This document shows, one piece after another, positions 1 to 64,000 of a DNA stretch of 64,000 bases (position 1 is its first letter; each line of letters starts with the position of its first letter). The DNA is taken from positions 38,970-102,969 of the forward strand of contig DASPXJ010000016.1 of the NCBI GenBank assembly GCA_035637355.1, written 5' to 3'. Below the pieces are notes generated by a model. It did not search any database. It was not told the DNA's origin and was given only the letters and a program-made list of their open reading frames with translations. The DNA is from Gemmatimonadales bacterium. Its GTDB lineage: Bacteria; Gemmatimonadota; Gemmatimonadetes; Gemmatimonadales; GWC2-71-9. Made by a program: the position numbers and the translations under genes.

Positions 1-107
1 AAGTCGGCGGCGATGACGCGCCGCAGCTCCGCCCCGACCTGCTCCAGCTCGCCAGCCACCGGCCGCTGCACGTCCCGCAGGCTGACCCGAGCGACTTGTT
101 GGCTCAT
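1..107 (-). CDS. 5' end of a CDS leaving the window (MSQQVARVSLRDVQRPVAGELEQVGAELRRVIAAD...). It resembles polyprenyl-diphosphate synthase N-termini but is too short to assign.
   Basis: Hand translation of the minus strand. The ATG at 107-105 lies directly after the TAG (109-111) of the upstream TPR gene. The gene is truncated by the window edge, so it is absent from the ORF track. Confidence 0.3.
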   Translation of the reverse strand, partial: MSQQVARVSLRDVQRPVAGELEQVGAELRRVIAAD

Positions 108-108
108 G

Positions 109-2577
109 CTATTTCGCTTTGGCGAGCGCCTTGACGCGCTGCTCGGCATCGAGGAAGCGGATATCCACGGCGAACACGCGGCCGTACAGATCCCGCGCGT
201 CGGCTTTCTTGCCCTGCTGCTCGAGCGCGCGGCCGAGCCAGTAGAGCACGCCGAGCCGCTCCTGATCGCCGGACGCCGGGAGGTCGAGACCGCGGCGCAG
301 GATCGATTCGGCGACACCGAAGGCGCCCTTCTCGAAGAAGCAGATGCCCAACATCTCCGACGTGCGCAGCTTGCCCTCGGGGGCGCGCAGCGCCTTCTGC
401 AGCTCCGCGATGGCCTCGTCGAGCAGGCCCATCTCCTTGAACGCGACACCGAGATCGTAGTGGGACTGGAAATCGGTCTCGTCGATGTTTTCGTCGATGC
501 CCTGCTTGAAGCGCGCCAGCATGTCCTGGAAGTCTTGCTCCTCGTCTCCCGTCGGCTCCTCGTCCGCAACGGTCATGCGCGTGTCTTTCGCCGGCGGTCC
601 TTCCTCGTCGTCGTCACTCAGCATCGAGCCGAGGTCGACGAAGTCGCCATTCAGCGCGGCCTCGTCGCGGACTTTCATCTTGGCGTCTTTCGCCTTGACC
701 TTGCCCTCCGGCTTCCCCGATTGCGGCGCGACGGCGGGGGCGAGCATCGACAGCGCGCCTTTGGCACGATCGTTCTTGGGATCGTGCTCCGCGACACGCG
801 CATACACCGCGCGCGCCTTCTCGGGGAGGTCGGAGCGCAACAACGCGTCGGCCAGCTCGAGATAGGCGTCGATCAATTTCGCCTTGTCGCCCGCCTTGAA
901 TGCGAATTCCACCGCTTTCTGGCGGTGACGCACGCTGTTCGGATTGAGCCGCAGCACTTCGTCCACCAGATCGCGCGCGTGCGCGAGGTTGCCGCCGTTC
1001 TCGAAGCCGCCAGTCGCGAGGTCGAGCTCCTCGATGCCGCGTTCCCGATCGCCTTGTTCGATCAGCGCCTCGCCGAGCGCCTGATGTGCCTCGGGATCAT
1101 CCGGGTTGTCGGCGACGCGCGACTCCAGCTCCTCGATCCCCGGCGCCGCGGGCGTCTCCTCGATGTTCGAGAACACCAGCGAGCTCGCCTGGTCCCCCGC
1201 GCTGCTGATCTCGTCGATCCCCAGGTCGATAAAGCCGGACTTGCGTCCACCGGTGGAAATCGACGTGTCGTCTTCCGTCTGGATGAAGCTGGGGTGACGC
1301 GGTCCCTCGTCGATCGCGAGCGGCTGGTCGTCGACATCGTGTCCCGCGTCGGTGGTCGCCGTTTCGAAGTCGGGCTCGAGCTCGAGCGGTGGCACCTCGA
1401 CCACAGTCTTGCGCTTCCCCGGTCCTGACGTCGACGCGGGTGCCGAGGGACGCTTGGGAATCACGGGCTTGACGCGCGGCGCTTCGGGAGCGGCCGCCTT
1501 GCCTGCTGGCTGGCCCAGCGGCTTCAGTTTGGGCGGCGCGGGTTTCCTTGCGGGCGGCGCCGGTGCTTCGATGTTGCCCTCGAGCACCAGGTCCGCGTCC
1601 TCCAGGCCGCTCACCTCGTCCGCGGTCACGTCTGGAGCCGTTGGCTCCAGCTCGGCCATCGGCCCGAGGTCGAGGTCGGCAGGGTTCAGCTCCTCGCGAA
1701 TCGACGGCGTGGCGGGACTGCTCGCGCTCATCTGACTAAAGTCCGATCCGGTCGTCTCGAGGCCTTCGAGCATCCCGCCGCCCAGACCGCCGCCCGGAGC
1801 TTCATCCACCAGACTGGTGCTTTCGATCTCGAGCGACTCGTCCGGCTCCGGTACGACCTCCTGAATCAGTTTTTCAGCGACAGGGGGAGGCGGTGGCGGT
1901 GCGGGAGCCTTGGCGGCGGCCGCGGGAGCTTTGGCGGCTTTTGAGACACGCGGCTCGTCGAGGTCCAGAAACACGAGGCTCGACGTTTTCCGCGTGCCCG
2001 ACTTGCTGAGGTCATCCCCTCCGGGAGGCGGCAGCGGCTTGGGCGTGCTGATGCGCGCCGACGAGCCGTGCTTGCCTGGATCGCTGCCGTACATCTTGAG
2101 ATGCTCGGCCAGCATCTCCCGCAAGCTCCCGCTCTCCGCCGAGATGTCGGTGAATTCCTTCAGGGCAGCGAACGCATGATCGATCTTGCCGATCTTCTGC
2201 ATGCGCCCGGCGTATTCCACGAAGTTCTGCTTCGCCTCGGCGAGGAATCCCTTTGACGCATAGAGCTTCGCCAGCTTCAAATACGTCGTCTGCCGCGCCG
2301 GGGCGTTGCGCAGCACCTTGTTGCACATGGCGATGGCGTTGTTATGGAAGCCCAGCTCGGCGTATTTGTCGACTGCCTGGTCGTAGTAGTCGGCGGCCAG
2401 GCCGGGGTCTTTCAGTTTGATGTAAAGATCGCCGATGCGGTTATAGATCGAGAGGTCGGGGTTGTCGCCCTCTTTTTCCTGTGAGCCGAGGACGTCCAGC
2501 CAGATCTCGACGGCTTTCTTCGGATCCTTGGCCTCGAGACCCTTCGCCTTTTCTTTGAGCTGCTCAAGCTTGGACAT
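109..2577 (-). CDS. Large TPR-repeat protein (822 aa) with TPR-like N- and C-terminal regions joined by a ~300 aa Pro/Ala/Glu-rich low-complexity linker
   Basis: Longest ORF, with ATG at 2577. Helical-repeat sequence is present at both ends (e.g. ...YDLGVAFKEMGLLDEAIAELQKAL...). The overlapping plus-strand ORF 13..1428 is Arg/Leu-rich antisense noise. Confidence 0.85.
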   Translation of the reverse strand: MSKLEQLKEKAKGLEAKDPKKAVEIWLDVLGSQEKEGDNPDLSIYNRIGDLYIKLKDPGLAADYYDQAVDKYAELGFHNNAIAMCNKVLRNAPARQTTYLKLAKLYASKGFLAEAKQNFVEYAGRMQKIGKIDHAFAALKEFTDISAESGSLREMLAEHLKMYGSDPGKHGSSARISTPKPLPPPGGDDLSKSGTRKTSSLVFLDLDEPRVSKAAKAPAAAAKAPAPPPPPPVAEKLIQEVVPEPDESLEIESTSLVDEAPGGGLGGGMLEGLETTGSDFSQMSASSPATPSIREELNPADLDLGPMAELEPTAPDVTADEVSGLEDADLVLEGNIEAPAPPARKPAPPKLKPLGQPAGKAAAPEAPRVKPVIPKRPSAPASTSGPGKRKTVVEVPPLELEPDFETATTDAGHDVDDQPLAIDEGPRHPSFIQTEDDTSISTGGRKSGFIDLGIDEISSAGDQASSLVFSNIEETPAAPGIEELESRVADNPDDPEAHQALGEALIEQGDRERGIEELDLATGGFENGGNLAHARDLVDEVLRLNPNSVRHRQKAVEFAFKAGDKAKLIDAYLELADALLRSDLPEKARAVYARVAEHDPKNDRAKGALSMLAPAVAPQSGKPEGKVKAKDAKMKVRDEAALNGDFVDLGSMLSDDDEEGPPAKDTRMTVADEEPTGDEEQDFQDMLARFKQGIDENIDETDFQSHYDLGVAFKEMGLLDEAIAELQKALRAPEGKLRTSEMLGICFFEKGAFGVAESILRRGLDLPASGDQERLGVLYWLGRALEQQGKKADARDLYGRVFAVDIRFLDAEQRVKALAKAK

Positions 2578-2602
2578 GGAAGCACTAAGATATCGGAGCC
2601 AA

Positions 2603-3850
2603 CTAGGCGGGACAAGCCGAACCTGCTGTCCAGACGGCGCTTACGACGTCAGCCCCCATCCAGTACGCGACTTCCCGCCAGTCATCGACGGCGGCGACCA
2701 CGAGATCGGCAACGCACCCAGGAGCGATTTGGCCGCGCTCGGCGGCGAGCCCCAGCGCCGCAGCAGCATTGATCGTCACCGCCGTCACAGCTTCGGCGTG
2801 ACGTAGCCCAAGTTGCGAGACGCCGAGCGCCATCACCAGCGGCAGGCTCGTCGTCGGCGACGTGCCGGGGTTGTAATCGGTGGCCAGCGCGACGGCCGCG
2901 CCCGCCTCCATGAGGCGACGCGCCGGCGCCTGCGCCCGCTTGCCGAGAAAGATCATCGTCGCGGGCAGCAAGACCGCGACGGTCGGACTGGCCGCCAGCG
3001 CCTTGATGCCGGCGTCCGAGACGGCGGCGAGGTGATCTGCCGAGAGCGCGCCCAGCTCGGCGGCGAGCTCGGCCCCGCCCGACCCTTCCAGCTCATCGGC
3101 ATGGAGCTTCACCGCAAGACCATGGCGGCGTGCGGCGGTGAGGATCTGGCGGCTTTCGCTCGCGCTGAAGACGCCAGGCTCACAGAACACGTCGCAGCAG
3201 CGCGCCAGGCCCTCGCGCGCGACGGTGGGAATCATGGCTTCACACACGAGCTCCACGTACGCCGCGCGATTGCCGCGATACTCGGGCGGCACCTCGTGCG
3301 CACCGAGAAAGGTCGGGACGAGCGTGGCCGGCAGCGCGTCGGCGAGTCGCCGAATGACGCGGAGCTGCTTCAGCTCCGACTCCAGCTCCAGGCCGTAGCC
3401 CGATTTCACCTCGATCGTCGTCGCCCCATGCGCAATCAGGGCGCTCAGCCGGGACCGCGTCAGCGCTGCGAGCTCGTCCTCGGTGCGGCTGCGCACATCG
3501 CGCACCGATTGCAGTATGCCGCCGCCCGCGGCCGCAATCGCTTTGTAGTCGACGCCGAGCGCGCGCCGCTCCTGATCGTCCAGACGTGGAGCGCCGAAAA
3601 CCGCATGGGTGTGGCAATCGATGAATCCGGGGAACAGCACGCCGCTGACTTCGACCACCTGTACGGGCGCAGCATGCTGCGTTTTGATTGGTGCGTCCCG
3701 GCGTGCCCCGACCCAGGCAATGCGACCGTCTTCGATCAGCACTGCCGCATCGCGCAGCACCTCGACCTCGGCCATCTCGCGCCCGCGGCGGGCGCGGGCA
3801 GGCCCGCGGCACGTCACGACCTGCCGCGCGCCCACGAGCAGCGTCTTCAG
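2603..3850 (-). CDS. hutI: Imidazolonepropionase (histidine utilisation)
   Basis: Motifs ...[11 protein letters not shown]..., ...[10 protein letters not shown]..., ...KLHADEL..., ...[10 protein letters not shown].... The ORF-track N-terminus (to 4075) is Arg-rich and overlaps hutU. The conserved N-terminus [13 protein letters not shown] begins at CTG 3850, which overlaps the hutU TGA as CTGA. Alternative starts are GTG 3835 and ATG 3775. Confidence 0.9.
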
Positions 3851-5493
3851 TCGAGGTCCTGGCTCATCGGGAGGCGGATATGATGGCGGCGCGCCGTCTC
3901 GATCGCTGCGGGATAGCCCGCGTCGGCATGCCGTGCGACACCGATCCCCGGATCGTTGGTGAGCACGCGCTCGAGCCGCCGCTCGGCCGCAGGCGTCCCG
4001 TCGGCGACGATCACCTGTCCCGCGTGCAGCGAGTTCCCGATGCCCACGCCGCCGCCGTGATGGAACGACACCCACGACGCGCCCGAGGCCGTGTTGAGCA
4101 GCGCGTTGAGGATCGCCCAGTCGGCGATGGCGTCGGAGCCGTCCCGCATCGCTTCGGTCTCCCGGAATGGCGAGGCGACCGAGCCGGTGTCGAGATGATC
4201 GCGGCCGATCACGATCGGCGCGGACAGCTCGCCGCGCCGCACCAGCTCGTTCAGCGCGAGCCCGAAGTGTGCCCGCTCGCCCTGCCCCAGCCAGCAGATC
4301 CGCGCCGGCAACCCCTGAAACGCGACGCGCTCCTGGGCGAGCGTGATCCAGCGCCGGAGATGCGCGTTGTCGGGGAAGAGCTCGAGCACGAGCTGATCGG
4401 TGCGGTGCAGGTCCTTCACGTCACCCGAGAGTGCGACCCAGCGGAACGGCCCCTTCCCTTCACAGAACAGCGGCCGGATGTACTCCGGTACGAATCCCGG
4501 AATCGTGAACGCGTCGCCGACGCCGGCGTCGCGCGCTTCCGTGCGGATGTTGTTGCCGTAATCGAACGCGATCGCGCCGCGCTGGTGGAAGTCGAGCATC
4601 GCCTGCACGTGAGTCGCCATGCTCGCCCGCGCGCGCCGCACGTACTCGTCGGGAGACGAGCGCCGCAATTCCTCCGCCGCGGCGAGATTCAACCCCGCCG
4701 GGATGTAGCCGTTGAGCGGATCGTGCGCCGACGTCTGGTCGGTCACCACATCGGGAACGAAGCCGCGGCGCACGAGGTCGGGCAGCACGTCGGCGCAATT
4801 GCCGACGAGACCGACGGAGAGCGCTTTCCCGGCTCGCCGTGCTTCCTCGCACCACGCCAGCGCTTCGTCCAGACGTGTCGTCGCACGATCGAGATACCGC
4901 GTTTCCACGCGGCGCTGCACCCGCGCGGGATCCACCTCGACGGCGAGACAAATCCCTTCATTCATGGTGGCCGCGAGCGGCTGCGCGCCGCCCATGCCTC
5001 CCAATCCACCCGTCAGGACGATGCGCCCCCGCAGCGATCCTTGAAACTGGCGCTGCGCAACCGCACCGAGGGTCTCATAGGTCCCCTGCAGAATTCCCTG
5101 CGTCCCGATGTAGATCCAGGATCCAGCGGTCATCTGGCCGTACATGATCAGACCGCGGCGTTCCAGATCGCGGAACACCTCCCACGTCGCGTACCGGCCG
5201 ACGAGATTGGCGTTGGCGATGAGCACCCGCGGGGCGTCGGGATGCGTCGTGAAGACGCCGACCGGTTTGCCCGACTGCACGAGCAGCGTTTCCTCGTCGC
5301 CCAGCGTGCGCAGCGTGCGGCAGATCGCATCGAACGACGCCCAGTTCCGCGCCGCCTTCCCCGTGCCGCCGTAGACCACCAGGTCCTGCGGCCGCTCCGC
5401 GACCTCCGGATCGAGGTTGTTCATCAGCATCCGCAGCGCCGCTTCCTGCACCCATCCCTTGCAGGACTTGGTGCTGCCGCGGGGCGCTTTCAC
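3847..5493 (-). CDS. hutU: Urocanate hydratase
   Basis: Motifs ...[13 protein letters not shown]..., ...[25 protein letters not shown]..., ...[13 protein letters not shown].... The start is set to GTG 5493, which overlaps the hutH TGA (GTGA). The ORF-track extension to 5718 overlaps hutH out of frame. Confidence 0.93.
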
Positions 5494-6947
5494 GGCGCAA
5501 ACCTGCCTGCCCGAATTCCGGCCGCGACCCGCTCGATGTCGGCCGTCATGGGCCGATCCCCCGTCAATGCCGGCGAGTCCTCGCGAACGGCGGCTTGCAG
5601 CCGCGCGACTGCTGTGGCGGGCCGCAGCGGCTTCAAGTATTCGAGTCCCTGGGCTCCCGCGAGCAGCTCGATGGCGAGAATCCGCTCGGTGTTGGCCAGG
5701 ATCCGTCCTGCCTTCCACGCGGCGCTCATGCCCATCGGCACGACGTCTTCCTGATTGCCTTCGGTGGGCACGGATTGCACGCTCGCCGGCGTCGCCAGCA
5801 CCCGGCAGTCGGCCACGAGCGCCGCGGCGGCGATCTGCGCCGTCATGAAGCCGGACTCGAGGCCGGGGTCGTGCGCCAGAAATGCCGGCAGCCCCGACGA
5901 CAGGTCCGGATTCACGACGCGCTCGAGGCGCCGCTCGGCCAGTCCGGCGAGCGTCGTCAGGGCAATCGCGACGACGTCGAGCGCGAGCGCGATCGGCTGG
6001 CCGTGGAAGTTCCCTCCTGAAATCACGTCGTCACCGAATACGAGCGGGTTGTCCGTCGCCGCATTCAGCTCCGTGGTGACGAGCTGCTCGGCGAACGCGA
6101 GTCCTTCGCCGGCCGCCCCCAACACCTGAGGCGTGCAGCGCAGCGAGTAGGCGTCCTGCACGCGCGGATCGTTCTCGCGGTGCGATTCGCGGATTTCGCT
6201 GTCGGCCAGGAGGTCGCGCAGCAGCGTCGCCGAGCGTTGCTGCTGTGGGTGCGGACGGGCGTCGTGAATGCGGGCGTCGAAGGGATCGGGTGAGCCGCGC
6301 ACCGCCTCGAGACTCATGGCCGCCGCTGCATGCGCCGTGCGCCAGGCGGTCCAGGCATCGGTCACGAGCAGCGCAGCGAGACCCGTTTGCGCCTGTGTCC
6401 CGTTGACGAATGCGAGGCCTTCTTTGGCTTCCAGCGTTATCGGCCGTGAGACCTGCACGTCTCCTTCGCCGATCATGGCCAGCGCCAGATGCGACAGGGG
6501 CGCAAGATCGCCCGACGCACCCACACTGCCCTGCGACGGCACCGTTGGATGCACGCGGGCATTGAGCATGTCGACGAGCAGCTCGGGAAGCACCGGTCGC
6601 ACCCCGCTCGTCCCGCGCAACAGCACGTTGGCGCGGAGCAGCATCATCGCGCGCACGGCATCCTGCGCCAGCGGCTCACCCACGCCCGAGGCATGGCTGC
6701 GAATCAGATTGAGCTGCAGCTGGCGCGCCTGCTCGGGGGGGATACGTACGTGCGCGAGTTTGCCGAATCCGGTATTGACGCCGTACATCGTCTGGCCGCG
6801 CTCGATCGCCGCCTCGACCGCGCGGCGCGATTGCTGCACCGCACCGAGCGCCCGGGGCGCGATCGCCACCGGCGCATTGCCTCGGGCGACCGCCACAACA
6901 TCCGCGATGGAAAGGGAATGGCCGTCCAACGTCACAGGCGTGGGCAT
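5490..6947 (-). CDS. hutH: Histidine ammonia-lyase
   Basis: MIO-forming motif ...[16 protein letters not shown]..., with lyase family sequence throughout. The start is placed at ATG 6947 (MPTPVTLDG...), downstream of a stem-loop at 6967-6991. The ORF track begins at 6986. Confidence 0.93.
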
Positions 6948-6966
6948 GAAGACCAAAGCTAAAGCG

Positions 6967-6991
6967 CCGGAGTGGCTGTTGACCACTCCGG
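6967..6991 (-). terminator. Stem-loop between the Fn3 lipoprotein gene and hutH (candidate intrinsic terminator or attenuator)
   Basis: Perfect 9-bp inverted repeat ccggagtgg / ccactccgg with a 7-nt loop. On the minus strand it is followed by cgctttagctttggtcttc, which is only partly T-rich. Confidence 0.45.
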
Positions 6992-7014
6992 CGCTGTCGC
7001 CAAGCGCAGGACCC

Positions 7015-8184
7015 CTATTTCGAGCCTGAAACCGTGGTTCCAGTCGACAGTGCGACCGACTGTCCCGCGCGAATCTGTAGCTCAGGGTTTCCGACGTCGG
7101 TCTGGAAGCTCCAGTCGAAGATCAAGTAGTCGCGTCCGACGTGCGTCATCCGCAGGGCGCCGTAGTGGAGTGTGGTCCCCTCGACGATCTCGAACACGTA
7201 CGCATATCCCGGCACCGCCTGAATCATGTTGCGGGAGTAACCGGACGCCGGGGCGAAGTCGATCGACGTCAAATCGGCGACCGGCGAGGTGCTGTACAGC
7301 TGCATCCGCGTCCCGGCGAACTCGGGCACCAGCCAGAGCGTGGAGTCAGTGGGATCGCGATACACCCAGGAATCGATGCTCGTCAGGTTGCCGGACTGCA
7401 CCCGGCCCAGCTCCGAAGCCTGGCCACGGCCGTCACCGTTGAGGTCCTGCCAGAACCGGAAGCCTGATCTGGTCGTGTCTTCGTCATAGGCGAACACGAG
7501 TGTATTGCGCGCGTCGGGCCGGGGCGTGTCCTGGCGCAGCGGCGACCACAGGCTCTCATAGCCCTCCCGGCTCACGGCCGTGATGCCGAAGCAGCGGGGC
7601 GCGCCGTTGGTCATCGCGCTGGCGAGGAACTCGGGCGCCACCGTCGTCCCCTCGAGCAGCCAGCTGGTATCGCACAGACCGGTATCGAGATTGTAGTCGG
7701 TACTGTAGATGCGATACCACTTGAAGCGCGTAGGGGCCGTGAGGTACGCGTTGTCGTCCCACTCCAGATGAATGGCGCCGTTCAACGAAATCGAGAACAG
7801 CGAGGCCGGCGCGTCGAGCTGGAGGCGCTCGTCGACCGTGATCACGTTGCTGTTGCCGCTCTCGTTGCCGTTGTCGTCCACCGCAGTCACGAGATACTGG
7901 AGATGAGGCACGCCGTTATCGTGGAACGTGTTGGAGCTGGTCTCGCCGCGCAGGCCGAACGAACCGCTGCTCGACGCGCGCGAATAGACGCGATAGCTGG
8001 CCAGATTCGCATCGGTGACGTCGTCCCAGATGAGCAGAATGCCCAGGGGGCGATTGGGATCGCCGCTGGGCTCGAGCTCGTAAGTGAGATTCGCCGGAGT
8101 AGACGGCCCGTTGCCCGGGGGAGCGACGAGCGACCCTTGGCAAGCAACGGCTGCCACCAACAGCAATGACAAGAGCAAACGCAT
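7015..8184 (-). CDS. Secreted or lipoprotein with two fibronectin-type-III-like modules and a C-terminal beta-rich domain; function unknown
   Basis: Signal sequence MRLLLSLLLVAAVAC with Cys. Fn3-like stretches are present (...LASYRVYSRASSSGSFGL...YLVTAVDDNGNESG...). ATG 8184 is preceded by GAGG. The ORF-track start 8223 would add 13 residues. Confidence 0.75.
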   Translation of the reverse strand: MRLLLSLLLVAAVACQGSLVAPPGNGPSTPANLTYELEPSGDPNRPLGILLIWDDVTDANLASYRVYSRASSSGSFGLRGETSSNTFHDNGVPHLQYLVTAVDDNGNESGNSNVITVDERLQLDAPASLFSISLNGAIHLEWDDNAYLTAPTRFKWYRIYSTDYNLDTGLCDTSWLLEGTTVAPEFLASAMTNGAPRCFGITAVSREGYESLWSPLRQDTPRPDARNTLVFAYDEDTTRSGFRFWQDLNGDGRGQASELGRVQSGNLTSIDSWVYRDPTDSTLWLVPEFAGTRMQLYSTSPVADLTSIDFAPASGYSRNMIQAVPGYAYVFEIVEGTTLHYGALRMTHVGRDYLIFDWSFQTDVGNPELQIRAGQSVALSTGTTVSGSK

Positions 8185-8310
8185 AGGAGCCTCAGGACGG
8201 GGGATCGCTGGAGGTGTAAGCACGGGACGTGCCGGAGGCGAAGTCGCTGATTCTCAGCGAGTTACAACAGAACCGCAGCCTGCCATGTCACCGCGAGAGG
8301 ACAGCGCAGT

Positions 8311-11300
8311 CTACTGGACGTACGTGCGCTGGTCGTAGTCGAACTTGATGTCGGGTTGATCGGTCAACGTGATGTTGAAGATGAACGAGAAATTACCGGT
8401 GGCGGTCTTGTAAAAACCGAAGCTCGCGTGCCAGCGGCGCAGGTCGCGCTGGAACGTCAGCGAGTGGTCGGCGAATTGCCGCGTCACGATGTCGTACGAC
8501 GTCGACCAGTTCGCAGTCCAGTTTCGTGTGGGGCTGAACGACAGATTCAGGCCGGCGGTCTGCCGCCCGGCGCGATGCTTCAACGCTCCCGTATCCGCGC
8601 GGCTGCGGGTGCTCGAGAGGGTGACGCCGAGCGCAAATTGCCGCCCGCCGCCGTGGCCGCCCCTCCCGCCCCCCATGCTGCCTTGTGGGCCGTACGGAAT
8701 CCGAGTTCCGCCATCATAGCGCCGGAAATCGTCGGTGGGGCCGCCCAGGCCGCTGTCGGCGCGCGCCGTCGTGTCCACCGCCGGTGGCCGGGCGGGCCGT
8801 GACCGCAGCCCGAGCAGACGGCCGATGCCTTGCAGTGTCGCGGGAGTGACCTGGAAGGAAGCGTTCACGCTTTGGAGGAACGGAGAGAACTTGGCGGTAT
8901 CCGATCCTACGTCGCCGTCCTTCCAGAGATCGTGCGTCATGCTCAGCTGAAAGCCGGGGACCAGGTCGGAGAGAAACGTGTTGCTCAATGTTCCCGTCTG
9001 CCAACCGGTGTTATGCGGCAGCTTCGCCCGCTCGAAGTTGTAGCCGATCGCGCTGGTGCTGATGCTGAGCAGCTTGATCTTGCGCGGTGCCTTCTCGGCG
9101 GCCGTGTCGCCGGCCGCGGGCTTGAGCTTCGCCTCGAACGTCTGCGCCAACCCCAGGCTGATTGTCTGCTGCGGATCGGTACGCGCTTTCAGCGTCCGGC
9201 CGGTCGGATCGAAGGCGTGGGCATACTCCTCCGGAATCTGGACGCCCGGCGCGTACTGATAACTGATGATCGGCGACACCGTATGGCGGATGCGCGCCAA
9301 TGGACCGAACCCGGGAAAGAACCCGAAAAAGGCGGGTGACACGCCCAGGTTGAAGGCCAGGCGCTTCCCCTGCCGGACGAATTCACCACCGGAGAACTGA
9401 TTGCGCAGCATGAAGGGACCGGACGTGGTGTTCACGATCGCCACCCCCGGCTGGATCTTCCACGTGCTGGTGAACAGCGTCGGCAGATTGATGCTCGTCG
9501 ACCAATCGACCTGCGTTTCGAACGTCCGGCCATACAGCACCCGATGGATACCGCGATCTGCCGTGTCTCCCGGCAGCGTGAACTCCGCGCGGTTGTTGCT
9601 GCGGACGTCCACGATCGTGAAATTGTTGGTCCAGTTCCAGCGCCCGAGGCGAATCGGCGTCCCGATGGTGATGTTCGTCCGGCGATCGTCGAAAAACTGC
9701 GGCAGCGTATCGGCAACGGTGCTGCCCGGCCTTCCGGGTATCAGCAGCTGGCCGCCCGCCTGGTGAAACCGTTGATCGTTTGTGTACGAAAACGTCGGCG
9801 ACCACGTGAGCCATGGCGTGATGGTGATGGTCGTCGGCGTCAAGTGAATCGAGGGGAAGGACTGATCGATGGCGTTCGAGGACAGCTCCTGCCGCCGGTT
9901 GCCGCCGATATCGAGGTTCGCCCACGACAACCGCTTGGTGAAGGTGGCGCTCGAGTTGATGCTCGCCGTCACTTCCATGGGATTGAGCGAGTTGCGCCGG
10001 ATGACCGACGCGTCGGTCGCGTAGTCGAGATGCGCATTGAAATCGGTGCGCGAATTGAAGCGCTGGGCGTGCGACCATCCGATGCGGGTGTTGGTGCTCG
10101 GCTGGTCCAGCTGCATCTGCCGGCTGTAGCTCAGCGTGCCGTGGACGAACCGATCGAGCCAGTCGTACTGCGCCTGCCCGTGAATCGCCACGTAGCGGCC
10201 CGCGAACCAATCCCCGCTCACGAGCACGTCGAGGTAGTCGTTGACCACGAAGTAGTAGCCGAGGTCGGTCATGTGCCGCGAATAGTGACGCGTCGGGCGG
10301 ACGAGGTCGTTCAATCCGAAGCGCGGAAACAGAATCCCGCTGCGCCGGCCCCCGCGGATGTCGTTGAAGATGAACGGCAGCCACATGATCGGCACGTCGC
10401 GCACGTACAGCACCGCGGGCCGCGCGATCATCGTCCGCTTGTTGATCCATTTGACCTGGCCGGCCGCAAAATGGTAGTCGGGCACGGGTTGCGGGTCGGA
10501 TGTGAAGTTCGCGGAGGCGACGTAGACGCGCTTGTTTCCCGAATCGGCCGCGATGTCGCCGCGCACGTACCAGGTCGCCCCACCCTGTTGGAAGTCCGTG
10601 AGCGCATCGCGCACGGTCCCTCGCCGCACGCACGTATCGTAGCGCATCCCCTCTCCGACGAGCACGGTCCCCTGATCGAAGAGATGCGGATCGCCGGCGG
10701 CATCGAGCCGGCAGCTCCCCTCGTGGTAGCGGATCGAATCAGCCTCGAGCTGTGTCCCCTCACGCTCGACGAACGCCTCGCGGCGCAGAAACGTCGTCTG
10801 GCTGTCGCCCTCGACCACGATCGTGTCGGACATGTACCGGGTGATGCGGAAGTTCGGCAGCTTGAGCAGCGAGTCGATGACGCGATCGGGAGCGGGAAAT
10901 GAGCGGCTCGGCGCAGTGGGCAGTCCCAGCTTGTGGGCCGTGGACGTGTCGACTCGGCCCCCGCGGCCGGTGTCGCCCGGCGCGGGCCGCGCAGGCGGCG
11001 GATTCTGTGCGTGGAGTGATCCCGCGCCGCCCCCCACTCCCAAAAGGACCAGCACGACCATCGCCGCCGCCACGCGGCGGGCGCGCCGCCGGCTGGCCAC
11101 CCACGCACACCAGATGCTGACCTCATAGAGCAACAGCAGCGGGCCGAGCATCAGCATCATCGAGACGGCATCGGGCGGCGTCAGAATCGCGGCGAGGAAC
11201 GCGGCGATCACGATCGCATAGCGCCGCTGCCGGCCCAGGAACTGCGGCGTGACGATCCCGAGCGAGGCGAGAATCGTCACCACCAGCGGCAGTTCGGCGA

Positions 11301-11805
11301 CGAGCCCGCAGCCGACGACGAACGGTATCGCCATGCCGAAGTAGCGATCGATGGTGATCATCGCCGTCAGGTCGGTGCGCTGAAAGCCGAGCAACACCTT
11401 GAGCGCGGCAGGCAGCAGCCACTGGTAGCACGCGGCGGCGCCGCCCAGGAACAGCACCACACCCACGCCCAGCGCGGGCACGATCAACCGCTTTTCGCGC
11501 TCGTACAGCGCGGGCGCGAGAAACGCCCAGATCTGATAGATGACGACCGGTGACGCGAGCAGGCCGCCGAGCGCGAACGCGACCTTCAAGGTGAGCATGA
11601 AGGGCTCGGCGGGGCTCGTGAAGACGAGCCGCCCGCCCGGCAGGTACGGCGCGATCGGCCGCTTGAGCACTTCGATGATGTCGATCTTGTCGAGCAACCA
11701 CCAGCCGACGATCGTGCCGACCAGAATCGCGAGCAGACTCCAGAGGATGCGCCAGCGCAGCTCCTCGAGATGGTCGAGAAACGGCATCTCACCGCGCGGG
11801 GTCAT
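8311..11805 (-). CDS. tatC: Single 1164-codon frame: complete TatC (aa ~1-236) continuing without a stop into a signal-peptide-like linker and a ~900 aa LptD/OstA-like outer-membrane protein
   Basis: The TatC part runs MPFLDHLEELRWR... with six hydrophobic segments and ends ...YEVSIWCAWVA. The linker is SRRRARRVAAAMVVLVLLGVGGGAGSLHA-Q. The LptD-like part has an OstA-like N-domain, ...GGRRSGILFPRFG..., and a long beta-rich C-terminus. The TatC domain spans roughly 11098-11805 (alternative ATG 11787). Possible internal LptD starts are GTG 11100 and ATG 11061. Confidence 0.8.
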   Translation of the reverse strand: MTPRGEMPFLDHLEELRWRILWSLLAILVGTIVGWWLLDKIDIIEVLKRPIAPYLPGGRLVFTSPAEPFMLTLKVAFALGGLLASPVVIYQIWAFLAPALYEREKRLIVPALGVGVVLFLGGAAACYQWLLPAALKVLLGFQRTDLTAMITIDRYFGMAIPFVVGCGLVAELPLVVTILASLGIVTPQFLGRQRRYAIVIAAFLAAILTPPDAVSMMLMLGPLLLLYEVSIWCAWVASRRRARRVAAAMVVLVLLGVGGGAGSLHAQNPPPARPAPGDTGRGGRVDTSTAHKLGLPTAPSRSFPAPDRVIDSLLKLPNFRITRYMSDTIVVEGDSQTTFLRREAFVEREGTQLEADSIRYHEGSCRLDAAGDPHLFDQGTVLVGEGMRYDTCVRRGTVRDALTDFQQGGATWYVRGDIAADSGNKRVYVASANFTSDPQPVPDYHFAAGQVKWINKRTMIARPAVLYVRDVPIMWLPFIFNDIRGGRRSGILFPRFGLNDLVRPTRHYSRHMTDLGYYFVVNDYLDVLVSGDWFAGRYVAIHGQAQYDWLDRFVHGTLSYSRQMQLDQPSTNTRIGWSHAQRFNSRTDFNAHLDYATDASVIRRNSLNPMEVTASINSSATFTKRLSWANLDIGGNRRQELSSNAIDQSFPSIHLTPTTITITPWLTWSPTFSYTNDQRFHQAGGQLLIPGRPGSTVADTLPQFFDDRRTNITIGTPIRLGRWNWTNNFTIVDVRSNNRAEFTLPGDTADRGIHRVLYGRTFETQVDWSTSINLPTLFTSTWKIQPGVAIVNTTSGPFMLRNQFSGGEFVRQGKRLAFNLGVSPAFFGFFPGFGPLARIRHTVSPIISYQYAPGVQIPEEYAHAFDPTGRTLKARTDPQQTISLGLAQTFEAKLKPAAGDTAAEKAPRKIKLLSISTSAIGYNFERAKLPHNTGWQTGTLSNTFLSDLVPGFQLSMTHDLWKDGDVGSDTAKFSPFLQSVNASFQVTPATLQGIGRLLGLRSRPARPPAVDTTARADSGLGGPTDDFRRYDGGTRIPYGPQGSMGGGRGGHGGGRQFALGVTLSSTRSRADTGALKHRAGRQTAGLNLSFSPTRNWTANWSTSYDIVTRQFADHSLTFQRDLRRWHASFGFYKTATGNFSFIFNITLTDQPDIKFDYDQRTYVQ

Positions 11806-11826
11806 ATCGGGGTACGGCGACGGCCG

Positions 11827-12621
11827 CTAGGGCCTGAGGCGTTGCTGATTTTGCCGCGCGAGATCGGCCTCGGGAGAGCGCGGGTAGCCCGCGATCACCC
11901 GGGAGTAGAAGGACCGCGCCGTGGCCTTGTCTCCCCGTTGCTCGGCGAGGAGGCCCAGCTTATAGAGCGCGGATGGAGCGCGCGGCGAATTGGGATAGGC
12001 TCGCACGAGTTGGTCGTACACCGCCGCGGCGGAATCGGGTGCCGTCTGCTCGAAGCTTTCGCCGATGTAGAAGAGGGCGTCGGGCGCCCGTTCATGGGTG
12101 GGAAAGACGCGCAGGAACTCGCGGAACCCGAGCCGCGCCGTCGCGAGACTGCCACGGCGGTATTGCTGCAGCGAGATGTCGTACATCTGATCGGGACCGG
12201 GGCCCGCGCGATTGCCGGACGGACCGACCGGGGCGCCGCCGGTGGCCGGCATCCCCGGGTCCGGCTGCTGGGCGCGCGATTCGATGCGCGACCGCAGCTC
12301 GGTGAGCCGTTGCTGGCTCTGGCCCGTCAATTCCTGCACCGCGACGAGCTGCTGCTGCACCGACAACAGCTCGGTGCGCAAGTCGCCGCGCATTTGCACG
12401 AGGTATGCCTGCTGCGTCGCCAATGCCTGTTGCAGCAGGCGGACGGCGGCCAGGATCGTGTCCCGTTCCGCCGCCCGCGCCGCATCACTCTTGGCGAGAT
12501 CCGCCTGCAGCGCCAGGACCTGAAGCTCGACTTTCCGGACGTCCCCTTTCAGGGCACAGCCGGCGACGAGCCCCAGCGTCAGGACCAGCGCGCTACGACG
12601 GACGGCGCAGATTGTCGCCAC
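11827..12621 (-). CDS. ybgF: Tol-Pal system protein YbgF/CpoB (coiled coil plus TPR)
   Basis: Lipoprotein-like signal ...ALVLTLGLVAGC. It has a Gln/Leu-rich coiled coil and a C-terminal ...YIGESFEQT...YPNSPRAPSALYKLGL...YPRSPEA motif pattern. The start is proposed at in-frame GTG 12621; the ORF track runs to 12732 and overlaps pal. Confidence 0.85.
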   Translation of the reverse strand: MATICAVRRSALVLTLGLVAGCALKGDVRKVELQVLALQADLAKSDAARAAERDTILAAVRLLQQALATQQAYLVQMRGDLRTELLSVQQQLVAVQELTGQSQQRLTELRSRIESRAQQPDPGMPATGGAPVGPSGNRAGPGPDQMYDISLQQYRRGSLATARLGFREFLRVFPTHERAPDALFYIGESFEQTAPDSAAAVYDQLVRAYPNSPRAPSALYKLGLLAEQRGDKATARSFYSRVIAGYPRSPEADLARQNQQRLRP

Positions 12622-13204
12622 CGCTGGTGATCTCGAACTCGTCGCGCCGGTTCTGGGACCACGCGCTTTCGTCGTGGCCATCCACCAGCGGCCGCTCCTC
12701 GCCCCACGACTGCGTCTCGATGCGGCTGGCATCGATGCCGTGGCTCACGAGATACTGTTTCGCGGACTGCGCGCGGCGATTGCCGAGTGCGAGGTTGTAC
12801 TCGTCGGAGCCGCGCTCGTCACAGTGCCCCGCGATCCGGATCCGCAGCTCGGGGTTCGCCTGAAGAATCGCGACCTTCTGATCGAGCGCGCCCATGTCAT
12901 CCGACCGGATGTTCGACTTATCGAGGTCGAAGTGGATCATCGCCGCGAGCATATTGCGCACTTCTTCGGCGTTGCGGCTGAGGGCGGCGAGAGAATCCGC
13001 TTCCCGCTGGCGCGCGATGCGTTCCGCTTCCTCGCGGGCCAGGCGGTCCGCTTCGGCCTGTGCCGCGGCGATGGAATCGCGCACCCGCTGGTTCTCGGCC
13101 GCGGTGTCGACCGCCGGCGTCGTATTCTGCGGCGGTGGGTTGCTGGGACACGCGGCGACCGCAACGCCGAGACCGATCACGAGGAGCCACGATACCGATT
13201 TCAT
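12593..13204 (-). CDS. pal: Peptidoglycan-associated lipoprotein (OmpA-family C-terminal domain)
   Basis: Lipobox ...GVAVAAC. OmpA-like domain ...IHFDLDKSNI...IAGHCDERGSDEYNLALGNRRA...NRRDEF. GGAGAG lies upstream of ATG 13204. Confidence 0.92.
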   Translation of the reverse strand: MKSVSWLLVIGLGVAVAACPSNPPPQNTTPAVDTAAENQRVRDSIAAAQAEADRLAREEAERIARQREADSLAALSRNAEEVRNMLAAMIHFDLDKSNIRSDDMGALDQKVAILQANPELRIRIAGHCDERGSDEYNLALGNRRAQSAKQYLVSHGIDASRIETQSWGEERPLVDGHDESAWSQNRRDEFEITSGGDNLRRPS

Positions 13205-13217
13205 CCTATCTCTCCGA

Positions 13218-14648
13218 TCAGGGGGTGGAAGAAGGAGCCTCCGAAAGCCGTGGAGACCAAGCCGGCAGCCGCGCGCCGCTCTGCTGTAGCAGCGGCCGGA
13301 TACGGCCGGTGTCGAGATCGATGATCCACAACTGGCGGTAGCCCGACCGGTCGGAAACGAAGGCGAGATGACGGCTGTCAGGAGCCCAGGTCGGATCTTC
13401 GTTGCGCCCCACTGAGGTGAGCTGCCGGACCGTGCGCGTACGCACGTCCAACACGAACACCTGCAGCGTGCCCGCCACGTCCCGGTGAAACGCCACCGAT
13501 TGCCCGTCGGACGACCACTCCGGAGCGTTGGACGAACCGGTCACGCCGTAATCGAAGGGCGCGAACAACTGCTGGTCCGTTCCGTCTGCCGCCATGACGT
13601 AGATCTGCGGCAGGCCCGGGCGCGTTGAGACAAACGCAATGCGCTGCCCGTCAGGGCTGAACGTCGGGGACAAGTTGTCTGAAAAGCGTCCCACGGTCAA
13701 GCGGCGTAAACAACAGTTATTCTTGATGTTAATCGTGTAGAGATCGGTGCCTTCCTCCGTCGCGCGGCTGAACGCCATGGTCTGCCCGTCAGGCGAAAAG
13801 GCCGGCGTGAAGTCGAGTGCGGTCCCCGTCGTCGAAACCGCCGTCCGCTTCCCCGACCCCATGTCCTGTAGATAGAGCCATCCCTTTCCCGCCTGAAATT
13901 CCATGTACGCGAAGTGCCGGCCATCCGCGCCCCAGGCGGGCGACATCGCCTGCCGGTCGGTGGACGAGACGAGCTTCATATCGGCGCCGTCCTGATCGAT
14001 CTGATACACCTTGCCATCTCTGACGAACAGGATGCGGGTCGCCGCGATGCCCGGCGTACCGAGCGCCGCCTGCAGCGCCTGATCCGCGAGCCGATGCACC
14101 GCCTGCCGGAAATCAGCATCACCGGGCGGCGGCAAGTGCGCGCGCACGCTGCGGCGGACACTCGCGGCCGCGATGTCATGCAGCGTGGCGACGGTGGTGT
14201 CGCCGGCGGCGGTGACATCGAGTGCGAAATCGGCGCCGAGCGCCTGGTAGAGCGGGTAATTGAGCGAGGTGCCCTGAGCACCGCCGCTCGTGCCGGTTGC
14301 CGCCGTCGCACGACGCGTGCTCCCTGCCGTCGTCCTGCCGGATGAGCCGGGCGTCGCAAGCCGGATCGAGTCGCCGCCCGGGAGCGTGATCACCTCGAAG
14401 CGATCACTGTAGTCGAGGTCGCGCGCGACGATCGCGCGGACGGAGTCGAGACCGCCCCCCTTTCGTGGCAGCATCACCAACCCCGGCCGCACACCCGGCC
14501 GGTAGATGATGCCGATGCGGACGCCGCGGTCGATGGCGGTCGTGTCTTGGGCGGATAGGCGGATCGGCGGATGGGCGGATTGCAAGAGCGCAACTAGGCC
14601 CATGATCCGCAAAACCCATCCGCCGATCCGCCGATCCGCCGATCTCAC
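13218..14648 (-). CDS. tolB: Tol-Pal system beta-propeller protein TolB
   Basis: Repeated ...FSPDGQ..., ...WSSDGQS..., ...WAPDSRH... propeller motifs. The start is proposed at GTG 14648, overlapping the tolA TGA (GTGA). This gives the signal peptide MRSADRRIGGWVLRIMGLVALLQSA. The ORF track begins at 14699, and an internal ATG lies at 14603. Confidence 0.9.
   Translation of the reverse strand: MRSADRRIGGWVLRIMGLVALLQSAHPPIRLSAQDTTAIDRGVRIGIIYRPGVRPGLVMLPRKGGGLDSVRAIVARDLDYSDRFEVITLPGGDSIRLATPGSSGRTTAGSTRRATAATGTSGGAQGTSLNYPLYQALGADFALDVTAAGDTTVATLHDIAAASVRRSVRAHLPPPGDADFRQAVHRLADQALQAALGTPGIAATRILFVRDGKVYQIDQDGADMKLVSSTDRQAMSPAWGADGRHFAYMEFQAGKGWLYLQDMGSGKRTAVSTTGTALDFTPAFSPDGQTMAFSRATEEGTDLYTINIKNNCCLRRLTVGRFSDNLSPTFSPDGQRIAFVSTRPGLPQIYVMAADGTDQQLFAPFDYGVTGSSNAPEWSSDGQSVAFHRDVAGTLQVFVLDVRTRTVRQLTSVGRNEDPTWAPDSRHLAFVSDRSGYRQLWIIDLDTGRIRPLLQQSGARLPAWSPRLSEAPSSTP
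14550..14640. repeat. Inverted repeat built from 8-bp tandem units: GGCGGATN x4 (14550-14581) facing NATCCGCC x3 plus one partial (14605-14640)
   Basis: Read directly: GGCGGATA GGCGGATC GGCGGATG GGCGGATT ... ATCCGC aaaac C ATCCGCC G ATCCGCC G ATCCGCC. Bases 14550-14575 can pair with 14615-14640 at 25 of 26 positions. An inner 5-bp cggat/atccg pair extends the stem. Confidence 0.9.
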
Positions 14649-15328
14649 TGTCGTTGTCCCGAAAAGTAGAACCGCACAAACAACACATCCGACTGCCACC
14701 CGTCCGGCAGCGAGCCGAACGCTTTGAAGCGTCCTGCCTCTTCGACCGCGCCCTGTGCTTCCAGGTCGAACGAGAAATTGCCCGAACGCCGGATGAACGT
14801 CAGGTCCGTGACCGAACCGTCGCGATGCACGAAGAACGACACCTCCGCCTCGAGCGGCGTGCTCTGGCCGGGCCGCTGCCAGCGGCGCAACACCTGCGAC
14901 ACGATGTTCTGCAGATACTCGGGGAACGGGAACGCGACGCCCTCGGTGCTCACCGTCGCGACGTCGTTCCCGGTGGACGGACGCTCACCCGGCAGGGGCT
15001 GCGTCGTGGACGTCGTACGCGGCGCGGCCTCGCGCGTCGTCTGGTCGCGTGTCGGCGGCGGCGGCGCGCGCGAAACCGTGCTCTGCGGGCGCTTGGCGGC
15101 GGGCATGGGCGCCGGCTTTTCCTCGGCCGGCCGGTCGAAGGCTGGAGGCGCCTTCCGCGACTCGAGATCGGCCGCGGGCGCGGCGACCAGATGCACGCGG
15201 TAGGTCGGCGGCAGCCGCGTCCGGCCGGCCGGTGTGGCGAGCAGCAACGCGCCCACCAGCCCGTGTACGACCAGTGTGCCCGTCACCGCCATGCCTACAG
15301 GGGCCGGGTTGCGGCCGCGTCCTCTCAT
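14645..15328 (-). CDS. tolA: TolA/TonB-family energy-transducer protein (N-terminal anchor, Pro-rich spacer, TonB-type C-terminal domain)
   Basis: TM segment ...VTGTLVVHGLVGALLLA, a Pro/Ala-rich linker, and a C-terminal ...EVSFFVHRDGSVTDLTFIRRSGNFSFD... domain. It lies between tolR and tolB, with an ATGA overlap to tolR. Confidence 0.8.
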   Translation of the reverse strand: MRGRGRNPAPVGMAVTGTLVVHGLVGALLLATPAGRTRLPPTYRVHLVAAPAADLESRKAPPAFDRPAEEKPAPMPAAKRPQSTVSRAPPPPTRDQTTREAAPRTTSTTQPLPGERPSTGNDVATVSTEGVAFPFPEYLQNIVSQVLRRWQRPGQSTPLEAEVSFFVHRDGSVTDLTFIRRSGNFSFDLEAQGAVEEAGRFKAFGSLPDGWQSDVLFVRFYFSGQRQ

Positions 15329-15774
15329 CGGTTGATCGTCTCCGGTTCGGCTACGAGTCCCACATCCTGCACGCCTGCAGCACGAATGACCGCAAGCACC
15401 TGGACGACCCGTGCATACGCTACACGGCCGTCGGCTCGCAAATACACCCCTGTCGGCCGTTTCGTTCGCACGAAGGCGGGAAAGGTGGACTGGAAGTCAT
15501 CGTAGGAGAGCGCCGCCTGATCGAGATAGATCTTGCCGTCACTGTCCACGGTCACCACGAGCCCTTGCTTCGGCTCAATGGCCCGCACCTGCGCGCGCGG
15601 CAGGCGGACGTCGACGCCGCCCTGCATGATGGGTGCGGTGATCATGAAAATGATAAGCAACACGAACGCGACGTCCACAAGCGACGTGACGTTGATGTCG
15701 GCGTTGAGCGGGAGCTCGCCGTGCCCGCGGAGACCTCCTCCGCCTCCGCCACCGCCGCCGAGTAGTCCAGCCAT
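15325..15774 (-). CDS. tolR: Biopolymer transport protein TolR/ExbD
   Basis: Motif ...INVTSLVDVAFVLLIIFMITAP..., plus its size and position after tolQ. Confidence 0.9.
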   Translation of the reverse strand: MAGLLGGGGGGGGGLRGHGELPLNADINVTSLVDVAFVLLIIFMITAPIMQGGVDVRLPRAQVRAIEPKQGLVVTVDSDGKIYLDQAALSYDDFQSTFPAFVRTKRPTGVYLRADGRVAYARVVQVLAVIRAAGVQDVGLVAEPETINR

Positions 15775-16514
15775 CAGATCCGTCCTTCGCGGGCCAAGGT
15801 GCCGATGATCTCCTGGGCAAAGCCCTCGAGCTCACCGGCGAACAGGCCCAGCCGGTTGACGAAGAGGTTGTAGGCCATCACCGCCGGCACGGCGACGGCG
15901 AGGCCGCCGACGGTCGTGACCAGCGCTTCCGCGACGCCCGGCGCGACGGCGGTGATGTTCCCGGAGCCGCCCACCGCGATGCCGATGAACGCGTCCATCA
16001 CGCCCAGTACCGTGCCGAGCAGGCCCAACAACGGGCTGACGGAGCCGAACGTCGCCAGCCAGGGAATGAAGCGCGCCGCCATGTCGCGCTCGGCCGCCAC
16101 TTCCTTGGCGAGCACCATGCGCAACGCCTCGAGCTGCGTCGTGGTCAACGCGGTAGTAGCCCCGGGAGAGAGGGCGGCAACGTCCGGTGCGGAGGCGCGC
16201 GCTTTCAGACTGCCGGGCTTCAGCTCGGAGAAGAAATGCACGCCCTCGCGCAGCAGCCGGTTATAGGGCGACGGCGGCAGACGCATCGCGGCGTGATACG
16301 CGTCCTCCAGGCGTGGGGCTTTCTCGACTTCGGCCAGAAAGTGGTCGCCCAGCTGCCGCATGCGGCGGAATTGCCACCACTTGAGGACGATCAGATACCA
16401 CGATACGAGTGAAAAGACGGCGAGCACGCCCAGCACGAACTGCGTCTCGCGGCTGGATGTGAGGACCAGCTCCCACGGTGTCGTGGGGATCGCCCCTCGG
16501 ACCTGTAGCAGCAC
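15774..16514 (-). CDS. tolQ: Proton-channel protein TolQ (MotA/TolQ/ExbB family)
   Basis: Three TM segments and the C-terminal ...GLLGTVLGVMDAFIGI...VAPGVAEALVTTVGGLAVAVPAVMAYN motif. Confidence 0.9.
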   Translation of the reverse strand: MLLQVRGAIPTTPWELVLTSSRETQFVLGVLAVFSLVSWYLIVLKWWQFRRMRQLGDHFLAEVEKAPRLEDAYHAAMRLPPSPYNRLLREGVHFFSELKPGSLKARASAPDVAALSPGATTALTTTQLEALRMVLAKEVAAERDMAARFIPWLATFGSVSPLLGLLGTVLGVMDAFIGIAVGGSGNITAVAPGVAEALVTTVGGLAVAVPAVMAYNLFVNRLGLFAGELEGFAQEIIGTLAREGRI

Positions 16515-17507
16515 CTAACCTCCTCGGTAACCGTGCGGGTGTGCTTGATGCCAGCGCCAGGCGCTACCTAGAATCTCCTCGAGACTCGAATGCGCTGCCC
16601 GCCAGCCGAGCACCGACGCTGCGCGCCCGATGGCGGCGACCAGCTCCGGCGGATCGCCGGGACGGCGCGGACGCTCAACGGTGGGCACCGGGCGGCCAGT
16701 GACGCGGCGCGCTGCCTCGACGACCTCCCGCACCGAGCGGCCCGCACCGGTGCCGAGGTTGACCGCGACGGCCGAGCGGTCATCGAGCTGCACATCCAAC
16801 GCGCGCAGGTGCGCGTCGGCAATATCGGTGACATGCACGTAGTCCCGGACTGCGGTACCGTCAGCGGTCGGATAATCGGTGCCGTAGACCTCGAGCGCAC
16901 CGCGCCGGCCGAGCGCCGCCGCCAGCACATTCGGGATCAAATGCGTCTCCGGGTCGTGGTCTTCGCCAAGCCGGTCCGTGGCGCCTGACGCATTGAAGTA
17001 GCGCAAACTCACCACCTCCATGCCGTTCCGGGGCCCGACGTCGGCGAGCAGCCGCTCGAAGTCTCGCTTCGTCTCGCCGTATGGATTCACCGGCGCCTGC
17101 GGCGAATCTTCCGTTATCGGAATCTTCGCCGGATGACCGTACACCGCGCACGAAGATGACAGAACAAAGCGGCGGACGTTGGCGCGAACCGCCGCGTCCA
17201 ACAGTACCCGGGCGGCCGTCACATTGTTGGTCGCATACATCTGGGGCTGGGCAACGGACTCGGCAACGAGCGCGAAGGCCGCCAGGTGGATAATTGCGTC
17301 GATGCGCTCGCGTTCGAACACTGCCGTGACGAGCTCGCGATCTCCTACTCCACCCTGGATGAAGCCGGCGCCGCGTGCCACCGCCTCCCGATGCCCCCGG
17401 CTCAGATCATCGAGGACGACAACCGTGAAGCCGCGCTCCAGAAGCTGATCTACCAGAATGCTGCCGATGTACCCTGCCCCGCCGGTCACGAGCACGCGTC
17501 TGGTCAC
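16515..17507 (-). CDS. galE: UDP-glucose 4-epimerase
   Basis: N-terminus VLVTGGAGYIGS, with SDR YxxxK (PYGETK) and ...LRYFNASGA.... GTG 17507 overlaps the hemA TGA (GTGA). Confidence 0.88.
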   Translation of the reverse strand: MTRRVLVTGGAGYIGSILVDQLLERGFTVVVLDDLSRGHREAVARGAGFIQGGVGDRELVTAVFERERIDAIIHLAAFALVAESVAQPQMYATNNVTAARVLLDAAVRANVRRFVLSSSCAVYGHPAKIPITEDSPQAPVNPYGETKRDFERLLADVGPRNGMEVVSLRYFNASGATDRLGEDHDPETHLIPNVLAAALGRRGALEVYGTDYPTADGTAVRDYVHVTDIADAHLRALDVQLDDRSAVAVNLGTGAGRSVREVVEAARRVTGRPVPTVERPRRPGDPPELVAAIGRAASVLGWRAAHSSLEEILGSAWRWHQAHPHGYRGG

Positions 17508-18772
17508 GCCGGCGGCTCCATCCCGAACAGGCGGCGCAGCGCCTCGAGCAGCCCGTAGCCGCGGCCTTCTGCCGCCGCCGCCTTCAGCGCGATCGTGGGG
17601 TGATGCAGAAACTTGTTCAACAGCGCCTCGCTGAACTGCTCCACGCGGGCTCGAGTCTCGGGATCCAGATGCGGGAGCTGGCGCATCGCCCGCTCGAGCT
17701 CCGCTGCCCGCACCTCATCCATCCGGCTGCGCAGCTCCTTGATCGTCGGGACGACACCGAGCCCGCCGTACCACGCCCAGAAGAGGTCCGTTTCCTCTTC
17801 CACGATGCGCTCGGCGGCCGGAATCTCATCGCGGCGGCGTGCGGTCGCCTGCGCGGCGACGGTTTGCAGATCGTCCACGTCGTACAGGAAGACGTTCTCG
17901 ATTTGCGCGAGCGCGGGATCGACATCGCGTGGAACGGCGAGGTCCAGGATGCACAGCGGCCGCCCGCTGCGCGCGCCGATCACGGCGCCGACCCGTTCCC
18001 ACGTCACGACCGCGTGCGGCGCCGCAGTCGAACAGAGCGCGATGTCGGTGGTCGCAAAATGCGCCCACGCTTCGTCGAGCGATACGGCACGGCCCCCCAG
18101 CCGTTCGGCGATGGCGCGTGCACGCTCCTGCGTGCGATTCGCGACCAACGTGATCTGAACACCCTGATCGCTGAGGCACGTGGCGGCCAGCTCGGCCATA
18201 TCGCCGGCGCCGAGAATGAGCGCGCTCCGGCCGGCCAGGTCTCCGAAGATCTTGCCCGCGACGGCCACTCCGGCTGAGGCGGCGGACGCCGTCCCGATAC
18301 CCAGACCGGTTTCGGTCCGCACGCGCGAGCCGACGTGCAGCGCGGTCTGAAACAACCGGTGCAGCACGGGGCCCGCCTGGGCGCGCGAGGCCTCCCACGC
18401 TTCCCGCACCTGCCCCTGGATCTGCGACTCTCCGAGAATCATCGAGTCGAGACCCGACGACACACGGTAGAGATGACGCACCGCCTCACGATCGCGGGCG
18501 ATGTAGCCGTACTCCCGGACATCGCCCGGCGGCGCAGCCGCCAACCGCTCGCCGAGCAGTGACCAGACCGTCTCGAGCGCCGGCTCGTCATCGGCGACCA
18601 GGTAGAATTCGGTGCGATTGCAGGTAGAGAGCAGGACGCCGCCGGCGGCACCGGCCGCCATGACGCGCGCCAGCGCGCCCGGCACCTCGTGTGCACCGTG
18701 CGCGAACCGTTCCCGTACCTCGAGCGGTGCGGTGCGATGATTCACGCCCAGGACTTTGATCCCCATCTCCAT
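17504..18772 (-). CDS. hemA: Glutamyl-tRNA reductase
   Basis: MEMGIKVLGVNHRTAPLEVRE...LLSTCNRTEFY motif. The start is ATG 18772. The ORF-track extension to 19603 is Arg-rich and overlaps the ccsA-like gene out of frame. Confidence 0.92.
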   Translation of the reverse strand: MEMGIKVLGVNHRTAPLEVRERFAHGAHEVPGALARVMAAGAAGGVLLSTCNRTEFYLVADDEPALETVWSLLGERLAAAPPGDVREYGYIARDREAVRHLYRVSSGLDSMILGESQIQGQVREAWEASRAQAGPVLHRLFQTALHVGSRVRTETGLGIGTASAASAGVAVAGKIFGDLAGRSALILGAGDMAELAATCLSDQGVQITLVANRTQERARAIAERLGGRAVSLDEAWAHFATTDIALCSTAAPHAVVTWERVGAVIGARSGRPLCILDLAVPRDVDPALAQIENVFLYDVDDLQTVAAQATARRRDEIPAAERIVEEETDLFWAWYGGLGVVPTIKELRSRMDEVRAAELERAMRQLPHLDPETRARVEQFSEALLNKFLHHPTIALKAAAAEGRGYGLLEALRRLFGMEPPA

Positions 18773-18780
18773 ATGACCCG

Positions 18781-19575
18781 TCACAGGAAGCGTTCGGCGC
18801 CCGGCTGTGTCAGTTTGAGCGCGACGTAGACGAGGAGTACGGCGGCGAAACCGGCGATGCTCGCGAGCGCCGCGCGGCGACCGGCCCAATGGCGCACGAC
18901 GCGAACCCATACCGCCCAGCCCAGGACGACCCAGGTGAAGATGCCCCACACCACTTGCGCCTTCGCGACCTGCAGTCCGCCGGAGAAGCGCGCCCCGTAG
19001 CCCAGCGCGAGGAGCACACCCAGGGTCAAGGCCGGAAACCCGGCGACGAGCGCGAAGCGATTGAGCTGATCGAGCCGTTCGAGTGGCGGAAAGAGCTGGA
19101 ACACCTGACCGAAGCGCCGCGCCTTGAGCTCGCGGAACTGCAGCAGATAGAGCGCCGCCGCGATGAACGCGAGCGCCAGCAACGCCAGCCCGAGCACGCT
19201 CAATGCGACGTGCATCACGAACCACGCGTTGCGGCCGGCGGCAACCCCCGCACCGGGCGCCAGGCCGCTGAGGATTGCTAGGCCCACGAGGCCCGTGGCG
19301 AGGGGTCCCGCAAAGAAGGACACCGCCGAACCGCGCAGGAGTCGCTCGCTCGCGAGCTGCAGCAGCACCAGGCAGAGGGCCAGCATCGACAGCGCCGGCC
19401 CCAGCCCTACCAGCGTGAGCTGCGAGACCGCCACGACATGGACCGCCGCCCCGGCGCAGGGGAGCGCGATGGTCAGCGCGCGCGGCGCCGGCCGGAACCC
19501 CATGAACGGCGCCAGCACGAGGGCCGTCGCCAATCCGTAGAGCGCGAGAACACCGAGGTGGAGGGTGACGATCAC
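18781..19575 (-). CDS. Cytochrome c assembly (CcsA/HemX-like) integral membrane protein
   Basis: About 8 hydrophobic segments. The position immediately upstream of hemA is typical of hemX/ccsA-like genes. Confidence 0.7.
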   Translation of the reverse strand: MIVTLHLGVLALYGLATALVLAPFMGFRPAPRALTIALPCAGAAVHVVAVSQLTLVGLGPALSMLALCLVLLQLASERLLRGSAVSFFAGPLATGLVGLAILSGLAPGAGVAAGRNAWFVMHVALSVLGLALLALAFIAAALYLLQFRELKARRFGQVFQLFPPLERLDQLNRFALVAGFPALTLGVLLALGYGARFSGGLQVAKAQVVWGIFTWVVLGWAVWVRVVRHWAGRRAALASIAGFAAVLLVYVALKLTQPGAERFL

Positions 19576-19591
19576 AGCTGAAACTTGCTAC

Positions 19592-19620
19592 GGAGGGGCT
19601 CACACTGGTGAGCCCCCTCC
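19592..19620 (-). other. GC-rich stem-loop between the LysM gene stop and the ccsA-like start
   Basis: ggaggggctcac / gtgagccccctcc gives 12 bp with one bulged C and a 4-nt loop. There is no clear T-tract and only 17 nt to the next start, so an intercistronic structure is more likely than a full terminator. Confidence 0.4.
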
Positions 19621-19625
19621 GCGCC

Positions 19626-20900
19626 TTACGAGGGCATCTTCTTGATCAGTCGTACCGGAAGACCCTGATCCAGCAACGGATGACTGATCTGCAGCAATAG
19701 ACCGGTGGCGGAATGCTCGCGCGTGTGCACGATCATCATGACGGCGCGCACCACTTCGGACCCCGCTCCAGCGTACGCCTGCGCGGGTTTGACGATCTCG
19801 AACACGTCACCAGGGGTGACGCCCTCACTGCGCCCCTTGTCGATGAAGAAATACTGCTGCGCTCCGGCGATCGGGTGCGGATCGCGCGGGACGAGCAGTT
19901 TGCCGGTGAGGCCCTGCTCGACCGGCGTGGGACGCACCTGCCCCGGGTCGCGGAACGGCTCGAGCGGCATCGCCAGCTCACCGTCGTGAATCCGGCCGTA
20001 CTGGGCGACGACCTCCGCCAGCACCTGCTGGTCCTCGACCGCGGTGATGCGGGCTATGCCGAGCGGCACCACGACGTCGCCCCACCGTCCGAACTCGACG
20101 GTCCGATCGATACGGGCAATCAGCAGCGAATCGCCGACGTGGTAGGAGGCGTTGCGCGGCGGCCGAATCGCGATTTCCTCGAAGGTCGTCGCGGACGTGC
20201 GATCGGACAAACGGGGAATCGCCGAGGTGGCGGTCCCGCCCAGGACCGTGCCCCAGGGCAGGCGCTCGCTCTCGCTCAAGAACCCGGCCGCGTAGAACTC
20301 ACCGGCGCGCAGCGGGTGGTACGGCTGATTCGTGTACGCCCGCAGCACGTCCTGGACGATCTGCCGGTTCGTGCGGCGGCGATCAAAGATCGTTTCGTTC
20401 GTTTCGATCAGCGTCGGCGGCGGCGGCTCGACGATCAGCTGTGTGGTATCGGCGGGAATCGTGTCGAGCGGCACGATCGCGGCGATCGTATCGCCGGGCG
20501 CAGCCCGCACCGTATCAGCGGCCGCCGCCGACGTGTCCTGGGGCACCGCCACGACCGTGTCGCCGCCCTGAGCGACGAGCTGCATTTCCGAGAGATTCAG
20601 GACCTCACCGGGATAGATCCAGTGCGGGTCCTCGACGACGGCGGTATTGAGACGGTAGATCTCCGGCCACAGCAGCGGATCATTGAAGTACATCTGCGCG
20701 ATGGACCATAGCGTCTCACCGCGTGAGACCGTGTGACTGGTGGGAACCTGTCCCTGGAAAGCGGCGGCCGCTTGAGTCGTGTCCTGTTGCTGCACCGCCT
20801 GCGTGGTGTCCTGCGCCGGCAGGACGCGCCACATGAGCGGCAACGCCGCCAGGGCCAGTATTACGGCGTGGTTAGAACGGCAGATCGTCGTCCTCCTCAT
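19626..20900 (-). CDS. LysM domain-containing periplasmic protein
   Basis: Signal-like N-terminus and LysM motif ...HTVSRGETLWSIAQMYFNDPLLWPEIYRLN...IYPGEVLNL. Confidence 0.8.
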   Translation of the reverse strand: MRRTTICRSNHAVILALAALPLMWRVLPAQDTTQAVQQQDTTQAAAAFQGQVPTSHTVSRGETLWSIAQMYFNDPLLWPEIYRLNTAVVEDPHWIYPGEVLNLSEMQLVAQGGDTVVAVPQDTSAAAADTVRAAPGDTIAAIVPLDTIPADTTQLIVEPPPPTLIETNETIFDRRRTNRQIVQDVLRAYTNQPYHPLRAGEFYAAGFLSESERLPWGTVLGGTATSAIPRLSDRTSATTFEEIAIRPPRNASYHVGDSLLIARIDRTVEFGRWGDVVVPLGIARITAVEDQQVLAEVVAQYGRIHDGELAMPLEPFRDPGQVRPTPVEQGLTGKLLVPRDPHPIAGAQQYFFIDKGRSEGVTPGDVFEIVKPAQAYAGAGSEVVRAVMMIVHTREHSATGLLLQISHPLLDQGLPVRLIKKMPS

Positions 20901-21342
20901 CCAGCGCCTCCGGGAACGCGTCGAGCGATTCTGGGGCTTTGCCGCCGGCTTCCGAGGCCCCCTTCACAGCCCCCGCTCCCACCGGAGCGGCTCCGCCTTT
21001 GGACCCCAGCATGATCAACTCACGCGCGATGATCTCGGTGACGTAGCGCGTCTGCTTCTCGCGATCTTCCCACGTCCGATACTCAATCCGGCCTTCGATA
21101 TAGACCTTGTCGCCCTTCTTGAGGTACTTCTCGGCGATGTCGGCCAGGCCGGATCCCTTGTTATTCCAGCAGATAACTCGGTGCCACTCCGTCTTTTCCT
21201 GCTTTTCCCCGGTGTTGCCGGTCCACTGCCTGCTGGTCGCCACCGAGAGGGTGGCCACCCGGGAGCCGTTATTCGTGCTGCGCACCTCGGGATCGGCACC
21301 CAAGTTCCCGATTATCATGACCTTATTGAGACTGCGGCTCAC
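20872..21342 (-). CDS. ssb: Single-stranded DNA-binding protein
   Basis: OB-fold ...LNKVMIIGNLGADPEVR...TEWHRVICW... and an acidic tail ...DDDLPF. GTG 21342 is preceded by GGAGG. The ORF-track start is 21417. Confidence 0.93.
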   Translation of the reverse strand: MSRSLNKVMIIGNLGADPEVRSTNNGSRVATLSVATSRQWTGNTGEKQEKTEWHRVICWNNKGSGLADIAEKYLKKGDKVYIEGRIEYRTWEDREKQTRYVTEIIARELIMLGSKGGAAPVGAGAVKGASEAGGKAPESLDAFPEALDEEDDDLPF

Positions 21343-21388
21343 AACAACCTCCAGCGATGATGCAGGTGTGGGTCCAAGGGTGCTCAAC

Positions 21389-21417
21389 ACTATATAAGTC
21401 GCAAGTCGTTCTGTCAA
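21389..21417 (-). promoter_or_regulatory. Sigma-70-type promoter upstream of ssb
   Basis: The minus strand reads TTGACA (21417-21412), a 17-nt spacer, then TATAGT (21394-21389). It lies ~45 nt upstream of the ssb GGAGG/GTG. Confidence 0.6.
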
Positions 21418-21443
21418 TCAAAGATACGCCACTTGTACCGAAG

Positions 21444-21836
21444 TTATGCATCACGTCTCAGCACGATCGCGTCCTCCACCGGCCGCCGGTAATACTGCTT
21501 CCGGCGCCCCACCTCCCGAAACTCCTGCGCAGCATACAGCGCGCGCGCCGGAGCGTTCGATTCCCGGACCTCTAGATACACCTGGCGGACCCCGCGTGCC
21601 ACCAACGCCTCGAGGATCTCCTCGACCAGCGCCCGTCCCAAACCGTTACGCCGGCCCGCAGGCGCGACGGCGAGGTTCAGGATCTCACCTTCGTCCGCCG
21701 CGTCGAGCGCGACAACGTACCCGGCGATCGTGTCGCCGGTCTCAGCGACCAGAAAGAGGGCGTCGGAAGCGACGCAGTCCGAGAAATCCTGCGTGGACCA
21801 CGGATCGGCAAACACTCCTTGCTCGATCGCGTGCAC
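21444..21836 (-). CDS. rimI: Ribosomal-protein-alanine N-acetyltransferase (GNAT)
   Basis: ...ILNLAVAPAGRRNGLGRALV... acetyl-CoA motif, after tsaB as in many genomes. The first usable start is GTG 21836. The conserved N-terminal residues upstream have no canonical start. Confidence 0.8.
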   Translation of the reverse strand: MHAIEQGVFADPWSTQDFSDCVASDALFLVAETGDTIAGYVVALDAADEGEILNLAVAPAGRRNGLGRALVEEILEALVARGVRQVYLEVRESNAPARALYAAQEFREVGRRKQYYRRPVEDAIVLRRDA

Positions 21837-21855
21837 GGCGGGTACGTCGGCGAGC

Positions 21856-22554
21856 TTAGCGGGACGAATGCGGAAGGGGGCGCCCGTGGCGGCTCTCCCA
21901 TTTCAGCTGAGCTTCGGCAGGACGGCCGTAGACAGGTTCGGCGGTGGCCGGATACCCCACGAGCGGAGCCAAGCCGAGCAGTCCGCAAGCAGCTCCGCGC
22001 AGCGACTCGCTCCCCACCGGAGGTCTGCCGATCCAATCCTCGATCTCCCGAGCGTACCTCCCGGCACTCTCATCGAGGCATGCGAGTGTCGGAATAGCGG
22101 GAGCGATCTGGACGAGCTCCGCTATGGTGAAAACCCCCGGGGCAACGAGCGTCTCGAGCCCGCCGGCGGGAAATGCATAAATCGCACCGAACACTTGTCC
22201 GCGCAACGCATCGAAGCAGACAAGTACGGGATTCGGCTTATCCGCGGCGTTGTCATACGCGACGGCATGCAGCGTCGGCACCGCGAGGACTGGGAGCTGA
22301 TGCTGGTGGGCGAGGCCTTTGGCAGCCGCCCATGCGATCCGCAGTCCCGTGAAGCTGCCGGGCCCATCGCCTACCACAATGCCCTCGAGCTCGTCGACGC
22401 GTGTGTCGCCGAGCACCTGCGCGATCATCGGGACGATTTGCGCGGCATGTTGCCGGGCGCCGCTGGAGTGGCTGCCCCCGCCGGCTCTCCAGGTGCCGAG
22501 CGCAACGCTCGCGACGTCCGTGGTGGTGTCGATGGCGAGCCACGGCTTGCTCAC
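21856..22554 (-). CDS. tsaB: tRNA t6A37 biosynthesis protein TsaB
   Basis: N-terminus ...WLAIDTTTDVASVALG... and ...VVGDGPGSFTGLRI.... GTG 22554 overlaps the tsaE TGA (GTGA). Confidence 0.88.
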   Translation of the reverse strand: MSKPWLAIDTTTDVASVALGTWRAGGGSHSSGARQHAAQIVPMIAQVLGDTRVDELEGIVVGDGPGSFTGLRIAWAAAKGLAHQHQLPVLAVPTLHAVAYDNAADKPNPVLVCFDALRGQVFGAIYAFPAGGLETLVAPGVFTIAELVQIAPAIPTLACLDESAGRYAREIEDWIGRPPVGSESLRGAACGLLGLAPLVGYPATAEPVYGRPAEAQLKWESRHGRPLPHSSR

Positions 22555-22926
22555 ACACCCGCCGTTTCTTCCACCATCCGTCGCGACGGGTCGACGTCGT
22601 AGGATAGTTGGAAATGCCGATCGAGCGGCGGCGCCCATGTTCCCGCGCGCTCCGGCCATTCGATGAGGATGATCGCGCGCTCGCGCGTCATGTCGTCGAA
22701 ACCGAGGTCGCGCGCTTCATCGGGGTGGCGCAGGCGATAGCAGTCGACGTGGTAGACCGGCGTTACGCCTGTGTCGTAGTGATGGACGAGGGCGTAGGTG
22801 GGACTCGTCGCGCGGGCGCGCGCTCCCAGGCCACGACAGATGGCCTGGACCAGCGTCGTCTTCCCGGTTCCCAGCTCTCCCGACAAGCCGATGACGGCAG
22901 GAGCGGTGAGCTGGGCGCCGAGCTCC

Positions 22927-24930
<2,004 letters not shown>

Positions 24931-24941
24931 AGGAAAGAAAC

Positions 24942-27125
24942 CTAACCGACGACGACTTCAGCGGGACCGCTCGAGTCCCGCCGTGCAATCTCCGTCACAC
25001 CCTTCACTTTGCGGACCGCCTTGAGGACCTTGTGCAGGTGGGTGTGGTTTTCGACCTCGACCAGCACCGACCCGAAGACGACGCCGTCTTTGGAGGCCAG
25101 CTCCGCACTGCGGATATTGGTGCCGGTGCCGCTGATGGCCTCGCAGATGTCGGCGTAGAGGCCGCGACGGTCCTCGCCGCTGACCGCCAGGCGCACCACG
25201 AACGTCTCACCCTCCACCTCACGCCAGTCGATCTCCACCCGACGCTCTTCATCGCCCGAGAGCGTGAGCAGGTTGGGGCAGTCATTGCGGTGGATCGAGA
25301 TGCCGCGCCCTTGCGTGACGTACCCCACCACCGGATCTCCCGGGACGGGCTGGCAGCATTGCGCGTAGCGCACCATCAACCCCTCGACGCCGTGAATCTT
25401 GATGCCCCGGCCCAGGCGCAGGCGCTCGATGACCCGCCCGAACGCCGTCGGCTTGGGGGAGTGCTGCTCGTCCGCAGGTACGTCGGGATACAGCGCGTTG
25501 ATCACCTGGCCGATCTGCACGTCTCCCCGGCCGATCGCCGTCTCCACCTGCTCGGCGGCGCCGAGTCCCAGCTTCTGCGCGGCCTGCTCCAGCTGGTCTG
25601 GTGTGGGCGAATCGAGCCGCCGGCGGCGCACCTCACGCGCCAGGATTTCCCGTCCCAGCGTCACGCTGCGCTCCTGCTCCTCCTGCTTGATCCACTGCCG
25701 GATCTTCTGGCGGGCGCGGCCCGTCTGGACGTGCGCCAGCCAGTCGCGGGACGGCTTCGCCTGCGGTGACGTGAGGACCTCGATCGTGTCGCCGTTGCGC
25801 AGCGCGCGGTGCAGCGGCGCGATGCGGCCATTCACCCGCGCCCCGTTGCAATGCTGACCGACCTCGGTGTGCACCATGAAGGCGAAATCGATCGGCGTCG
25901 CGCCCTTGGGCAGCCGCTTCACGTCACCGCGCGGCGTGAACACGAAGATCTCGTCCTGATAGAGGTCGATCTTCAGGAACTCGAGAAACTCCTCCGGACT
26001 GTGCGCATCCTGCTGCAGCTCGATGAGCTGGCGGAACCACGACAGATGGTGATCGAGCTCGTCGGCACCCTTGCCGTTCTCCTTGTACAGCCAGTGCGCC
26101 GCGATACCGTACTCCGCCGTGCGGTGCATGTCGCGGGTGCGGATCTGGATCTCGTACAGCTGTCCGGCCGGCCCGAACACCGTGGTGTGCAGGGACTGAT
26201 AGCCGTTCGACTTGGGGCTCGCGATGTAGTCCTTGATCCGCTCCTGCAGCGGCGTCCACGTGTGGTGGATGATGCCCAGCACGTGGTAGCAGTCGGTGAT
26301 GCTGTTGACGAGCACCCGGACCGCCAGCAGGTCGTAGATCTCGTCGAACGGCTTGCCGCGCTTCTTCATCTTCTTGAAGATCGACCAGAGGTTCTTGGGC
26401 CGGCCGACGATTTCCCAGCCCGCGATGCCGGCGCGGCGCAGCTCGTCGGACAGCGGCACGCGCATCCGCTCGATGGTCCGGTCCCGCTCCACCCGCTTCG
26501 CCTTGACGTGCCGCGACAGCTGTTTGTAGTCGTCCGGCTCGAGATACTTGAACGACAGATCCTCGAGCTCCGCCTTCACGCCGGCCATGCCGAAGCGATG
26601 CGCCAGCGGCGCGTACAGCTCGCGCGTCTCCAGCGCAATGCGCTTGCGCTTCTCCGGCGGCAACGGATCGAGCGTGCGCATGTTGTGCAGCCGGTCGGCG
26701 AGCTTGATGATGATCACGCGCGCGTCCCGTGCGACCGACATCAGCAGCTTGCGGTAGTTCTCGGCCTGCTCCTCGGCGGTCGAACGGAACGTGAGCGTCG
26801 AAATCTTGGTGAGGCCGTCCACCAGATCGGCGACTTCGTTGCCGAAGTCCTTGCGCAGCAGCTCGAGCGTGACGTCGGAATCCTCCACCACGTCGTGCAG
26901 CAGCGCGGCGGCGATCGTCGTCGTATCCATCTGCTGCTCGGCGAGAATCGTCGCGACGGCGACGCTGTGCGACACGAAGTCGTCGCCCGACATGCGCTTC
27001 TGGCCCTGATGCGCCTGGGCGCTGATGCGGTAGGCGCGCGACAACACGTCGAGGTCGAGCCGGTCGCGCTGCGCCGCGACGGCCTTCGCCAGCTCGGGTG
27101 CGAGGATGGGGACCGTACTCGTCAC
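24942..27125 (-). CDS. relA: Bifunctional (p)ppGpp synthetase/hydrolase (RelA/SpoT homologue)
   Basis: HD domain ...[10 protein letters not shown]...LLHDVVEDS.... Synthetase ...YQSLHTTV.... TGS and ACT-like C-terminus. GTG 27125 overlaps the radC TGA. Confidence 0.95.
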
Positions 27126-27805
27126 AGCAGCCCTGCCTCCGCGAAACTCACGTACCGCTCTCCTCCGATCACCACATGGTCGTACACCGGCACATCCAGC
27201 ACGCGCCCCGCATCGACCAACTGGCGCGTCACCGCGCGATCGTCCGCCGAGGGTGTCGGATCGCCACTCGGATGATTGTGCACCACGATAATCCCCGCCG
27301 CCGCCTCTGCGATCGCCGCGCGGAACACCTCGCGCGGGTGCACCAATGAGCTGTTCAGAATGCCCCGCGTGATGAGCAGATCGGCCAGGATCTGGCTCTG
27401 GCTACCGAGCGCGAGGACATGGAACTCTTCCACCGCGAGGTCGCGCAGCCGCAGCCCGTAATAGCGCTGGACATCGCCGGGTCCCCGGATCCGTTCGGGC
27501 GGCGGCTCCGCCTCAGCCCCCACGCGCCGCCCCAGCTCGATCGCCGCCGCCACCCGGGCGGCCTTGGCCCGTCCCACACCGGGTATGCGCGCCAACTCCG
27601 CCCAGGGCCGGGTGGCCAGTCGCCTGAGGGAGCCGTCTCCCCGGGCGAGGATCTCGGCGGCCACGGCCAGGGCATCCTGTCCACGTGTCCCCGTTCCTAG
27701 GAGAATGGCCAAGAGCTCCTGCCCCGTCAACGCGGCGGGGCCGACAGCCCAGAAACGCTCGCGCGGACGGTCGCGTTCGAGGTGCTCGGAAAGGCGCAGC
27801 GGCAT
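27122..27805 (-). CDS. radC: RadC-family JAB-domain protein
   Basis: ...ELLAILLGTG..., helix-hairpin-helix ...IPGVGRAKA..., JAMM ...HNHPSGDPTPSADD.... The start is placed at ATG 27805; the ORF track runs to 27847. Confidence 0.88.
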   Translation of the reverse strand: MPLRLSEHLERDRPRERFWAVGPAALTGQELLAILLGTGTRGQDALAVAAEILARGDGSLRRLATRPWAELARIPGVGRAKAARVAAAIELGRRVGAEAEPPPERIRGPGDVQRYYGLRLRDLAVEEFHVLALGSQSQILADLLITRGILNSSLVHPREVFRAAIAEAAAGIIVVHNHPSGDPTPSADDRAVTRQLVDAGRVLDVPVYDHVVIGGERYVSFAEAGLL

Positions 27806-27856
27806 GGGGGCGAAGCTAACCCCATGCCGCTGAGACCCTCGTACCATCCGAGCGCG

Positions 27857-30800
27857 TTACAGGGCTGCTCCGTGGCATTTCTTGAACTTCTTGCCACTGC
27901 CGCAGGGACAGGGATCGTTGCGGCCGACGCCGGCGTAAGGATTGGCGGCAAACGCGGGCTCGGCCACGCCCCTACCTCGCTGCGCCGACGGCGGCGGCTC
28001 GGCGGCCGTTACGAGGCCATCGGCCGCAGGTTTCGACGCGACCATCGGCGTTTCGCGCCGGCGGGCGCCCGGCAGCCCACCCGCCGGGCCCGTGACCCCG
28101 CGGCTCGGCGGGCGCTGACCGCCCTGACCGGGCGGAGGACCGATCTCGATCTGCAGCTTGAGCCACCGCTCGGCAAACGTCGTTTGCAGATCGTGCATCA
28201 GCCCGACGAACATCTCGTACGCTTCCTGTTTGTACTCGACGAGCGGGTCCTTCTGTCCCCACGCCCGGTAGTAGATGCCTTCCCGCAGCTGATCGAGATC
28301 GTAGAGATGATCTTTCCACTTCTCGTCGATCACGCCGAGCGTGACGTGTGACAGCGCCTGCTCGGCCAGCTTGGATGCGCCGGCCTTCGCCTCTACGTCG
28401 CGCAGGTACGCGAGCTTCTCCTGGAACGCCGTGCGGCCGGCCTCCTGCGCGGCCCGCACCAGCTCATCGCGAGTCCTGACCTTCGCAGGATCGGTCACAC
28501 CAGGAATCGACACCATGAATTTCTGCAGCAGCTCCGTCTCGATCAGCGCGCGGTCCCACTGCCCCGGATCGTCGTAGTCGGCGATCAGGCCGTCGGCGAG
28601 CTGCTCCATCGCGCTGTCGATCATCCGCTGCGCCTCGGCCTTCAGCTCCTCCCCACCTTCGAGCGCGTACAATCGCTGTGAGTAGATCACTTCCCGTTGC
28701 TTGTTCATCACGTCGTCGAACTGCAGCAGCTTCTTGCGCGCCTGGAAATTCTGGAGCTCGACGCGCTTCTGGGCCTGGCCGATCGCCGCCGTCACCCAGG
28801 GGTGCGTGATGACCTCGCCCTCCTCGGCCCCGGTGCGATCCATGATGCGCGCGATACGGTCGGAGCCGAAGAGACGCATCAGGTCGTCTTCGAGCGACAT
28901 GTAGAAGACGCTCTGCCCCGGATCACCCTGACGTCCGGACCGGCCCCGCAGCTGACGGTCGATGCGGCGCGCCTCGTGGCGCTCCGTGCCGATGATGACG
29001 AGGCCGCAGGGCGGATCCTCGTTGCACTTGAGCTCCTTGATCTGCGGGGGAGTCAGGTCGGGCTTCTCCAGCAGCTGGCCGAACGGCGCCTCGCGCGACT
29101 TGATCCCGCATACCTGACACTTCTTGACGCCGGGCCCGAGTTTGATGTCGGTGCCGCGGCCGGCCATGTTCGTCGCGATCGTGATCGAGCCGGGTTGTCC
29201 CGCCTGCGCGACAATCTCGGCTTCGCGCTCGTGGTACTTCGCGTTCAGGACTTCGTGCTTGAGCCCGCGCCGCTTCAGCAAACGGGCCAGTGTCTCCGAG
29301 ACCTCGACGTTGGTCGTTCCGACCAGCACCGGCAGGCCGCGCTTATGTTGGCGCTCGACCTCTTCCATGATCGCGTCGTACTTCTCTTTGCGCGTCTTGT
29401 AGACGAGGTCGTGCTTGTCCACGCGCCGGACCGGCCGGTTCGTGGGAATGACCACGACGTTGAGTTTGTAGATGTCGTGAAACTCTGTCTCTTCCGTCTC
29501 CGCGGTGCCCGTCATGCCCGCGAGCTTCTCGTACATCCGGAAATAGTTCTGGATCGTGATCGTGGCGAGGGTCTGTGACTCTTCGCGTACCGCCACACTT
29601 TCCTTTGCCTCGACCGCCTGGTGCAGGCCGTCCGACCAGCGCCGCCCGGGCATGAGCCGGCCGGTGAACTCGTCCACGATGAAGACCTGGCCGTCCTGCA
29701 CCACGTACTCCACGTCCTTCTCGTAGAGCGCATGGGCCTGGAGCAACTTGTGGATGATGTGCAGCGTCTCGCTCTTCGCCGCATACTCGGCCTCGACCGC
29801 GCGCCGTCGCTCGATCTTCTCCGCGGGCGAGAGATCGGAATCGTGCTCCAGCTCGTGCACCGCGTGCGAGATGTCCGGGACGACGAACAGCGTCGGATCC
29901 TGCGGCGACATCGTCTCCACGCCTTTGTCGGTCAGGTGCACCGAGCGGCCGCGCTCGTCCATCACGAAATACAGATCGTCTTCGATGTCCCGCATCTTCT
30001 GATCGCGGGCGGGGAGCTTGCGGTCGGCCAGCCGATCCAGCTCGACGCGCTGCACGAGCTGCTTCACACCCTGCTCGTTGAGCAGCTTGAGGAGCTTCTT
30101 GTTCTTGGGCATGCCGAGCTGCGCCTTGTAGAGCAGCTTGGCGCCCTCGTAGTTCGTATCTTCACTCGCCAGCAGCGGCTCGCCGCGCGCGACGAGATCG
30201 TTCGCAATCGCGGTCTGCCGGCGGACGAGCTGCACGACCTGGGCGTTGTACTGCGCGTATTTCTCGTCCGATTCGGTGCCTACGGCGCCGGAGATGATGA
30301 GGGGCGTGCGGGCCTCGTCGATCAGAATCGAATCGACCTCGTCGATGATCGCGTAGACGTGCCCACGCTGCACCCGCTGCTCCAGCGTCCCTACCATGTT
30401 GTCGCGCAGGTAATCGAATCCGAACTCGTTATTGGTGCCGTACGTGATGTCGCAGGAGTAGGCCGTCCGGCGCTCCGGACTGCCGGGCTGTGTGTCATCG
30501 ATGCATCCCACCGTCAGGCCGAGCCAGGTGAACAGATGGCCCATCCACTGCGAGTCACGCCGGGCGAGGTAGTTGTTGACCGTGACCAGGTGCGCGCCGC
30601 GGCCGGCGAGCGCGTTGAGATAGAGCGGCAACGTCGCGACGAGCGTCTTGCCCTCGCCCGTCGCCATCTCGGCGATCTTGCCCTGATGCAACACGATCCC
30701 GCCGATCAGCTGCACATCGTAGGGGACCATGTCCCACTTCATCGCGTGGCCGGTGACCATGACCTCGCTGCCGAGCAGGCGGCGCGATGCTTCACGCACC

Positions 30801-31138
30801 GTCGCGAACGCCTCGGGGAGCAGATCGTCGAGCGTGTGCTGCAGCTCCGTAGCGAAGTTCTGCTCCGCCGTGCGCAGCTGGTCGTTCAGATTGGCGCGTT
30901 CGACGGGATCGGGACAGTCGTGCTTCGCCTGCTTCAGGCGTTCGACTTCACTGTGCCGCTCACCCGTGCGCTGCGCGATCACCTCGCGGAACCTGCCGGT
31001 CTGCGCCTGCAGCTCGCTGTTCCCGATGTCCTTGAGGCGCACTTCGTGCTCGAGAATCGCATCCACGATCGGTTGGATACGCTTCAGCTCGCGGTTGAAC
31101 CGCGTCCCGAAGATCTTGGTGAACCACCGATTGGCCAT
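27857..31138 (-). CDS. secA: Preprotein translocase ATPase SecA
   Basis: ...[14 protein letters not shown]..., DEAD-like ...[21 protein letters not shown]..., and C-terminal zinc motif ...[14 protein letters not shown]. Confidence 0.97.
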
Positions 31139-31144
31139 TACACC

Positions 31145-31738
31145 CTACCGATAAAGCCCGTGGGCGGCGATGTACTCGCGCACCGCGTCGGGCACTAAAT
31201 ATCGAATGGAACGCCCCTGCTTGACGCGCTCACGCACCTGCGTGGCGGAGAGGTCGATCGAGGGCACAGGGATAACCCGCTTGATGAGCGGATGACGCAC
31301 CACACTGGCGCCGGGCCTGGCGAAGACGACGATGTCGGCAAGTTCCGGAAGCGCTTCGACTTCCCACCACTCCGCGAGATCGTGGGCGGCATCCGCCCCC
31401 AGCAATAACGTGAACCGGTTCCCCCGCTCCCGCTCCCGCAACGCCCGCAGCGTCCGGACGGTATACGAGGGCCTCGGCAGGCCCAGCTCGACCCGCTCCA
31501 CCCCGAACCGGGAGTTCCCAGCGACCGCCAGATCCAGCATTTCGGCCCGCTGCTCCGGCGTCGCCTCATGGCCGGCGCGAGCCCCGCCCTTGAGGGGTTG
31601 CTCGCGGGCCGGGAGAAAGCGCACGGCGCAGCTCAGTGCATCCGCCGCCGCCTCCGCCACGATCAAATGTGCCACATGCACGGGGTCAAACGAGCCCCCG
31701 AACAGCGCCTCCCCCCCGCCCCCGCTCCCCCCGGGCAC
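31145..31738 (-). CDS. nadD: Nicotinate-nucleotide adenylyltransferase
   Basis: ...FGGSFDPVHVAHL... (H/T-x-G-H class) and C-terminal ...ISATQVRE.... Confidence 0.88.
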   Translation of the reverse strand: MPGGSGGGGEALFGGSFDPVHVAHLIVAEAAADALSCAVRFLPAREQPLKGGARAGHEATPEQRAEMLDLAVAGNSRFGVERVELGLPRPSYTVRTLRALRERERGNRFTLLLGADAAHDLAEWWEVEALPELADIVVFARPGASVVRHPLIKRVIPVPSIDLSATQVRERVKQGRSIRYLVPDAVREYIAAHGLYR

Positions 31739-31743
31739 GCCGC

Positions 31744-32538
31744 TCAGGACGGGGTGGAAGGCGTCGAGGACGTGCCGCTGGAATCAGCCGCCGCGGGACA
31801 GCTGCGGTCCAGACGCGTCGCGTTCGGATAGAACCGACGGAGGTGCTCGCAGGTCTCCTGCACCTCCTGCTTGTAGCCGATCGCGCGATAACTGTCCACC
31901 AGCCGCAGCAACGCGTCAGGCGCGCGTTGCGCATTGGGATAGTTCGCGATCACGTCCTTGAAGTAGATGATCGCGGAGTCGAATGCCTTGCGACGCAGAT
32001 AGAACATTCCCGTCTTGTACGTCTTTTCCGCAAACTGATTCTCCAGGCGTTTCACGTGGGGCCGGGCGCGGGCCGCAGCGTCAGTGTCGGGATAACGGCC
32101 GGCGAGCTCCTGGTAAATCGCCAACGCCGTCTCGCCGTACGTGGGATCGAGCTCCGGCCGGTGCCACAGCCGCAGGTTGGCGTCCCCGGCTCGCAGCAAC
32201 GCCAGCGGCGCGTATTCCGTCATGGGAAACTCGTCGGCGACCTTGCGGAAATCCGCCGCAGCCTGGACCTGATCTCCCAGCTGGAAGTAGCATTCGGCGA
32301 GGTAGTAGCGCACCTGCGCCAACTCGGGTGCGCCGGGGCCGAATTCGAAGGTCGTGCGCTGGAGCAGGACCTGGGCATGGCGGAAATCGCCGCGGCGGAA
32401 CAGCCGCAGGGCGCGCTCGAGATCGACGTCAGGCGCCACGGCCGCCGCCGCCGAGCGCGGCCGGCCGTGGTGGCAAGCGGCCGACCCCCCCAGCACCAGG
32501 CAGAGCATCAGCGCGTCGAGCCTTCGTCCCATCCTCAT
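31744..32538 (-). CDS. bamD: Outer-membrane protein assembly factor BamD (YfiO-type TPR lipoprotein)
   Basis: Lipobox ...LVLGGSAAC and YfiO-like repeats ...YYLAECYFQLGD...EFPMTEYAP...YKTGMFYLRRKAFDSAIIYF...YPN.... ATG 32538 overlaps the upstream TGA (ATGA). Confidence 0.8.
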   Translation of the reverse strand: MRMGRRLDALMLCLVLGGSAACHHGRPRSAAAAVAPDVDLERALRLFRRGDFRHAQVLLQRTTFEFGPGAPELAQVRYYLAECYFQLGDQVQAAADFRKVADEFPMTEYAPLALLRAGDANLRLWHRPELDPTYGETALAIYQELAGRYPDTDAAARARPHVKRLENQFAEKTYKTGMFYLRRKAFDSAIIYFKDVIANYPNAQRAPDALLRLVDSYRAIGYKQEVQETCEHLRRFYPNATRLDRSCPAAADSSGTSSTPSTPS

Positions 32539-33431
32539 TCCGGTTCGGCCTTTCCTAATGCGTTCAGCTTTTCCTGCGCGCGTTGTGAAATCGTGTCGCC
32601 CGACGTCCCGCCGGCGAGGGCCTGCTGATAGCTCTCCATGGCTCCGGGCACGTCGCCTTGCGCCAGCCGGACATCGCCCAGGCCGAGGAACGCGCCCCGC
32701 ACCACGTCCGGTGATGCACCAGGAGCCGTCGCCCGCCGGAACCACCCCTCGGCGTCCGCGGGGCGCCCTTGCTGCAGCGCGATCTGCCCCTCGACCAACG
32801 CGCAGAGCCCAAGCCCTTCGCGCGCCGATTCGACCACGGCGGGCGCCCGCTGCCGCCGGATCACTCCCTCAAACACGGCCACGGCCGTACTACACTCTCG
32901 GACCCGCACCAGCGTCATGCCGTAGACGAACAGTAGCGAGTCCGCGCGGGCGGCGTCGACCGCCGACGCCGCGGCGACCGGCAACAGGGCGCGCGCCTCC
33001 GCGGTATCGCCGCGGTCGACCGCGTCGAGAGCGGCCAGCACGACGTAGCGGCCCAGGGGCCGCCGCGGCGCAACCTCGCGCAGTCCCGTCAACGCGCTGG
33101 CCAGGGCCGTGCGGTCGTTCGCGGCGAGCGCCGCCCGCGCCACTCGATCGAGGCCGTCGGCGGCTTCATCCGCGCGCGAGCGGTCGCGGCGCGCCAGGGC
33201 GCGGTAGGATTCGGCCGCCAGCTCGTAGTCTTCGGCATGCATGGCGGCAGCCCCGACCTTGGCCAGCAGCGTCGCGTTCCCCGAGTTCGATTGGCGCCCC
33301 AGCTGGTACTCGGCCAGCGCGTCGGCGTACGAGCCCGCTGCGTACGCGCGGTCGCCAAGCTCTTCATGATTGGCAGCGGAACCGGTACAGGCCAGCGGGA
33401 TGAACGACAGCAGCAGCGTCAGCCGTCTCAC
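32535..33431 (-). CDS. TPR-repeat lipoprotein, function unknown
   Basis: MRRLTLLLSFIPLAC lipobox and Ala-rich TPR-like repeats. GTG 33431 overlaps the upstream TGA. Confidence 0.75.
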   Translation of the reverse strand: MRRLTLLLSFIPLACTGSAANHEELGDRAYAAGSYADALAEYQLGRQSNSGNATLLAKVGAAAMHAEDYELAAESYRALARRDRSRADEAADGLDRVARAALAANDRTALASALTGLREVAPRRPLGRYVVLAALDAVDRGDTAEARALLPVAAASAVDAARADSLLFVYGMTLVRVRECSTAVAVFEGVIRRQRAPAVVESAREGLGLCALVEGQIALQQGRPADAEGWFRRATAPGASPDVVRGAFLGLGDVRLAQGDVPGAMESYQQALAGGTSGDTISQRAQEKLNALGKAEPE

Positions 33432-34204
33432 TTCTTTTTCTTCTTTCGGGGCGCCGCCTCATCCGCCGCGCCGGCAGCCACCGGATTCGGAGCGGCGGGG
33501 ATGTCGGAGCGGGACAGGAGCGCGAGGTAGGCTTCCACCCGCGGATCTTCGGGCCGCCGCGCGCGCAACTCCTCCCAGACCGCGCGCGCCGCCAGTCCGT
33601 CGCCGGCAAGATAGCAGGCCAATCCCAGCATCGCGGCGGCGTCGAGGAACGAGGGACGCTCGCGCACGATTGTCTGGAAATGCTCGTGGGCATCGAGCGC
33701 GCGTCCCGCCTCGAGCAACAACCGGCCCAACTTGTACCGCAGGTCGTGGAACCCCGGCCCGAGTGCCAGCGCGGCCTCGTACTGGGCGATCGCCTCGTTC
33801 AGCCCGCCCGCTTCGAGGTACGCCTCGCCGAGCGATGCGTGCTGATTCGCGAGCTTCGCCGCGATGTGGCCGTGGAATCCGGCACGCCGCTCCGAGCCGA
33901 CCTGGCGGGCGCGCCGCAACACCACGTTCGCTTCTTCCTCGCGGCCCAGCTCGTTCAGCACGAGCGCGCGATGAATCAATGCCTCGATGTAGTTGGGGTT
34001 GAGGGCGAGCGCCCGATCGAGCTGCTGCAGCGCCTTGTCGGGCTGCCCCGCGAGGGAATACGAAAGTCCCAGCAGGTGATGGGCGTCCGCAAATGCGCGG
34101 CCCGTCGCGACGACCTCCTCCAGGAGATGAATCGCGCCGTAATAGTCCTGCAGCTGAAAGCGTTCGTTAGCCTGCGCGACGAGACGCTCGGGACTGACGT
34201 CCAT
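33428..34204 (-). CDS. TPR-repeat protein, function unknown, ending in a Lys run (PRKKKKK)
   Basis: Clear TPR repeats (...YYGAIHLLEEV..., ...AHHLLGLSYSLAGQPDKALQQLDRALALNPNYIEA...). I see no signal peptide. ATG 34204 is preferred; the ORF track runs to 34249. Confidence 0.75.
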   Translation of the reverse strand: MDVSPERLVAQANERFQLQDYYGAIHLLEEVVATGRAFADAHHLLGLSYSLAGQPDKALQQLDRALALNPNYIEALIHRALVLNELGREEEANVVLRRARQVGSERRAGFHGHIAAKLANQHASLGEAYLEAGGLNEAIAQYEAALALGPGFHDLRYKLGRLLLEAGRALDAHEHFQTIVRERPSFLDAAAMLGLACYLAGDGLAARAVWEELRARRPEDPRVEAYLALLSRSDIPAAPNPVAAGAADEAAPRKKKKK

Positions 34205-35153
34205 GAACCTCCTCGTACCAGTCGACGAATTTCCGGATGCCTTCCTCAATCCCGACGCGCGGCCGGAAGCCCAGCACAGCGGCGGCGTGCGCGAGATCGG
34301 CGTCCGTCAACTGCACGTCCCCCGGTTGATCGGGATGGCGCTCGATGCGCGCGGCCCGGCCCAGCGCGGCGGCGATGAGCGCGATCAGCCGGTCGAGCCG
34401 GACGCGCTCGCCACCGCCGAGATTGACCGTCTCGATCGTCCCCGGGGCGGCACGGGCGGTCCAGTCGAGCGCGGTCAGGATGCCGTCCACGCAGTCGGTA
34501 ATATAGGTGTAGTCGCGCTCGCTCGACCCATCCCCATACATCCGCACCGGCCGGTCCCGGGCGATCAGATCGGTGAACGTGTGGATCGCCAGATCGGGAC
34601 GCTGCCGCGGGCCGTAGACGGTAAAAAATCGCAGGCAGATGATCTTGAGCGGGTACAGCTGCGCGAAGGCATGGGCCACTAATTCTCCCGCGCGTTTGCT
34701 GGCGGCGTACGGCGAAATGGGCGAGACGGCCGGCGTGTTCTCCGCAAACGGGGCCGGCGTGACATTGCCGTACACGGACGATGAGGAGCCGAAGACGATG
34801 CGGTTCAACCCGACACGCCGCGCCGCGTCGATCAGGCGTGCAGTCGCCGTGACGTTCGCTTCCATGTAGGAGCCGGGATCCTCGAGCGAGGGCCGCACGC
34901 CTGGCTTCGCCGCGAGATGAATGACCGCGTCGACGCCGTCCAGCGGCACCGGATCGCGCGCGACGTCGGCCTCGACGAACCGGAAGCCGGGAAGCTTGCG
35001 CAGGCCGGCGAGGTTGCGCTCCTTTACCTCGCGCGCGTAAAACGCATCGAAGTTGTCGACCCCGGTGACTTGGGAGCCCCGCGCGATGAGGGCCTCGGAG
35101 AGGTGCGAGCCGATGAAGCCCGCGGCTCCGGTGACGAGGTAGCGCGCCATCAC
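34167..35153 (-). CDS. NAD-dependent nucleotide-sugar epimerase, UDP-glucuronate 4-epimerase-like
   Basis: ...[13 protein letters not shown]..., ...[11 protein letters not shown]..., ...[20 protein letters not shown].... The position after ugd/uxs supports a UDP-GlcA substrate. Confidence 0.75.
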
Positions 35154-36103
35154 GAAACGCGGGCGCTCTCCCGGGCCACGACGGTCCGGAAGTACTCGAT
35201 CGTGCGGCGCAAACCCTCCTCAAGCGCCACCTGCGGCTCCCACTCCAACGTAACGCGCGCGCGGGTGATGTCGGGCTGGCGCACCTGCGGATCATCCACC
35301 GGCAGCGGCCGCTGGACGATCGTGCTCTTGCTGCCGGTCAACGCCAGCACTCGCTCCGCGAGCTGCCGGACGGTGAACTCGTGCGGATTCCCGATGTTGG
35401 TCGGGTCAGCGGTGCCGCGCTCGAACAGCCGCAGGATCCCTTCGATCAGGTCGTCCACGTAACAAAAGGAGCGGGTCTGCGACCCGTCACCGTACACGGT
35501 GAGCGGCTCGCCGCGCAGCGCCTGCACGATGAAATTCGACACGACGCGTCCGTCGTTCGGGCGCATGCGCGGCCCGTACGTGTTAAAGATGCGGACGATG
35601 CGCGTGTCGAGCTTGTGGTAGCGATGGTACGCCATCGTCATCGCTTCGGCGAAGCGCTTGGCCTCGTCATACACACCCCGCGGCCCCACCGGATTGACGT
35701 TGCCCCAGTACGACTCGGGTTGGGGATGCACCAGCGGGTCGCCGTACACCTCTGACGTCGACGCGAGCAGGAAGCGGGCGCCTTTCTCTTTCGCGAGGCC
35801 AAGGCTGTTATGCGTGCCAAGTGCGCCGACCTTGAGGGTGGGAATGGGGTGCTCGAGGTAGTCGATCGGGCTCGCTGGACTCGCGAAGTGGAGGACGCCG
35901 TCCAGGGGTCCGGGGACGTCGATGAACATCGACACGTCGTGGCGGAGGAGCTTGAAACGGGCGTGGCTGTCGAGGTGCGTGAGATTGGCGGGCGTTCCGG
36001 TGAGGAAGTTGTCCATCCCCACCACGGTGTGACCGGCCGCGAGCAGCCGATCGCACAGGTGGGACCCCAGGAAACCGCCGGCGCCGGTTACGAGGACGCG
36101 CAT
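35150..36103 (-). CDS. uxs: UDP-glucuronate decarboxylase (UDP-xylose synthase)
   Basis: ...[14 protein letters not shown]..., ...[37 protein letters not shown]..., ...IFNTYGPRM.... Confidence 0.85.
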
Positions 36104-37407
36104 GCCAGGCGGCGGCCGATGCTGTCGTAGGTGAACCCGAGTCTGGCGAGGCGGTCGGGGTCGTAGAGGTTGCGGCCATCGACGATGAGGGGGCGCCGCA
36201 TCAGCTGCCGCATCCTGGAAAAGTCGGGATTACGGTACTCGAGCCATTCGGTGACGATGGCCAAGGCGTCGGCGCCCGCGAGCACGTCGACGGCCTGCCC
36301 GGCATAGGTCACGCGGTCGCCGAGTTGCCGTCGCGCCGTTTCGAGCGCGGCGGGGTCGTGCACGCGCACCGTGGCGCCAGCGGCCAGCAGCGCCTCGACC
36401 AGCACGAGCGCGGGGCTCTCGCGCACGTCGTCCGTCTCTGCCTTGAACGCGAGGCCCCACACGCCGACCGCCCGGCCGTTCAGGTTGCCCTCGAAATGCC
36501 GCCCCAACTTCTCGAACAACAGCCGTTTTTGCCGCTCGTTCGCCGCCTCGACCGCCGTCAGGATGTCGAGCGGCACGTGCCGTGCCTCTCCCATCCGCAG
36601 CAACGCCTGCACGTCCTTGGGGAAACACGAGCCACCGTAGCCGGGCCCGGGAAACAGAAACGCCGGCCCGATGCGGCGGTCGGTGCCGATGCCCTTGCGC
36701 ACGAGGGTGACGTCGGCGCCGACGGCCTCGCACAGCCGGGCCACCTGGTTCATGAACGAAATCCGCGTCGCCAGCATCGCGTTGGCGGCGTACTTGGTCA
36801 TTTCCGCCGAAGGCAGGTCCATAAAGATGAGCGGATTGCCGGTGCGGACGAACGGCGCGTACAGCTCCTCCAGAGCCTTCGCCGACTCGGCCGAGTCGAC
36901 GCCCAGGATCACGCGGTCCGGCTTCATGAAGTCCTCGACCGCCGCGCCTTCCTTCAGGAATTCGGGATTCGAGCAGACGTGGAACGGGGTTGTGGTATGC
37001 CTGGCGACCTCGGCGCGAACCTTCTCGGCCGTGCCCACCGGGACGGTACTCTTCGTGATGATCGTCTTCGGCCGGTTCATGTGCTGGCCGATCGTGCGCG
37101 CCACCGCCAGGACGTGCTGCAGGTCGGCGGAGCCGTCCTCATCGGGAGGCGTGCCGACCGCGATGATCACGATGTCGGAGCGCTCCACCGCAGCCCCCAC
37201 CTCCGTGGTGAACTCGAGACGCCCCCCGCGCTGATTACGGGTGACCAGCGGCTCGAGCCCGGGCTCGTAAATCGGCAGCTTGTTGCTCTTGAGGCTGGTG
37301 ATCTTGGCGGCATCGAGATCGGCACACACGACGTCGTTTCCCGTCTCCGCGAGACAGGCGCCGACAACCAGACCAACGTATCCCGTGCCGACGACGGCGA
37401 CCTTCAC
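36088..37407 (-). CDS. ugd: UDP-glucose 6-dehydrogenase
   Basis: [26 protein letters not shown]..., ...GGSCFPKDV.... GTG 37407 overlaps the wbpA-like TGA. The ORF-track extension to 37959 is Arg-rich and overlaps the upstream gene. Confidence 0.9.
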
Positions 37408-38720
37408 GCGCGGGAGCCCGCCTTGGGCAACACGTGCCGCGTGTCGACGGTCGTGCGGGCGTGCCGTGCGACCAGCTTGTAATCCACCGCCGCGTGATCG
37501 GTCACGATGATGACGCAGTCGGCCTGTTTGAGCGTCTCCGCGGTCAGCGGCACGGAGGTGAGGGCGATGCCGTCGTCCTTCAGAACGGGGACGTGCGGAT
37601 CGTGATAGGAGACGTCGGCACCGCGCTGCAGCAGCAGCCGGATGACGTCGAGTGCCGGACTCTCGCGGATGTCGTCGATGTTTCGCTTGTACGCGACCCC
37701 CAGCAGCAGGACGTGGCTGCCGCGGACCGCCTTGCCTTGCTCGTTCAGCGCGTCGACGACTTTCCCGACCCAGAACTCGGGCATCTCGGCGTTGAGCTCC
37801 CCGGCCAGCTCGATAAAGCGGGTCTTGTAGTTGAGCGTCCGCATCTTCCAGGCGAGGTAGTGCGGATCCAGGGGAATGCAGTGCCCGCCGACGCCCGGCC
37901 CCGGCGTGAATTTCATGAAGCCGAAGGGCTTGGTGGACGCGGCCTCGATGACTTCCCACACGTCGACGCCCAGCTTGTCGCAGACGATCGCCATCTCATT
38001 CACGAGCCCGATGTTGACGCTGCGGAACGTGTTCTCGAGGATCTTCACCAGCTCGGCGGCTTCCGGCGACGACACCGGCACCAGCGTGTCGATCGCCGGC
38101 TGGTACAGCGCCGTCGCCACCTTCAGGCAGGCCGGCGTAATCCCGCCGATGACCTTCGGGGTGTTGCGCGTGGTGAACCGCTCGTTGCCCGGATCGACGC
38201 GCTCCGGAGAAAACGCCAGGAAGAAATCCGCACCGACCTTGAGACCGGTCGATTCGAGCGCGGGCAGCATGAGCTCGCGCGTGGTGCCGGGATACGTGGT
38301 GGACTCGAGCACGACCAGCTGACCCTTGCGCAGCGCGCGCCTCACCGACTCGGTCGCCGCGAGCACGTAGCTCACGTCGGGATCTTTGGTCTTGGACAGC
38401 GGCGTCGGCACGCTGATGGAGATGACGTCGGGCTCGCTGAGACGCGACAGATCGGCGGTGGCGGAGAACTTCTTGGCATGGATCGCGTCCGCCACCGTCG
38501 CGGCCGCAACGTCCTGAATGTGGGAGCGCCCCGCGTTCAACGAGTCGACGACGCGCGGGTTGACGTCGACGCCAAGGACGCGATATCCCGCGCGCACCAG
38601 CTCCATCGCGAGCGGCAGTCCGACGTAGCCGAGGCCGACCACGCCGAAGATGGCCGTGCGGTCCTTCGCTTTCGCGAGAAGCGTGTCGACCGCGGTGGGG
38701 ACAGCGGCAGTCGCCGTCAT
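37404..38720 (-). CDS. wbpA: UDP-N-acetyl-D-hexosamine 6-dehydrogenase (WbpA/TviB/WecC class)
   Basis: ...FGVVGLGYVGLPLAMEL..., ...GVGGHCIPLDP.... The assignment to UDP-GlcNAc rests on the adjacent WbpB/E/D-like genes. Confidence 0.75.
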   Translation of the reverse strand: MTATAAVPTAVDTLLAKAKDRTAIFGVVGLGYVGLPLAMELVRAGYRVLGVDVNPRVVDSLNAGRSHIQDVAAATVADAIHAKKFSATADLSRLSEPDVISISVPTPLSKTKDPDVSYVLAATESVRRALRKGQLVVLESTTYPGTTRELMLPALESTGLKVGADFFLAFSPERVDPGNERFTTRNTPKVIGGITPACLKVATALYQPAIDTLVPVSSPEAAELVKILENTFRSVNIGLVNEMAIVCDKLGVDVWEVIEAASTKPFGFMKFTPGPGVGGHCIPLDPHYLAWKMRTLNYKTRFIELAGELNAEMPEFWVGKVVDALNEQGKAVRGSHVLLLGVAYKRNIDDIRESPALDVIRLLLQRGADVSYHDPHVPVLKDDGIALTSVPLTAETLKQADCVIIVTDHAAVDYKLVARHARTTVDTRHVLPKAGSRA

Positions 38721-39721
38721 GGAGCCTCCGGGGCGCCGCCCCGCGCCAGCGAGCGCGACGCCGCTTCCAGTACGCGGACGACCTGGACGCCGTCCTCGGC
38801 GCTGGCGCGCGGCGCTTCACGGCCCTGGGCGGCGCGGACGAAATGCGCCAGCTCGGCCGCCAAGGGTTCCACGGCCGGGATACGAGGAATGAAGATATCA
38901 CCTTCGCGAATCGCCAGGCTTTCGCCGAACGAGCCGTACTCGGGAGGACGATCGACGCCCTTGTCGTAGATTCGCAGCTTTTCGCGCGGCTCCATGTCGT
39001 CGAAGACCACCATTTGCTTGGCGCCCACCACGGTCAACTTCCGTTCCTTGTGGGGATCGAGCCATGACATTTGGACGTGCGCGAGCACTCCGCTCGCGAA
39101 CTCCATCGTGAGAAACACCACGTCCTCGATCGCGGGCTGCAGATAGCTTTTACCGTGCGCAGCGACCCGTACCGGTTGCTCACCGAGCAAGTACAGTGCC
39201 ACGGATACGTCATGCGGCCCGAAGCTCCACAGCGCGTTTTCGTCCTTCCGAATTTGCCCCAAGTTGACGCGCAGCCCATACAGATAGAATAGCTTGCCGA
39301 GCTCTCCCTGCTGCACCATCGCGCGCAGCCGCTCGACCGCGGGATGGTAGACGAGGAGATGCCCGGCCAGCACGGGCACGCCCTTCTCGGCCGCGCGCCG
39401 CGCCACCGCCTCGGCATCGCGTACGCTGAGCGCGAACGGCTTCTCGACCAGCACCGGCTTGCCGGCCTCGACCGCCTGGTGCGCAACCGTCGCATGTGTG
39501 GCGGCTGGGGACGCCACAATGACGGCGTCCACCGCCCCGAGCAGCGCCGCGATCTCGGCGGTCACCAGCGCCGCCGGGTATTGCCGTGATACCCGCTCGC
39601 GCACCTTGGCGTCGGTGTCGCAGACGGCCGCCAGCTCGGCATCGGCCAGGCCCGCGACGGTCCGGACGTGATTCCGCCCCCAGGCGCCGGCGCCGACTAC
39701 GCCGACCTTGAGCCGCTTCAC
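38717..39721 (-). CDS. wbpB: Gfo/Idh/MocA-family oxidoreductase, WbpB-like (3-dehydrogenase of UDP-GlcNAcA)
   Basis: ...LKVGVVGAGAWGRNH... Rossmann N-terminus and family C-terminal domain. GTG 39721 overlaps the upstream TGA. Confidence 0.7.
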   Translation of the reverse strand: MKRLKVGVVGAGAWGRNHVRTVAGLADAELAAVCDTDAKVRERVSRQYPAALVTAEIAALLGAVDAVIVASPAATHATVAHQAVEAGKPVLVEKPFALSVRDAEAVARRAAEKGVPVLAGHLLVYHPAVERLRAMVQQGELGKLFYLYGLRVNLGQIRKDENALWSFGPHDVSVALYLLGEQPVRVAAHGKSYLQPAIEDVVFLTMEFASGVLAHVQMSWLDPHKERKLTVVGAKQMVVFDDMEPREKLRIYDKGVDRPPEYGSFGESLAIREGDIFIPRIPAVEPLAAELAHFVRAAQGREAPRASAEDGVQVVRVLEAASRSLARGGAPEAP

Positions 39722-40833
39722 CGATAAAATCCGCGGATCGCATCGATCACCCGGTCGAGCTGGGTGCGCGTGAGCTCCGGATAGATCGGCAGCGAGATCG
39801 CTTCGCGGGAGGCGTGCTCCGCCTGCGGCAGGCTCCCCGCTTTGTAGCCGAGATGCGCGAAGCACGGCTGGCGGTGCAGCGGGATGGGATAATACACCGC
39901 GTGGCCGATCCCTTCCTTCTTTAGATGCGCCTGCAGACCATCGCGGCGCTCGGCGCGCAGCGTGTACTGATGGAAAATGTGCTCGTTGGCCGGATCGACG
40001 ACGGGCGGCTTCACCTGGGGAATGTCCGCAAACGCCCTGGTGTAGTAGGCGGCGTGCTCACGCCGTTTGGCGGACCATGGCGCCAGATGCGGGAGCTTCG
40101 CCAGCAACACGGCGGCCTGCAGCGTATCCAGGCGCGAATTGGTGCCGACTTCGTCGTGGTGATACTGCTTGGCGCCGCCGTGCAACCGCAGCTTCTTGAG
40201 GCGGTCGGCGGTCGCGTCGTCGGACGTGACCATCATGCCGGCGTCGCCCCAGGCGCCGAGGTTCTTGCTCGGGAAGAACGAGTAGCCGGTTACCCAGCCC
40301 AGCTCCCCCGCCGCGCGCCACTCGCCGTCCATCTTGCGCCGCGCACCTATGGCCTGCGCCGCGTCCTCGATCACCTTCACGCCCAAGGGCCGCCCGATTG
40401 CCATCAGCTCGAGCATGTCGGCCATCTGGCCGTAGAGATGCACCGGCATGATCGCGCGGGTCCGCGGCGTGATCGCCCGCTTCACGGCGGCGGGATCGAT
40501 GTTGAAGGTGTCGGGTTGAATGTCCACGAAGACGGGCGTGCCGCCGGCATTGTGAATCGTTCCCGCCGTCGCGAAAAACGTGAACGGCGTCGTAACGACT
40601 TCGTCGCCGGGCTGCAGATTCAGCGCCTTGAGCGGCAAGAGCAGCGCGTCCGTGCCGCTCGCGCAGCCGATGCCGTGCCTGGCATGCGACAGTCGCGCGA
40701 TCTCGGCCTCGAGCTGCGGCACCGACGATCCCATGATGAACTGCTGTGTTTCGATGACCTGCATCATCGCGGGCAGGACTTCGTCCTTGATGGTCGCGAA
40801 CTGCGCCACGAGATCGAGCATGGGGACGGTCAC
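39718..40833 (-). CDS. wbpE: DegT/DnrJ/EryC1/StrS-family PLP aminotransferase, WbpE-like
   Basis: ...[15 protein letters not shown]..., ...[11 protein letters not shown]..., ...[16 protein letters not shown].... GTG 40833 overlaps the upstream TGA. The ORF-track extension to 41076 is Arg-rich. Confidence 0.8.
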
Positions 40834-41444
40834 GACGCACCCGCCCGCGCCCGAGAGGCGGTCGTTTGACGGAGTATTCCCCCCGACTCTTCGTAGGTGG
40901 CCCCGCACACGCCGCACGCCGCACGTCCCGCGCTCGTATGGAGCCGCTCGCCGCACTGACACATCCAGCCGACGCGTCGCGCCGGCACGCCGACCATGAG
41001 CCCATAGGGCGGGACGTCGGACGTCACGACGGCGCCCGCGCCGATGAACGCATACTCGCCCAGCGTGACGCCGCACACGATCGTCGCGTTGGCACCGATC
41101 GAGCCGCCGCGCTTCACGAGCGTGCGCCGGTATGCGTTCTTGCGCGGCACGTGACTGCGCGGGTTCATGACGTTGGTGAAGACACAGGAGGGACCGCAGA
41201 AGACGTCGTCTTCCAGCTCGACGCCCTCGTAGATGGACACGTTGTTCTGGATCTTGACGTTGTTGCCGATCCTGGTCCCCGGCATCACGACGACGTTCTG
41301 GCCGAGGTTACACCGCTCGCCGATCACGGCGCCCGGCATCACATGCGAGAAGTGCCAGATCTTGGTGCCGTTCCCGATCACCGCCCCGTCATCGATGTAG
41401 CTGGATTCGTGCGCGAAATAGTTTACACCCCGATGATCTTGCAC
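40830..41444 (-). CDS. wbpD: Left-handed beta-helix N-acetyltransferase, WbpD-like
   Basis: ...[28 protein letters not shown]...[28 protein letters not shown]... hexapeptide repeats. A Cys-rich C-terminal tail follows (WMCQCG...CGVCG). GTG 41444 is the nearest upstream start. Confidence 0.75.
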
Positions 41445-42400
41445 TCGAGCTCCAGAGTGATGCCCGTCTTCTTCGCGACCGTCTTGCGGACGTGATCGAT
41501 CACCTTGAGGACGTCGGCGGCGGTCGCGGTCCCCTTGTTGATGATGTAGTTGGCATGGAGCGTGGAGACCTGCGCGCCGCCGATCGTGAAGCCCTTGAGA
41601 CCACACTCGTCGATCAGCATGCCGGCGGTCTTGGTCCCGCTCGGGTTGGTGAACGTCGAGCCGCAGCAGGGCTGGTCGAACGGCGTGCCCGCTTTGCGCC
41701 AGCGGAACAGCTTCGCCTGCAGCTCCTTCAGCTTGGCGGGCGATTCCTCGCCGAGCACCAGCTTCGCCTCGAGGACGATGCCCTCCAGATTGGACGAGCG
41801 GTACTTGAACGAGATCTGCTTGCGCGACAGCTGTTTGACCTTGCCGCGCGGATCCATCACGGTCACCTCGGTCACGATCTCGGCGAATTCCGCGCCATGG
41901 CAGCCCGCGTTCATGAAAATGCCGCCGCCCACGGTGCCGGGAATCCCCACAAACCGCTCCACGCCGACAAATCCGGCTTCGGCGGTCCGCCGTGCCAGAA
42001 TCGGCGTCGGCATCCCCGCGCCGACGATTGCGGTCGCGCCTTTCATCTCGAAGCGGTCCAGGCCCTTCCCCATCCGGATCACGACGCCGGGGAAGCCGCC
42101 GTCCTTCGCGAGGACGTTCGAGCCCAACCCCAGCACGACCCAGGGCAGGCCGCGATCCTGCGCCAGCTCGAGCGCGCGGACCACATCCTCACTGTCGGCG
42201 GGCAGGGCGAGGTAGCGCGCCGGGCCGCCGATGCGCCACGTGGTGTAGCGCGCCAACGGCTCGTTTTCGAGCAGCTTGCCGCGGAACTTGATTTTGGGCG
42301 CGGGCGCCGGAGCGGCCGGGGCCGCCTTGGCTACGCGCTTGCCGCCGCGGTCTGCTGCCCGGCGGGCGCCGCTTTTTCGCCGTTCGCTTTTTCGTGCCAT
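41423..42400 (-). CDS. murB: UDP-N-acetylenolpyruvoylglucosamine reductase with a ~40 aa basic Ala/Pro-rich N-terminal extension
   Basis: ...[13 protein letters not shown]..., ...LGLGSNVL..., ...CGSTFTNP.... ATG 42400 is preceded by AGGAG and lies 70 nt inside the carB 3' end. Confidence 0.88.
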
Positions 42401-45400
42401 TCCTGTAAGCTCCTGACGCTCCCGGTCCGGCTGCGGAGCGCAATGATCGCATCACACGCGGCACTCGCCGCGGACATGGTCGTGGTGTACGGCACCCGAT
42501 GCACCAGCGCGGCGCGCCGGATGGCGTAGTCATCCACCTGCGTGAACTTCCCCAGCGGCGTGTTGATCAGGAGCTGCACCTCCCCCGACACGATCAGATC
42601 GATCGCGTTGGGCCGCCCCTCGTGCACCTTCAGCACGCGCTCCGCCGGCACGCCACGGCCGCGGAGATAGCGTTCGGTCCCCTCCGTCGCCAGGATCCGG
42701 AACCCCAGCTCGTGGAAGCGGCGGGCGATCGGCAGCACCGTCGGCTTGTCGTGGTCATTCACCGTGACGAAGATCGTGCCCTCGAGCGGCAGGCTCCCTT
42801 CCACCGCGATCTGCGCCTTGGCGAACGCCATCCCGAAACTGTCGGCCAGCCCCATCGCTTCGCCGGTGGACCGCATTTCCGGACCCAACACTGTATCCAC
42901 GCCGGGCAGTTTCGTGAAGGGGAAGACTGCCTCCTTTACGGCCACCCCGGCGACGGGAAGCTCATCGGGAAGGCTCAAATCGTCCAGTGTCCTCCCGACG
43001 ATGACCGCCGCTGCGAGCTTTGCGAGGGGGACCCCGGTCGCTTTGCTGACAAACGGGACGGTTCGCGACGCCCGGGGGTTCACCTCGAGCACGTAGACGA
43101 CGCCGTTCTTGATCGCATACTGCACGTTGATCAGGCCGACGACTCCCAGGGCCCGGGCGAACTCCTGCGTGTGCCGGCGCATCTCCTCCACCTGGCGGTC
43201 GCCGATGAGGTACGGGGGCAGCACACAGGCCGAATCGCCGGAGTGCACGCCAGCGTCCTCGATGTGCTGCATCACCCCACCGATGACGCAGCGCTTGCCA
43301 TCGGCGATCGCGTCGACGTCCGCCTCGAACGCGTCTTCGAGGAAGCGATCGATGAGCACCGGGTGTTCCGGCGCGACCCGCGCGGCTTTCACGAAGTAGT
43401 CGCGGAGCGAGCCGTCGTCGTAGACGATCTCCATGGCCCGGCCACCCAGCACGTAGGAGGGACGCACCAGGACCGGATAGCCGATCCGCTGCGCCACGCC
43501 GACCGCTTCTTCCACGGACCGCGCGATGCCGTTGGGCGGCTGCGCGACACCGAGCCGGCGTGCCAGCTTCTCGAACCGTTCGCGATCCTCCGCGCTGTCG
43601 ATCGCGTCGGGGGAGGTGCCGAGGATCGGGATGCCGGCGGCCTCGAGCGGCTTGGTGAGTTGCAGCGGTGTCTGGCCGCCGAGCTGGACGACGACTCCTT
43701 TGGGGCGCTCCCAGCGCGTGATCTCCAGGACGTCCTCGAACGTGAGCGGCTCGAAGTACAGCTTGTCCGAGATGTCGAAGTCGGTCGAGACGGTCTCGGG
43801 GTTCGAGTTGATCATGATCGTCTTGAAGCCCAGCTCGCGGAACGCCAGCCCCGCGCGCACGCAGCAGTAATCGAACTCCACACCCTGGCCGATCCGGTTC
43901 GGGCCGCTGCCGAGGATCACGATGCCTTGCTCGCCGAACGGCTCGGACTCGTTCTCTTCGTCGTAGGACGAGTAGAGATAGGGCGTCGACGACGGGAACT
44001 CGCCGGCGCAGGTGTCCACGGTCTTGTAGACGGGATGAATCCCGAAGCTCCAGCGCTGCTCGCGAATCGCCGTCTCGGTAGTCGTGCGCAACCCGGCCAG
44101 CTGGCGGTCGGAGAAACCCAGCCGCTTCATCCGCTTGAGCTCCGGGGCGGTGACCTTCCCGAGCGCCGCGAAGGCGCGCTCGGCATCGACCAGCTCACGG
44201 AGTTGATAGAGGAACCAGGGGTCGATGCTTGAAGCCGCCGCGATCTCGTCGATGCTGAGTCCGGCGAGCAGCGCGTGCTTGATCTGGAAAATTCGCTCCG
44301 GTGTCGCGGTCCGCAGGGCGACGCGCAGATCTTCGGGCGACGCGCTCGTGAGCCGGTCGTCCTCCAGCGTCGCGCCGGTCACCCACCCCGGGCGGCCGAT
44401 TTCGAGCGCGCGCAGGCCTTTCTGGAACGCCTCTTTGAACGTGCGCCCGATCGCCATCGCTTCGCCGACCGACTTCATCTGCGTCGTCAGCCGGAAGTCC
44501 GCCCGCGGGAATTTCTCGAACGCGAAGCGCGGGACCTTCACCACCACATAATCCAGCACCGGTTCGAACGACGCAGGCGTGGTCTTGGTGATGTCGTTGG
44601 GCAGCTCGTCGAGCGTGTAGCCGACGGCGAGCTTCGTCCCGATGCGCGCAATCGGGAAGCCGGTCGCCTTCGACGCGAGCGCCGAGGAGCGCGACACGCG
44701 CGGATTCATCTCGATCACCAGCATGTCGCCGTCGGCGGGATTGACGGCGAACTGAATGTTGCACCCGCCCGCCTCGACGCCGATCTCGCGGATGATGGCG
44801 ATCGCGGCGTCGCGCATGCGTTGATACTCGCGATCGGTCAGCGTCATCGCCGGCGCCACCGTGATCGAGTCGCCCGTGTGCACGCCCATCGGATCGAGAT
44901 TCTCGATCGAGCACACGATCACGACGTTGTCGCGGCGGTCGCGCATCACCTCGAGCTCGAATTCCTTCCAACCGAGCACGCTGCGCTCGATCAGCGTCGA
45001 ATGCACGGGCGACAGCTGCAGCGCGCGCTCGACCATCTCTTCGAACTCGGCGCGGTTGTAGGCGACGCCGCCGCCGGTTCCGCCCAGGGTGTACGAGGGA
45101 CGGATGATCGCGGGATACCCCGCGTCCGCCACCGCGGCGAGCGCCCCCGCCACCGACGTCACCGTATGTCCCGCGGGCGTCGCCAGCCCGATGCGCTGCA
45201 TCGCGGCGCTGAACTCGGCACGGTCTTCGGCCATTTTGATCGCGCGCGCGTTGGCGCCGATCAGCTCGACGCCGTGCTGCTTGAGCGTGCCGTCGTTGGC
45301 CAGCGCCATCGCGACATTCAGCGCCGTCTGGCCGCCCATCGTGGGAAGCAGCGCGTCGGGTTTTTCGCGCTCGATGACCTTGCGCACCCAGTCGGGCGTC

Positions 45401-45589
45401 ACCGGCTCGATGTAGGTGCGGTCCGCGAGCTCCGGGTCCGTCATGATCGTCGCGGGATTCGAGTTCACCAGGATCACGGTGTACCCCTCTTCCTTGAGGG
45501 CCTTCACCGCCTGCGTCCCGGAGTAGTCGAACTCCGCCGCCTGGCCGATCACGATCGGTCCCGAGCCGAGCAGCAGGATGCGCTGTAAG

Positions 45590-45606
<17 letters not shown>
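42331..45606 (-). CDS. carB: Carbamoyl-phosphate synthase large subunit
   Basis: [33 protein letters not shown]..., duplicated ATP-grasp halves, and an MGS-like C-terminus. The start is ATG 45606; the ORF-track extension runs to 45726. Confidence 0.97.
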
Positions 45607-47761
<2,155 letters not shown>

Positions 47762-47763
<2 letters not shown>

Positions 47764-47791
47764 AAAAGGGGACCCGTTGGGTCCCCCTGGT
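47762..47791. terminator. Bidirectional intrinsic terminator between rpmB (+) and rplQ (-)
   Basis: Perfect 8-bp stem ggggaccc / gggtcccc (47768-47775 / 47779-47786) with a 3-nt loop. It is flanked by aaaaaa (T6 on the minus strand) and ctggttt on plus. Confidence 0.75.
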
Positions 47792-47816
47792 TTGGCTCGT
47801 CCCACCGCGCTCCGTT

Positions 47817-48173
47817 TCACTCACTCAATAGTTCGATCCGGGCTACGTCGGCGCCGTCGCCGACGCGATGGCCCAGTTTCACGATCCGCGTGTAGCCACC
47901 CGGACGCGCGGCAAACCGTTTGCCGATTTCGGCGAACAGCTTGGACGTGACGGCCCTGTCCTTGAGCCGCCGCTCGACGAGCCGGCGCGCGTGCAGATCA
48001 CCACGGCGCGCGAGCGTAATGAGCCGCTCCGCGAACGGGCGCAGCTCTTTCGCCTTCGCCTCGGTGGTCTGGATGCCGCCGTGCATGAAGAGGCTCGTCG
48101 CCATGTTGTTCAGCGTCGCCTTCTTGTGGCTCGACGTGCGCGACAGTTGCCGGCCCTTGGCGCGGTGGCGCAT
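47817..48173 (-). CDS. rplQ: 50S ribosomal protein L17
   Basis: MRHRAKGRQLSRTSSHKKA...GGYTRI.... Confidence 0.96.
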   Translation of the reverse strand: MRHRAKGRQLSRTSSHKKATLNNMATSLFMHGGIQTTEAKAKELRPFAERLITLARRGDLHARRLVERRLKDRAVTSKLFAEIGKRFAARPGGYTRIVKLGHRVGDGADVARIELLSE

Positions 48174-49240
48174 TACTCTTCCTCGGTCCCCGTCAGCTGC
48201 GCCAGGGGCGCGCTGCCCGGATCCACGATCCGGATGTCGCCGCCGGGCATCTCCTCCAGCTGCATCCCGAAGTTCAGGCCTTCGCGACGCAACAGCTCCG
48301 CAATCTCGCCGAGCGCCTTCTCGCCGACGTTCTTGACCTTGAGCAGGTCGTCTTCCTTGTAGCGGACCAGATCCCCCAGGGTGCGAATATTCGAGTTCTT
48401 GAGCGAGTTCACCGACCGCACCGACAATCCGGCGTCGTCGATGGCGCGGTTCAACACGTCGCGCAGCCGCCCGCCCTCGGATCCGCCATTGCCGGCTCCC
48501 CCCGGTTCGCCGGGGACGATCGGCACCTTGCCGAAGTCCACGAAGAAGCGGAAGTGCTCCTGGGCGAGCGCGGCGGCGTAGGCGACGGCGTCTTCGGGAG
48601 AAATCGTGCCGTTCGTCTCGACGGTCAGCGTCAGCCGGTCGTAGTCGGTGCGCTGTCCAACGCGCGTTTCCGCCACCGTGAAGTTCGCGCGCCGCACGGG
48701 ATTATAGATCGAGTCGATGCGCACCACGTCGACGGCGAGCGTGCGATCCACGGGGTGTTGCTCGGCTTCCACGTAGCCGCGGCCCTTGTTCACGTACAGC
48801 TCGCCCGCGATGTCGCGGTCGTCCTGCACGGTGAAGAGCAGCTGCTCGGGGTTCTGAATCGTGACGGCGCCGTGCGCCTCGAGGTCGCGGGCGTACACCG
48901 GACCCGCCTTGTCGACCTTGAACCGCAGCACGGCCTCGTCCACTTCGGGCGCGAGCACCAGCGTCAGCTGCTTCAGCCGCTGGATGATCTGATGCACGTC
49001 TTCGACGACGCCCGGAATGGTCTGATGCTCGTGCACGACGCCGTCGATGCGGAACGCCCAGACGGCGGCCCCGCGCAGCGACGAGAGCAGCAGCCGGCGC
49101 AGCGAATTGCCCAGCGTATAGCCGTAGCCCCGCTCCAGCGGCTGGAGCCGGAACTCGGCGGAATTCGGGTTGTCCTCGCGCTTGGTCATCTCGACCACGT
49201 GCGGCCGGACCAACCCCGTCAAATCAAGAGTCGTAATCAC
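48173..49240 (-). CDS. rpoA: DNA-directed RNA polymerase alpha subunit
   Basis: ...LERGYGYTLGNSLRR..., and C-terminal domain ...LSVRSVNSLKNSNIRTLGDLV.... Confidence 0.97.
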   Translation of the reverse strand: MITTLDLTGLVRPHVVEMTKREDNPNSAEFRLQPLERGYGYTLGNSLRRLLLSSLRGAAVWAFRIDGVVHEHQTIPGVVEDVHQIIQRLKQLTLVLAPEVDEAVLRFKVDKAGPVYARDLEAHGAVTIQNPEQLLFTVQDDRDIAGELYVNKGRGYVEAEQHPVDRTLAVDVVRIDSIYNPVRRANFTVAETRVGQRTDYDRLTLTVETNGTISPEDAVAYAAALAQEHFRFFVDFGKVPIVPGEPGGAGNGGSEGGRLRDVLNRAIDDAGLSVRSVNSLKNSNIRTLGDLVRYKEDDLLKVKNVGEKALGEIAELLRREGLNFGMQLEEMPGGDIRIVDPGSAPLAQLTGTEEE

Positions 49241-49872
49241 TTGGAATAGAGCTCGACGATTAACTGTTCTTGTGCCGCGATCGGGATGGCGTCGCGGGTG
49301 GGCCGCTCCGTCATCCTGCCCAGCACTTTGTCAGTGTCCACCTGGATCCACGAAACCGGTTGTCCGCGCCCAAACTGCTCGAGCGCGACCTTCACCAGCA
49401 CGAGCTCGCGGCTCGCATCGGCGACTTTGACTTCTTCGCCCAAACGCACGCGATAGGACGGAATGTCCAGCGTGCGTCCATTGACCTGGATGTGGCGATG
49501 CCGCACGAGCTGGCGCGCCTGCTTGCGCGAAGTCGCGAAGCCCATCCGGTACACCAGATTGTCCAGCCGGCTCTCCAGCGCGACCAGCAGCGCTTCACCC
49601 GTGACGCCCGGCTCTTTGAGCACGCGCTCGAAGATGTTCCGGAACTGCCGCTCGGAGAGGCCGTAAATCCGCTTCACCTTCTGCTTTTCGCGCAGCTGCT
49701 TCGCGTACTCCGAGGCTTTGCGGCGCCGGCCGGTCGACTGGCCATGCTGGCCCGGCGCGTAGGCGCGCCGCTCGACGGCGCACTTCTCGGTGAGGCAGCG
49801 CGTGCCCTTCAGAAACAGCTTCGTGCCCTCGCGGCGGCACAGCCTGCACACGGGACCGGTGTAGCGTGCCAT
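49237..49872 (-). CDS. rpsD: 30S ribosomal protein S4
   Basis: MARYTGPVCRLCRREG...LREKQKVKRIYG.... Confidence 0.97.
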   Translation of the reverse strand: MARYTGPVCRLCRREGTKLFLKGTRCLTEKCAVERRAYAPGQHGQSTGRRRKASEYAKQLREKQKVKRIYGLSERQFRNIFERVLKEPGVTGEALLVALESRLDNLVYRMGFATSRKQARQLVRHRHIQVNGRTLDIPSYRVRLGEEVKVADASRELVLVKVALEQFGRGQPVSWIQVDTDKVLGRMTERPTRDAIPIAAQEQLIVELYSK

Positions 49873-49875
49873 CCG

Positions 49876-50322
49876 TTACACCCGCCGTTTCTTGGGCGGC
49901 CGGCACCCGTTGTGCGGAATCGGGGTGACGTCGCGAATCGAGCGGATCTGCAGCCCGGCGCTGGCGAGTGCCTGAATGGCGGACTCGCGGCCGGAGCCGG
50001 GCCCCTGCACCCGCACGTGCACGCGCTTGACGCCCAGGTTCAACGCTTCGCGCGCCGCCTGCTCGGCCGCCACCGTCGCGGCGAACGGCGTCGACTTCTT
50101 GGAGCCCTTGAAGCCCGCTTTCCCCGAAGAGCCCCACGTAATCGCGTTGCCCTGCAGGTCGGTGATCGTGATGAGCGTGTTGTTGAACGTCGCGGTGACG
50201 TGCGCGATGCCCTCGGCTTCGACGACCTTCTTGGTGCGCTTGGCGCCACCGGCCGCACGAGCTGGTGCTGGCTTGGCGTCTGGTTTCGCGTCCGGTTTCG
50301 GGTCTGGTTTTGCGTCGGCCAT
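49876..50322 (-). CDS. rpsK: 30S ribosomal protein S11 with a (K-P-D-A/P) repeat N-terminal extension
   Basis: ...[17 protein letters not shown]...GSRKSTPFAA.... The N-terminus is [20 protein letters not shown]. Confidence 0.96.
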
Positions 50323-50328
50323 GTGCCT

Positions 50329-50712
50329 TTACTTTTTCAGGACGGGCTTCTTCTTGCCCGCGATGGCGCGCCGCGGTCCCTTCTTGGTGCGCGCATTGGT
50401 ATGGGTGCGCTGGCCGCGCACGGGCAGATTCTTGCGATGGCGACCGCCCCGATAGGTCCCGATGTCCATCAAGCGCTTGATGTTCATCGCGACTTCCGTG
50501 CGCAGCGCGCCTTCCACTTTATAGTCCCGCTCGATCACCTGCCGCAGGCGCGCCACCTCGGCGTCGCGCAGATCACGCACACGCGCGTCGGGGCTGATGC
50601 CCGTCTCGGCGAGAATGCGAATCGAGTTGCTGGGACCGATGCCGAAGATGTACGGAAGTGCGTACTGGATCTTTTTGTCGCGTGGCAAATCCACGCCTGC
50701 AATACGAGCCAT
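50329..50712 (-). CDS. rpsM: 30S ribosomal protein S13
   Basis: [26 protein letters not shown].... Confidence 0.97.
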
Positions 50713-50720
50713 GCCTCTCC

Positions 50721-50837
50721 CTAACCCTGCCGCTGTTTATGCTTGGGGTTGCGTTTGCAGATCACGCGGATCACGCCCCGGCGCGTGACGACTTTGCAGT
50801 GCTCGCAGATGGGCCGCACGCTCGAACGTACCTTCAA
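50721..50837 (-). CDS. rpmJ: 50S ribosomal protein L36
   Basis: Hand translation gives (TTG)[41 protein letters not shown]. It is too short for the ORF track. GGAG lies 8 nt upstream of the TTG. Confidence 0.9.
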
Positions 50838-50879
50838 CAGGTTGCTCCGGAAAAGTAAAAAGTTCTGGTTGAGTCTTGA

Positions 50880-50908
50880 ACTATAGACGGGGTCGTAACT
50901 TCACGCAA
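50880..50908 (-). promoter_or_regulatory. Sigma-70-type promoter upstream of the rpmJ-rpsM-rpsK-rpsD-rpoA-rplQ operon
   Basis: The minus strand reads TTGCGT (50908-50903), a 17-nt spacer, then TATAGT (50885-50880). It lies ~40 nt upstream of the rpmJ start. Confidence 0.5.
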
Positions 50909-50917
50909 GGGGCGCGA

Positions 50918-51358
50918 TTACGGGGCGCTCCGCAGTTCCGCGAGACGCCATTGGCGGTCCAGCAAACGATAACCCAGATACAGCGTCTCACGTCGCAATT
51001 CGGCGGTTCCGGCCACGACGTACCGCCGGCTCAGCTCCACGAAGCCTTTCCCCGGCTCCACTTCGCGAATCGTCGTGACGTCGAGGCCCCGCTCCTCGGC
51101 AGGCCGGAAGTAGCGGCGCAACAGCGCGATTGCCTGCGATCGGCCGAGGGGGGATGACGGATCGGCACCCGGGAGCTGGAGCACGATGTTCGAGCTTTGC
51201 CCCACGAGGGCCTCCGCATCGTGCGCGGACCAGGCACGCTTCGCCCGGTCCGCCGCATCGAGCAGCGTGGCCTGGCCCTGTGCGCCGATCGTCAGCAGCG
51301 TCACCGCGCAGATCGAAAACCAGCGAGCCGTCCGCATAGGATCGATTAATACCCTCAA
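50918..51358 (-). CDS. Hypothetical exported protein (~146 aa); the fold is possibly NTF2/SnoaL-like, but that is a weak guess
   Basis: Signal-like N-terminus ...RTARWFSICAVTLLTIGAQG. TTG 51358 overlaps the pyrF TGA (TTGA). I recognise no catalytic motif. Confidence 0.6.
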   Translation of the reverse strand: MRVLIDPMRTARWFSICAVTLLTIGAQGQATLLDAADRAKRAWSAHDAEALVGQSSNIVLQLPGADPSSPLGRSQAIALLRRYFRPAEERGLDVTTIREVEPGKGFVELSRRYVVAGTAELRRETLYLGYRLLDRQWRLAELRSAP

Positions 51359-52047
51359 TCGAGCGCTTCGACGAGGCGCCGATACGCCGCCACCGGATCT
51401 GCGGCCGTCGTGATCGGCCGGCCGACGACCAGGTGCGTCGCGCCGCGGCGTACCGCTTCCGCCGGCTCGATCGTGCGAACCTGATCACCGGCCGCGTCGG
51501 CGGGCGCGCGAATGCCCGGCACCACGATCCAAGGCTCAGGACCCAGCGCTTCGCGCAACAGGCCGAGTTCCTGACCAGAGGCCACGACGCCGCGCAGTCC
51601 AGCCTGCAGCGCCGCTCGCGCCAGGCGTTCGGCCTCGAAGCCGACGTCGGGAACGCCCCGCCCCAACACGCCCTCGAGCTCGGCGGCGTCATGCGACGTC
51701 AGCACCGTGACGCCGACGACAGCGAGGTCCGGTCCCCCCCCCGCCCCCCCGGCGCGGGCCGCAGCCGTCAGCATCGCGCGTCCCCCCAGGCAGTGCACAG
51801 TGGTCATCGAGACACCGAGCTCGCGCGCCGCCGCCACCGCGCTCGCCACGATGCTGGGAATGTCGTGCCACTTGAGATCGAGGAATACGCGGACACCCCG
51901 CTGGGTGAACTCCTTGATGAGGGACGGGCCTTCGCGGCCAAACAGCACCGGTCCGATCTTCGCCCACCTGAGGCCGGGCAATCGTCCCGCCAGGGCGAGT
52001 GCCTCACGTCCGCTCGACACATCGAACGCGACGATCAGCTCAGCCAT
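51355..52047 (-). CDS. pyrF: Orotidine-5'-phosphate decarboxylase
   Basis: ...LIVAFDV..., ...FLDLKWHDIPSIV..., ...LVVGRPI.... Confidence 0.92.
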   Translation of the reverse strand: MAELIVAFDVSSGREALALAGRLPGLRWAKIGPVLFGREGPSLIKEFTQRGVRVFLDLKWHDIPSIVASAVAAARELGVSMTTVHCLGGRAMLTAAARAGGAGGGPDLAVVGVTVLTSHDAAELEGVLGRGVPDVGFEAERLARAALQAGLRGVVASGQELGLLREALGPEPWIVVPGIRAPADAAGDQVRTIEPAEAVRRGATHLVVGRPITTAADPVAAYRRLVEALD

Positions 52048-52879
52048 GCGTCAGCTCCCGCGCGATGCGCACCGGCGCCCGTGGATCGGCGAGCGCGGCA
52101 GTCCCGATCGCCACGAGCGAGGCGCCTGCGGCCAGGTACTCGCGCGCATCGGCGGCATTGCGAACGCCACCGACGCCAATGACGGGAATCCCCACGTGCT
52201 CGCGCACGCGCCGGGTGGCGAGGACACCGATCGGCAGCAGTGCCGGACCGCTCAAACCGCCGCTGCCGTTCCCGAGCCGCTTATCGAGCAATCCGGGCAT
52301 CGTATTCACCAGGCTGACCGCGTCCGCCCCTTCCTCGAGCGTCACGCGCGCCATCGCGGGAATGTCCGGGAGCACCGGGGAGAGCTTCACGCTGAGCGGC
52401 CGCGTAGACGCCCGGCGACAGGCGCGCACCAGCTCCGCCAGGCCTCGCGGCTCAGAGCCGAACTCGAGACCACCCGCACTCGTATTGGGGCATGACGCGT
52501 TGACCTCGAACGCGGTGATTCCTTCCAGCTCTGTGAGCCGCTCGATTACCTGCACGTAGTCGGCGACGCTCGCCCCCGCGACGTTCACGATGACGCGCGC
52601 CCGGCGCAAGCGCCGCGCCAGCCACGGCAGGTCGTGCTCGGCAACCTGCGCGACGCCCGGATTCGCGAGGCCAACGGCATTCAGCATGCCGCCACGGAAC
52701 TCGGCGACCCGCAGCGCGGGATGGCCCTGACGCGGTTCCGGTGTGACGGCCTTCGTGACAATGCCGCCGAGCAGGTCGAGATCGATGACGCGATCGAGCT
52801 CCCGGCCGAAGCCGGCGGTCCCAGCAGCAAGCAGAATCGGATTTTGGAAATCGGTCCCGAAAAGATTCGCCGCACTCAC
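52040..52879 (-). CDS. pyrD: Dihydroorotate dehydrogenase (family 1 catalytic subunit)
   Basis: ...FQNPILLAAGTAGFG..., ...GGIVTKAVT..., ...NASCPNT..., ...SGPALLP..., ...IGVGGV.... GTG 52879 overlaps the upstream TGA. The ORF-track extension runs to 53014. Confidence 0.9.
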   Translation of the reverse strand: MSAANLFGTDFQNPILLAAGTAGFGRELDRVIDLDLLGGIVTKAVTPEPRQGHPALRVAEFRGGMLNAVGLANPGVAQVAEHDLPWLARRLRRARVIVNVAGASVADYVQVIERLTELEGITAFEVNASCPNTSAGGLEFGSEPRGLAELVRACRRASTRPLSVKLSPVLPDIPAMARVTLEEGADAVSLVNTMPGLLDKRLGNGSGGLSGPALLPIGVLATRRVREHVGIPVIGVGGVRNAADAREYLAAGASLVAIGTAALADPRAPVRIARELTHG

Positions 52880-54408
52880 GGGCGCTCCGGCAGCTTCGGC
52901 CGGTCGCGATCGGGTGCGGGACGCGCTCCCCCCGGTGGTGGACGCGGCTGACCGCGCGCTGGACGCGCAGCCCCCCCCCTCACCGGCGCACGCTGTTCCG
53001 GTTCGTCGAGCCACGGACCCCGAGGACCCGGAATCGGAGCGTCAAAGCGCGCTCCGGAGGGAGCGGTTGTGCTCTGCGCGAATTGCACGCCGAGCTCGCG
53101 CGCGAGGGAGTCCTCCGCCGCCGCGTAGGCGACGCTTGGCTCTCCATGGAACACTCGCGTATAGGGCGACGCGGCGTAGCGCGTGTCCAAGACCCGCGCA
53201 ATCGAATCACGGCGGTCGGGCAGGAGCGCGAGCGCCGCCACCAGCGCTTTGGGTGCGTAGAGCGAGCCGGTATCTCCGGCAGTCACATCGAGGAAGAGCT
53301 GGCCGGCGAGCGCAGGAGCACCCAGCGAATCGCGCGCCAGCTCAGCCATGCGAAAGCGCATGCCCGGCGTCTCGGGGACCGGGATGACGGCGGTGACGAG
53401 ATCGAGCCAGCGCTTCGCCGCCGCGCCGCCGGCAGAGACGCGCTGGAGCCGCGCCAGCTCAGCCGCGACCGGCGCCAAGTCACTGCGGCCGGTCGCCCGC
53501 GCGATCACGACGCGTTGCTGACCAACGAGCGCCATTCCCGCCTCGGCCGTCTCGACCGGCGCGATGTCGACCGCGCGTCGATACCGCGCCGCTGCCGCGT
53601 CGTAGTCGGCGTGCGCGAGGCGACGCTCGGCGTCCGCGATCAGCAGCTTGGCCTGCTCCGTGGGCGGCAAGCGGACGCGCCCGAGCATGCGATCCAGCGC
53701 CGCGGACGCCGCTTCGGGCCCCCCCCCTCCCCCCCCTCCCCCCCCACCGCCGGTCGCGGCAAACTGGGCGAGAAGATCCATCCGATCGGACTCGAATCGT
53801 GAACTGTTGTCGAGCGCGTTGAGCGCGGTCGTCGCGTCGGCCGGTCGCCCGGCCAACAGGTGCGCGCGCACCAGCGCGGGAAGGGCCGCCGGCTCACGCG
53901 ATCGTTCGAAATGCTTCACGGCAGCGTCATAATCGAACTGCTGCACCGCCGCCTCCCCCGCCAAGTACTCGGCGCGCGAGCGGCGGCCGCCGTCTTTGGA
54001 CGCGAGCGGCAGCGCCAGCGCCGCGGCGGCCTGCTGCGGATGGCGTGCGGCGAGCGCGCACTGGGCCGTGGCGAGCTCCACCCGCTCCCGCAGCGCCGGC
54101 TCCTTGACACTCGTGTCTGCTCGCGCGATTGGCTCGGCGGCATCCTGGCACTGACCGGATCGGGCCATCCCCTCGACCTGCAGAACCAGCGCGTCGTCTG
54201 CCCAACGGCTGCGTGGATGACGCTGCACGACCGCTTCGGCTTTGGCGGCGGCAAGCGCCCATTGGGCGCGCGCTTCGGAGACTTGCCCGCGCTCCTCGAG
54301 GTGCCGCGCATCCGAGGCATAATGCTCGGCACTCCACATGGCGTTATAGTAGGCACAACCCGCCAGCGACCAGATCAGAGTCAATGCGCTCCAGCGCCGG
54401 CCGGTCAT
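52876..54408 (-). CDS. Helical-repeat (TPR-like) lipoprotein with an internal 11-Gly run and an Arg/Pro-rich tail; function unknown
   Basis: MTGRRWSALTLIWSLAGC lipobox. The body is Ala/Arg-rich helical repeat. The Gly run is encoded by G8-A-G8-A-G9 (minus strand, 53719-53745). Confidence 0.7.
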   Translation of the reverse strand: MTGRRWSALTLIWSLAGCAYYNAMWSAEHYASDARHLEERGQVSEARAQWALAAAKAEAVVQRHPRSRWADDALVLQVEGMARSGQCQDAAEPIARADTSVKEPALRERVELATAQCALAARHPQQAAAALALPLASKDGGRRSRAEYLAGEAAVQQFDYDAAVKHFERSREPAALPALVRAHLLAGRPADATTALNALDNSSRFESDRMDLLAQFAATGGGGGGGGGGGPEAASAALDRMLGRVRLPPTEQAKLLIADAERRLAHADYDAAAARYRRAVDIAPVETAEAGMALVGQQRVVIARATGRSDLAPVAAELARLQRVSAGGAAAKRWLDLVTAVIPVPETPGMRFRMAELARDSLGAPALAGQLFLDVTAGDTGSLYAPKALVAALALLPDRRDSIARVLDTRYAASPYTRVFHGEPSVAYAAAEDSLARELGVQFAQSTTAPSGARFDAPIPGPRGPWLDEPEQRAPVRGGAARPARGQPRPPPGGARPAPDRDRPKLPERP

Positions 54409-55622
54409 CGCGCCTGCCCGCCTCCGGTCCCCACCGCGAGCTTGCGCTCGAACTCGAGCAGATAGGCGACGATGCCGTCGGCGATCGCGGTGGCGATCTT
54501 GTGTTGTCCCTGGCTCGAGGCGAGGAACGCGCCGTCGCCAGGGTTCGTGGCGAATCCGGCTTCGACGAGAATCGCGGGGCGGCGCGCCGCTGCCAGCACC
54601 AGGAACGGGCCCTGTTGGACGCCGCGGTTTTCACCGGGATGAATCCCCGCCACTTTGCCCTGCACCAACTCGGCGAGGCGCGCCGACTCGCGGAGATACT
54701 CGTTCAGCTGCAAGTCGTGCAGAATGAAGCCGAGCGACCCGCTCCCGTCGAGCCCGGGCGCCGTCTCGAATCGCAGCGCGGCGTTTTCCATCTGCGCCAC
54801 GCGCTTCTGGTCTTCGGTCTTGGCGTCGGAGACGAAATAGGTCTCCACGCCGTTCACCTGTGTCTGCCGCCGGCCGACGGGCATCGCATTGACGTGGATG
54901 CTGACGAACAGATCGCAATCGGCGCGGCAGAACAACGGCCGGTTCGCCAGGTCGATCAGCGTGTCCGTGGCGCGCGTGAGGACCACATTCAGGCCACGTC
55001 GTACCAGCTCGGCGCGCAGCAGCCTGCCGATCCCGAGCGTGATGTCCTTTTCCGTCAGACCGCGCGGAAAGTGCAATCCCGGATTGCCGGGGTCGACCCC
55101 GCCGTGCCCCGGATCGACGACGATCGTGTGCACCAGCCGCAGACCCGTGATCGGATTGGGCGCAGCGATGACGGCCGGCGGGAGGTTCGGGAGGGGCGCG
55201 GGGGACGGCGCAGTGCTGGCGATCAGCGGGAGAGACGCAACCGGCCGTTCGTCGAGCCGGGCGAGCCACGGGTCCCAGCGGTAGCGGCCCGCGAGCAGAC
55301 GCGGCACGTGATCGGTGAGCCAGTGCAGCGGCAGGAAGAGGGTATCCCGGGCGACGTACGGCGCGCCAACCAGCGGATACGCCGCCCCTTCGTAACGCAC
55401 AAAGGGCGACCCGATATCGAAGTCGAAGCTGCGATCTCCCAACGTCACGTGCGCGGACGACCCGTCCAATGACACCGTCAACCCGAGGGGCCGAGCGAGC
55501 AGGACGGCCGCGACCGCGGCCGCACCCTGTTCATTCATCACGGGAATGCTGACCTGGCCGCGCGGCGTGGCAATCAAGACTTGCTGCGGCACCAGGGCGG
55601 CGAGGAGCAGGAGAACCGTCAT
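54405..55622 (-). CDS. N-acetylmuramoyl-L-alanine amidase (Amidase_3 family) with an N-terminal targeting domain
   Basis: ...VVDPGHGGVDPG..., ...SIHVNA..., ...GVETYF..., ...VEAGFATNP.... Confidence 0.88.
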   Translation of the reverse strand: MTVLLLLAALVPQQVLIATPRGQVSIPVMNEQGAAAVAAVLLARPLGLTVSLDGSSAHVTLGDRSFDFDIGSPFVRYEGAAYPLVGAPYVARDTLFLPLHWLTDHVPRLLAGRYRWDPWLARLDERPVASLPLIASTAPSPAPLPNLPPAVIAAPNPITGLRLVHTIVVDPGHGGVDPGNPGLHFPRGLTEKDITLGIGRLLRAELVRRGLNVVLTRATDTLIDLANRPLFCRADCDLFVSIHVNAMPVGRRQTQVNGVETYFVSDAKTEDQKRVAQMENAALRFETAPGLDGSGSLGFILHDLQLNEYLRESARLAELVQGKVAGIHPGENRGVQQGPFLVLAAARRPAILVEAGFATNPGDGAFLASSQGQHKIATAIADGIVAYLLEFERKLAVGTGGGQAR

Positions 55623-56074
55623 GACCGTCTCCCCTTCACGACCCGTGCCATCTCGCGTTCAGCGACACGCCGCTTCAAGTCCTCACGCTTGTCATGCGCC
55701 TTCTTGGCCTTGGCGAGCGCGATCGCGACCTTGGCCAATCCGTCCTTGAAGTAGACTTCGAGCGGCACGACGGTCAGACCCTTCTGCGTCGTCGCGCCCA
55801 GCAGCTTGCGGATTTCGCGCTTATGAAGGAGGAGCTTTCGGGAACGGGCCGGCGGCGGATTGTTGTAGCTGCCCGGCCCGTAGTGTGAGATCGTCATGCC
55901 TTCGAGCCAGACTTCGCCGTTGCGCACGTGGGCGTACGCTTCACTCAAGCTCGCTTTGCGATCACGCAGCGACTTGACCTCGGTGCCACTCAGCACGAGA
56001 CCCGCCTCCCACGTTTCCAGGAGATGGTAGTCGTGCCGGGCTTTGGGGTTCCTGGCGATGGAGATTTTTTCCAC
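55619..56074 (-). CDS. smpB: SsrA-binding protein
   Basis: ...IARNPKARHDYHLLETWEAGLVLSGTEVKSLR...LLLHKREI.... Confidence 0.96.
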   Translation of the reverse strand: MEKISIARNPKARHDYHLLETWEAGLVLSGTEVKSLRDRKASLSEAYAHVRNGEVWLEGMTISHYGPGSYNNPPPARSRKLLLHKREIRKLLGATTQKGLTVVPLEVYFKDGLAKVAIALAKAKKAHDKREDLKRRVAEREMARVVKGRRS

Positions 56075-56096
56075 GCTATCGCAGGCAAGATACGCA

Positions 56097-56126
56097 TTGA
56101 CTTGGGGTTATACAACGATCTAGATT
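56097..56126 (+). promoter_or_regulatory. Candidate promoter for tRNA-Leu
   Basis: TTGACT (56097-56102), an 18-nt spacer, then TAGATT (56121-56126), ~20 nt before the mature 5' end of the tRNA. Confidence 0.4.
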
Positions 56127-56145
56127 GCCGTTCCTAAAAAATCGC

Positions 56146-56229
56146 GCCGAAGTGGTGGAACTGGTAGACGCGCTGGCTTCAGGAGCCAGTGGGCGCAAGC
56201 CCGTGGGGGTTCGAGTCCCCCCTTCGGCA
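56146..56229 (+). tRNA. tRNA-Leu (anticodon CAG), class II with a long variable arm; CCA is not encoded
   Basis: Hand-folded. Acceptor GCCGAAG/CTTCGGC. Anticodon stem CTGGC/GCCAG with loop TTCAGGA. Variable arm TGGGCGCAAGCCCGT. T arm GGGGG-TTCGAGT-CCCCC. It is close to E. coli tRNA-Leu(CAG). Confidence 0.93.
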
Positions 56230-56230
56230 C

Positions 56231-57373
56231 TCAGTATCTCGGGACCTCTTCATCCACCTCGCGTGACCATGCGTCGATGCCCCCCGCCAGGCTCCGCACG
56301 TTCGCGAATCCTGCTCCTTTGAGAATCTCGCGCGCCTGGAGCGAGCGTTGGCCGTGATGGCAATGCGTTACGATCTCCGCGTGTCCCGGCAGCTCGGCTA
56401 GCCGGCGCGGCAGCTCGCGCAGCGGAATCAGCCGGGCACCTTCGATGTGGGCGATCTGCGCCTCGCGCGGTTCGCGGACGTCGAGCAGCACGAGGTCCGG
56501 CTTGGAGCCGCGCTCGCGTTGCAGCTCTCGGGCACTGATCTCCGCCCCATCCCCCTTCCCTCTTCCCTCTTCCCCCATTCCGCAGAATGCTGCGTAATCG
56601 ATGAGTGACGTGACGGTCGGATGAATGCCGCAGACCGGGCACTCGGGATCCTTTTCGAGCGCCAGCTCTCGGAACTGCATCCGTCGGCCATCGAACAACA
56701 GCAGGCGGTCGATCAACGGCTCGCCAAACCCCACGATCAGCTTGATCGCTTCGAGGGCCTGCAGCGATCCGATGATTCCGGGCAGCACGCCGAGCACTCC
56801 ACCCTCCGCGCACGACGGCACGAGATCGGGCGGGGGCGGCTCGGCGTAGAGACAGCGATAGCACGGCCCCTGTTTCGCGTAAAACACCGAGACCTGCCCA
56901 TCGAACCGGAACACCGACCCGTACACATCGGGCTTGCCCAGCAGCACGCAGGCGTCGTTGACGAGGTAGCGGCTGGGGAAGTTGTCGGAACCGTCGACGA
57001 CGATGTCGAAGTCGCGAAGGATGGTGAGGGCGTTGGCCGACGTCAGACGCTCCGCGAACGTCGCAACTTGCACATGGGGGTTGATGTCGCGCAGGCGCGC
57101 CCGCGCCGATTCCGTTTTCGCGCTGCCAATACCGGACGTGCCGTGGAGGATTTGGCGCTGCAGGTTGCTGAGATCGACGAGATCGAAGTCCACCAGTCCC
57201 AGCGTTCCCACGCCGGCGGCGGCGAGATACAACGCCGCCGGCGATCCCAGCCCGCCCGCGCCGATAAGCAGGACGCGCGCGTCGCGCAGCTTCGCTTGGC
57301 CTTCGAGACCTACATCGGGAAGCGTGAGGTGCCGGGAGTACCGCAGCAGTTCCTCATGCGACAGCGTCGTCAA
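56231..57373 (-). CDS. moeB: ThiF/MoeB-family adenylyltransferase fused to a C-terminal rhodanese domain (MoeZ type)
   Basis: ...RYSRHLTLPDVGLEGQAKL...LLIGAGGLGSP..., two CxxC pairs (...CYRC..., ...CPVC...), and rhodanese ...THCHHGQRS.... TTG 57373 overlaps the Rrf2 TGA. Confidence 0.85.
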   Translation of the reverse strand: MTTLSHEELLRYSRHLTLPDVGLEGQAKLRDARVLLIGAGGLGSPAALYLAAAGVGTLGLVDFDLVDLSNLQRQILHGTSGIGSAKTESARARLRDINPHVQVATFAERLTSANALTILRDFDIVVDGSDNFPSRYLVNDACVLLGKPDVYGSVFRFDGQVSVFYAKQGPCYRCLYAEPPPPDLVPSCAEGGVLGVLPGIIGSLQALEAIKLIVGFGEPLIDRLLLFDGRRMQFRELALEKDPECPVCGIHPTVTSLIDYAAFCGMGEEGRGKGDGAEISARELQRERGSKPDLVLLDVREPREAQIAHIEGARLIPLRELPRRLAELPGHAEIVTHCHHGQRSLQAREILKGAGFANVRSLAGGIDAWSREVDEEVPRY

Positions 57374-57822
57374 TGGACTGACGCTACCCCGGCGATCTGA
57401 TAAACCTGTGGCTCGGCATGCTGGAGGTCGGCCAGGCTGACGCTGGCGAGGACTTCGTTGATGCGCCGCTCGAGCATGCGCCAGACGGGACGAATGCTGC
57501 AGGCGGTCGCCGGATCGCAGCGCTCATCGTCCACACGGTGGAGGTCGCAGTTCACCTCGAAGGTCACATGCTCCGACGCTTCGATGACATCCTTCACGCT
57601 GACGTCCTGGGCGGGGCGCGCCAGCAGGTACCCGCCGCGGGCGCCACGCACCGATTCGACCAAACCGGCGCGCCGCAGGCGCAGCAGGATCTGTTCGACG
57701 TAATCGTGCGGGAGGCGTTCCTGCTCGGACAGCTCGCGGGCTGCGACGGGGCCCTGCCCCGACCGCCGCGCGAGATGAATTGAAACGATGAGGCCGTATT
57801 CCGCCCAGGTGGTAACGCGCAT
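57370..57822 (-). CDS. Rrf2-family (IscR-like) transcriptional regulator
   Basis: MRVTTWAEYGLIVSIHLAR...LLRLRRAGLVESVRGARGGYLLAR... winged helix. Confidence 0.88.
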   Translation of the reverse strand: MRVTTWAEYGLIVSIHLARRSGQGPVAARELSEQERLPHDYVEQILLRLRRAGLVESVRGARGGYLLARPAQDVSVKDVIEASEHVTFEVNCDLHRVDDERCDPATACSIRPVWRMLERRINEVLASVSLADLQHAEPQVYQIAGVASVH

Positions 57823-57887
57823 GGCCGGAATATGCGAGAGGCGTTATCGGGATTCAAGCTTCCGACTTACGCTGGTCGTGGGTCAGA

Positions 57888-58020
57888 AGGTCGAATTACG
57901 CGCACGCCGTGGCCGTCCACTTCATGGTCTACAACTTCTGCCGGCCTCACGGCACTCTGACCAAGATCGCGAAGCGGGATCCACACAACCCGGCTAAGCC
58001 CGCGGGGAAAGTCGGGGTTA
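57888..58020 (+). pseudogene. Decayed C-terminal fragment of a DDE transposase
   Basis: Plus-strand translation gives ...RRSNYAHAVAVHFMVYNFCRPHGTLTKIAKRDPHNPAKPAG.... This matches the conserved transposase tail pattern ...ENHaxAValhfmyYNFcRxHxTLrvTPAMAAG.... No start codon and no upstream catalytic region are present. Confidence 0.5.
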
Positions 58021-58025
58021 CTTAC

Positions 58026-59303
58026 CTACAGAAAGCACTGGTATTGCCAGACCTGCCGATAGGTGGGTAATCCGTTCCCATCCAACGGCGTAAATAAGTC
58101 TCTCACAGGGGTGCCGTGGTAGTACTGCGCGTCGGGCTCGGTTACTGACGATGGTTTATCCAAATTGCTCGACAGCATGTGACTTTGGTTAAAGGGGAGC
58201 GCGACGTCGTCGACATCGACGGGCAAACCGAACGCGGCCATACCCAACGCTGACCATTCCCGCTGGGCCAACGTCCACGGGAGCATGCCGTCGCGCTGAT
58301 GCGAAAAACCGAAATAGCTCGCCGCCGGCGTGAGGTTGCCCGGAGCGAGCACCCACGAAGCGAGCTGCCCGACCACTACGTAATTCACATCGCCCGGGGA
58401 CGCAAAGAAGCACACGTGATCGACCCGTTGCTTCTGTTTCGCGATGTAGCCCGCCATGCCGCCACCCTGCGAGTGACCGGAGAGGCGCACCCGGTCCCAT
58501 AGAATGGTGCCGCTGTCGTCCAGGAATTGGCCCCAGCCGTCCTGCGGATGCTGTTGCGCCAGATAGACCAGCGCTTTGGTGAGACGATTTTGAATTCCGT
58601 TGGGAGGATCCACAATGATCAGCGGCGATATGTCTTGCCCGCTGAATCGTTCCTCACGGACCCTCCCCGCACAGTCGGGATCGGTCGAGCCTGGGCTTGT
58701 ACTACACAGGTCAACTACCGAGATGGCGTTCTCATAGGCCAAGCCGATAGCGTGAAAACCGTTGTTGGCTGCGGCCTGAACGATGAGCCGGTAAACCGAC
58801 GGTACTCCGCCTGTGCCGGGCATGAACACAAACAGTCTTCCCTTCGGCGTCACGGCGGTATTGATGGATGCGTAGTGAAATCCCTGGGGTAAGTCGATAG
58901 CGCTATCGGTTACGGCCGGATCCACGGCGTACTCGGTGGGCACGGGAATCGCCGTGTCCGAGAACACGTGCAGCGTGGCCGGGGTGGTCGTGACAGAGGA
59001 GGTTCCGGCGGAAATACGAACCGCGAACTGTGAGTTGTCGGCACTCGTATCTGCGGCCGGCGTCACGTAGGCGGATGACGTCGCACCCGGGATATCGGTC
59101 TCGTTCTTCTGCCACTGATACGAAAGCATTGACGAACTGTTCGCAGTAACGCTGAACGTGGCGGTTTGCCCGGCGACCACTGTCTGGTCGGCGGGAGCGG
59201 CGGTCACTGAAATGGCAGGGTTTACCGGCGGCTCCGTGCCGGCGTCGCAGGCGCTGAGCAGCCAGGTGCCGATCAAGAGGCCGGCGCGAAAGCGTGACGG
59301 CAT
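58026..59303 (-). CDS. Lipoprotein with an N-terminal Ig-like domain and a C-terminal alpha/beta-hydrolase-like domain; substrate unknown
   Basis: ...GTWLLSAC lipobox. Ig-like ...PADQTVVAGQTATFSVTA...YQWQKN...ATLHV. Nucleophile elbow ...LSGHSQGG.... G+C is visibly lower than in the neighbours. ATG 59303 is preceded by AAGGA. Confidence 0.75.
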   Translation of the reverse strand: MPSRFRAGLLIGTWLLSACDAGTEPPVNPAISVTAAPADQTVVAGQTATFSVTANSSSMLSYQWQKNETDIPGATSSAYVTPAADTSADNSQFAVRISAGTSSVTTTPATLHVFSDTAIPVPTEYAVDPAVTDSAIDLPQGFHYASINTAVTPKGRLFVFMPGTGGVPSVYRLIVQAAANNGFHAIGLAYENAISVVDLCSTSPGSTDPDCAGRVREERFSGQDISPLIIVDPPNGIQNRLTKALVYLAQQHPQDGWGQFLDDSGTILWDRVRLSGHSQGGGMAGYIAKQKQRVDHVCFFASPGDVNYVVVGQLASWVLAPGNLTPAASYFGFSHQRDGMLPWTLAQREWSALGMAAFGLPVDVDDVALPFNQSHMLSSNLDKPSSVTEPDAQYYHGTPVRDLFTPLDGNGLPTYRQVWQYQCFL

Positions 59304-59714
59304 ATCAAGAGTCCTTTGTATCCGCGTGATCTGCGTGGGGGCGACCGGTGGCCGCCAAGGCCAGCCCTGACCCACAGGAGACGTCGCGGGGCCGTTCGCG
59401 TTAGGTTGTGACGGCGGTCACGACCGTGGGGGGGGCCGTTCCGTGTCGCTCGATCTACGCGTCCGCTCGCTCGCCACGCTCGGCGCTACGTCCGCGACAT
59501 TGCACGAGCACGAAGAAGTCACGCATCACCGTCAGCCCCATGACGCGTGCAGCCGGTCGCGTTTGCATCCAACGTTGCGCCGGTTTCCAGACCGCCGATC
59601 AGAAGTCCTTGCACCTGCAACCCCGCTAGGCTCGCATCCGTCAGCCATTGTGTCGTCGTGTACCCAGGTTCAGTCGCAAAGCCGCGTCGCGCCCGCGAGT
59701 GCGGTGACTCTTGA

Positions 59715-60128
59715 TCACTTCACGAGCAAACCCACCACCAGCCCGGCCGCGTTCATGCGGATCAGCCACGCCCAGCAGGTCGCCATCTGCAGCGGCTTCG
59801 CCTTGACGTACCACACGCTGCTGCCGAGCGTCGCGAGACAAATCGTCGGCAACCACAGCACGGTGGCGAACTCCATACCGGCGAGCGGGCCGCCACCGCT
59901 GACCCACAACGCGCCGCGGAAACGGCCGTAGAACCACGCGAACAGCAGCCCGAACACGAGCGACAGCACCGCCGACTTCACCAACGCCGGGCCCATGAAC
60001 CGCTTCATCTCCTCCGGCGTCATCGTGACCATGAATGCGTCCATGCCCTTCGTGAACACCTTGCTCCACACGACCCAGTCCACGAGGTACGCCACGACGC
60101 CTGCGATCAATCCGGCGATCCAGTTCAT
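59715..60128 (-). CDS. Small integral membrane protein (DUF1761-like)
   Basis: MNWIAGLIAGVVAYLVDWVVWSKVF... with four hydrophobic segments. GGAGA lies upstream of ATG 60128. Confidence 0.7.
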   Translation of the reverse strand: MNWIAGLIAGVVAYLVDWVVWSKVFTKGMDAFMVTMTPEEMKRFMGPALVKSAVLSLVFGLLFAWFYGRFRGALWVSGGGPLAGMEFATVLWLPTICLATLGSSVWYVKAKPLQMATCWAWLIRMNAAGLVVGLLVK

Positions 60129-60150
60129 GCGCGCGTCTCCGTTGTGAGAG

Positions 60151-61563
60151 TCACTGCTTCTTCCGCTCCCCCGGCACGCCCAGCTCCGTCATCGCCCGCA
60201 AATCGAGGACCTCGTCGAGCTCCTTCCCTTTCAACAGTCCCTTCTCGATCACCAGCTGGCGTACGGTGACATTCTTCGCCACGGCCTCCTTCGCCAACTT
60301 CGCGGCTTCGGCGTAGCCGATCTTGGGGGCGAGCGCCGTGACGAGCGCCGGGCTGCGCTCCAGCCAGTGCGCGCTCTGCGCGGCGTTGGCTGCGATGCCC
60401 TCGACGCAGCGCTCCGCCAGCACGCGCGTGGCGTTGCTGAGGATCATCATCGACATCAGGATGTTGTGGGCGATGACGGGCATCATGACGTTCAATTCGA
60501 GCTGCCCCGCCTCCGCGGCCGTGGTGACGGTGACATCGTTGCCGATCACCTGGAAGCAGACCTGATTCACCATCTCGGGAATGGAAGGATTCACTTTCCC
60601 CGGCATGATGCTCGACCCGGGTTGCACCGCAGGAAGCAGAATCTCGGCGAAGCCGGTGCGTGGCCCCGACGCGAGCAGGCGCAAATCGCCGGCGATTTTG
60701 CCGAGATCGGCGGCGTACGTCCGCAAGGCGCCCGAAAAGGCCGCGGCATCGCCCAGCGACTGCATCAATTGCACGCGGTCCTTGCCTTCGCGCAGCTCGA
60801 GGCCGGTCATCGCGCGGAGATGCGTGACCATGAGCGCCGGGTACTGCGGCTCCGCATTGAGCCCCGTACCCACGGCCGTACCGCCGATGCCGAGATCGCG
60901 CAGATCGTCGGCGGCGCGCGTGATCCGGTCGCGGTTGCGCTCGACGGTGTGCCCGAACGCGGTGAATTCCTGGCCGAGGCGGATCGGCGTCGCGTCCTGC
61001 AGGTGCGTCCGTCCTGATTTCACGATATTGTCAAACGCCTCGCCCTTCGCGAGGCATGCGCGCGCCAGCCGTGTGAGCGACTCCGTGAGCGCCGCCAGCT
61101 GCGACAGCGCACCGAGCCGGATGGCGGTGGGAATCACGTCGTTGGTCGACTGCGCCATGTTGACGTGATCGTTCGGATGCACCGGCTTGTAGTCGCCCCG
61201 CTTGCCGCCGAGCAGCTCATTGGCGCGGTTGGCGAGCACCTCGTTGCCGTTCATGTTGTGCGACGTGCCCGCGCCGGCCTGATAGGGGTCGACGACGAAC
61301 TGGTCGCGGTGGCCGCCGGCCAGCACCTCGTCGGCCGCCGCGATGATCGCGTCGGCGAGCTTGCGGTCGAGACGTCCGGTTTCGCGATGGGTGAGCGCGG
61401 CGGCTTTCTTGATGAGGATGACGGCGTCGACGAAGGCGGGGAGAGGTCGCAGATTGGAGATGGGGAAGTTTTGCCGCGCCCGTTCGGTCTGGATGCCCCA
61501 CAGCGCTTCAGTGGGGACCGGCAGCTCCCCGAGGGGATCACGTTCGATACGCGTTTGACCCAC
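60151..61563 (-). CDS. aspA: Aspartate ammonia-lyase (class II fumarase/aspartase family)
   Basis: ...QAGAGTSHNMNGNEV..., ...GSSIMPGKVNPSIPEMVNQVCFQVIGND... are aspartase-like. GTG 61563 is preceded by GGAGGGG. The ORF-track ATG 61614 would overlap the cupin ATG. Confidence 0.85.
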   Translation of the reverse strand: MGQTRIERDPLGELPVPTEALWGIQTERARQNFPISNLRPLPAFVDAVILIKKAAALTHRETGRLDRKLADAIIAAADEVLAGGHRDQFVVDPYQAGAGTSHNMNGNEVLANRANELLGGKRGDYKPVHPNDHVNMAQSTNDVIPTAIRLGALSQLAALTESLTRLARACLAKGEAFDNIVKSGRTHLQDATPIRLGQEFTAFGHTVERNRDRITRAADDLRDLGIGGTAVGTGLNAEPQYPALMVTHLRAMTGLELREGKDRVQLMQSLGDAAAFSGALRTYAADLGKIAGDLRLLASGPRTGFAEILLPAVQPGSSIMPGKVNPSIPEMVNQVCFQVIGNDVTVTTAAEAGQLELNVMMPVIAHNILMSMMILSNATRVLAERCVEGIAANAAQSAHWLERSPALVTALAPKIGYAEAAKLAKEAVAKNVTVRQLVIEKGLLKGKELDEVLDLRAMTELGVPGERKKQ

Positions 61564-61612
61564 CGCCCCTCCGTCGATTCGACCGCCGTCCGTCTGGAGC
61601 CAGGAATCGCCC

Positions 61613-61963
61613 ATGGAATCCCGTGAATTGATTCAGCATCTGCCGGACCGCGCCACGTTTCGACCCGATGCCATGACAAAGGTCGACTGTTTCCGATCGC
61701 ATCGGCTCATCGTCGGGCTCAACTGCCTCGAGCCGGGTCAGGCGCAGGACGCTCACACCCACGCCGGCGCCGACAAATTCTATGTAGTGCTACGCGGAAA
61801 GGCCACTTTCCTCATCGGCGAGCGCGAGGTTCGCGCCGGCCCGGGCGATTTCATTGCGGCGCCCGCGGGCATTCCGCACGGCATCGCGCGCGCCGAGGAG
61901 CGCACCATCGTGTTGATGGCGATGGCTCCCGCTCCTAGCGGCGGCGAAACCAGCCGACGGTAA
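61613..61963 (+). CDS. Cupin-domain protein
   Basis: ...DAHTHAGADKFYVVLRGKATF...AAPAGIPHGI... cupin motifs. AGGA lies 7 nt upstream of the ATG. The 3' end overlaps the convergent membrane-protein gene by 29 nt. Confidence 0.75.
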   Translation: MESRELIQHLPDRATFRPDAMTKVDCFRSHRLIVGLNCLEPGQAQDAHTHAGADKFYVVLRGKATFLIGEREVRAGPGDFIAAPAGIPHGIARAEERTIVLMAMAPAPSGGETSRR

Positions 61964-62801
61964 ACAGCTCCTTGGCGGCAGCCGCGCCATGCGTGCGCAC
62001 CAGCAGGTACATGCCGAGCACGGTCAGCAGGATCGTCGTGTAGAACCGCCAGAGCAGCAGCATCGTCACCTGATGCCCGGGCCCGAAGTCTCCCGCGAAG
62101 CCCGACAGGAAAGCCACCTCGATGCCGCCCCCACCGGACGGCAGCGGCACCACCAGCGGCGCGTGCAACAGCGCCAACGATCCGAAGAACATGACGCTAA
62201 ACGACGGCGCCACGGGATGCCCCCAGACCAGCGCCGGCAGAATCAACGCACGCGCCGCCAGGCTGACGACGGTCAGCAACGCGCCTCCAAACAACACCCA
62301 CCACGGTGCCCGGCGCACGTGCGCCAGCGCGACACGCCATTGCCGCCGCACGCGATGCCGGATCGCGCCAGGCCGCACCAACCGCTGCAGCGTCCAGATA
62401 ACGAGCAGCGCGACGAGGGCGATCAGCTCGAACCCGAGCAGATCGCGCGCCAGGCTGTGCGTCAGGAAGCGATCCGCCGCCTGACTCCAGTCGGGGACGT
62501 AGTACGCGACCAGCGCGACCGCCACGACGCCGAACACGGGCCATTCGGCGGCGACCTCAACCCCCAACGCCACCAGCGCCGTGACGACGCGCAACCCGGA
62601 CCACGTCATGCCGAGGAACCGCGCCGGCTCCCCGCCGAGGCGGTTCGGGGTGAACGTCGAGGCCGCTTCGCCGTAGAGGTTCAAGCGCAGCGCATCGAGG
62701 AACGTCAGGCGCCCGCCCGCGGCCGAGCTGGCGAGCTGAATGCGCCCCGCGCGGGCCGCGCAGTCGATCGCGAGCAGCACGATGGCGAGGAAGTGGTTCA
62801 A
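61935..62801 (-). CDS. Flippase-like integral membrane protein (lysylphosphatidylglycerol-synthase TM-region / UPF0104-like)
   Basis: Multiple TM segments, with ...LYGEAASTFTPNRLGGEPARF... typical of this family. TTG 62801 overlaps the upstream TGA. Confidence 0.65.
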   Translation of the reverse strand: MNHFLAIVLLAIDCAARAGRIQLASSAAGGRLTFLDALRLNLYGEAASTFTPNRLGGEPARFLGMTWSGLRVVTALVALGVEVAAEWPVFGVVAVALVAYYVPDWSQAADRFLTHSLARDLLGFELIALVALLVIWTLQRLVRPGAIRHRVRRQWRVALAHVRRAPWWVLFGGALLTVVSLAARALILPALVWGHPVAPSFSVMFFGSLALLHAPLVVPLPSGGGGIEVAFLSGFAGDFGPGHQVTMLLLWRFYTTILLTVLGMYLLVRTHGAAAAKELFTVGWFRRR

Positions 62802-62986
62802 TCAGAACAATCGCCGAGCGGATACAGGAACCCGCAATTCGGACACGGATTCTTGCAGCCCCAGGGCTTCGGCTGTACGTCGGCACCGCAGCGCATGCAC
62901 CGCGGCCGAGGTTTAGGCGCTGCGGTAGATGCGGTTGAGGAAGGGATTCGTGCGGCGCTCCCGTCCGATGGTCGTTTCGGGTCCAT
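62798..62986 (-). CDS. Small zinc-ribbon protein (CxxC...C-x3-CxxC)
   Basis: ...CMRCGADVQPKPWGCKNPCPNCGFLYPLGDCSD. The full CxxC pair requires the ATG at 62986, which overlaps the MBL gene 3' end by 74 nt. The alternative ATG 62896 gives 32 aa and loses the first Cys. Confidence 0.45.
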   Translation of the reverse strand: MDPKRPSDGSAARIPSSTASTAAPKPRPRCMRCGADVQPKPWGCKNPCPNCGFLYPLGDCSD

Positions 62987-63554
62987 GTCCGCTGTAAACG
63001 ATGGTATCGTCGGGGAGCGGGAGCAACTCGCGCTCGATGCTGGCGATCAGCGTTTCGTAGTCGCCGCCTGGGAGGTCAGTTCGTCCAATCGATCCGGCGA
63101 ACAGCACGTCGCCGGTGAAGACAACGCCATGGCCCACGATGCAGACGCTCCCGGGAGAGTGCCCGGGGGCGTGCCGCACGTCAAAGCTCAGACCGCCGAC
63201 CTTCAGGTGCTCGCCGGCAACCAGGTCGCGGTCGGGAGCGGGCTGTTGCTCGGGCGCGGCGAGACCGAACCATGCCGCCTGCTCCGCAACACCGTCATAC
63301 AGCGGGCGGTCAGCCGGATGCAGGCACACGATCGCCCCCGTCCGACGCGCGACTTCCGCCACGCCGAGCACGTGATCGACGTGCGCGTGGGTGAGCCAGA
63401 CGGCCACCGGCTGGGCACCCGACTGCTCGATCTTATGGAGAATCAGGCCCGCGTCCTGGCCGGGATCGACGATGGCGCACTGGCGCGTCTGCTCGTCGAT
63501 GACGAGAAAGCAGTTCTCGGCGAACATGCCGTTGGGGATCGGGACGATCTTCAC
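62913..63554 (-). CDS. MBL-fold metallo-hydrolase (glyoxalase II-like)
   Basis: ...LTHAHVDHVLG..., ...HAPGHSPGS..., ...GDVLFAGSIGRTD.... GTG 63554 overlaps the trxB TGA. Confidence 0.88.
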   Translation of the reverse strand: MKIVPIPNGMFAENCFLVIDEQTRQCAIVDPGQDAGLILHKIEQSGAQPVAVWLTHAHVDHVLGVAEVARRTGAIVCLHPADRPLYDGVAEQAAWFGLAAPEQQPAPDRDLVAGEHLKVGGLSFDVRHAPGHSPGSVCIVGHGVVFTGDVLFAGSIGRTDLPGGDYETLIASIERELLPLPDDTIVYSGHGPETTIGRERRTNPFLNRIYRSA

Positions 63555-64000
63555 TTCTTGCCTTTGCCGTCGCCCTGGTGCTCGCGCAGGGACTTGAGGT
63601 ACTTCTCGACGGCGATCGCCGCCGTCGTCGCATCGCCCACGGCCGTCGTGATCTGCCGCGTGACCTGACTCCGCACGTCGCCCGCGGCGAAGAGTCCCGC
63701 CATGGAGGTCATCATCCGGTTATCGGTGATCAGGTAGCCACCGGCATCGTGGTCCACGTGCCCTTCGACGAGCTGGGTATTCGGCTTGAACCCCGCAAAG
63801 ATGAACACACCGCCGACGTCGAGATTGGAGCGCTCGCCCGTCGTGCTGTGCTCGAGCACCGCATGCGTGACGCCTTTCACGTTGCCCACGATTTCCGGCA
63901 CGATCGTGTTACGAATGACCTCGATCTTCGGATTCGCGAACGCCCGCTGCTGCAGGAGCTTGGACGCGCGGAATTCGTCGCGGCGGTGCACCAGGTGCAC
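63551..64000 (-). CDS. trxB: Thioredoxin-disulfide reductase, C-terminal part (gene continues beyond the window)
   Basis: ...VFIFAGFKPNT..., ...GLFAAGDVRS...RQITTAVGDATTAAIAVEKYL.... Confidence 0.88.
   Translation of the reverse strand: MHLVHRRDEFRASKLLQQRAFANPKIEVIRNTIVPEIVGNVKGVTHAVLEHSTTGERSNLDVGGVFIFAGFKPNTQLVEGHVDHDAGGYLITDNRMMTSMAGLFAAGDVRSQVTRQITTAVGDATTAAIAVEKYLKSLREHQGDGKGKK

Follow-up and report, generated by a model that had tools for sequence, protein, structure and literature searches.

The signal-peptide codons of tolB in a Gemmatimonadales genome are predicted to fold into a long hairpin with arms of tandem 8-nt units, and this hairpin is one member of a Gemmatimonadales-wide, repeat-armed family found at cistron boundaries. 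The geometry of the tolA/tolB junction suggests that the hairpin may make tolB initiation depend on ribosomes finishing tolA, an arrangement known as structural translational coupling. We put the probability of this reading at roughly 0.4.

Both genes lie on the minus strand of the window, the whole 64-kb stretch of DNA that was analysed. The tolA-like gene (14645..15328) encodes 227 residues with a TonB_2 C-terminal domain (Pfam PF13103, E = 2.5e-11) and ends with a TGA codon at 14645-14647. The tolB reading frame (13218..14648) encodes a 476-residue PD40 beta-propeller protein (Pfam PD40, E = 1.9e-36) that is 81-94% identical to Gemmatimonadales homologues named TolB. It opens with a GTG at 14648, which overlaps the tolA stop codon as GTGA (14645..14648) and places that stop within reach of the tolB start. 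We compared 76 Gemmatimonadales tolA/tolB junctions, comprising the window and 75 relatives. An RTGA stop/start overlap was found in 74 of the 76, whether the hairpin was present or absent, and the TolA C-terminus LFVRFYFSGQRQ* was kept in 76 loci. Judged from the sequence, the GTGA overlap is the conserved tolB start, in agreement with a first-pass annotation of this DNA, and its conservation speaks for a transcript shared by tolA and tolB.

The repeats are visible on the plus strand, where 14550-14581 reads GGCGGATA GGCGGATC GGCGGATG GGCGGATT and 14618-14644 holds 3.4 copies of ATCCGCCG, with an additional ATCCGC at 14605-14610. On the mRNA strand, four GGCGGAUN units can pair with four complementary units. 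Positions 14550-14575 match 14615-14640 at 25/26 positions, and sliding the arms by one unit (14554-14580 with 14618-14644) still leaves 93% complementarity. In mRNA order, the 5' arm (14615..14644, minus strand) consists of tandem 8-nt units, GAUC(GGCGGAUC)x2 GGCGGAUG GG, and is paired from 14640 inward in the minimum free energy (MFE) structure. The apical part (14582..14614, minus strand), delimited from the MFE structure and the sequence, contains an in-frame ATG (14602-14604) and contributes to an inner helix of approximately 14603-14610 with 14576-14583 around a small loop. The 3' arm (14550..14581, minus strand) has four 8-nt units, AAUCCGCC CAUCCGCC GAUCCGCC UAUCCGCC, and ends at the last base of Ala(-1), the codon that precedes Gln-Asp-Thr. 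The first-pass annotation had described the octamer arrays, their coordinates and the 25/26 pairing correctly. It also rightly placed the 5' arm just past the start codon, but the outermost paired base (14640) lies 8 nt beyond the first base of the GTG, or 5 nt past the codon, rather than the 6 nt that it gave. The stem begins at +8; the start codon is itself unpaired, and the bases upstream of it are likewise outside the stem.

Folding of minus-strand RNA 14660-14540 gave an MFE of -69.4 kcal/mol, compared to -44.8 ± 3.9 kcal/mol for shuffled sequences (z = -6.35), and none of the 200 shuffles folded as well as the native RNA; the suspected stability thus held up. The 15-mer GGCGGATNGGCGGAT occurs five times, always at the hairpin site, against 0.1 expected occurrences, and no other inverted repeat in the window combines arms of 18 nt or more with complementarity of 90% or more. 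A search of 13000-16600 against Rfam returned only sub-threshold matches to viral miRNA precursors on both strands (43 bits versus a gathering score of 97), which we dismissed as generic GC-hairpin similarity. The promoter/terminator scan made no call at the hairpin (14550-14650), and the stem is followed by CCCAAGACACG rather than the U-tract of an intrinsic terminator.

The tolB signal-peptide coding region (14550..14648, minus strand) comprises 33 codons, VRSADRRIGGWVLRIMGLVALLQSAHPPIRLSA, and the hairpin coincides with its parts. Laid out by eye as a Sec/Tat signal peptide (RSADRR / IGGWVLRIMGLVALL / QSAHPPIRLSA-Q), the n-region corresponds to the 5' arm, the hydrophobic core to the loop and the c-region to the 3' arm. 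The tolB frame across the arms reads VRSADRRIGGWVLRIMGLVALLQSAHPPIRLSAQ, the peptide that had been quoted beforehand, and TolB homologues share a signal-peptide end of the form ...LSAQ/LTAQ-DT. The frame is open from the RTGA start through both arms in 76/76 junctions. Moreover, the 5' arm region of 52 loci contains 0 in-frame stop triplets versus 33 out of frame, which indicates that both arms are translated, as first proposed. Many database TolB entries start inside the loop. Start codons of such hairpin genes are misplaced by gene callers, and signal-peptide predictors and orthology pipelines will meet hypervariable N-termini that are really RNA-driven.

The same structure was found at the same position in relatives. 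A long signal-peptide region was present in 52 of the 76 junctions, and 39 of these 52 folded with z < -3 relative to shuffles; the remaining 24 junctions lack the hairpin, have short signal-peptide regions and gave a median z of -0.25. In relatives the hairpin opens just past the start codon and closes on the last codon of the signal peptide. Where the inverted repeat was clear and gapless (41 loci), the distance from the first base of the start codon to the onset of the 5' arm was 2-19 nt (median 5), and the 3' arm stopped at the Gln codon. The units follow the consensus G-n-C-G-G-n-n-N, in which positions 2, 6 and 7 vary jointly across all units and both arms. In an unsupervised MAFFT alignment of 31 junctions, compensatory double changes were seen at 12 of 24 pairs, which keep the arms paired in relatives; this is the pattern that the first-pass annotation had named as evidence for a structural role. 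Paired cells made up 91.5% of the alignment compared to 80.2% in shuffles, a level attained by none of 500 shuffles, and there were 112 double-change cells versus 36 in shuffles, although these loci are phylogenetically related and their counts are not independent. Slid controls were 25-51% paired, and arms scored higher with their own partners than with those of other loci (mean pairing scores of 16.3 and 8.3, respectively). The tolB-site hairpin persists across TolB divergence to approximately 70% identity.

We also counted non-Watson-Crick positions on the sense strand, where G.U exceeded A.C by 42 to 12 in the tolB set and by 40 to 27 in a second, independent set (82 versus 39 overall). 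We had taken this excess as proof of selection at the RNA level, but the weakness of the independent set led us to demote it to a hint. Strand-biased C-to-T mutation could partly account for the excess.

The units themselves change rapidly. Signal-peptide regions fall into length classes of 45-48, 72-87 and 93-126 nt, with steps of approximately 24 nt, or three units, and comparison of empty with filled tolB sites revealed two in-frame tandem expansions of 24 nt each, one on either side of a resident hydrophobic core. Single clusters of TolB at 90% identity contain many unit flavours, armless regions included. Flavour was uncorrelated with the similarity of the flanks (0.778 versus 0.770 upstream and 0.727 versus 0.724 downstream), and flanks that are 92-97% identical bear different units. 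We therefore set aside unit flavour as a phylogenetic marker or recombination cassette, with neither inheritance nor simple cassette exchange demonstrated. In one locus (L045), one arm contains four identical CTATCCGT units but its partner arm matches poorly, and CTAACCGCC (Leu-Thr-Ala) is duplicated at both ends of the 3' array. Together, these comparisons show that the tandem arrays turn over fast at the DNA level while the arms stay complementary.

The hairpin is no device specific to tolB: the same GGCGGATN hairpins were found at no fewer than 120 other metagenome loci, none of them a tolA/tolB junction, and several contigs carry two sites. These hairpins occupy the signal-peptide regions of many other exported proteins as well as short intergenic gaps, and their arms are made of 7- or 8-nt repeats. 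Octamers make up the arrays at the tolB site and most of those in signal peptides, but the arrays of intergenic sites b and c are heptamers (GCGGAAT, GCGGATT, GTGCGGC), which refutes our earlier supposition that the period is always 8. What the loci share is limited to the arms, the loops being gene-specific hydrophobic cores, and different sites within one genome have different units. Among 29 signal-peptide hairpins in unrelated genes, 25 have an upstream stop codon no more than 11 nt from the 5' arm; the upstream genes in this count are co-directional and GC3-supported, on ORF and GC3 evidence from both strands. A 5' edge within approximately 11 nt of an upstream stop codon is common to nearly all contexts, namely tolA/tolB, intergenic sites a and b, the 25 signal-peptide cases and the heptamer intergenic cases. 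Between the end of an intergenic copy and the next start codon lie approximately 20 nt, and that start codon is served by a Shine-Dalgarno sequence of its own. At intergenic site a, the window ortholog (6958-7000) resembles a conventional terminator with a T-rich tail, and the stem is lengthened by AAGACGCC units in three relatives (L029, L030 and L063). Another hairpin (L130) lies between convergent genes, on a classical bidirectional-terminator apex extended by octamer arrays.

Several other interpretations of the family were discarded. Orientation by the G-rich arm is meaningless, because the reverse complement is likewise G-rich first. A tRNA was considered in one intergenic hairpin (L042, loop GGTTCGACTCC), but ARAGORN found none in nine such loci. 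G-quadruplexes, CsrA (GGA) sites and Shine-Dalgarno-like pausing were dropped because their motifs are not common to all unit flavours. A literature search for an earlier description of such elements returned nothing relevant, and the results point to a hairpin class without earlier description.

If the hairpin couples tolB to tolA, it would act as follows. On a tolQRA-tolB transcript, the stem would close the first ~33 tolB codons right behind the start codon, and a free 30S subunit could load only after melting the basal helix. A ribosome terminating at the tolA TGA would already hold the basal bases in its mRNA channel and could restart on the overlapping GTG, such that TolB synthesis would be gated by, and proportional to, tolA translation. 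After each ribosome, the repeat arms could pair again in one of at least two registers, re-establishing the block. Several of the results above argue for this mechanism: the stability of the fold (-69.4 kcal/mol, z = -6.35), its recurrence at one position in relatives (39/52 long regions with z < -3), the covariation and own-partner preference of the arms, with the G.U excess as an RNA-level hint, and translation of the arms from an overlapping start (RTGA, 74/76). Confinement of 25/29 signal-peptide hairpins to tight junctions is expected if such a stem is workable only when an upstream ribosome opens it, and the family probably ties translation of a gene to that of the preceding gene. Constrained folding showed that opening the ribosome footprint costs 20.9 kcal/mol in the window versus 10.4 kcal/mol at a hairpin-less junction (L008), and the median cost was 19.0 kcal/mol in the hairpin class versus 15.9 kcal/mol in the other junctions (p = 0.001).

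Other observations weigh against coupling. The start codon and upstream bases are outside the stem, and the extra median cost is only ~3 kcal/mol, a modest difference that led us to tone down the statement that independent initiation is impossible. The near-confinement of signal-peptide hairpins to starts that coincide with the end of an upstream gene fits the coupling originally proposed, but 24 of the 76 junctions keep RTGA without a hairpin, and the hairpin is therefore dispensable for TolB expression. Coupling also cannot explain the family as a whole, because some members sit where no start codon can be gated, such as the hairpin between convergent genes and the intergenic copies with their own Shine-Dalgarno sequences. 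It leaves the 7/8-nt tandem build and the unpaired eighth base unexplained. Finally, E. coli makes TolB in excess of TolA, which disfavours coupling in a strict form.

There are two serious rivals. The hairpin could be a 3'-end element of the upstream cistron, serving as a barrier to 3'-to-5' exonucleases, a processing site for RNase III or RNase E, or a weak U-less attenuator. Such an element would uncouple the fates of tolQRA and tolB-pal-ybgF mRNA, like the REP/BIME hairpins in E. coli operons, and would lie within tolB signal-peptide codons because the gene overlap leaves no intergenic room. The one feature common to all contexts, a 5' edge ~11 nt or less from an upstream stop, speaks for this function, as do the terminator-like sequence at 6958-7000 with its lengthened ortholog stems and the octamer extensions on the bidirectional-terminator apex. 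Arms of 26-44 bp are also long enough to be RNase III substrates. We nevertheless consider this explanation doubtful. There is neither a U-tract past the tolB hairpin nor a terminator call at 14550-14650, the conserved overlapping start argues for a shared transcript, cleavage within the stem would wreck the tolB reading frame, and it is left unexplained why the stem should exceed the minimum and cover the complete signal peptide. We are just as hesitant about the second rival, a non-adaptive, self-expanding palindromic repeat. Here, a DNA-level process would amplify 7-8-nt units and mirror them between arms, the candidates being replication slippage within arrays and template switching between inverted arms; the arrays would fill any constraint-free stretch, such as intergenic gaps and signal peptides, and their RNA effects would be tolerated side effects. 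The turnover data are readily understood in these terms, in that hairpins are patchy among close relatives, armless and one-arm states exist, lengths step by ~24 nt, and many flavours, unlinked to flank similarity, coexist within single TolB clusters at 90% identity. Homogenisation without pairing in L045, differing units between 92-97% identical flanks, seeding of units from local codons (CTAACCGCC at both ends of the 3' array) and the exact filling of available space also favour it. On the other hand, the arms of most loci have stayed complementary while their units changed, the sense strand shows more G.U than A.C (82 versus 39), space filling does not predict that 25/29 signal-peptide copies lie at stop/start junctions, and the tolB-site hairpin persists down to ~70% TolB identity. 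These points make the non-adaptive account less likely, although 'correction' by template switching could mimic covariation.

Two further explanations fare worse. A mobile palindromic element (REP/REPIN or a MITE, like Rickettsia RPE or Yersinia YPAL) read in frame as a signal peptide would account for the dispersal of GGCGGATN hairpins over at least 120 metagenome loci and for contigs with two sites, and there is precedent for MITEs that contribute in-frame codons to a signal peptide (PMC2229807). This origin is very improbable, however: loci have only the arms in common, filled and empty tolB sites differ by two 24-nt expansions rather than one inserted block, neither a target-site duplication nor a GTAG/CGTC tag is present, and units differ between sites of one genome, with a single copy in the window. 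Still harder to credit is a contingency locus, in which gain or loss of one 8-bp unit would switch tolB by frameshift and produce phase variation. The unit is indeed a non-triplet tandem repeat in a coding region, and unit number changes over evolutionary time. However, the frameshifts foreseen in the first-pass annotation were not seen at any of the 76 junctions, all of which are in frame; the length classes are spaced by 24 nt, or three units; the variable eighth base interrupts the units and should damp slippage; and tolB belongs to a core envelope system.

More broadly, Gemmatimonadales may carry an as yet undescribed genome-wide class of dual-coding hairpins at cistron junctions, made of tandem 7-8-nt units that arise and are renewed in place; in genes for exported proteins, the arms would encode the signal-peptide n- and c-regions while closing the early coding region. 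We think this reading rather unlikely as a whole. If true, it would describe a translational gate across the secretome that the ribosomes of upstream genes open, and would imply a specific generative mechanism in which unit amplification is mirrored between arms around a fixed G-n-C-G-G core. If the pairing is functional, tolB would be a clear natural case of two codes, with an RNA stem under covariation superimposed on a working signal peptide. The n- and c-regions are translations of mutually reverse-complementary sequence (e.g. ADRRIGGW...YPPIRLSA), and the RNA constraint would dictate the peptide. Such a system would allow tests of the part that operon junctions play in setting protein ratios in a phylum that has hardly been studied, of the real sequence freedom of signal peptides, and of how tandem and inverted repeats co-evolve through concerted evolution within and between arms.

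Structure-dependent coupling at overlapping stop/start codons is exemplified by the MS2 coat-replicase junction and many ATGA/TGATG operon junctions. The tolB site resembles these systems in that the downstream start overlaps the upstream stop and a stable local structure lies by the start, where the terminating ribosome would open it. It differs in that the stem is wholly within the downstream coding region, without start codon or Shine-Dalgarno sequence, and in that it is made of tandem 8-nt units, doubles as signal-peptide code and belongs to a dispersed family. Simple-sequence contingency loci, which undergo phase variation through tandem repeats, share the non-triplet repeat in a coding region, but the tolB repeats form a paired inverted array of units interrupted by a variable base, and no frameshifted alleles were seen at 76 loci. 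REP/BIME/REPIN elements (PMC3116915 and PMC3733652) are GC-rich dispersed hairpins, typically between co-directional genes just past stop codons, and are thought to stabilise upstream mRNA or terminate transcription. The tolB family is similarly dispersed and GC-rich but lacks a conserved 20-40-nt consensus or GTAG/CGTC tag, its arms being tandem 7-8-mers that are site-specific and drift in concert. The tolB copy is not extragenic but inside an open reading frame, and many others are in signal-peptide codons, with further members of the family in intergenic gaps. The Rickettsia RPE and Yersinia YPAL/RU-2 elements are in-frame palindromic MITEs, one of which is reported to contribute to a predicted signal peptide (PMC2229807). 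Like the tolB hairpin, they are palindromic repeats translated in frame within real genes, but they insert as one 100-170 bp block with fixed internal sequence, whereas tolB has two arrays around a resident gene-specific core, apparently amplified in place from local codons. A 2017 study cited in PMC11979758 concerns TASL, which lies within the signal-sequence codons of the mRNA for an envelope protein and is a stem-loop that acts on translation initiation. TASL is described as a short single stem that activates initiation, whereas the stems of the present family are 25-45 bp long, have energies of -40 to -87 kcal/mol and begin nearer the start.

The window carries six consecutive minus-strand genes: tolQ (Pfam MotA_ExbB), tolR (ExbD), a tolA-like gene (TonB_2 C-terminal domain), tolB (PD40 propeller), pal (OmpA) and a ybgF/cpoB-like gene encoding a TPR protein. 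A repeat-armed hairpin lies directly 3' of the conserved stop/start overlap between tolA and tolB. Read directly in plus-strand letters, its 3' arm is an array of four units at 14550-14581 (GGCGGATA GGCGGATC GGCGGATG GGCGGATT) and its 5' arm comprises 3.4 copies of ATCCGCCG at 14618-14644, with an additional ATCCGC at 14605-14610. Positions 14550-14575 and 14615-14640 are complementary at 25 of 26 positions, and an alternative register shifted by one unit is 93% complementary. Folding of the minus-strand RNA gives -69.4 kcal/mol, compared to -44.8 ± 3.9 kcal/mol for dinucleotide shuffles (z = -6.35). A two-unit 15-mer occurs five times in the window (0.1 expected), always at this hairpin, and an inverted-repeat scan of the 64 kb found no second inverted repeat near its quality. 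These results confirm the octamer-repeat palindrome at 14550-14648 described in the first-pass annotation and place its stability above that of shuffled controls. Three other tandem repeats in the window have no inverted partner: a C-rich 9-mer (CCCCCCCCT x2.9, 53719-53745), a 12-nt repeat (CTGGTTTCGCGT x4.1, 50268-50316) and (CCCCTTC)x5 at 56545-56581, about 300 nt downstream of the window's only tRNA gene (tRNA-Leu, 56146-56230).

At 14645-14648, GTGA contains a tolB-frame GTG overlapping the tolA stop. We compared this junction in the window and in 75 Gemmatimonadales genomes retrieved via the TolB protein. An ATG or GTG overlaps the TGA of tolA (RTGA) at 74 of the 76 junctions and the remaining two have a one-base overlap, which settles 14648 as the tolB start. 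Within the first 45 nt of the 52 junctions with long signal-peptide regions, the tolB frame has no stop triplets and the two other frames have 33; the 5' arm is therefore translated. Both the GTGA start and the translation of this arm, as originally proposed, are thus borne out, and the hairpin covers tolB codons 3-33. The 5' arm codes the charged n-region of the putative signal peptide (SADRRIGGW), the apical loop its hydrophobic core and the 3' arm its c-region (HPPIRLSA), with the last base directly preceding Gln-Asp-Thr codons. A Gly-run indel in the TolB N-terminal domain (KGGGGL vs KGGGGGGL in near-identical relatives; window ~14446-14460, columns 351-357 of alignment A1) coincides with a run of G's and resembles common homopolymer slippage. 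Elsewhere on the minus strand, a single 1164-aa ORF (8311-11805) begins TatC-like and continues, with no stop, through a segment resembling a signal peptide (MVVLVLLGVGGGAGSLHAQ) to a large part that looks like an outer-membrane protein; two genes may have fused here, or may lie in the same frame with no stop between them.

TolB homologues are 81-94% identical and have hypervariable N-termini, the two halves of which are reverse-complement translations of each other (e.g. VGRFGGWAV...TAQPPNRLTAQ and RRWKVGRLEG...SNIPTFQLSAQ). The signal-peptide region is long (93-126 nt) at 52 of 76 junctions, with z < -3 in 39 of these, and short (45-87 nt) at the other 24, where the median z is -0.25. When 31 junctions were aligned with plain MAFFT, the arms came into register, and RNAalifold predicted 24 pairs, 12 of which show compensatory double changes. 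In the named structure 91.5% of cells are paired compared to 80.2% in shuffles (reached by none of 500), double-change cells number 112 compared to 36, and slid controls pair only 25-51% of cells. The unit has the anatomy G-n-C-G-G-n-n-N, in which G1, C3, G4 and G5 hardly vary. Species differ at positions 2, 6 and 7, yet these are the same in all units of an arm and complementary in the opposite arm. Position 8 is mostly unpaired, giving 7-bp helices with 1x1 mismatches between them. Arm complementarity is 16.3 within a locus and 8.3 across different loci. Together, these results show that the tolB hairpin is stable and conserved by covariation, and they supply the compensatory changes in relatives that the first-pass annotation had named as a check.

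The arrays themselves turn over. Signal-peptide regions are armless (45-48 nt, e.g. MTPVLLAVLLTVAQ), carry a 3' array only (72-87 nt) or have two arms (93-126 nt), with steps of about 24 nt, or three units and eight codons. Because CTAACCGCC is present at both array ends, local Leu-Thr/Ser-Ala codons appear to have been amplified in place to form the 3' array. Many sequence versions ("flavours") of the unit, including the armless state, occur inside single 90%-identity TolB clusters, and locus pairs with 92-97% identical flanks carry different units. The window has GGCGGATC units and the relative L001 has GTTGGAAT, and their TolB proteins share 97% identity along the best-matching segment. Flank similarity is nearly equal for flavour-sharing and other pairs (upstream 0.778 vs 0.770; downstream 0.727 vs 0.724), so a shared flavour is not accompanied by similar flanks. 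At L045, one arm consists of four identical units and the opposite arm matches poorly, so homogenisation of the arrays takes place in the DNA and does not depend on pairing. The arrays do not qualify as phase-variable repeats, with no frameshifted alleles among the compared junctions.

The hairpin is not particular to tolA/tolB. Three GGCGGATN units used as a metagenome query matched at least 120 loci; among the matches listed, 46 are clear hairpins of tolB-type build and none is at a tolA/tolB junction. A score cut-off of 13 rather than 14 gave 49 metagenome hairpins for further analysis, and 29 of these are located where a long ORF begins, each with a start codon near the 5' arm edge (mostly 1-30 nt upstream), a hydrophobic loop and ...LSAQ ending the 3' arm. 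The products are exported proteins of many kinds: M42 and M16 peptidases, PorV-like proteins, dienelactone hydrolase, CcmH, a POTRA protein and Tat-type substrates. With frames assigned by GC3, no more than 11 nt separate the 5' arm from the stop of an upstream co-directional gene in 25 of the 29; on our own grouping, these represent roughly 11 out of around 14 gene families. In the metagenome loci L176 and L198/L104, repeat-armed hairpins surround signal peptides of the twin-arginine (Tat) type (SRREFVGLVGAG; TRREAIVSAVA), and the hairpins are therefore associated with export signals generally rather than with Sec substrates alone. Among the families with signal-peptide hairpins, a 210-aa exported Gemmatimonadales protein encoded downstream of engB uses the same set of flavours as TolB. 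Two of its database homologues (P0165 and P0181) are fused to the upstream EngB/YihA-type GTPase (PF01926), consistent with a stop/start overlap at that junction, and many database TolB entries begin within the hairpin loop; gene callers thus mishandle hairpin-bearing starts. Unbroken GGCGGATN arrays of 7-12+ units with no inverted partner occur at L093 925-1019, L120 40-86, L101 2227-2297 and L083 2708-2816. All three frames are open in the L093 and L120 arrays, with the peptide (GGSADRRI)n, and the L083 contig is 45% GC, so these arrays are not limited to high-GC Gemmatimonadales.

An inverted-repeat scan of 1.37 Mb around tolB in relatives found repeat-armed hairpins at further syntenic sites. 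Between hutH (5490-6986) and a 402-aa exported-protein ORF (7015-8223), the minus strand of the window has a terminator-like hairpin with a T-rich tail (GCGACAGCGCCGGAGTGG-n7-CCACTCCGGCGCTTTAGC, 6958-7000). In L029, L030 and L063 the orthologous hairpins contain AAGACGCC units, the stem base being extended by tandem AAGACGCC/GGCGTCTT; this looks like a plain terminator in conversion to a repeat-armed hairpin. Hairpins with arms of tandem heptamers, GCGGAAT or GCGGATT, occupy the tsaE/tsaB gap about 8.1-8.2 kb upstream of tolB (L042 1968-2082; also L044, L045, L050, L063 and L069), and others lie there or at one further intergenic site (L046 19395-19492; L029 15708-15805). Across these sites the heptamers are GCGGAAT, GCGGATT and GTGCGGC, the 5' edge is 5-9 nt past the upstream stop and loops span 20-65 nt. 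One loop contains a T-arm-like GGTTCGACTCC, but a tRNA was rejected because ARAGORN finds none. Intergenic copies begin 0-9 nt past the upstream stop and finish 0-25 nt before the next start. The L130 hairpin lies between convergent genes, superposed on a classical bidirectional terminator. The DNA examined contains 90 periodic-arm hairpins (75 of period 8, 13 of period 7 and two of period 10), a sample biased by locus choice.

The first-pass annotation proposed that the hairpin couples tolB translation to that of tolA. The stem would hinder free 30S loading at the tolB start and a ribosome terminating on tolA would open it, such that TolB synthesis would be coupled to TolA synthesis. We consider this the best single mechanism at the tolB locus, with a probability of roughly 0.4. 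The tie of signal-peptide hairpins to tight gene junctions fits coupling: without a ribosome coming from upstream, a hairpin in this position may not be tolerable. Non-Watson-Crick pairs on the sense strand favor G.U over A.C (42:12 at tolB, 40:27 in a second set), which hints at RNA-level action.

However, the computed cost of opening the ribosome footprint is only modestly raised by the hairpin (median 19.0 vs 15.9 kcal/mol at hairpin-less junctions); it is 20.9 in the window compared to 10.4 kcal/mol in hairpin-less L008. Moreover, 24 of 76 junctions manage without a hairpin, and intergenic and convergent copies, such as that of L130, have no way to act by coupling, which therefore cannot be the whole account of the family. 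Two rivals thus remain serious. The hairpin could be a REP-like 3'-end barrier, processing site or attenuator of the upstream cistron, or a palindromic repeat that expands by itself, with no adaptive role, into sequence free of constraint. None of the readings considered, coupling included, accounts for the 7-8 nt units, the fixed G-n-C-G-G core or the unpaired eighth base.

The tolB hairpin is a real, conserved feature and part of a lineage-wide family that seems to lack any earlier description. It matches no Rfam family at the gathering score, and our full-text literature search found no account of hairpins with repeat-built arms, either within signal-peptide codons or from Gemmatimonadota. 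It differs from REP and REPIN elements in being intragenic and without a tag or shared consensus, from MITEs in its gene-specific loops and lack of block insertion, and from intrinsic terminators in having no U-tract. The nearest precedents are MITEs read in frame as part of a signal peptide (YPAL; PMC2229807) and the translation-activating stem-loop of fepA (PMC11979758). In its mode of action, the tolB hairpin would resemble coupling hairpins or REP-type stem-loops between cistrons.
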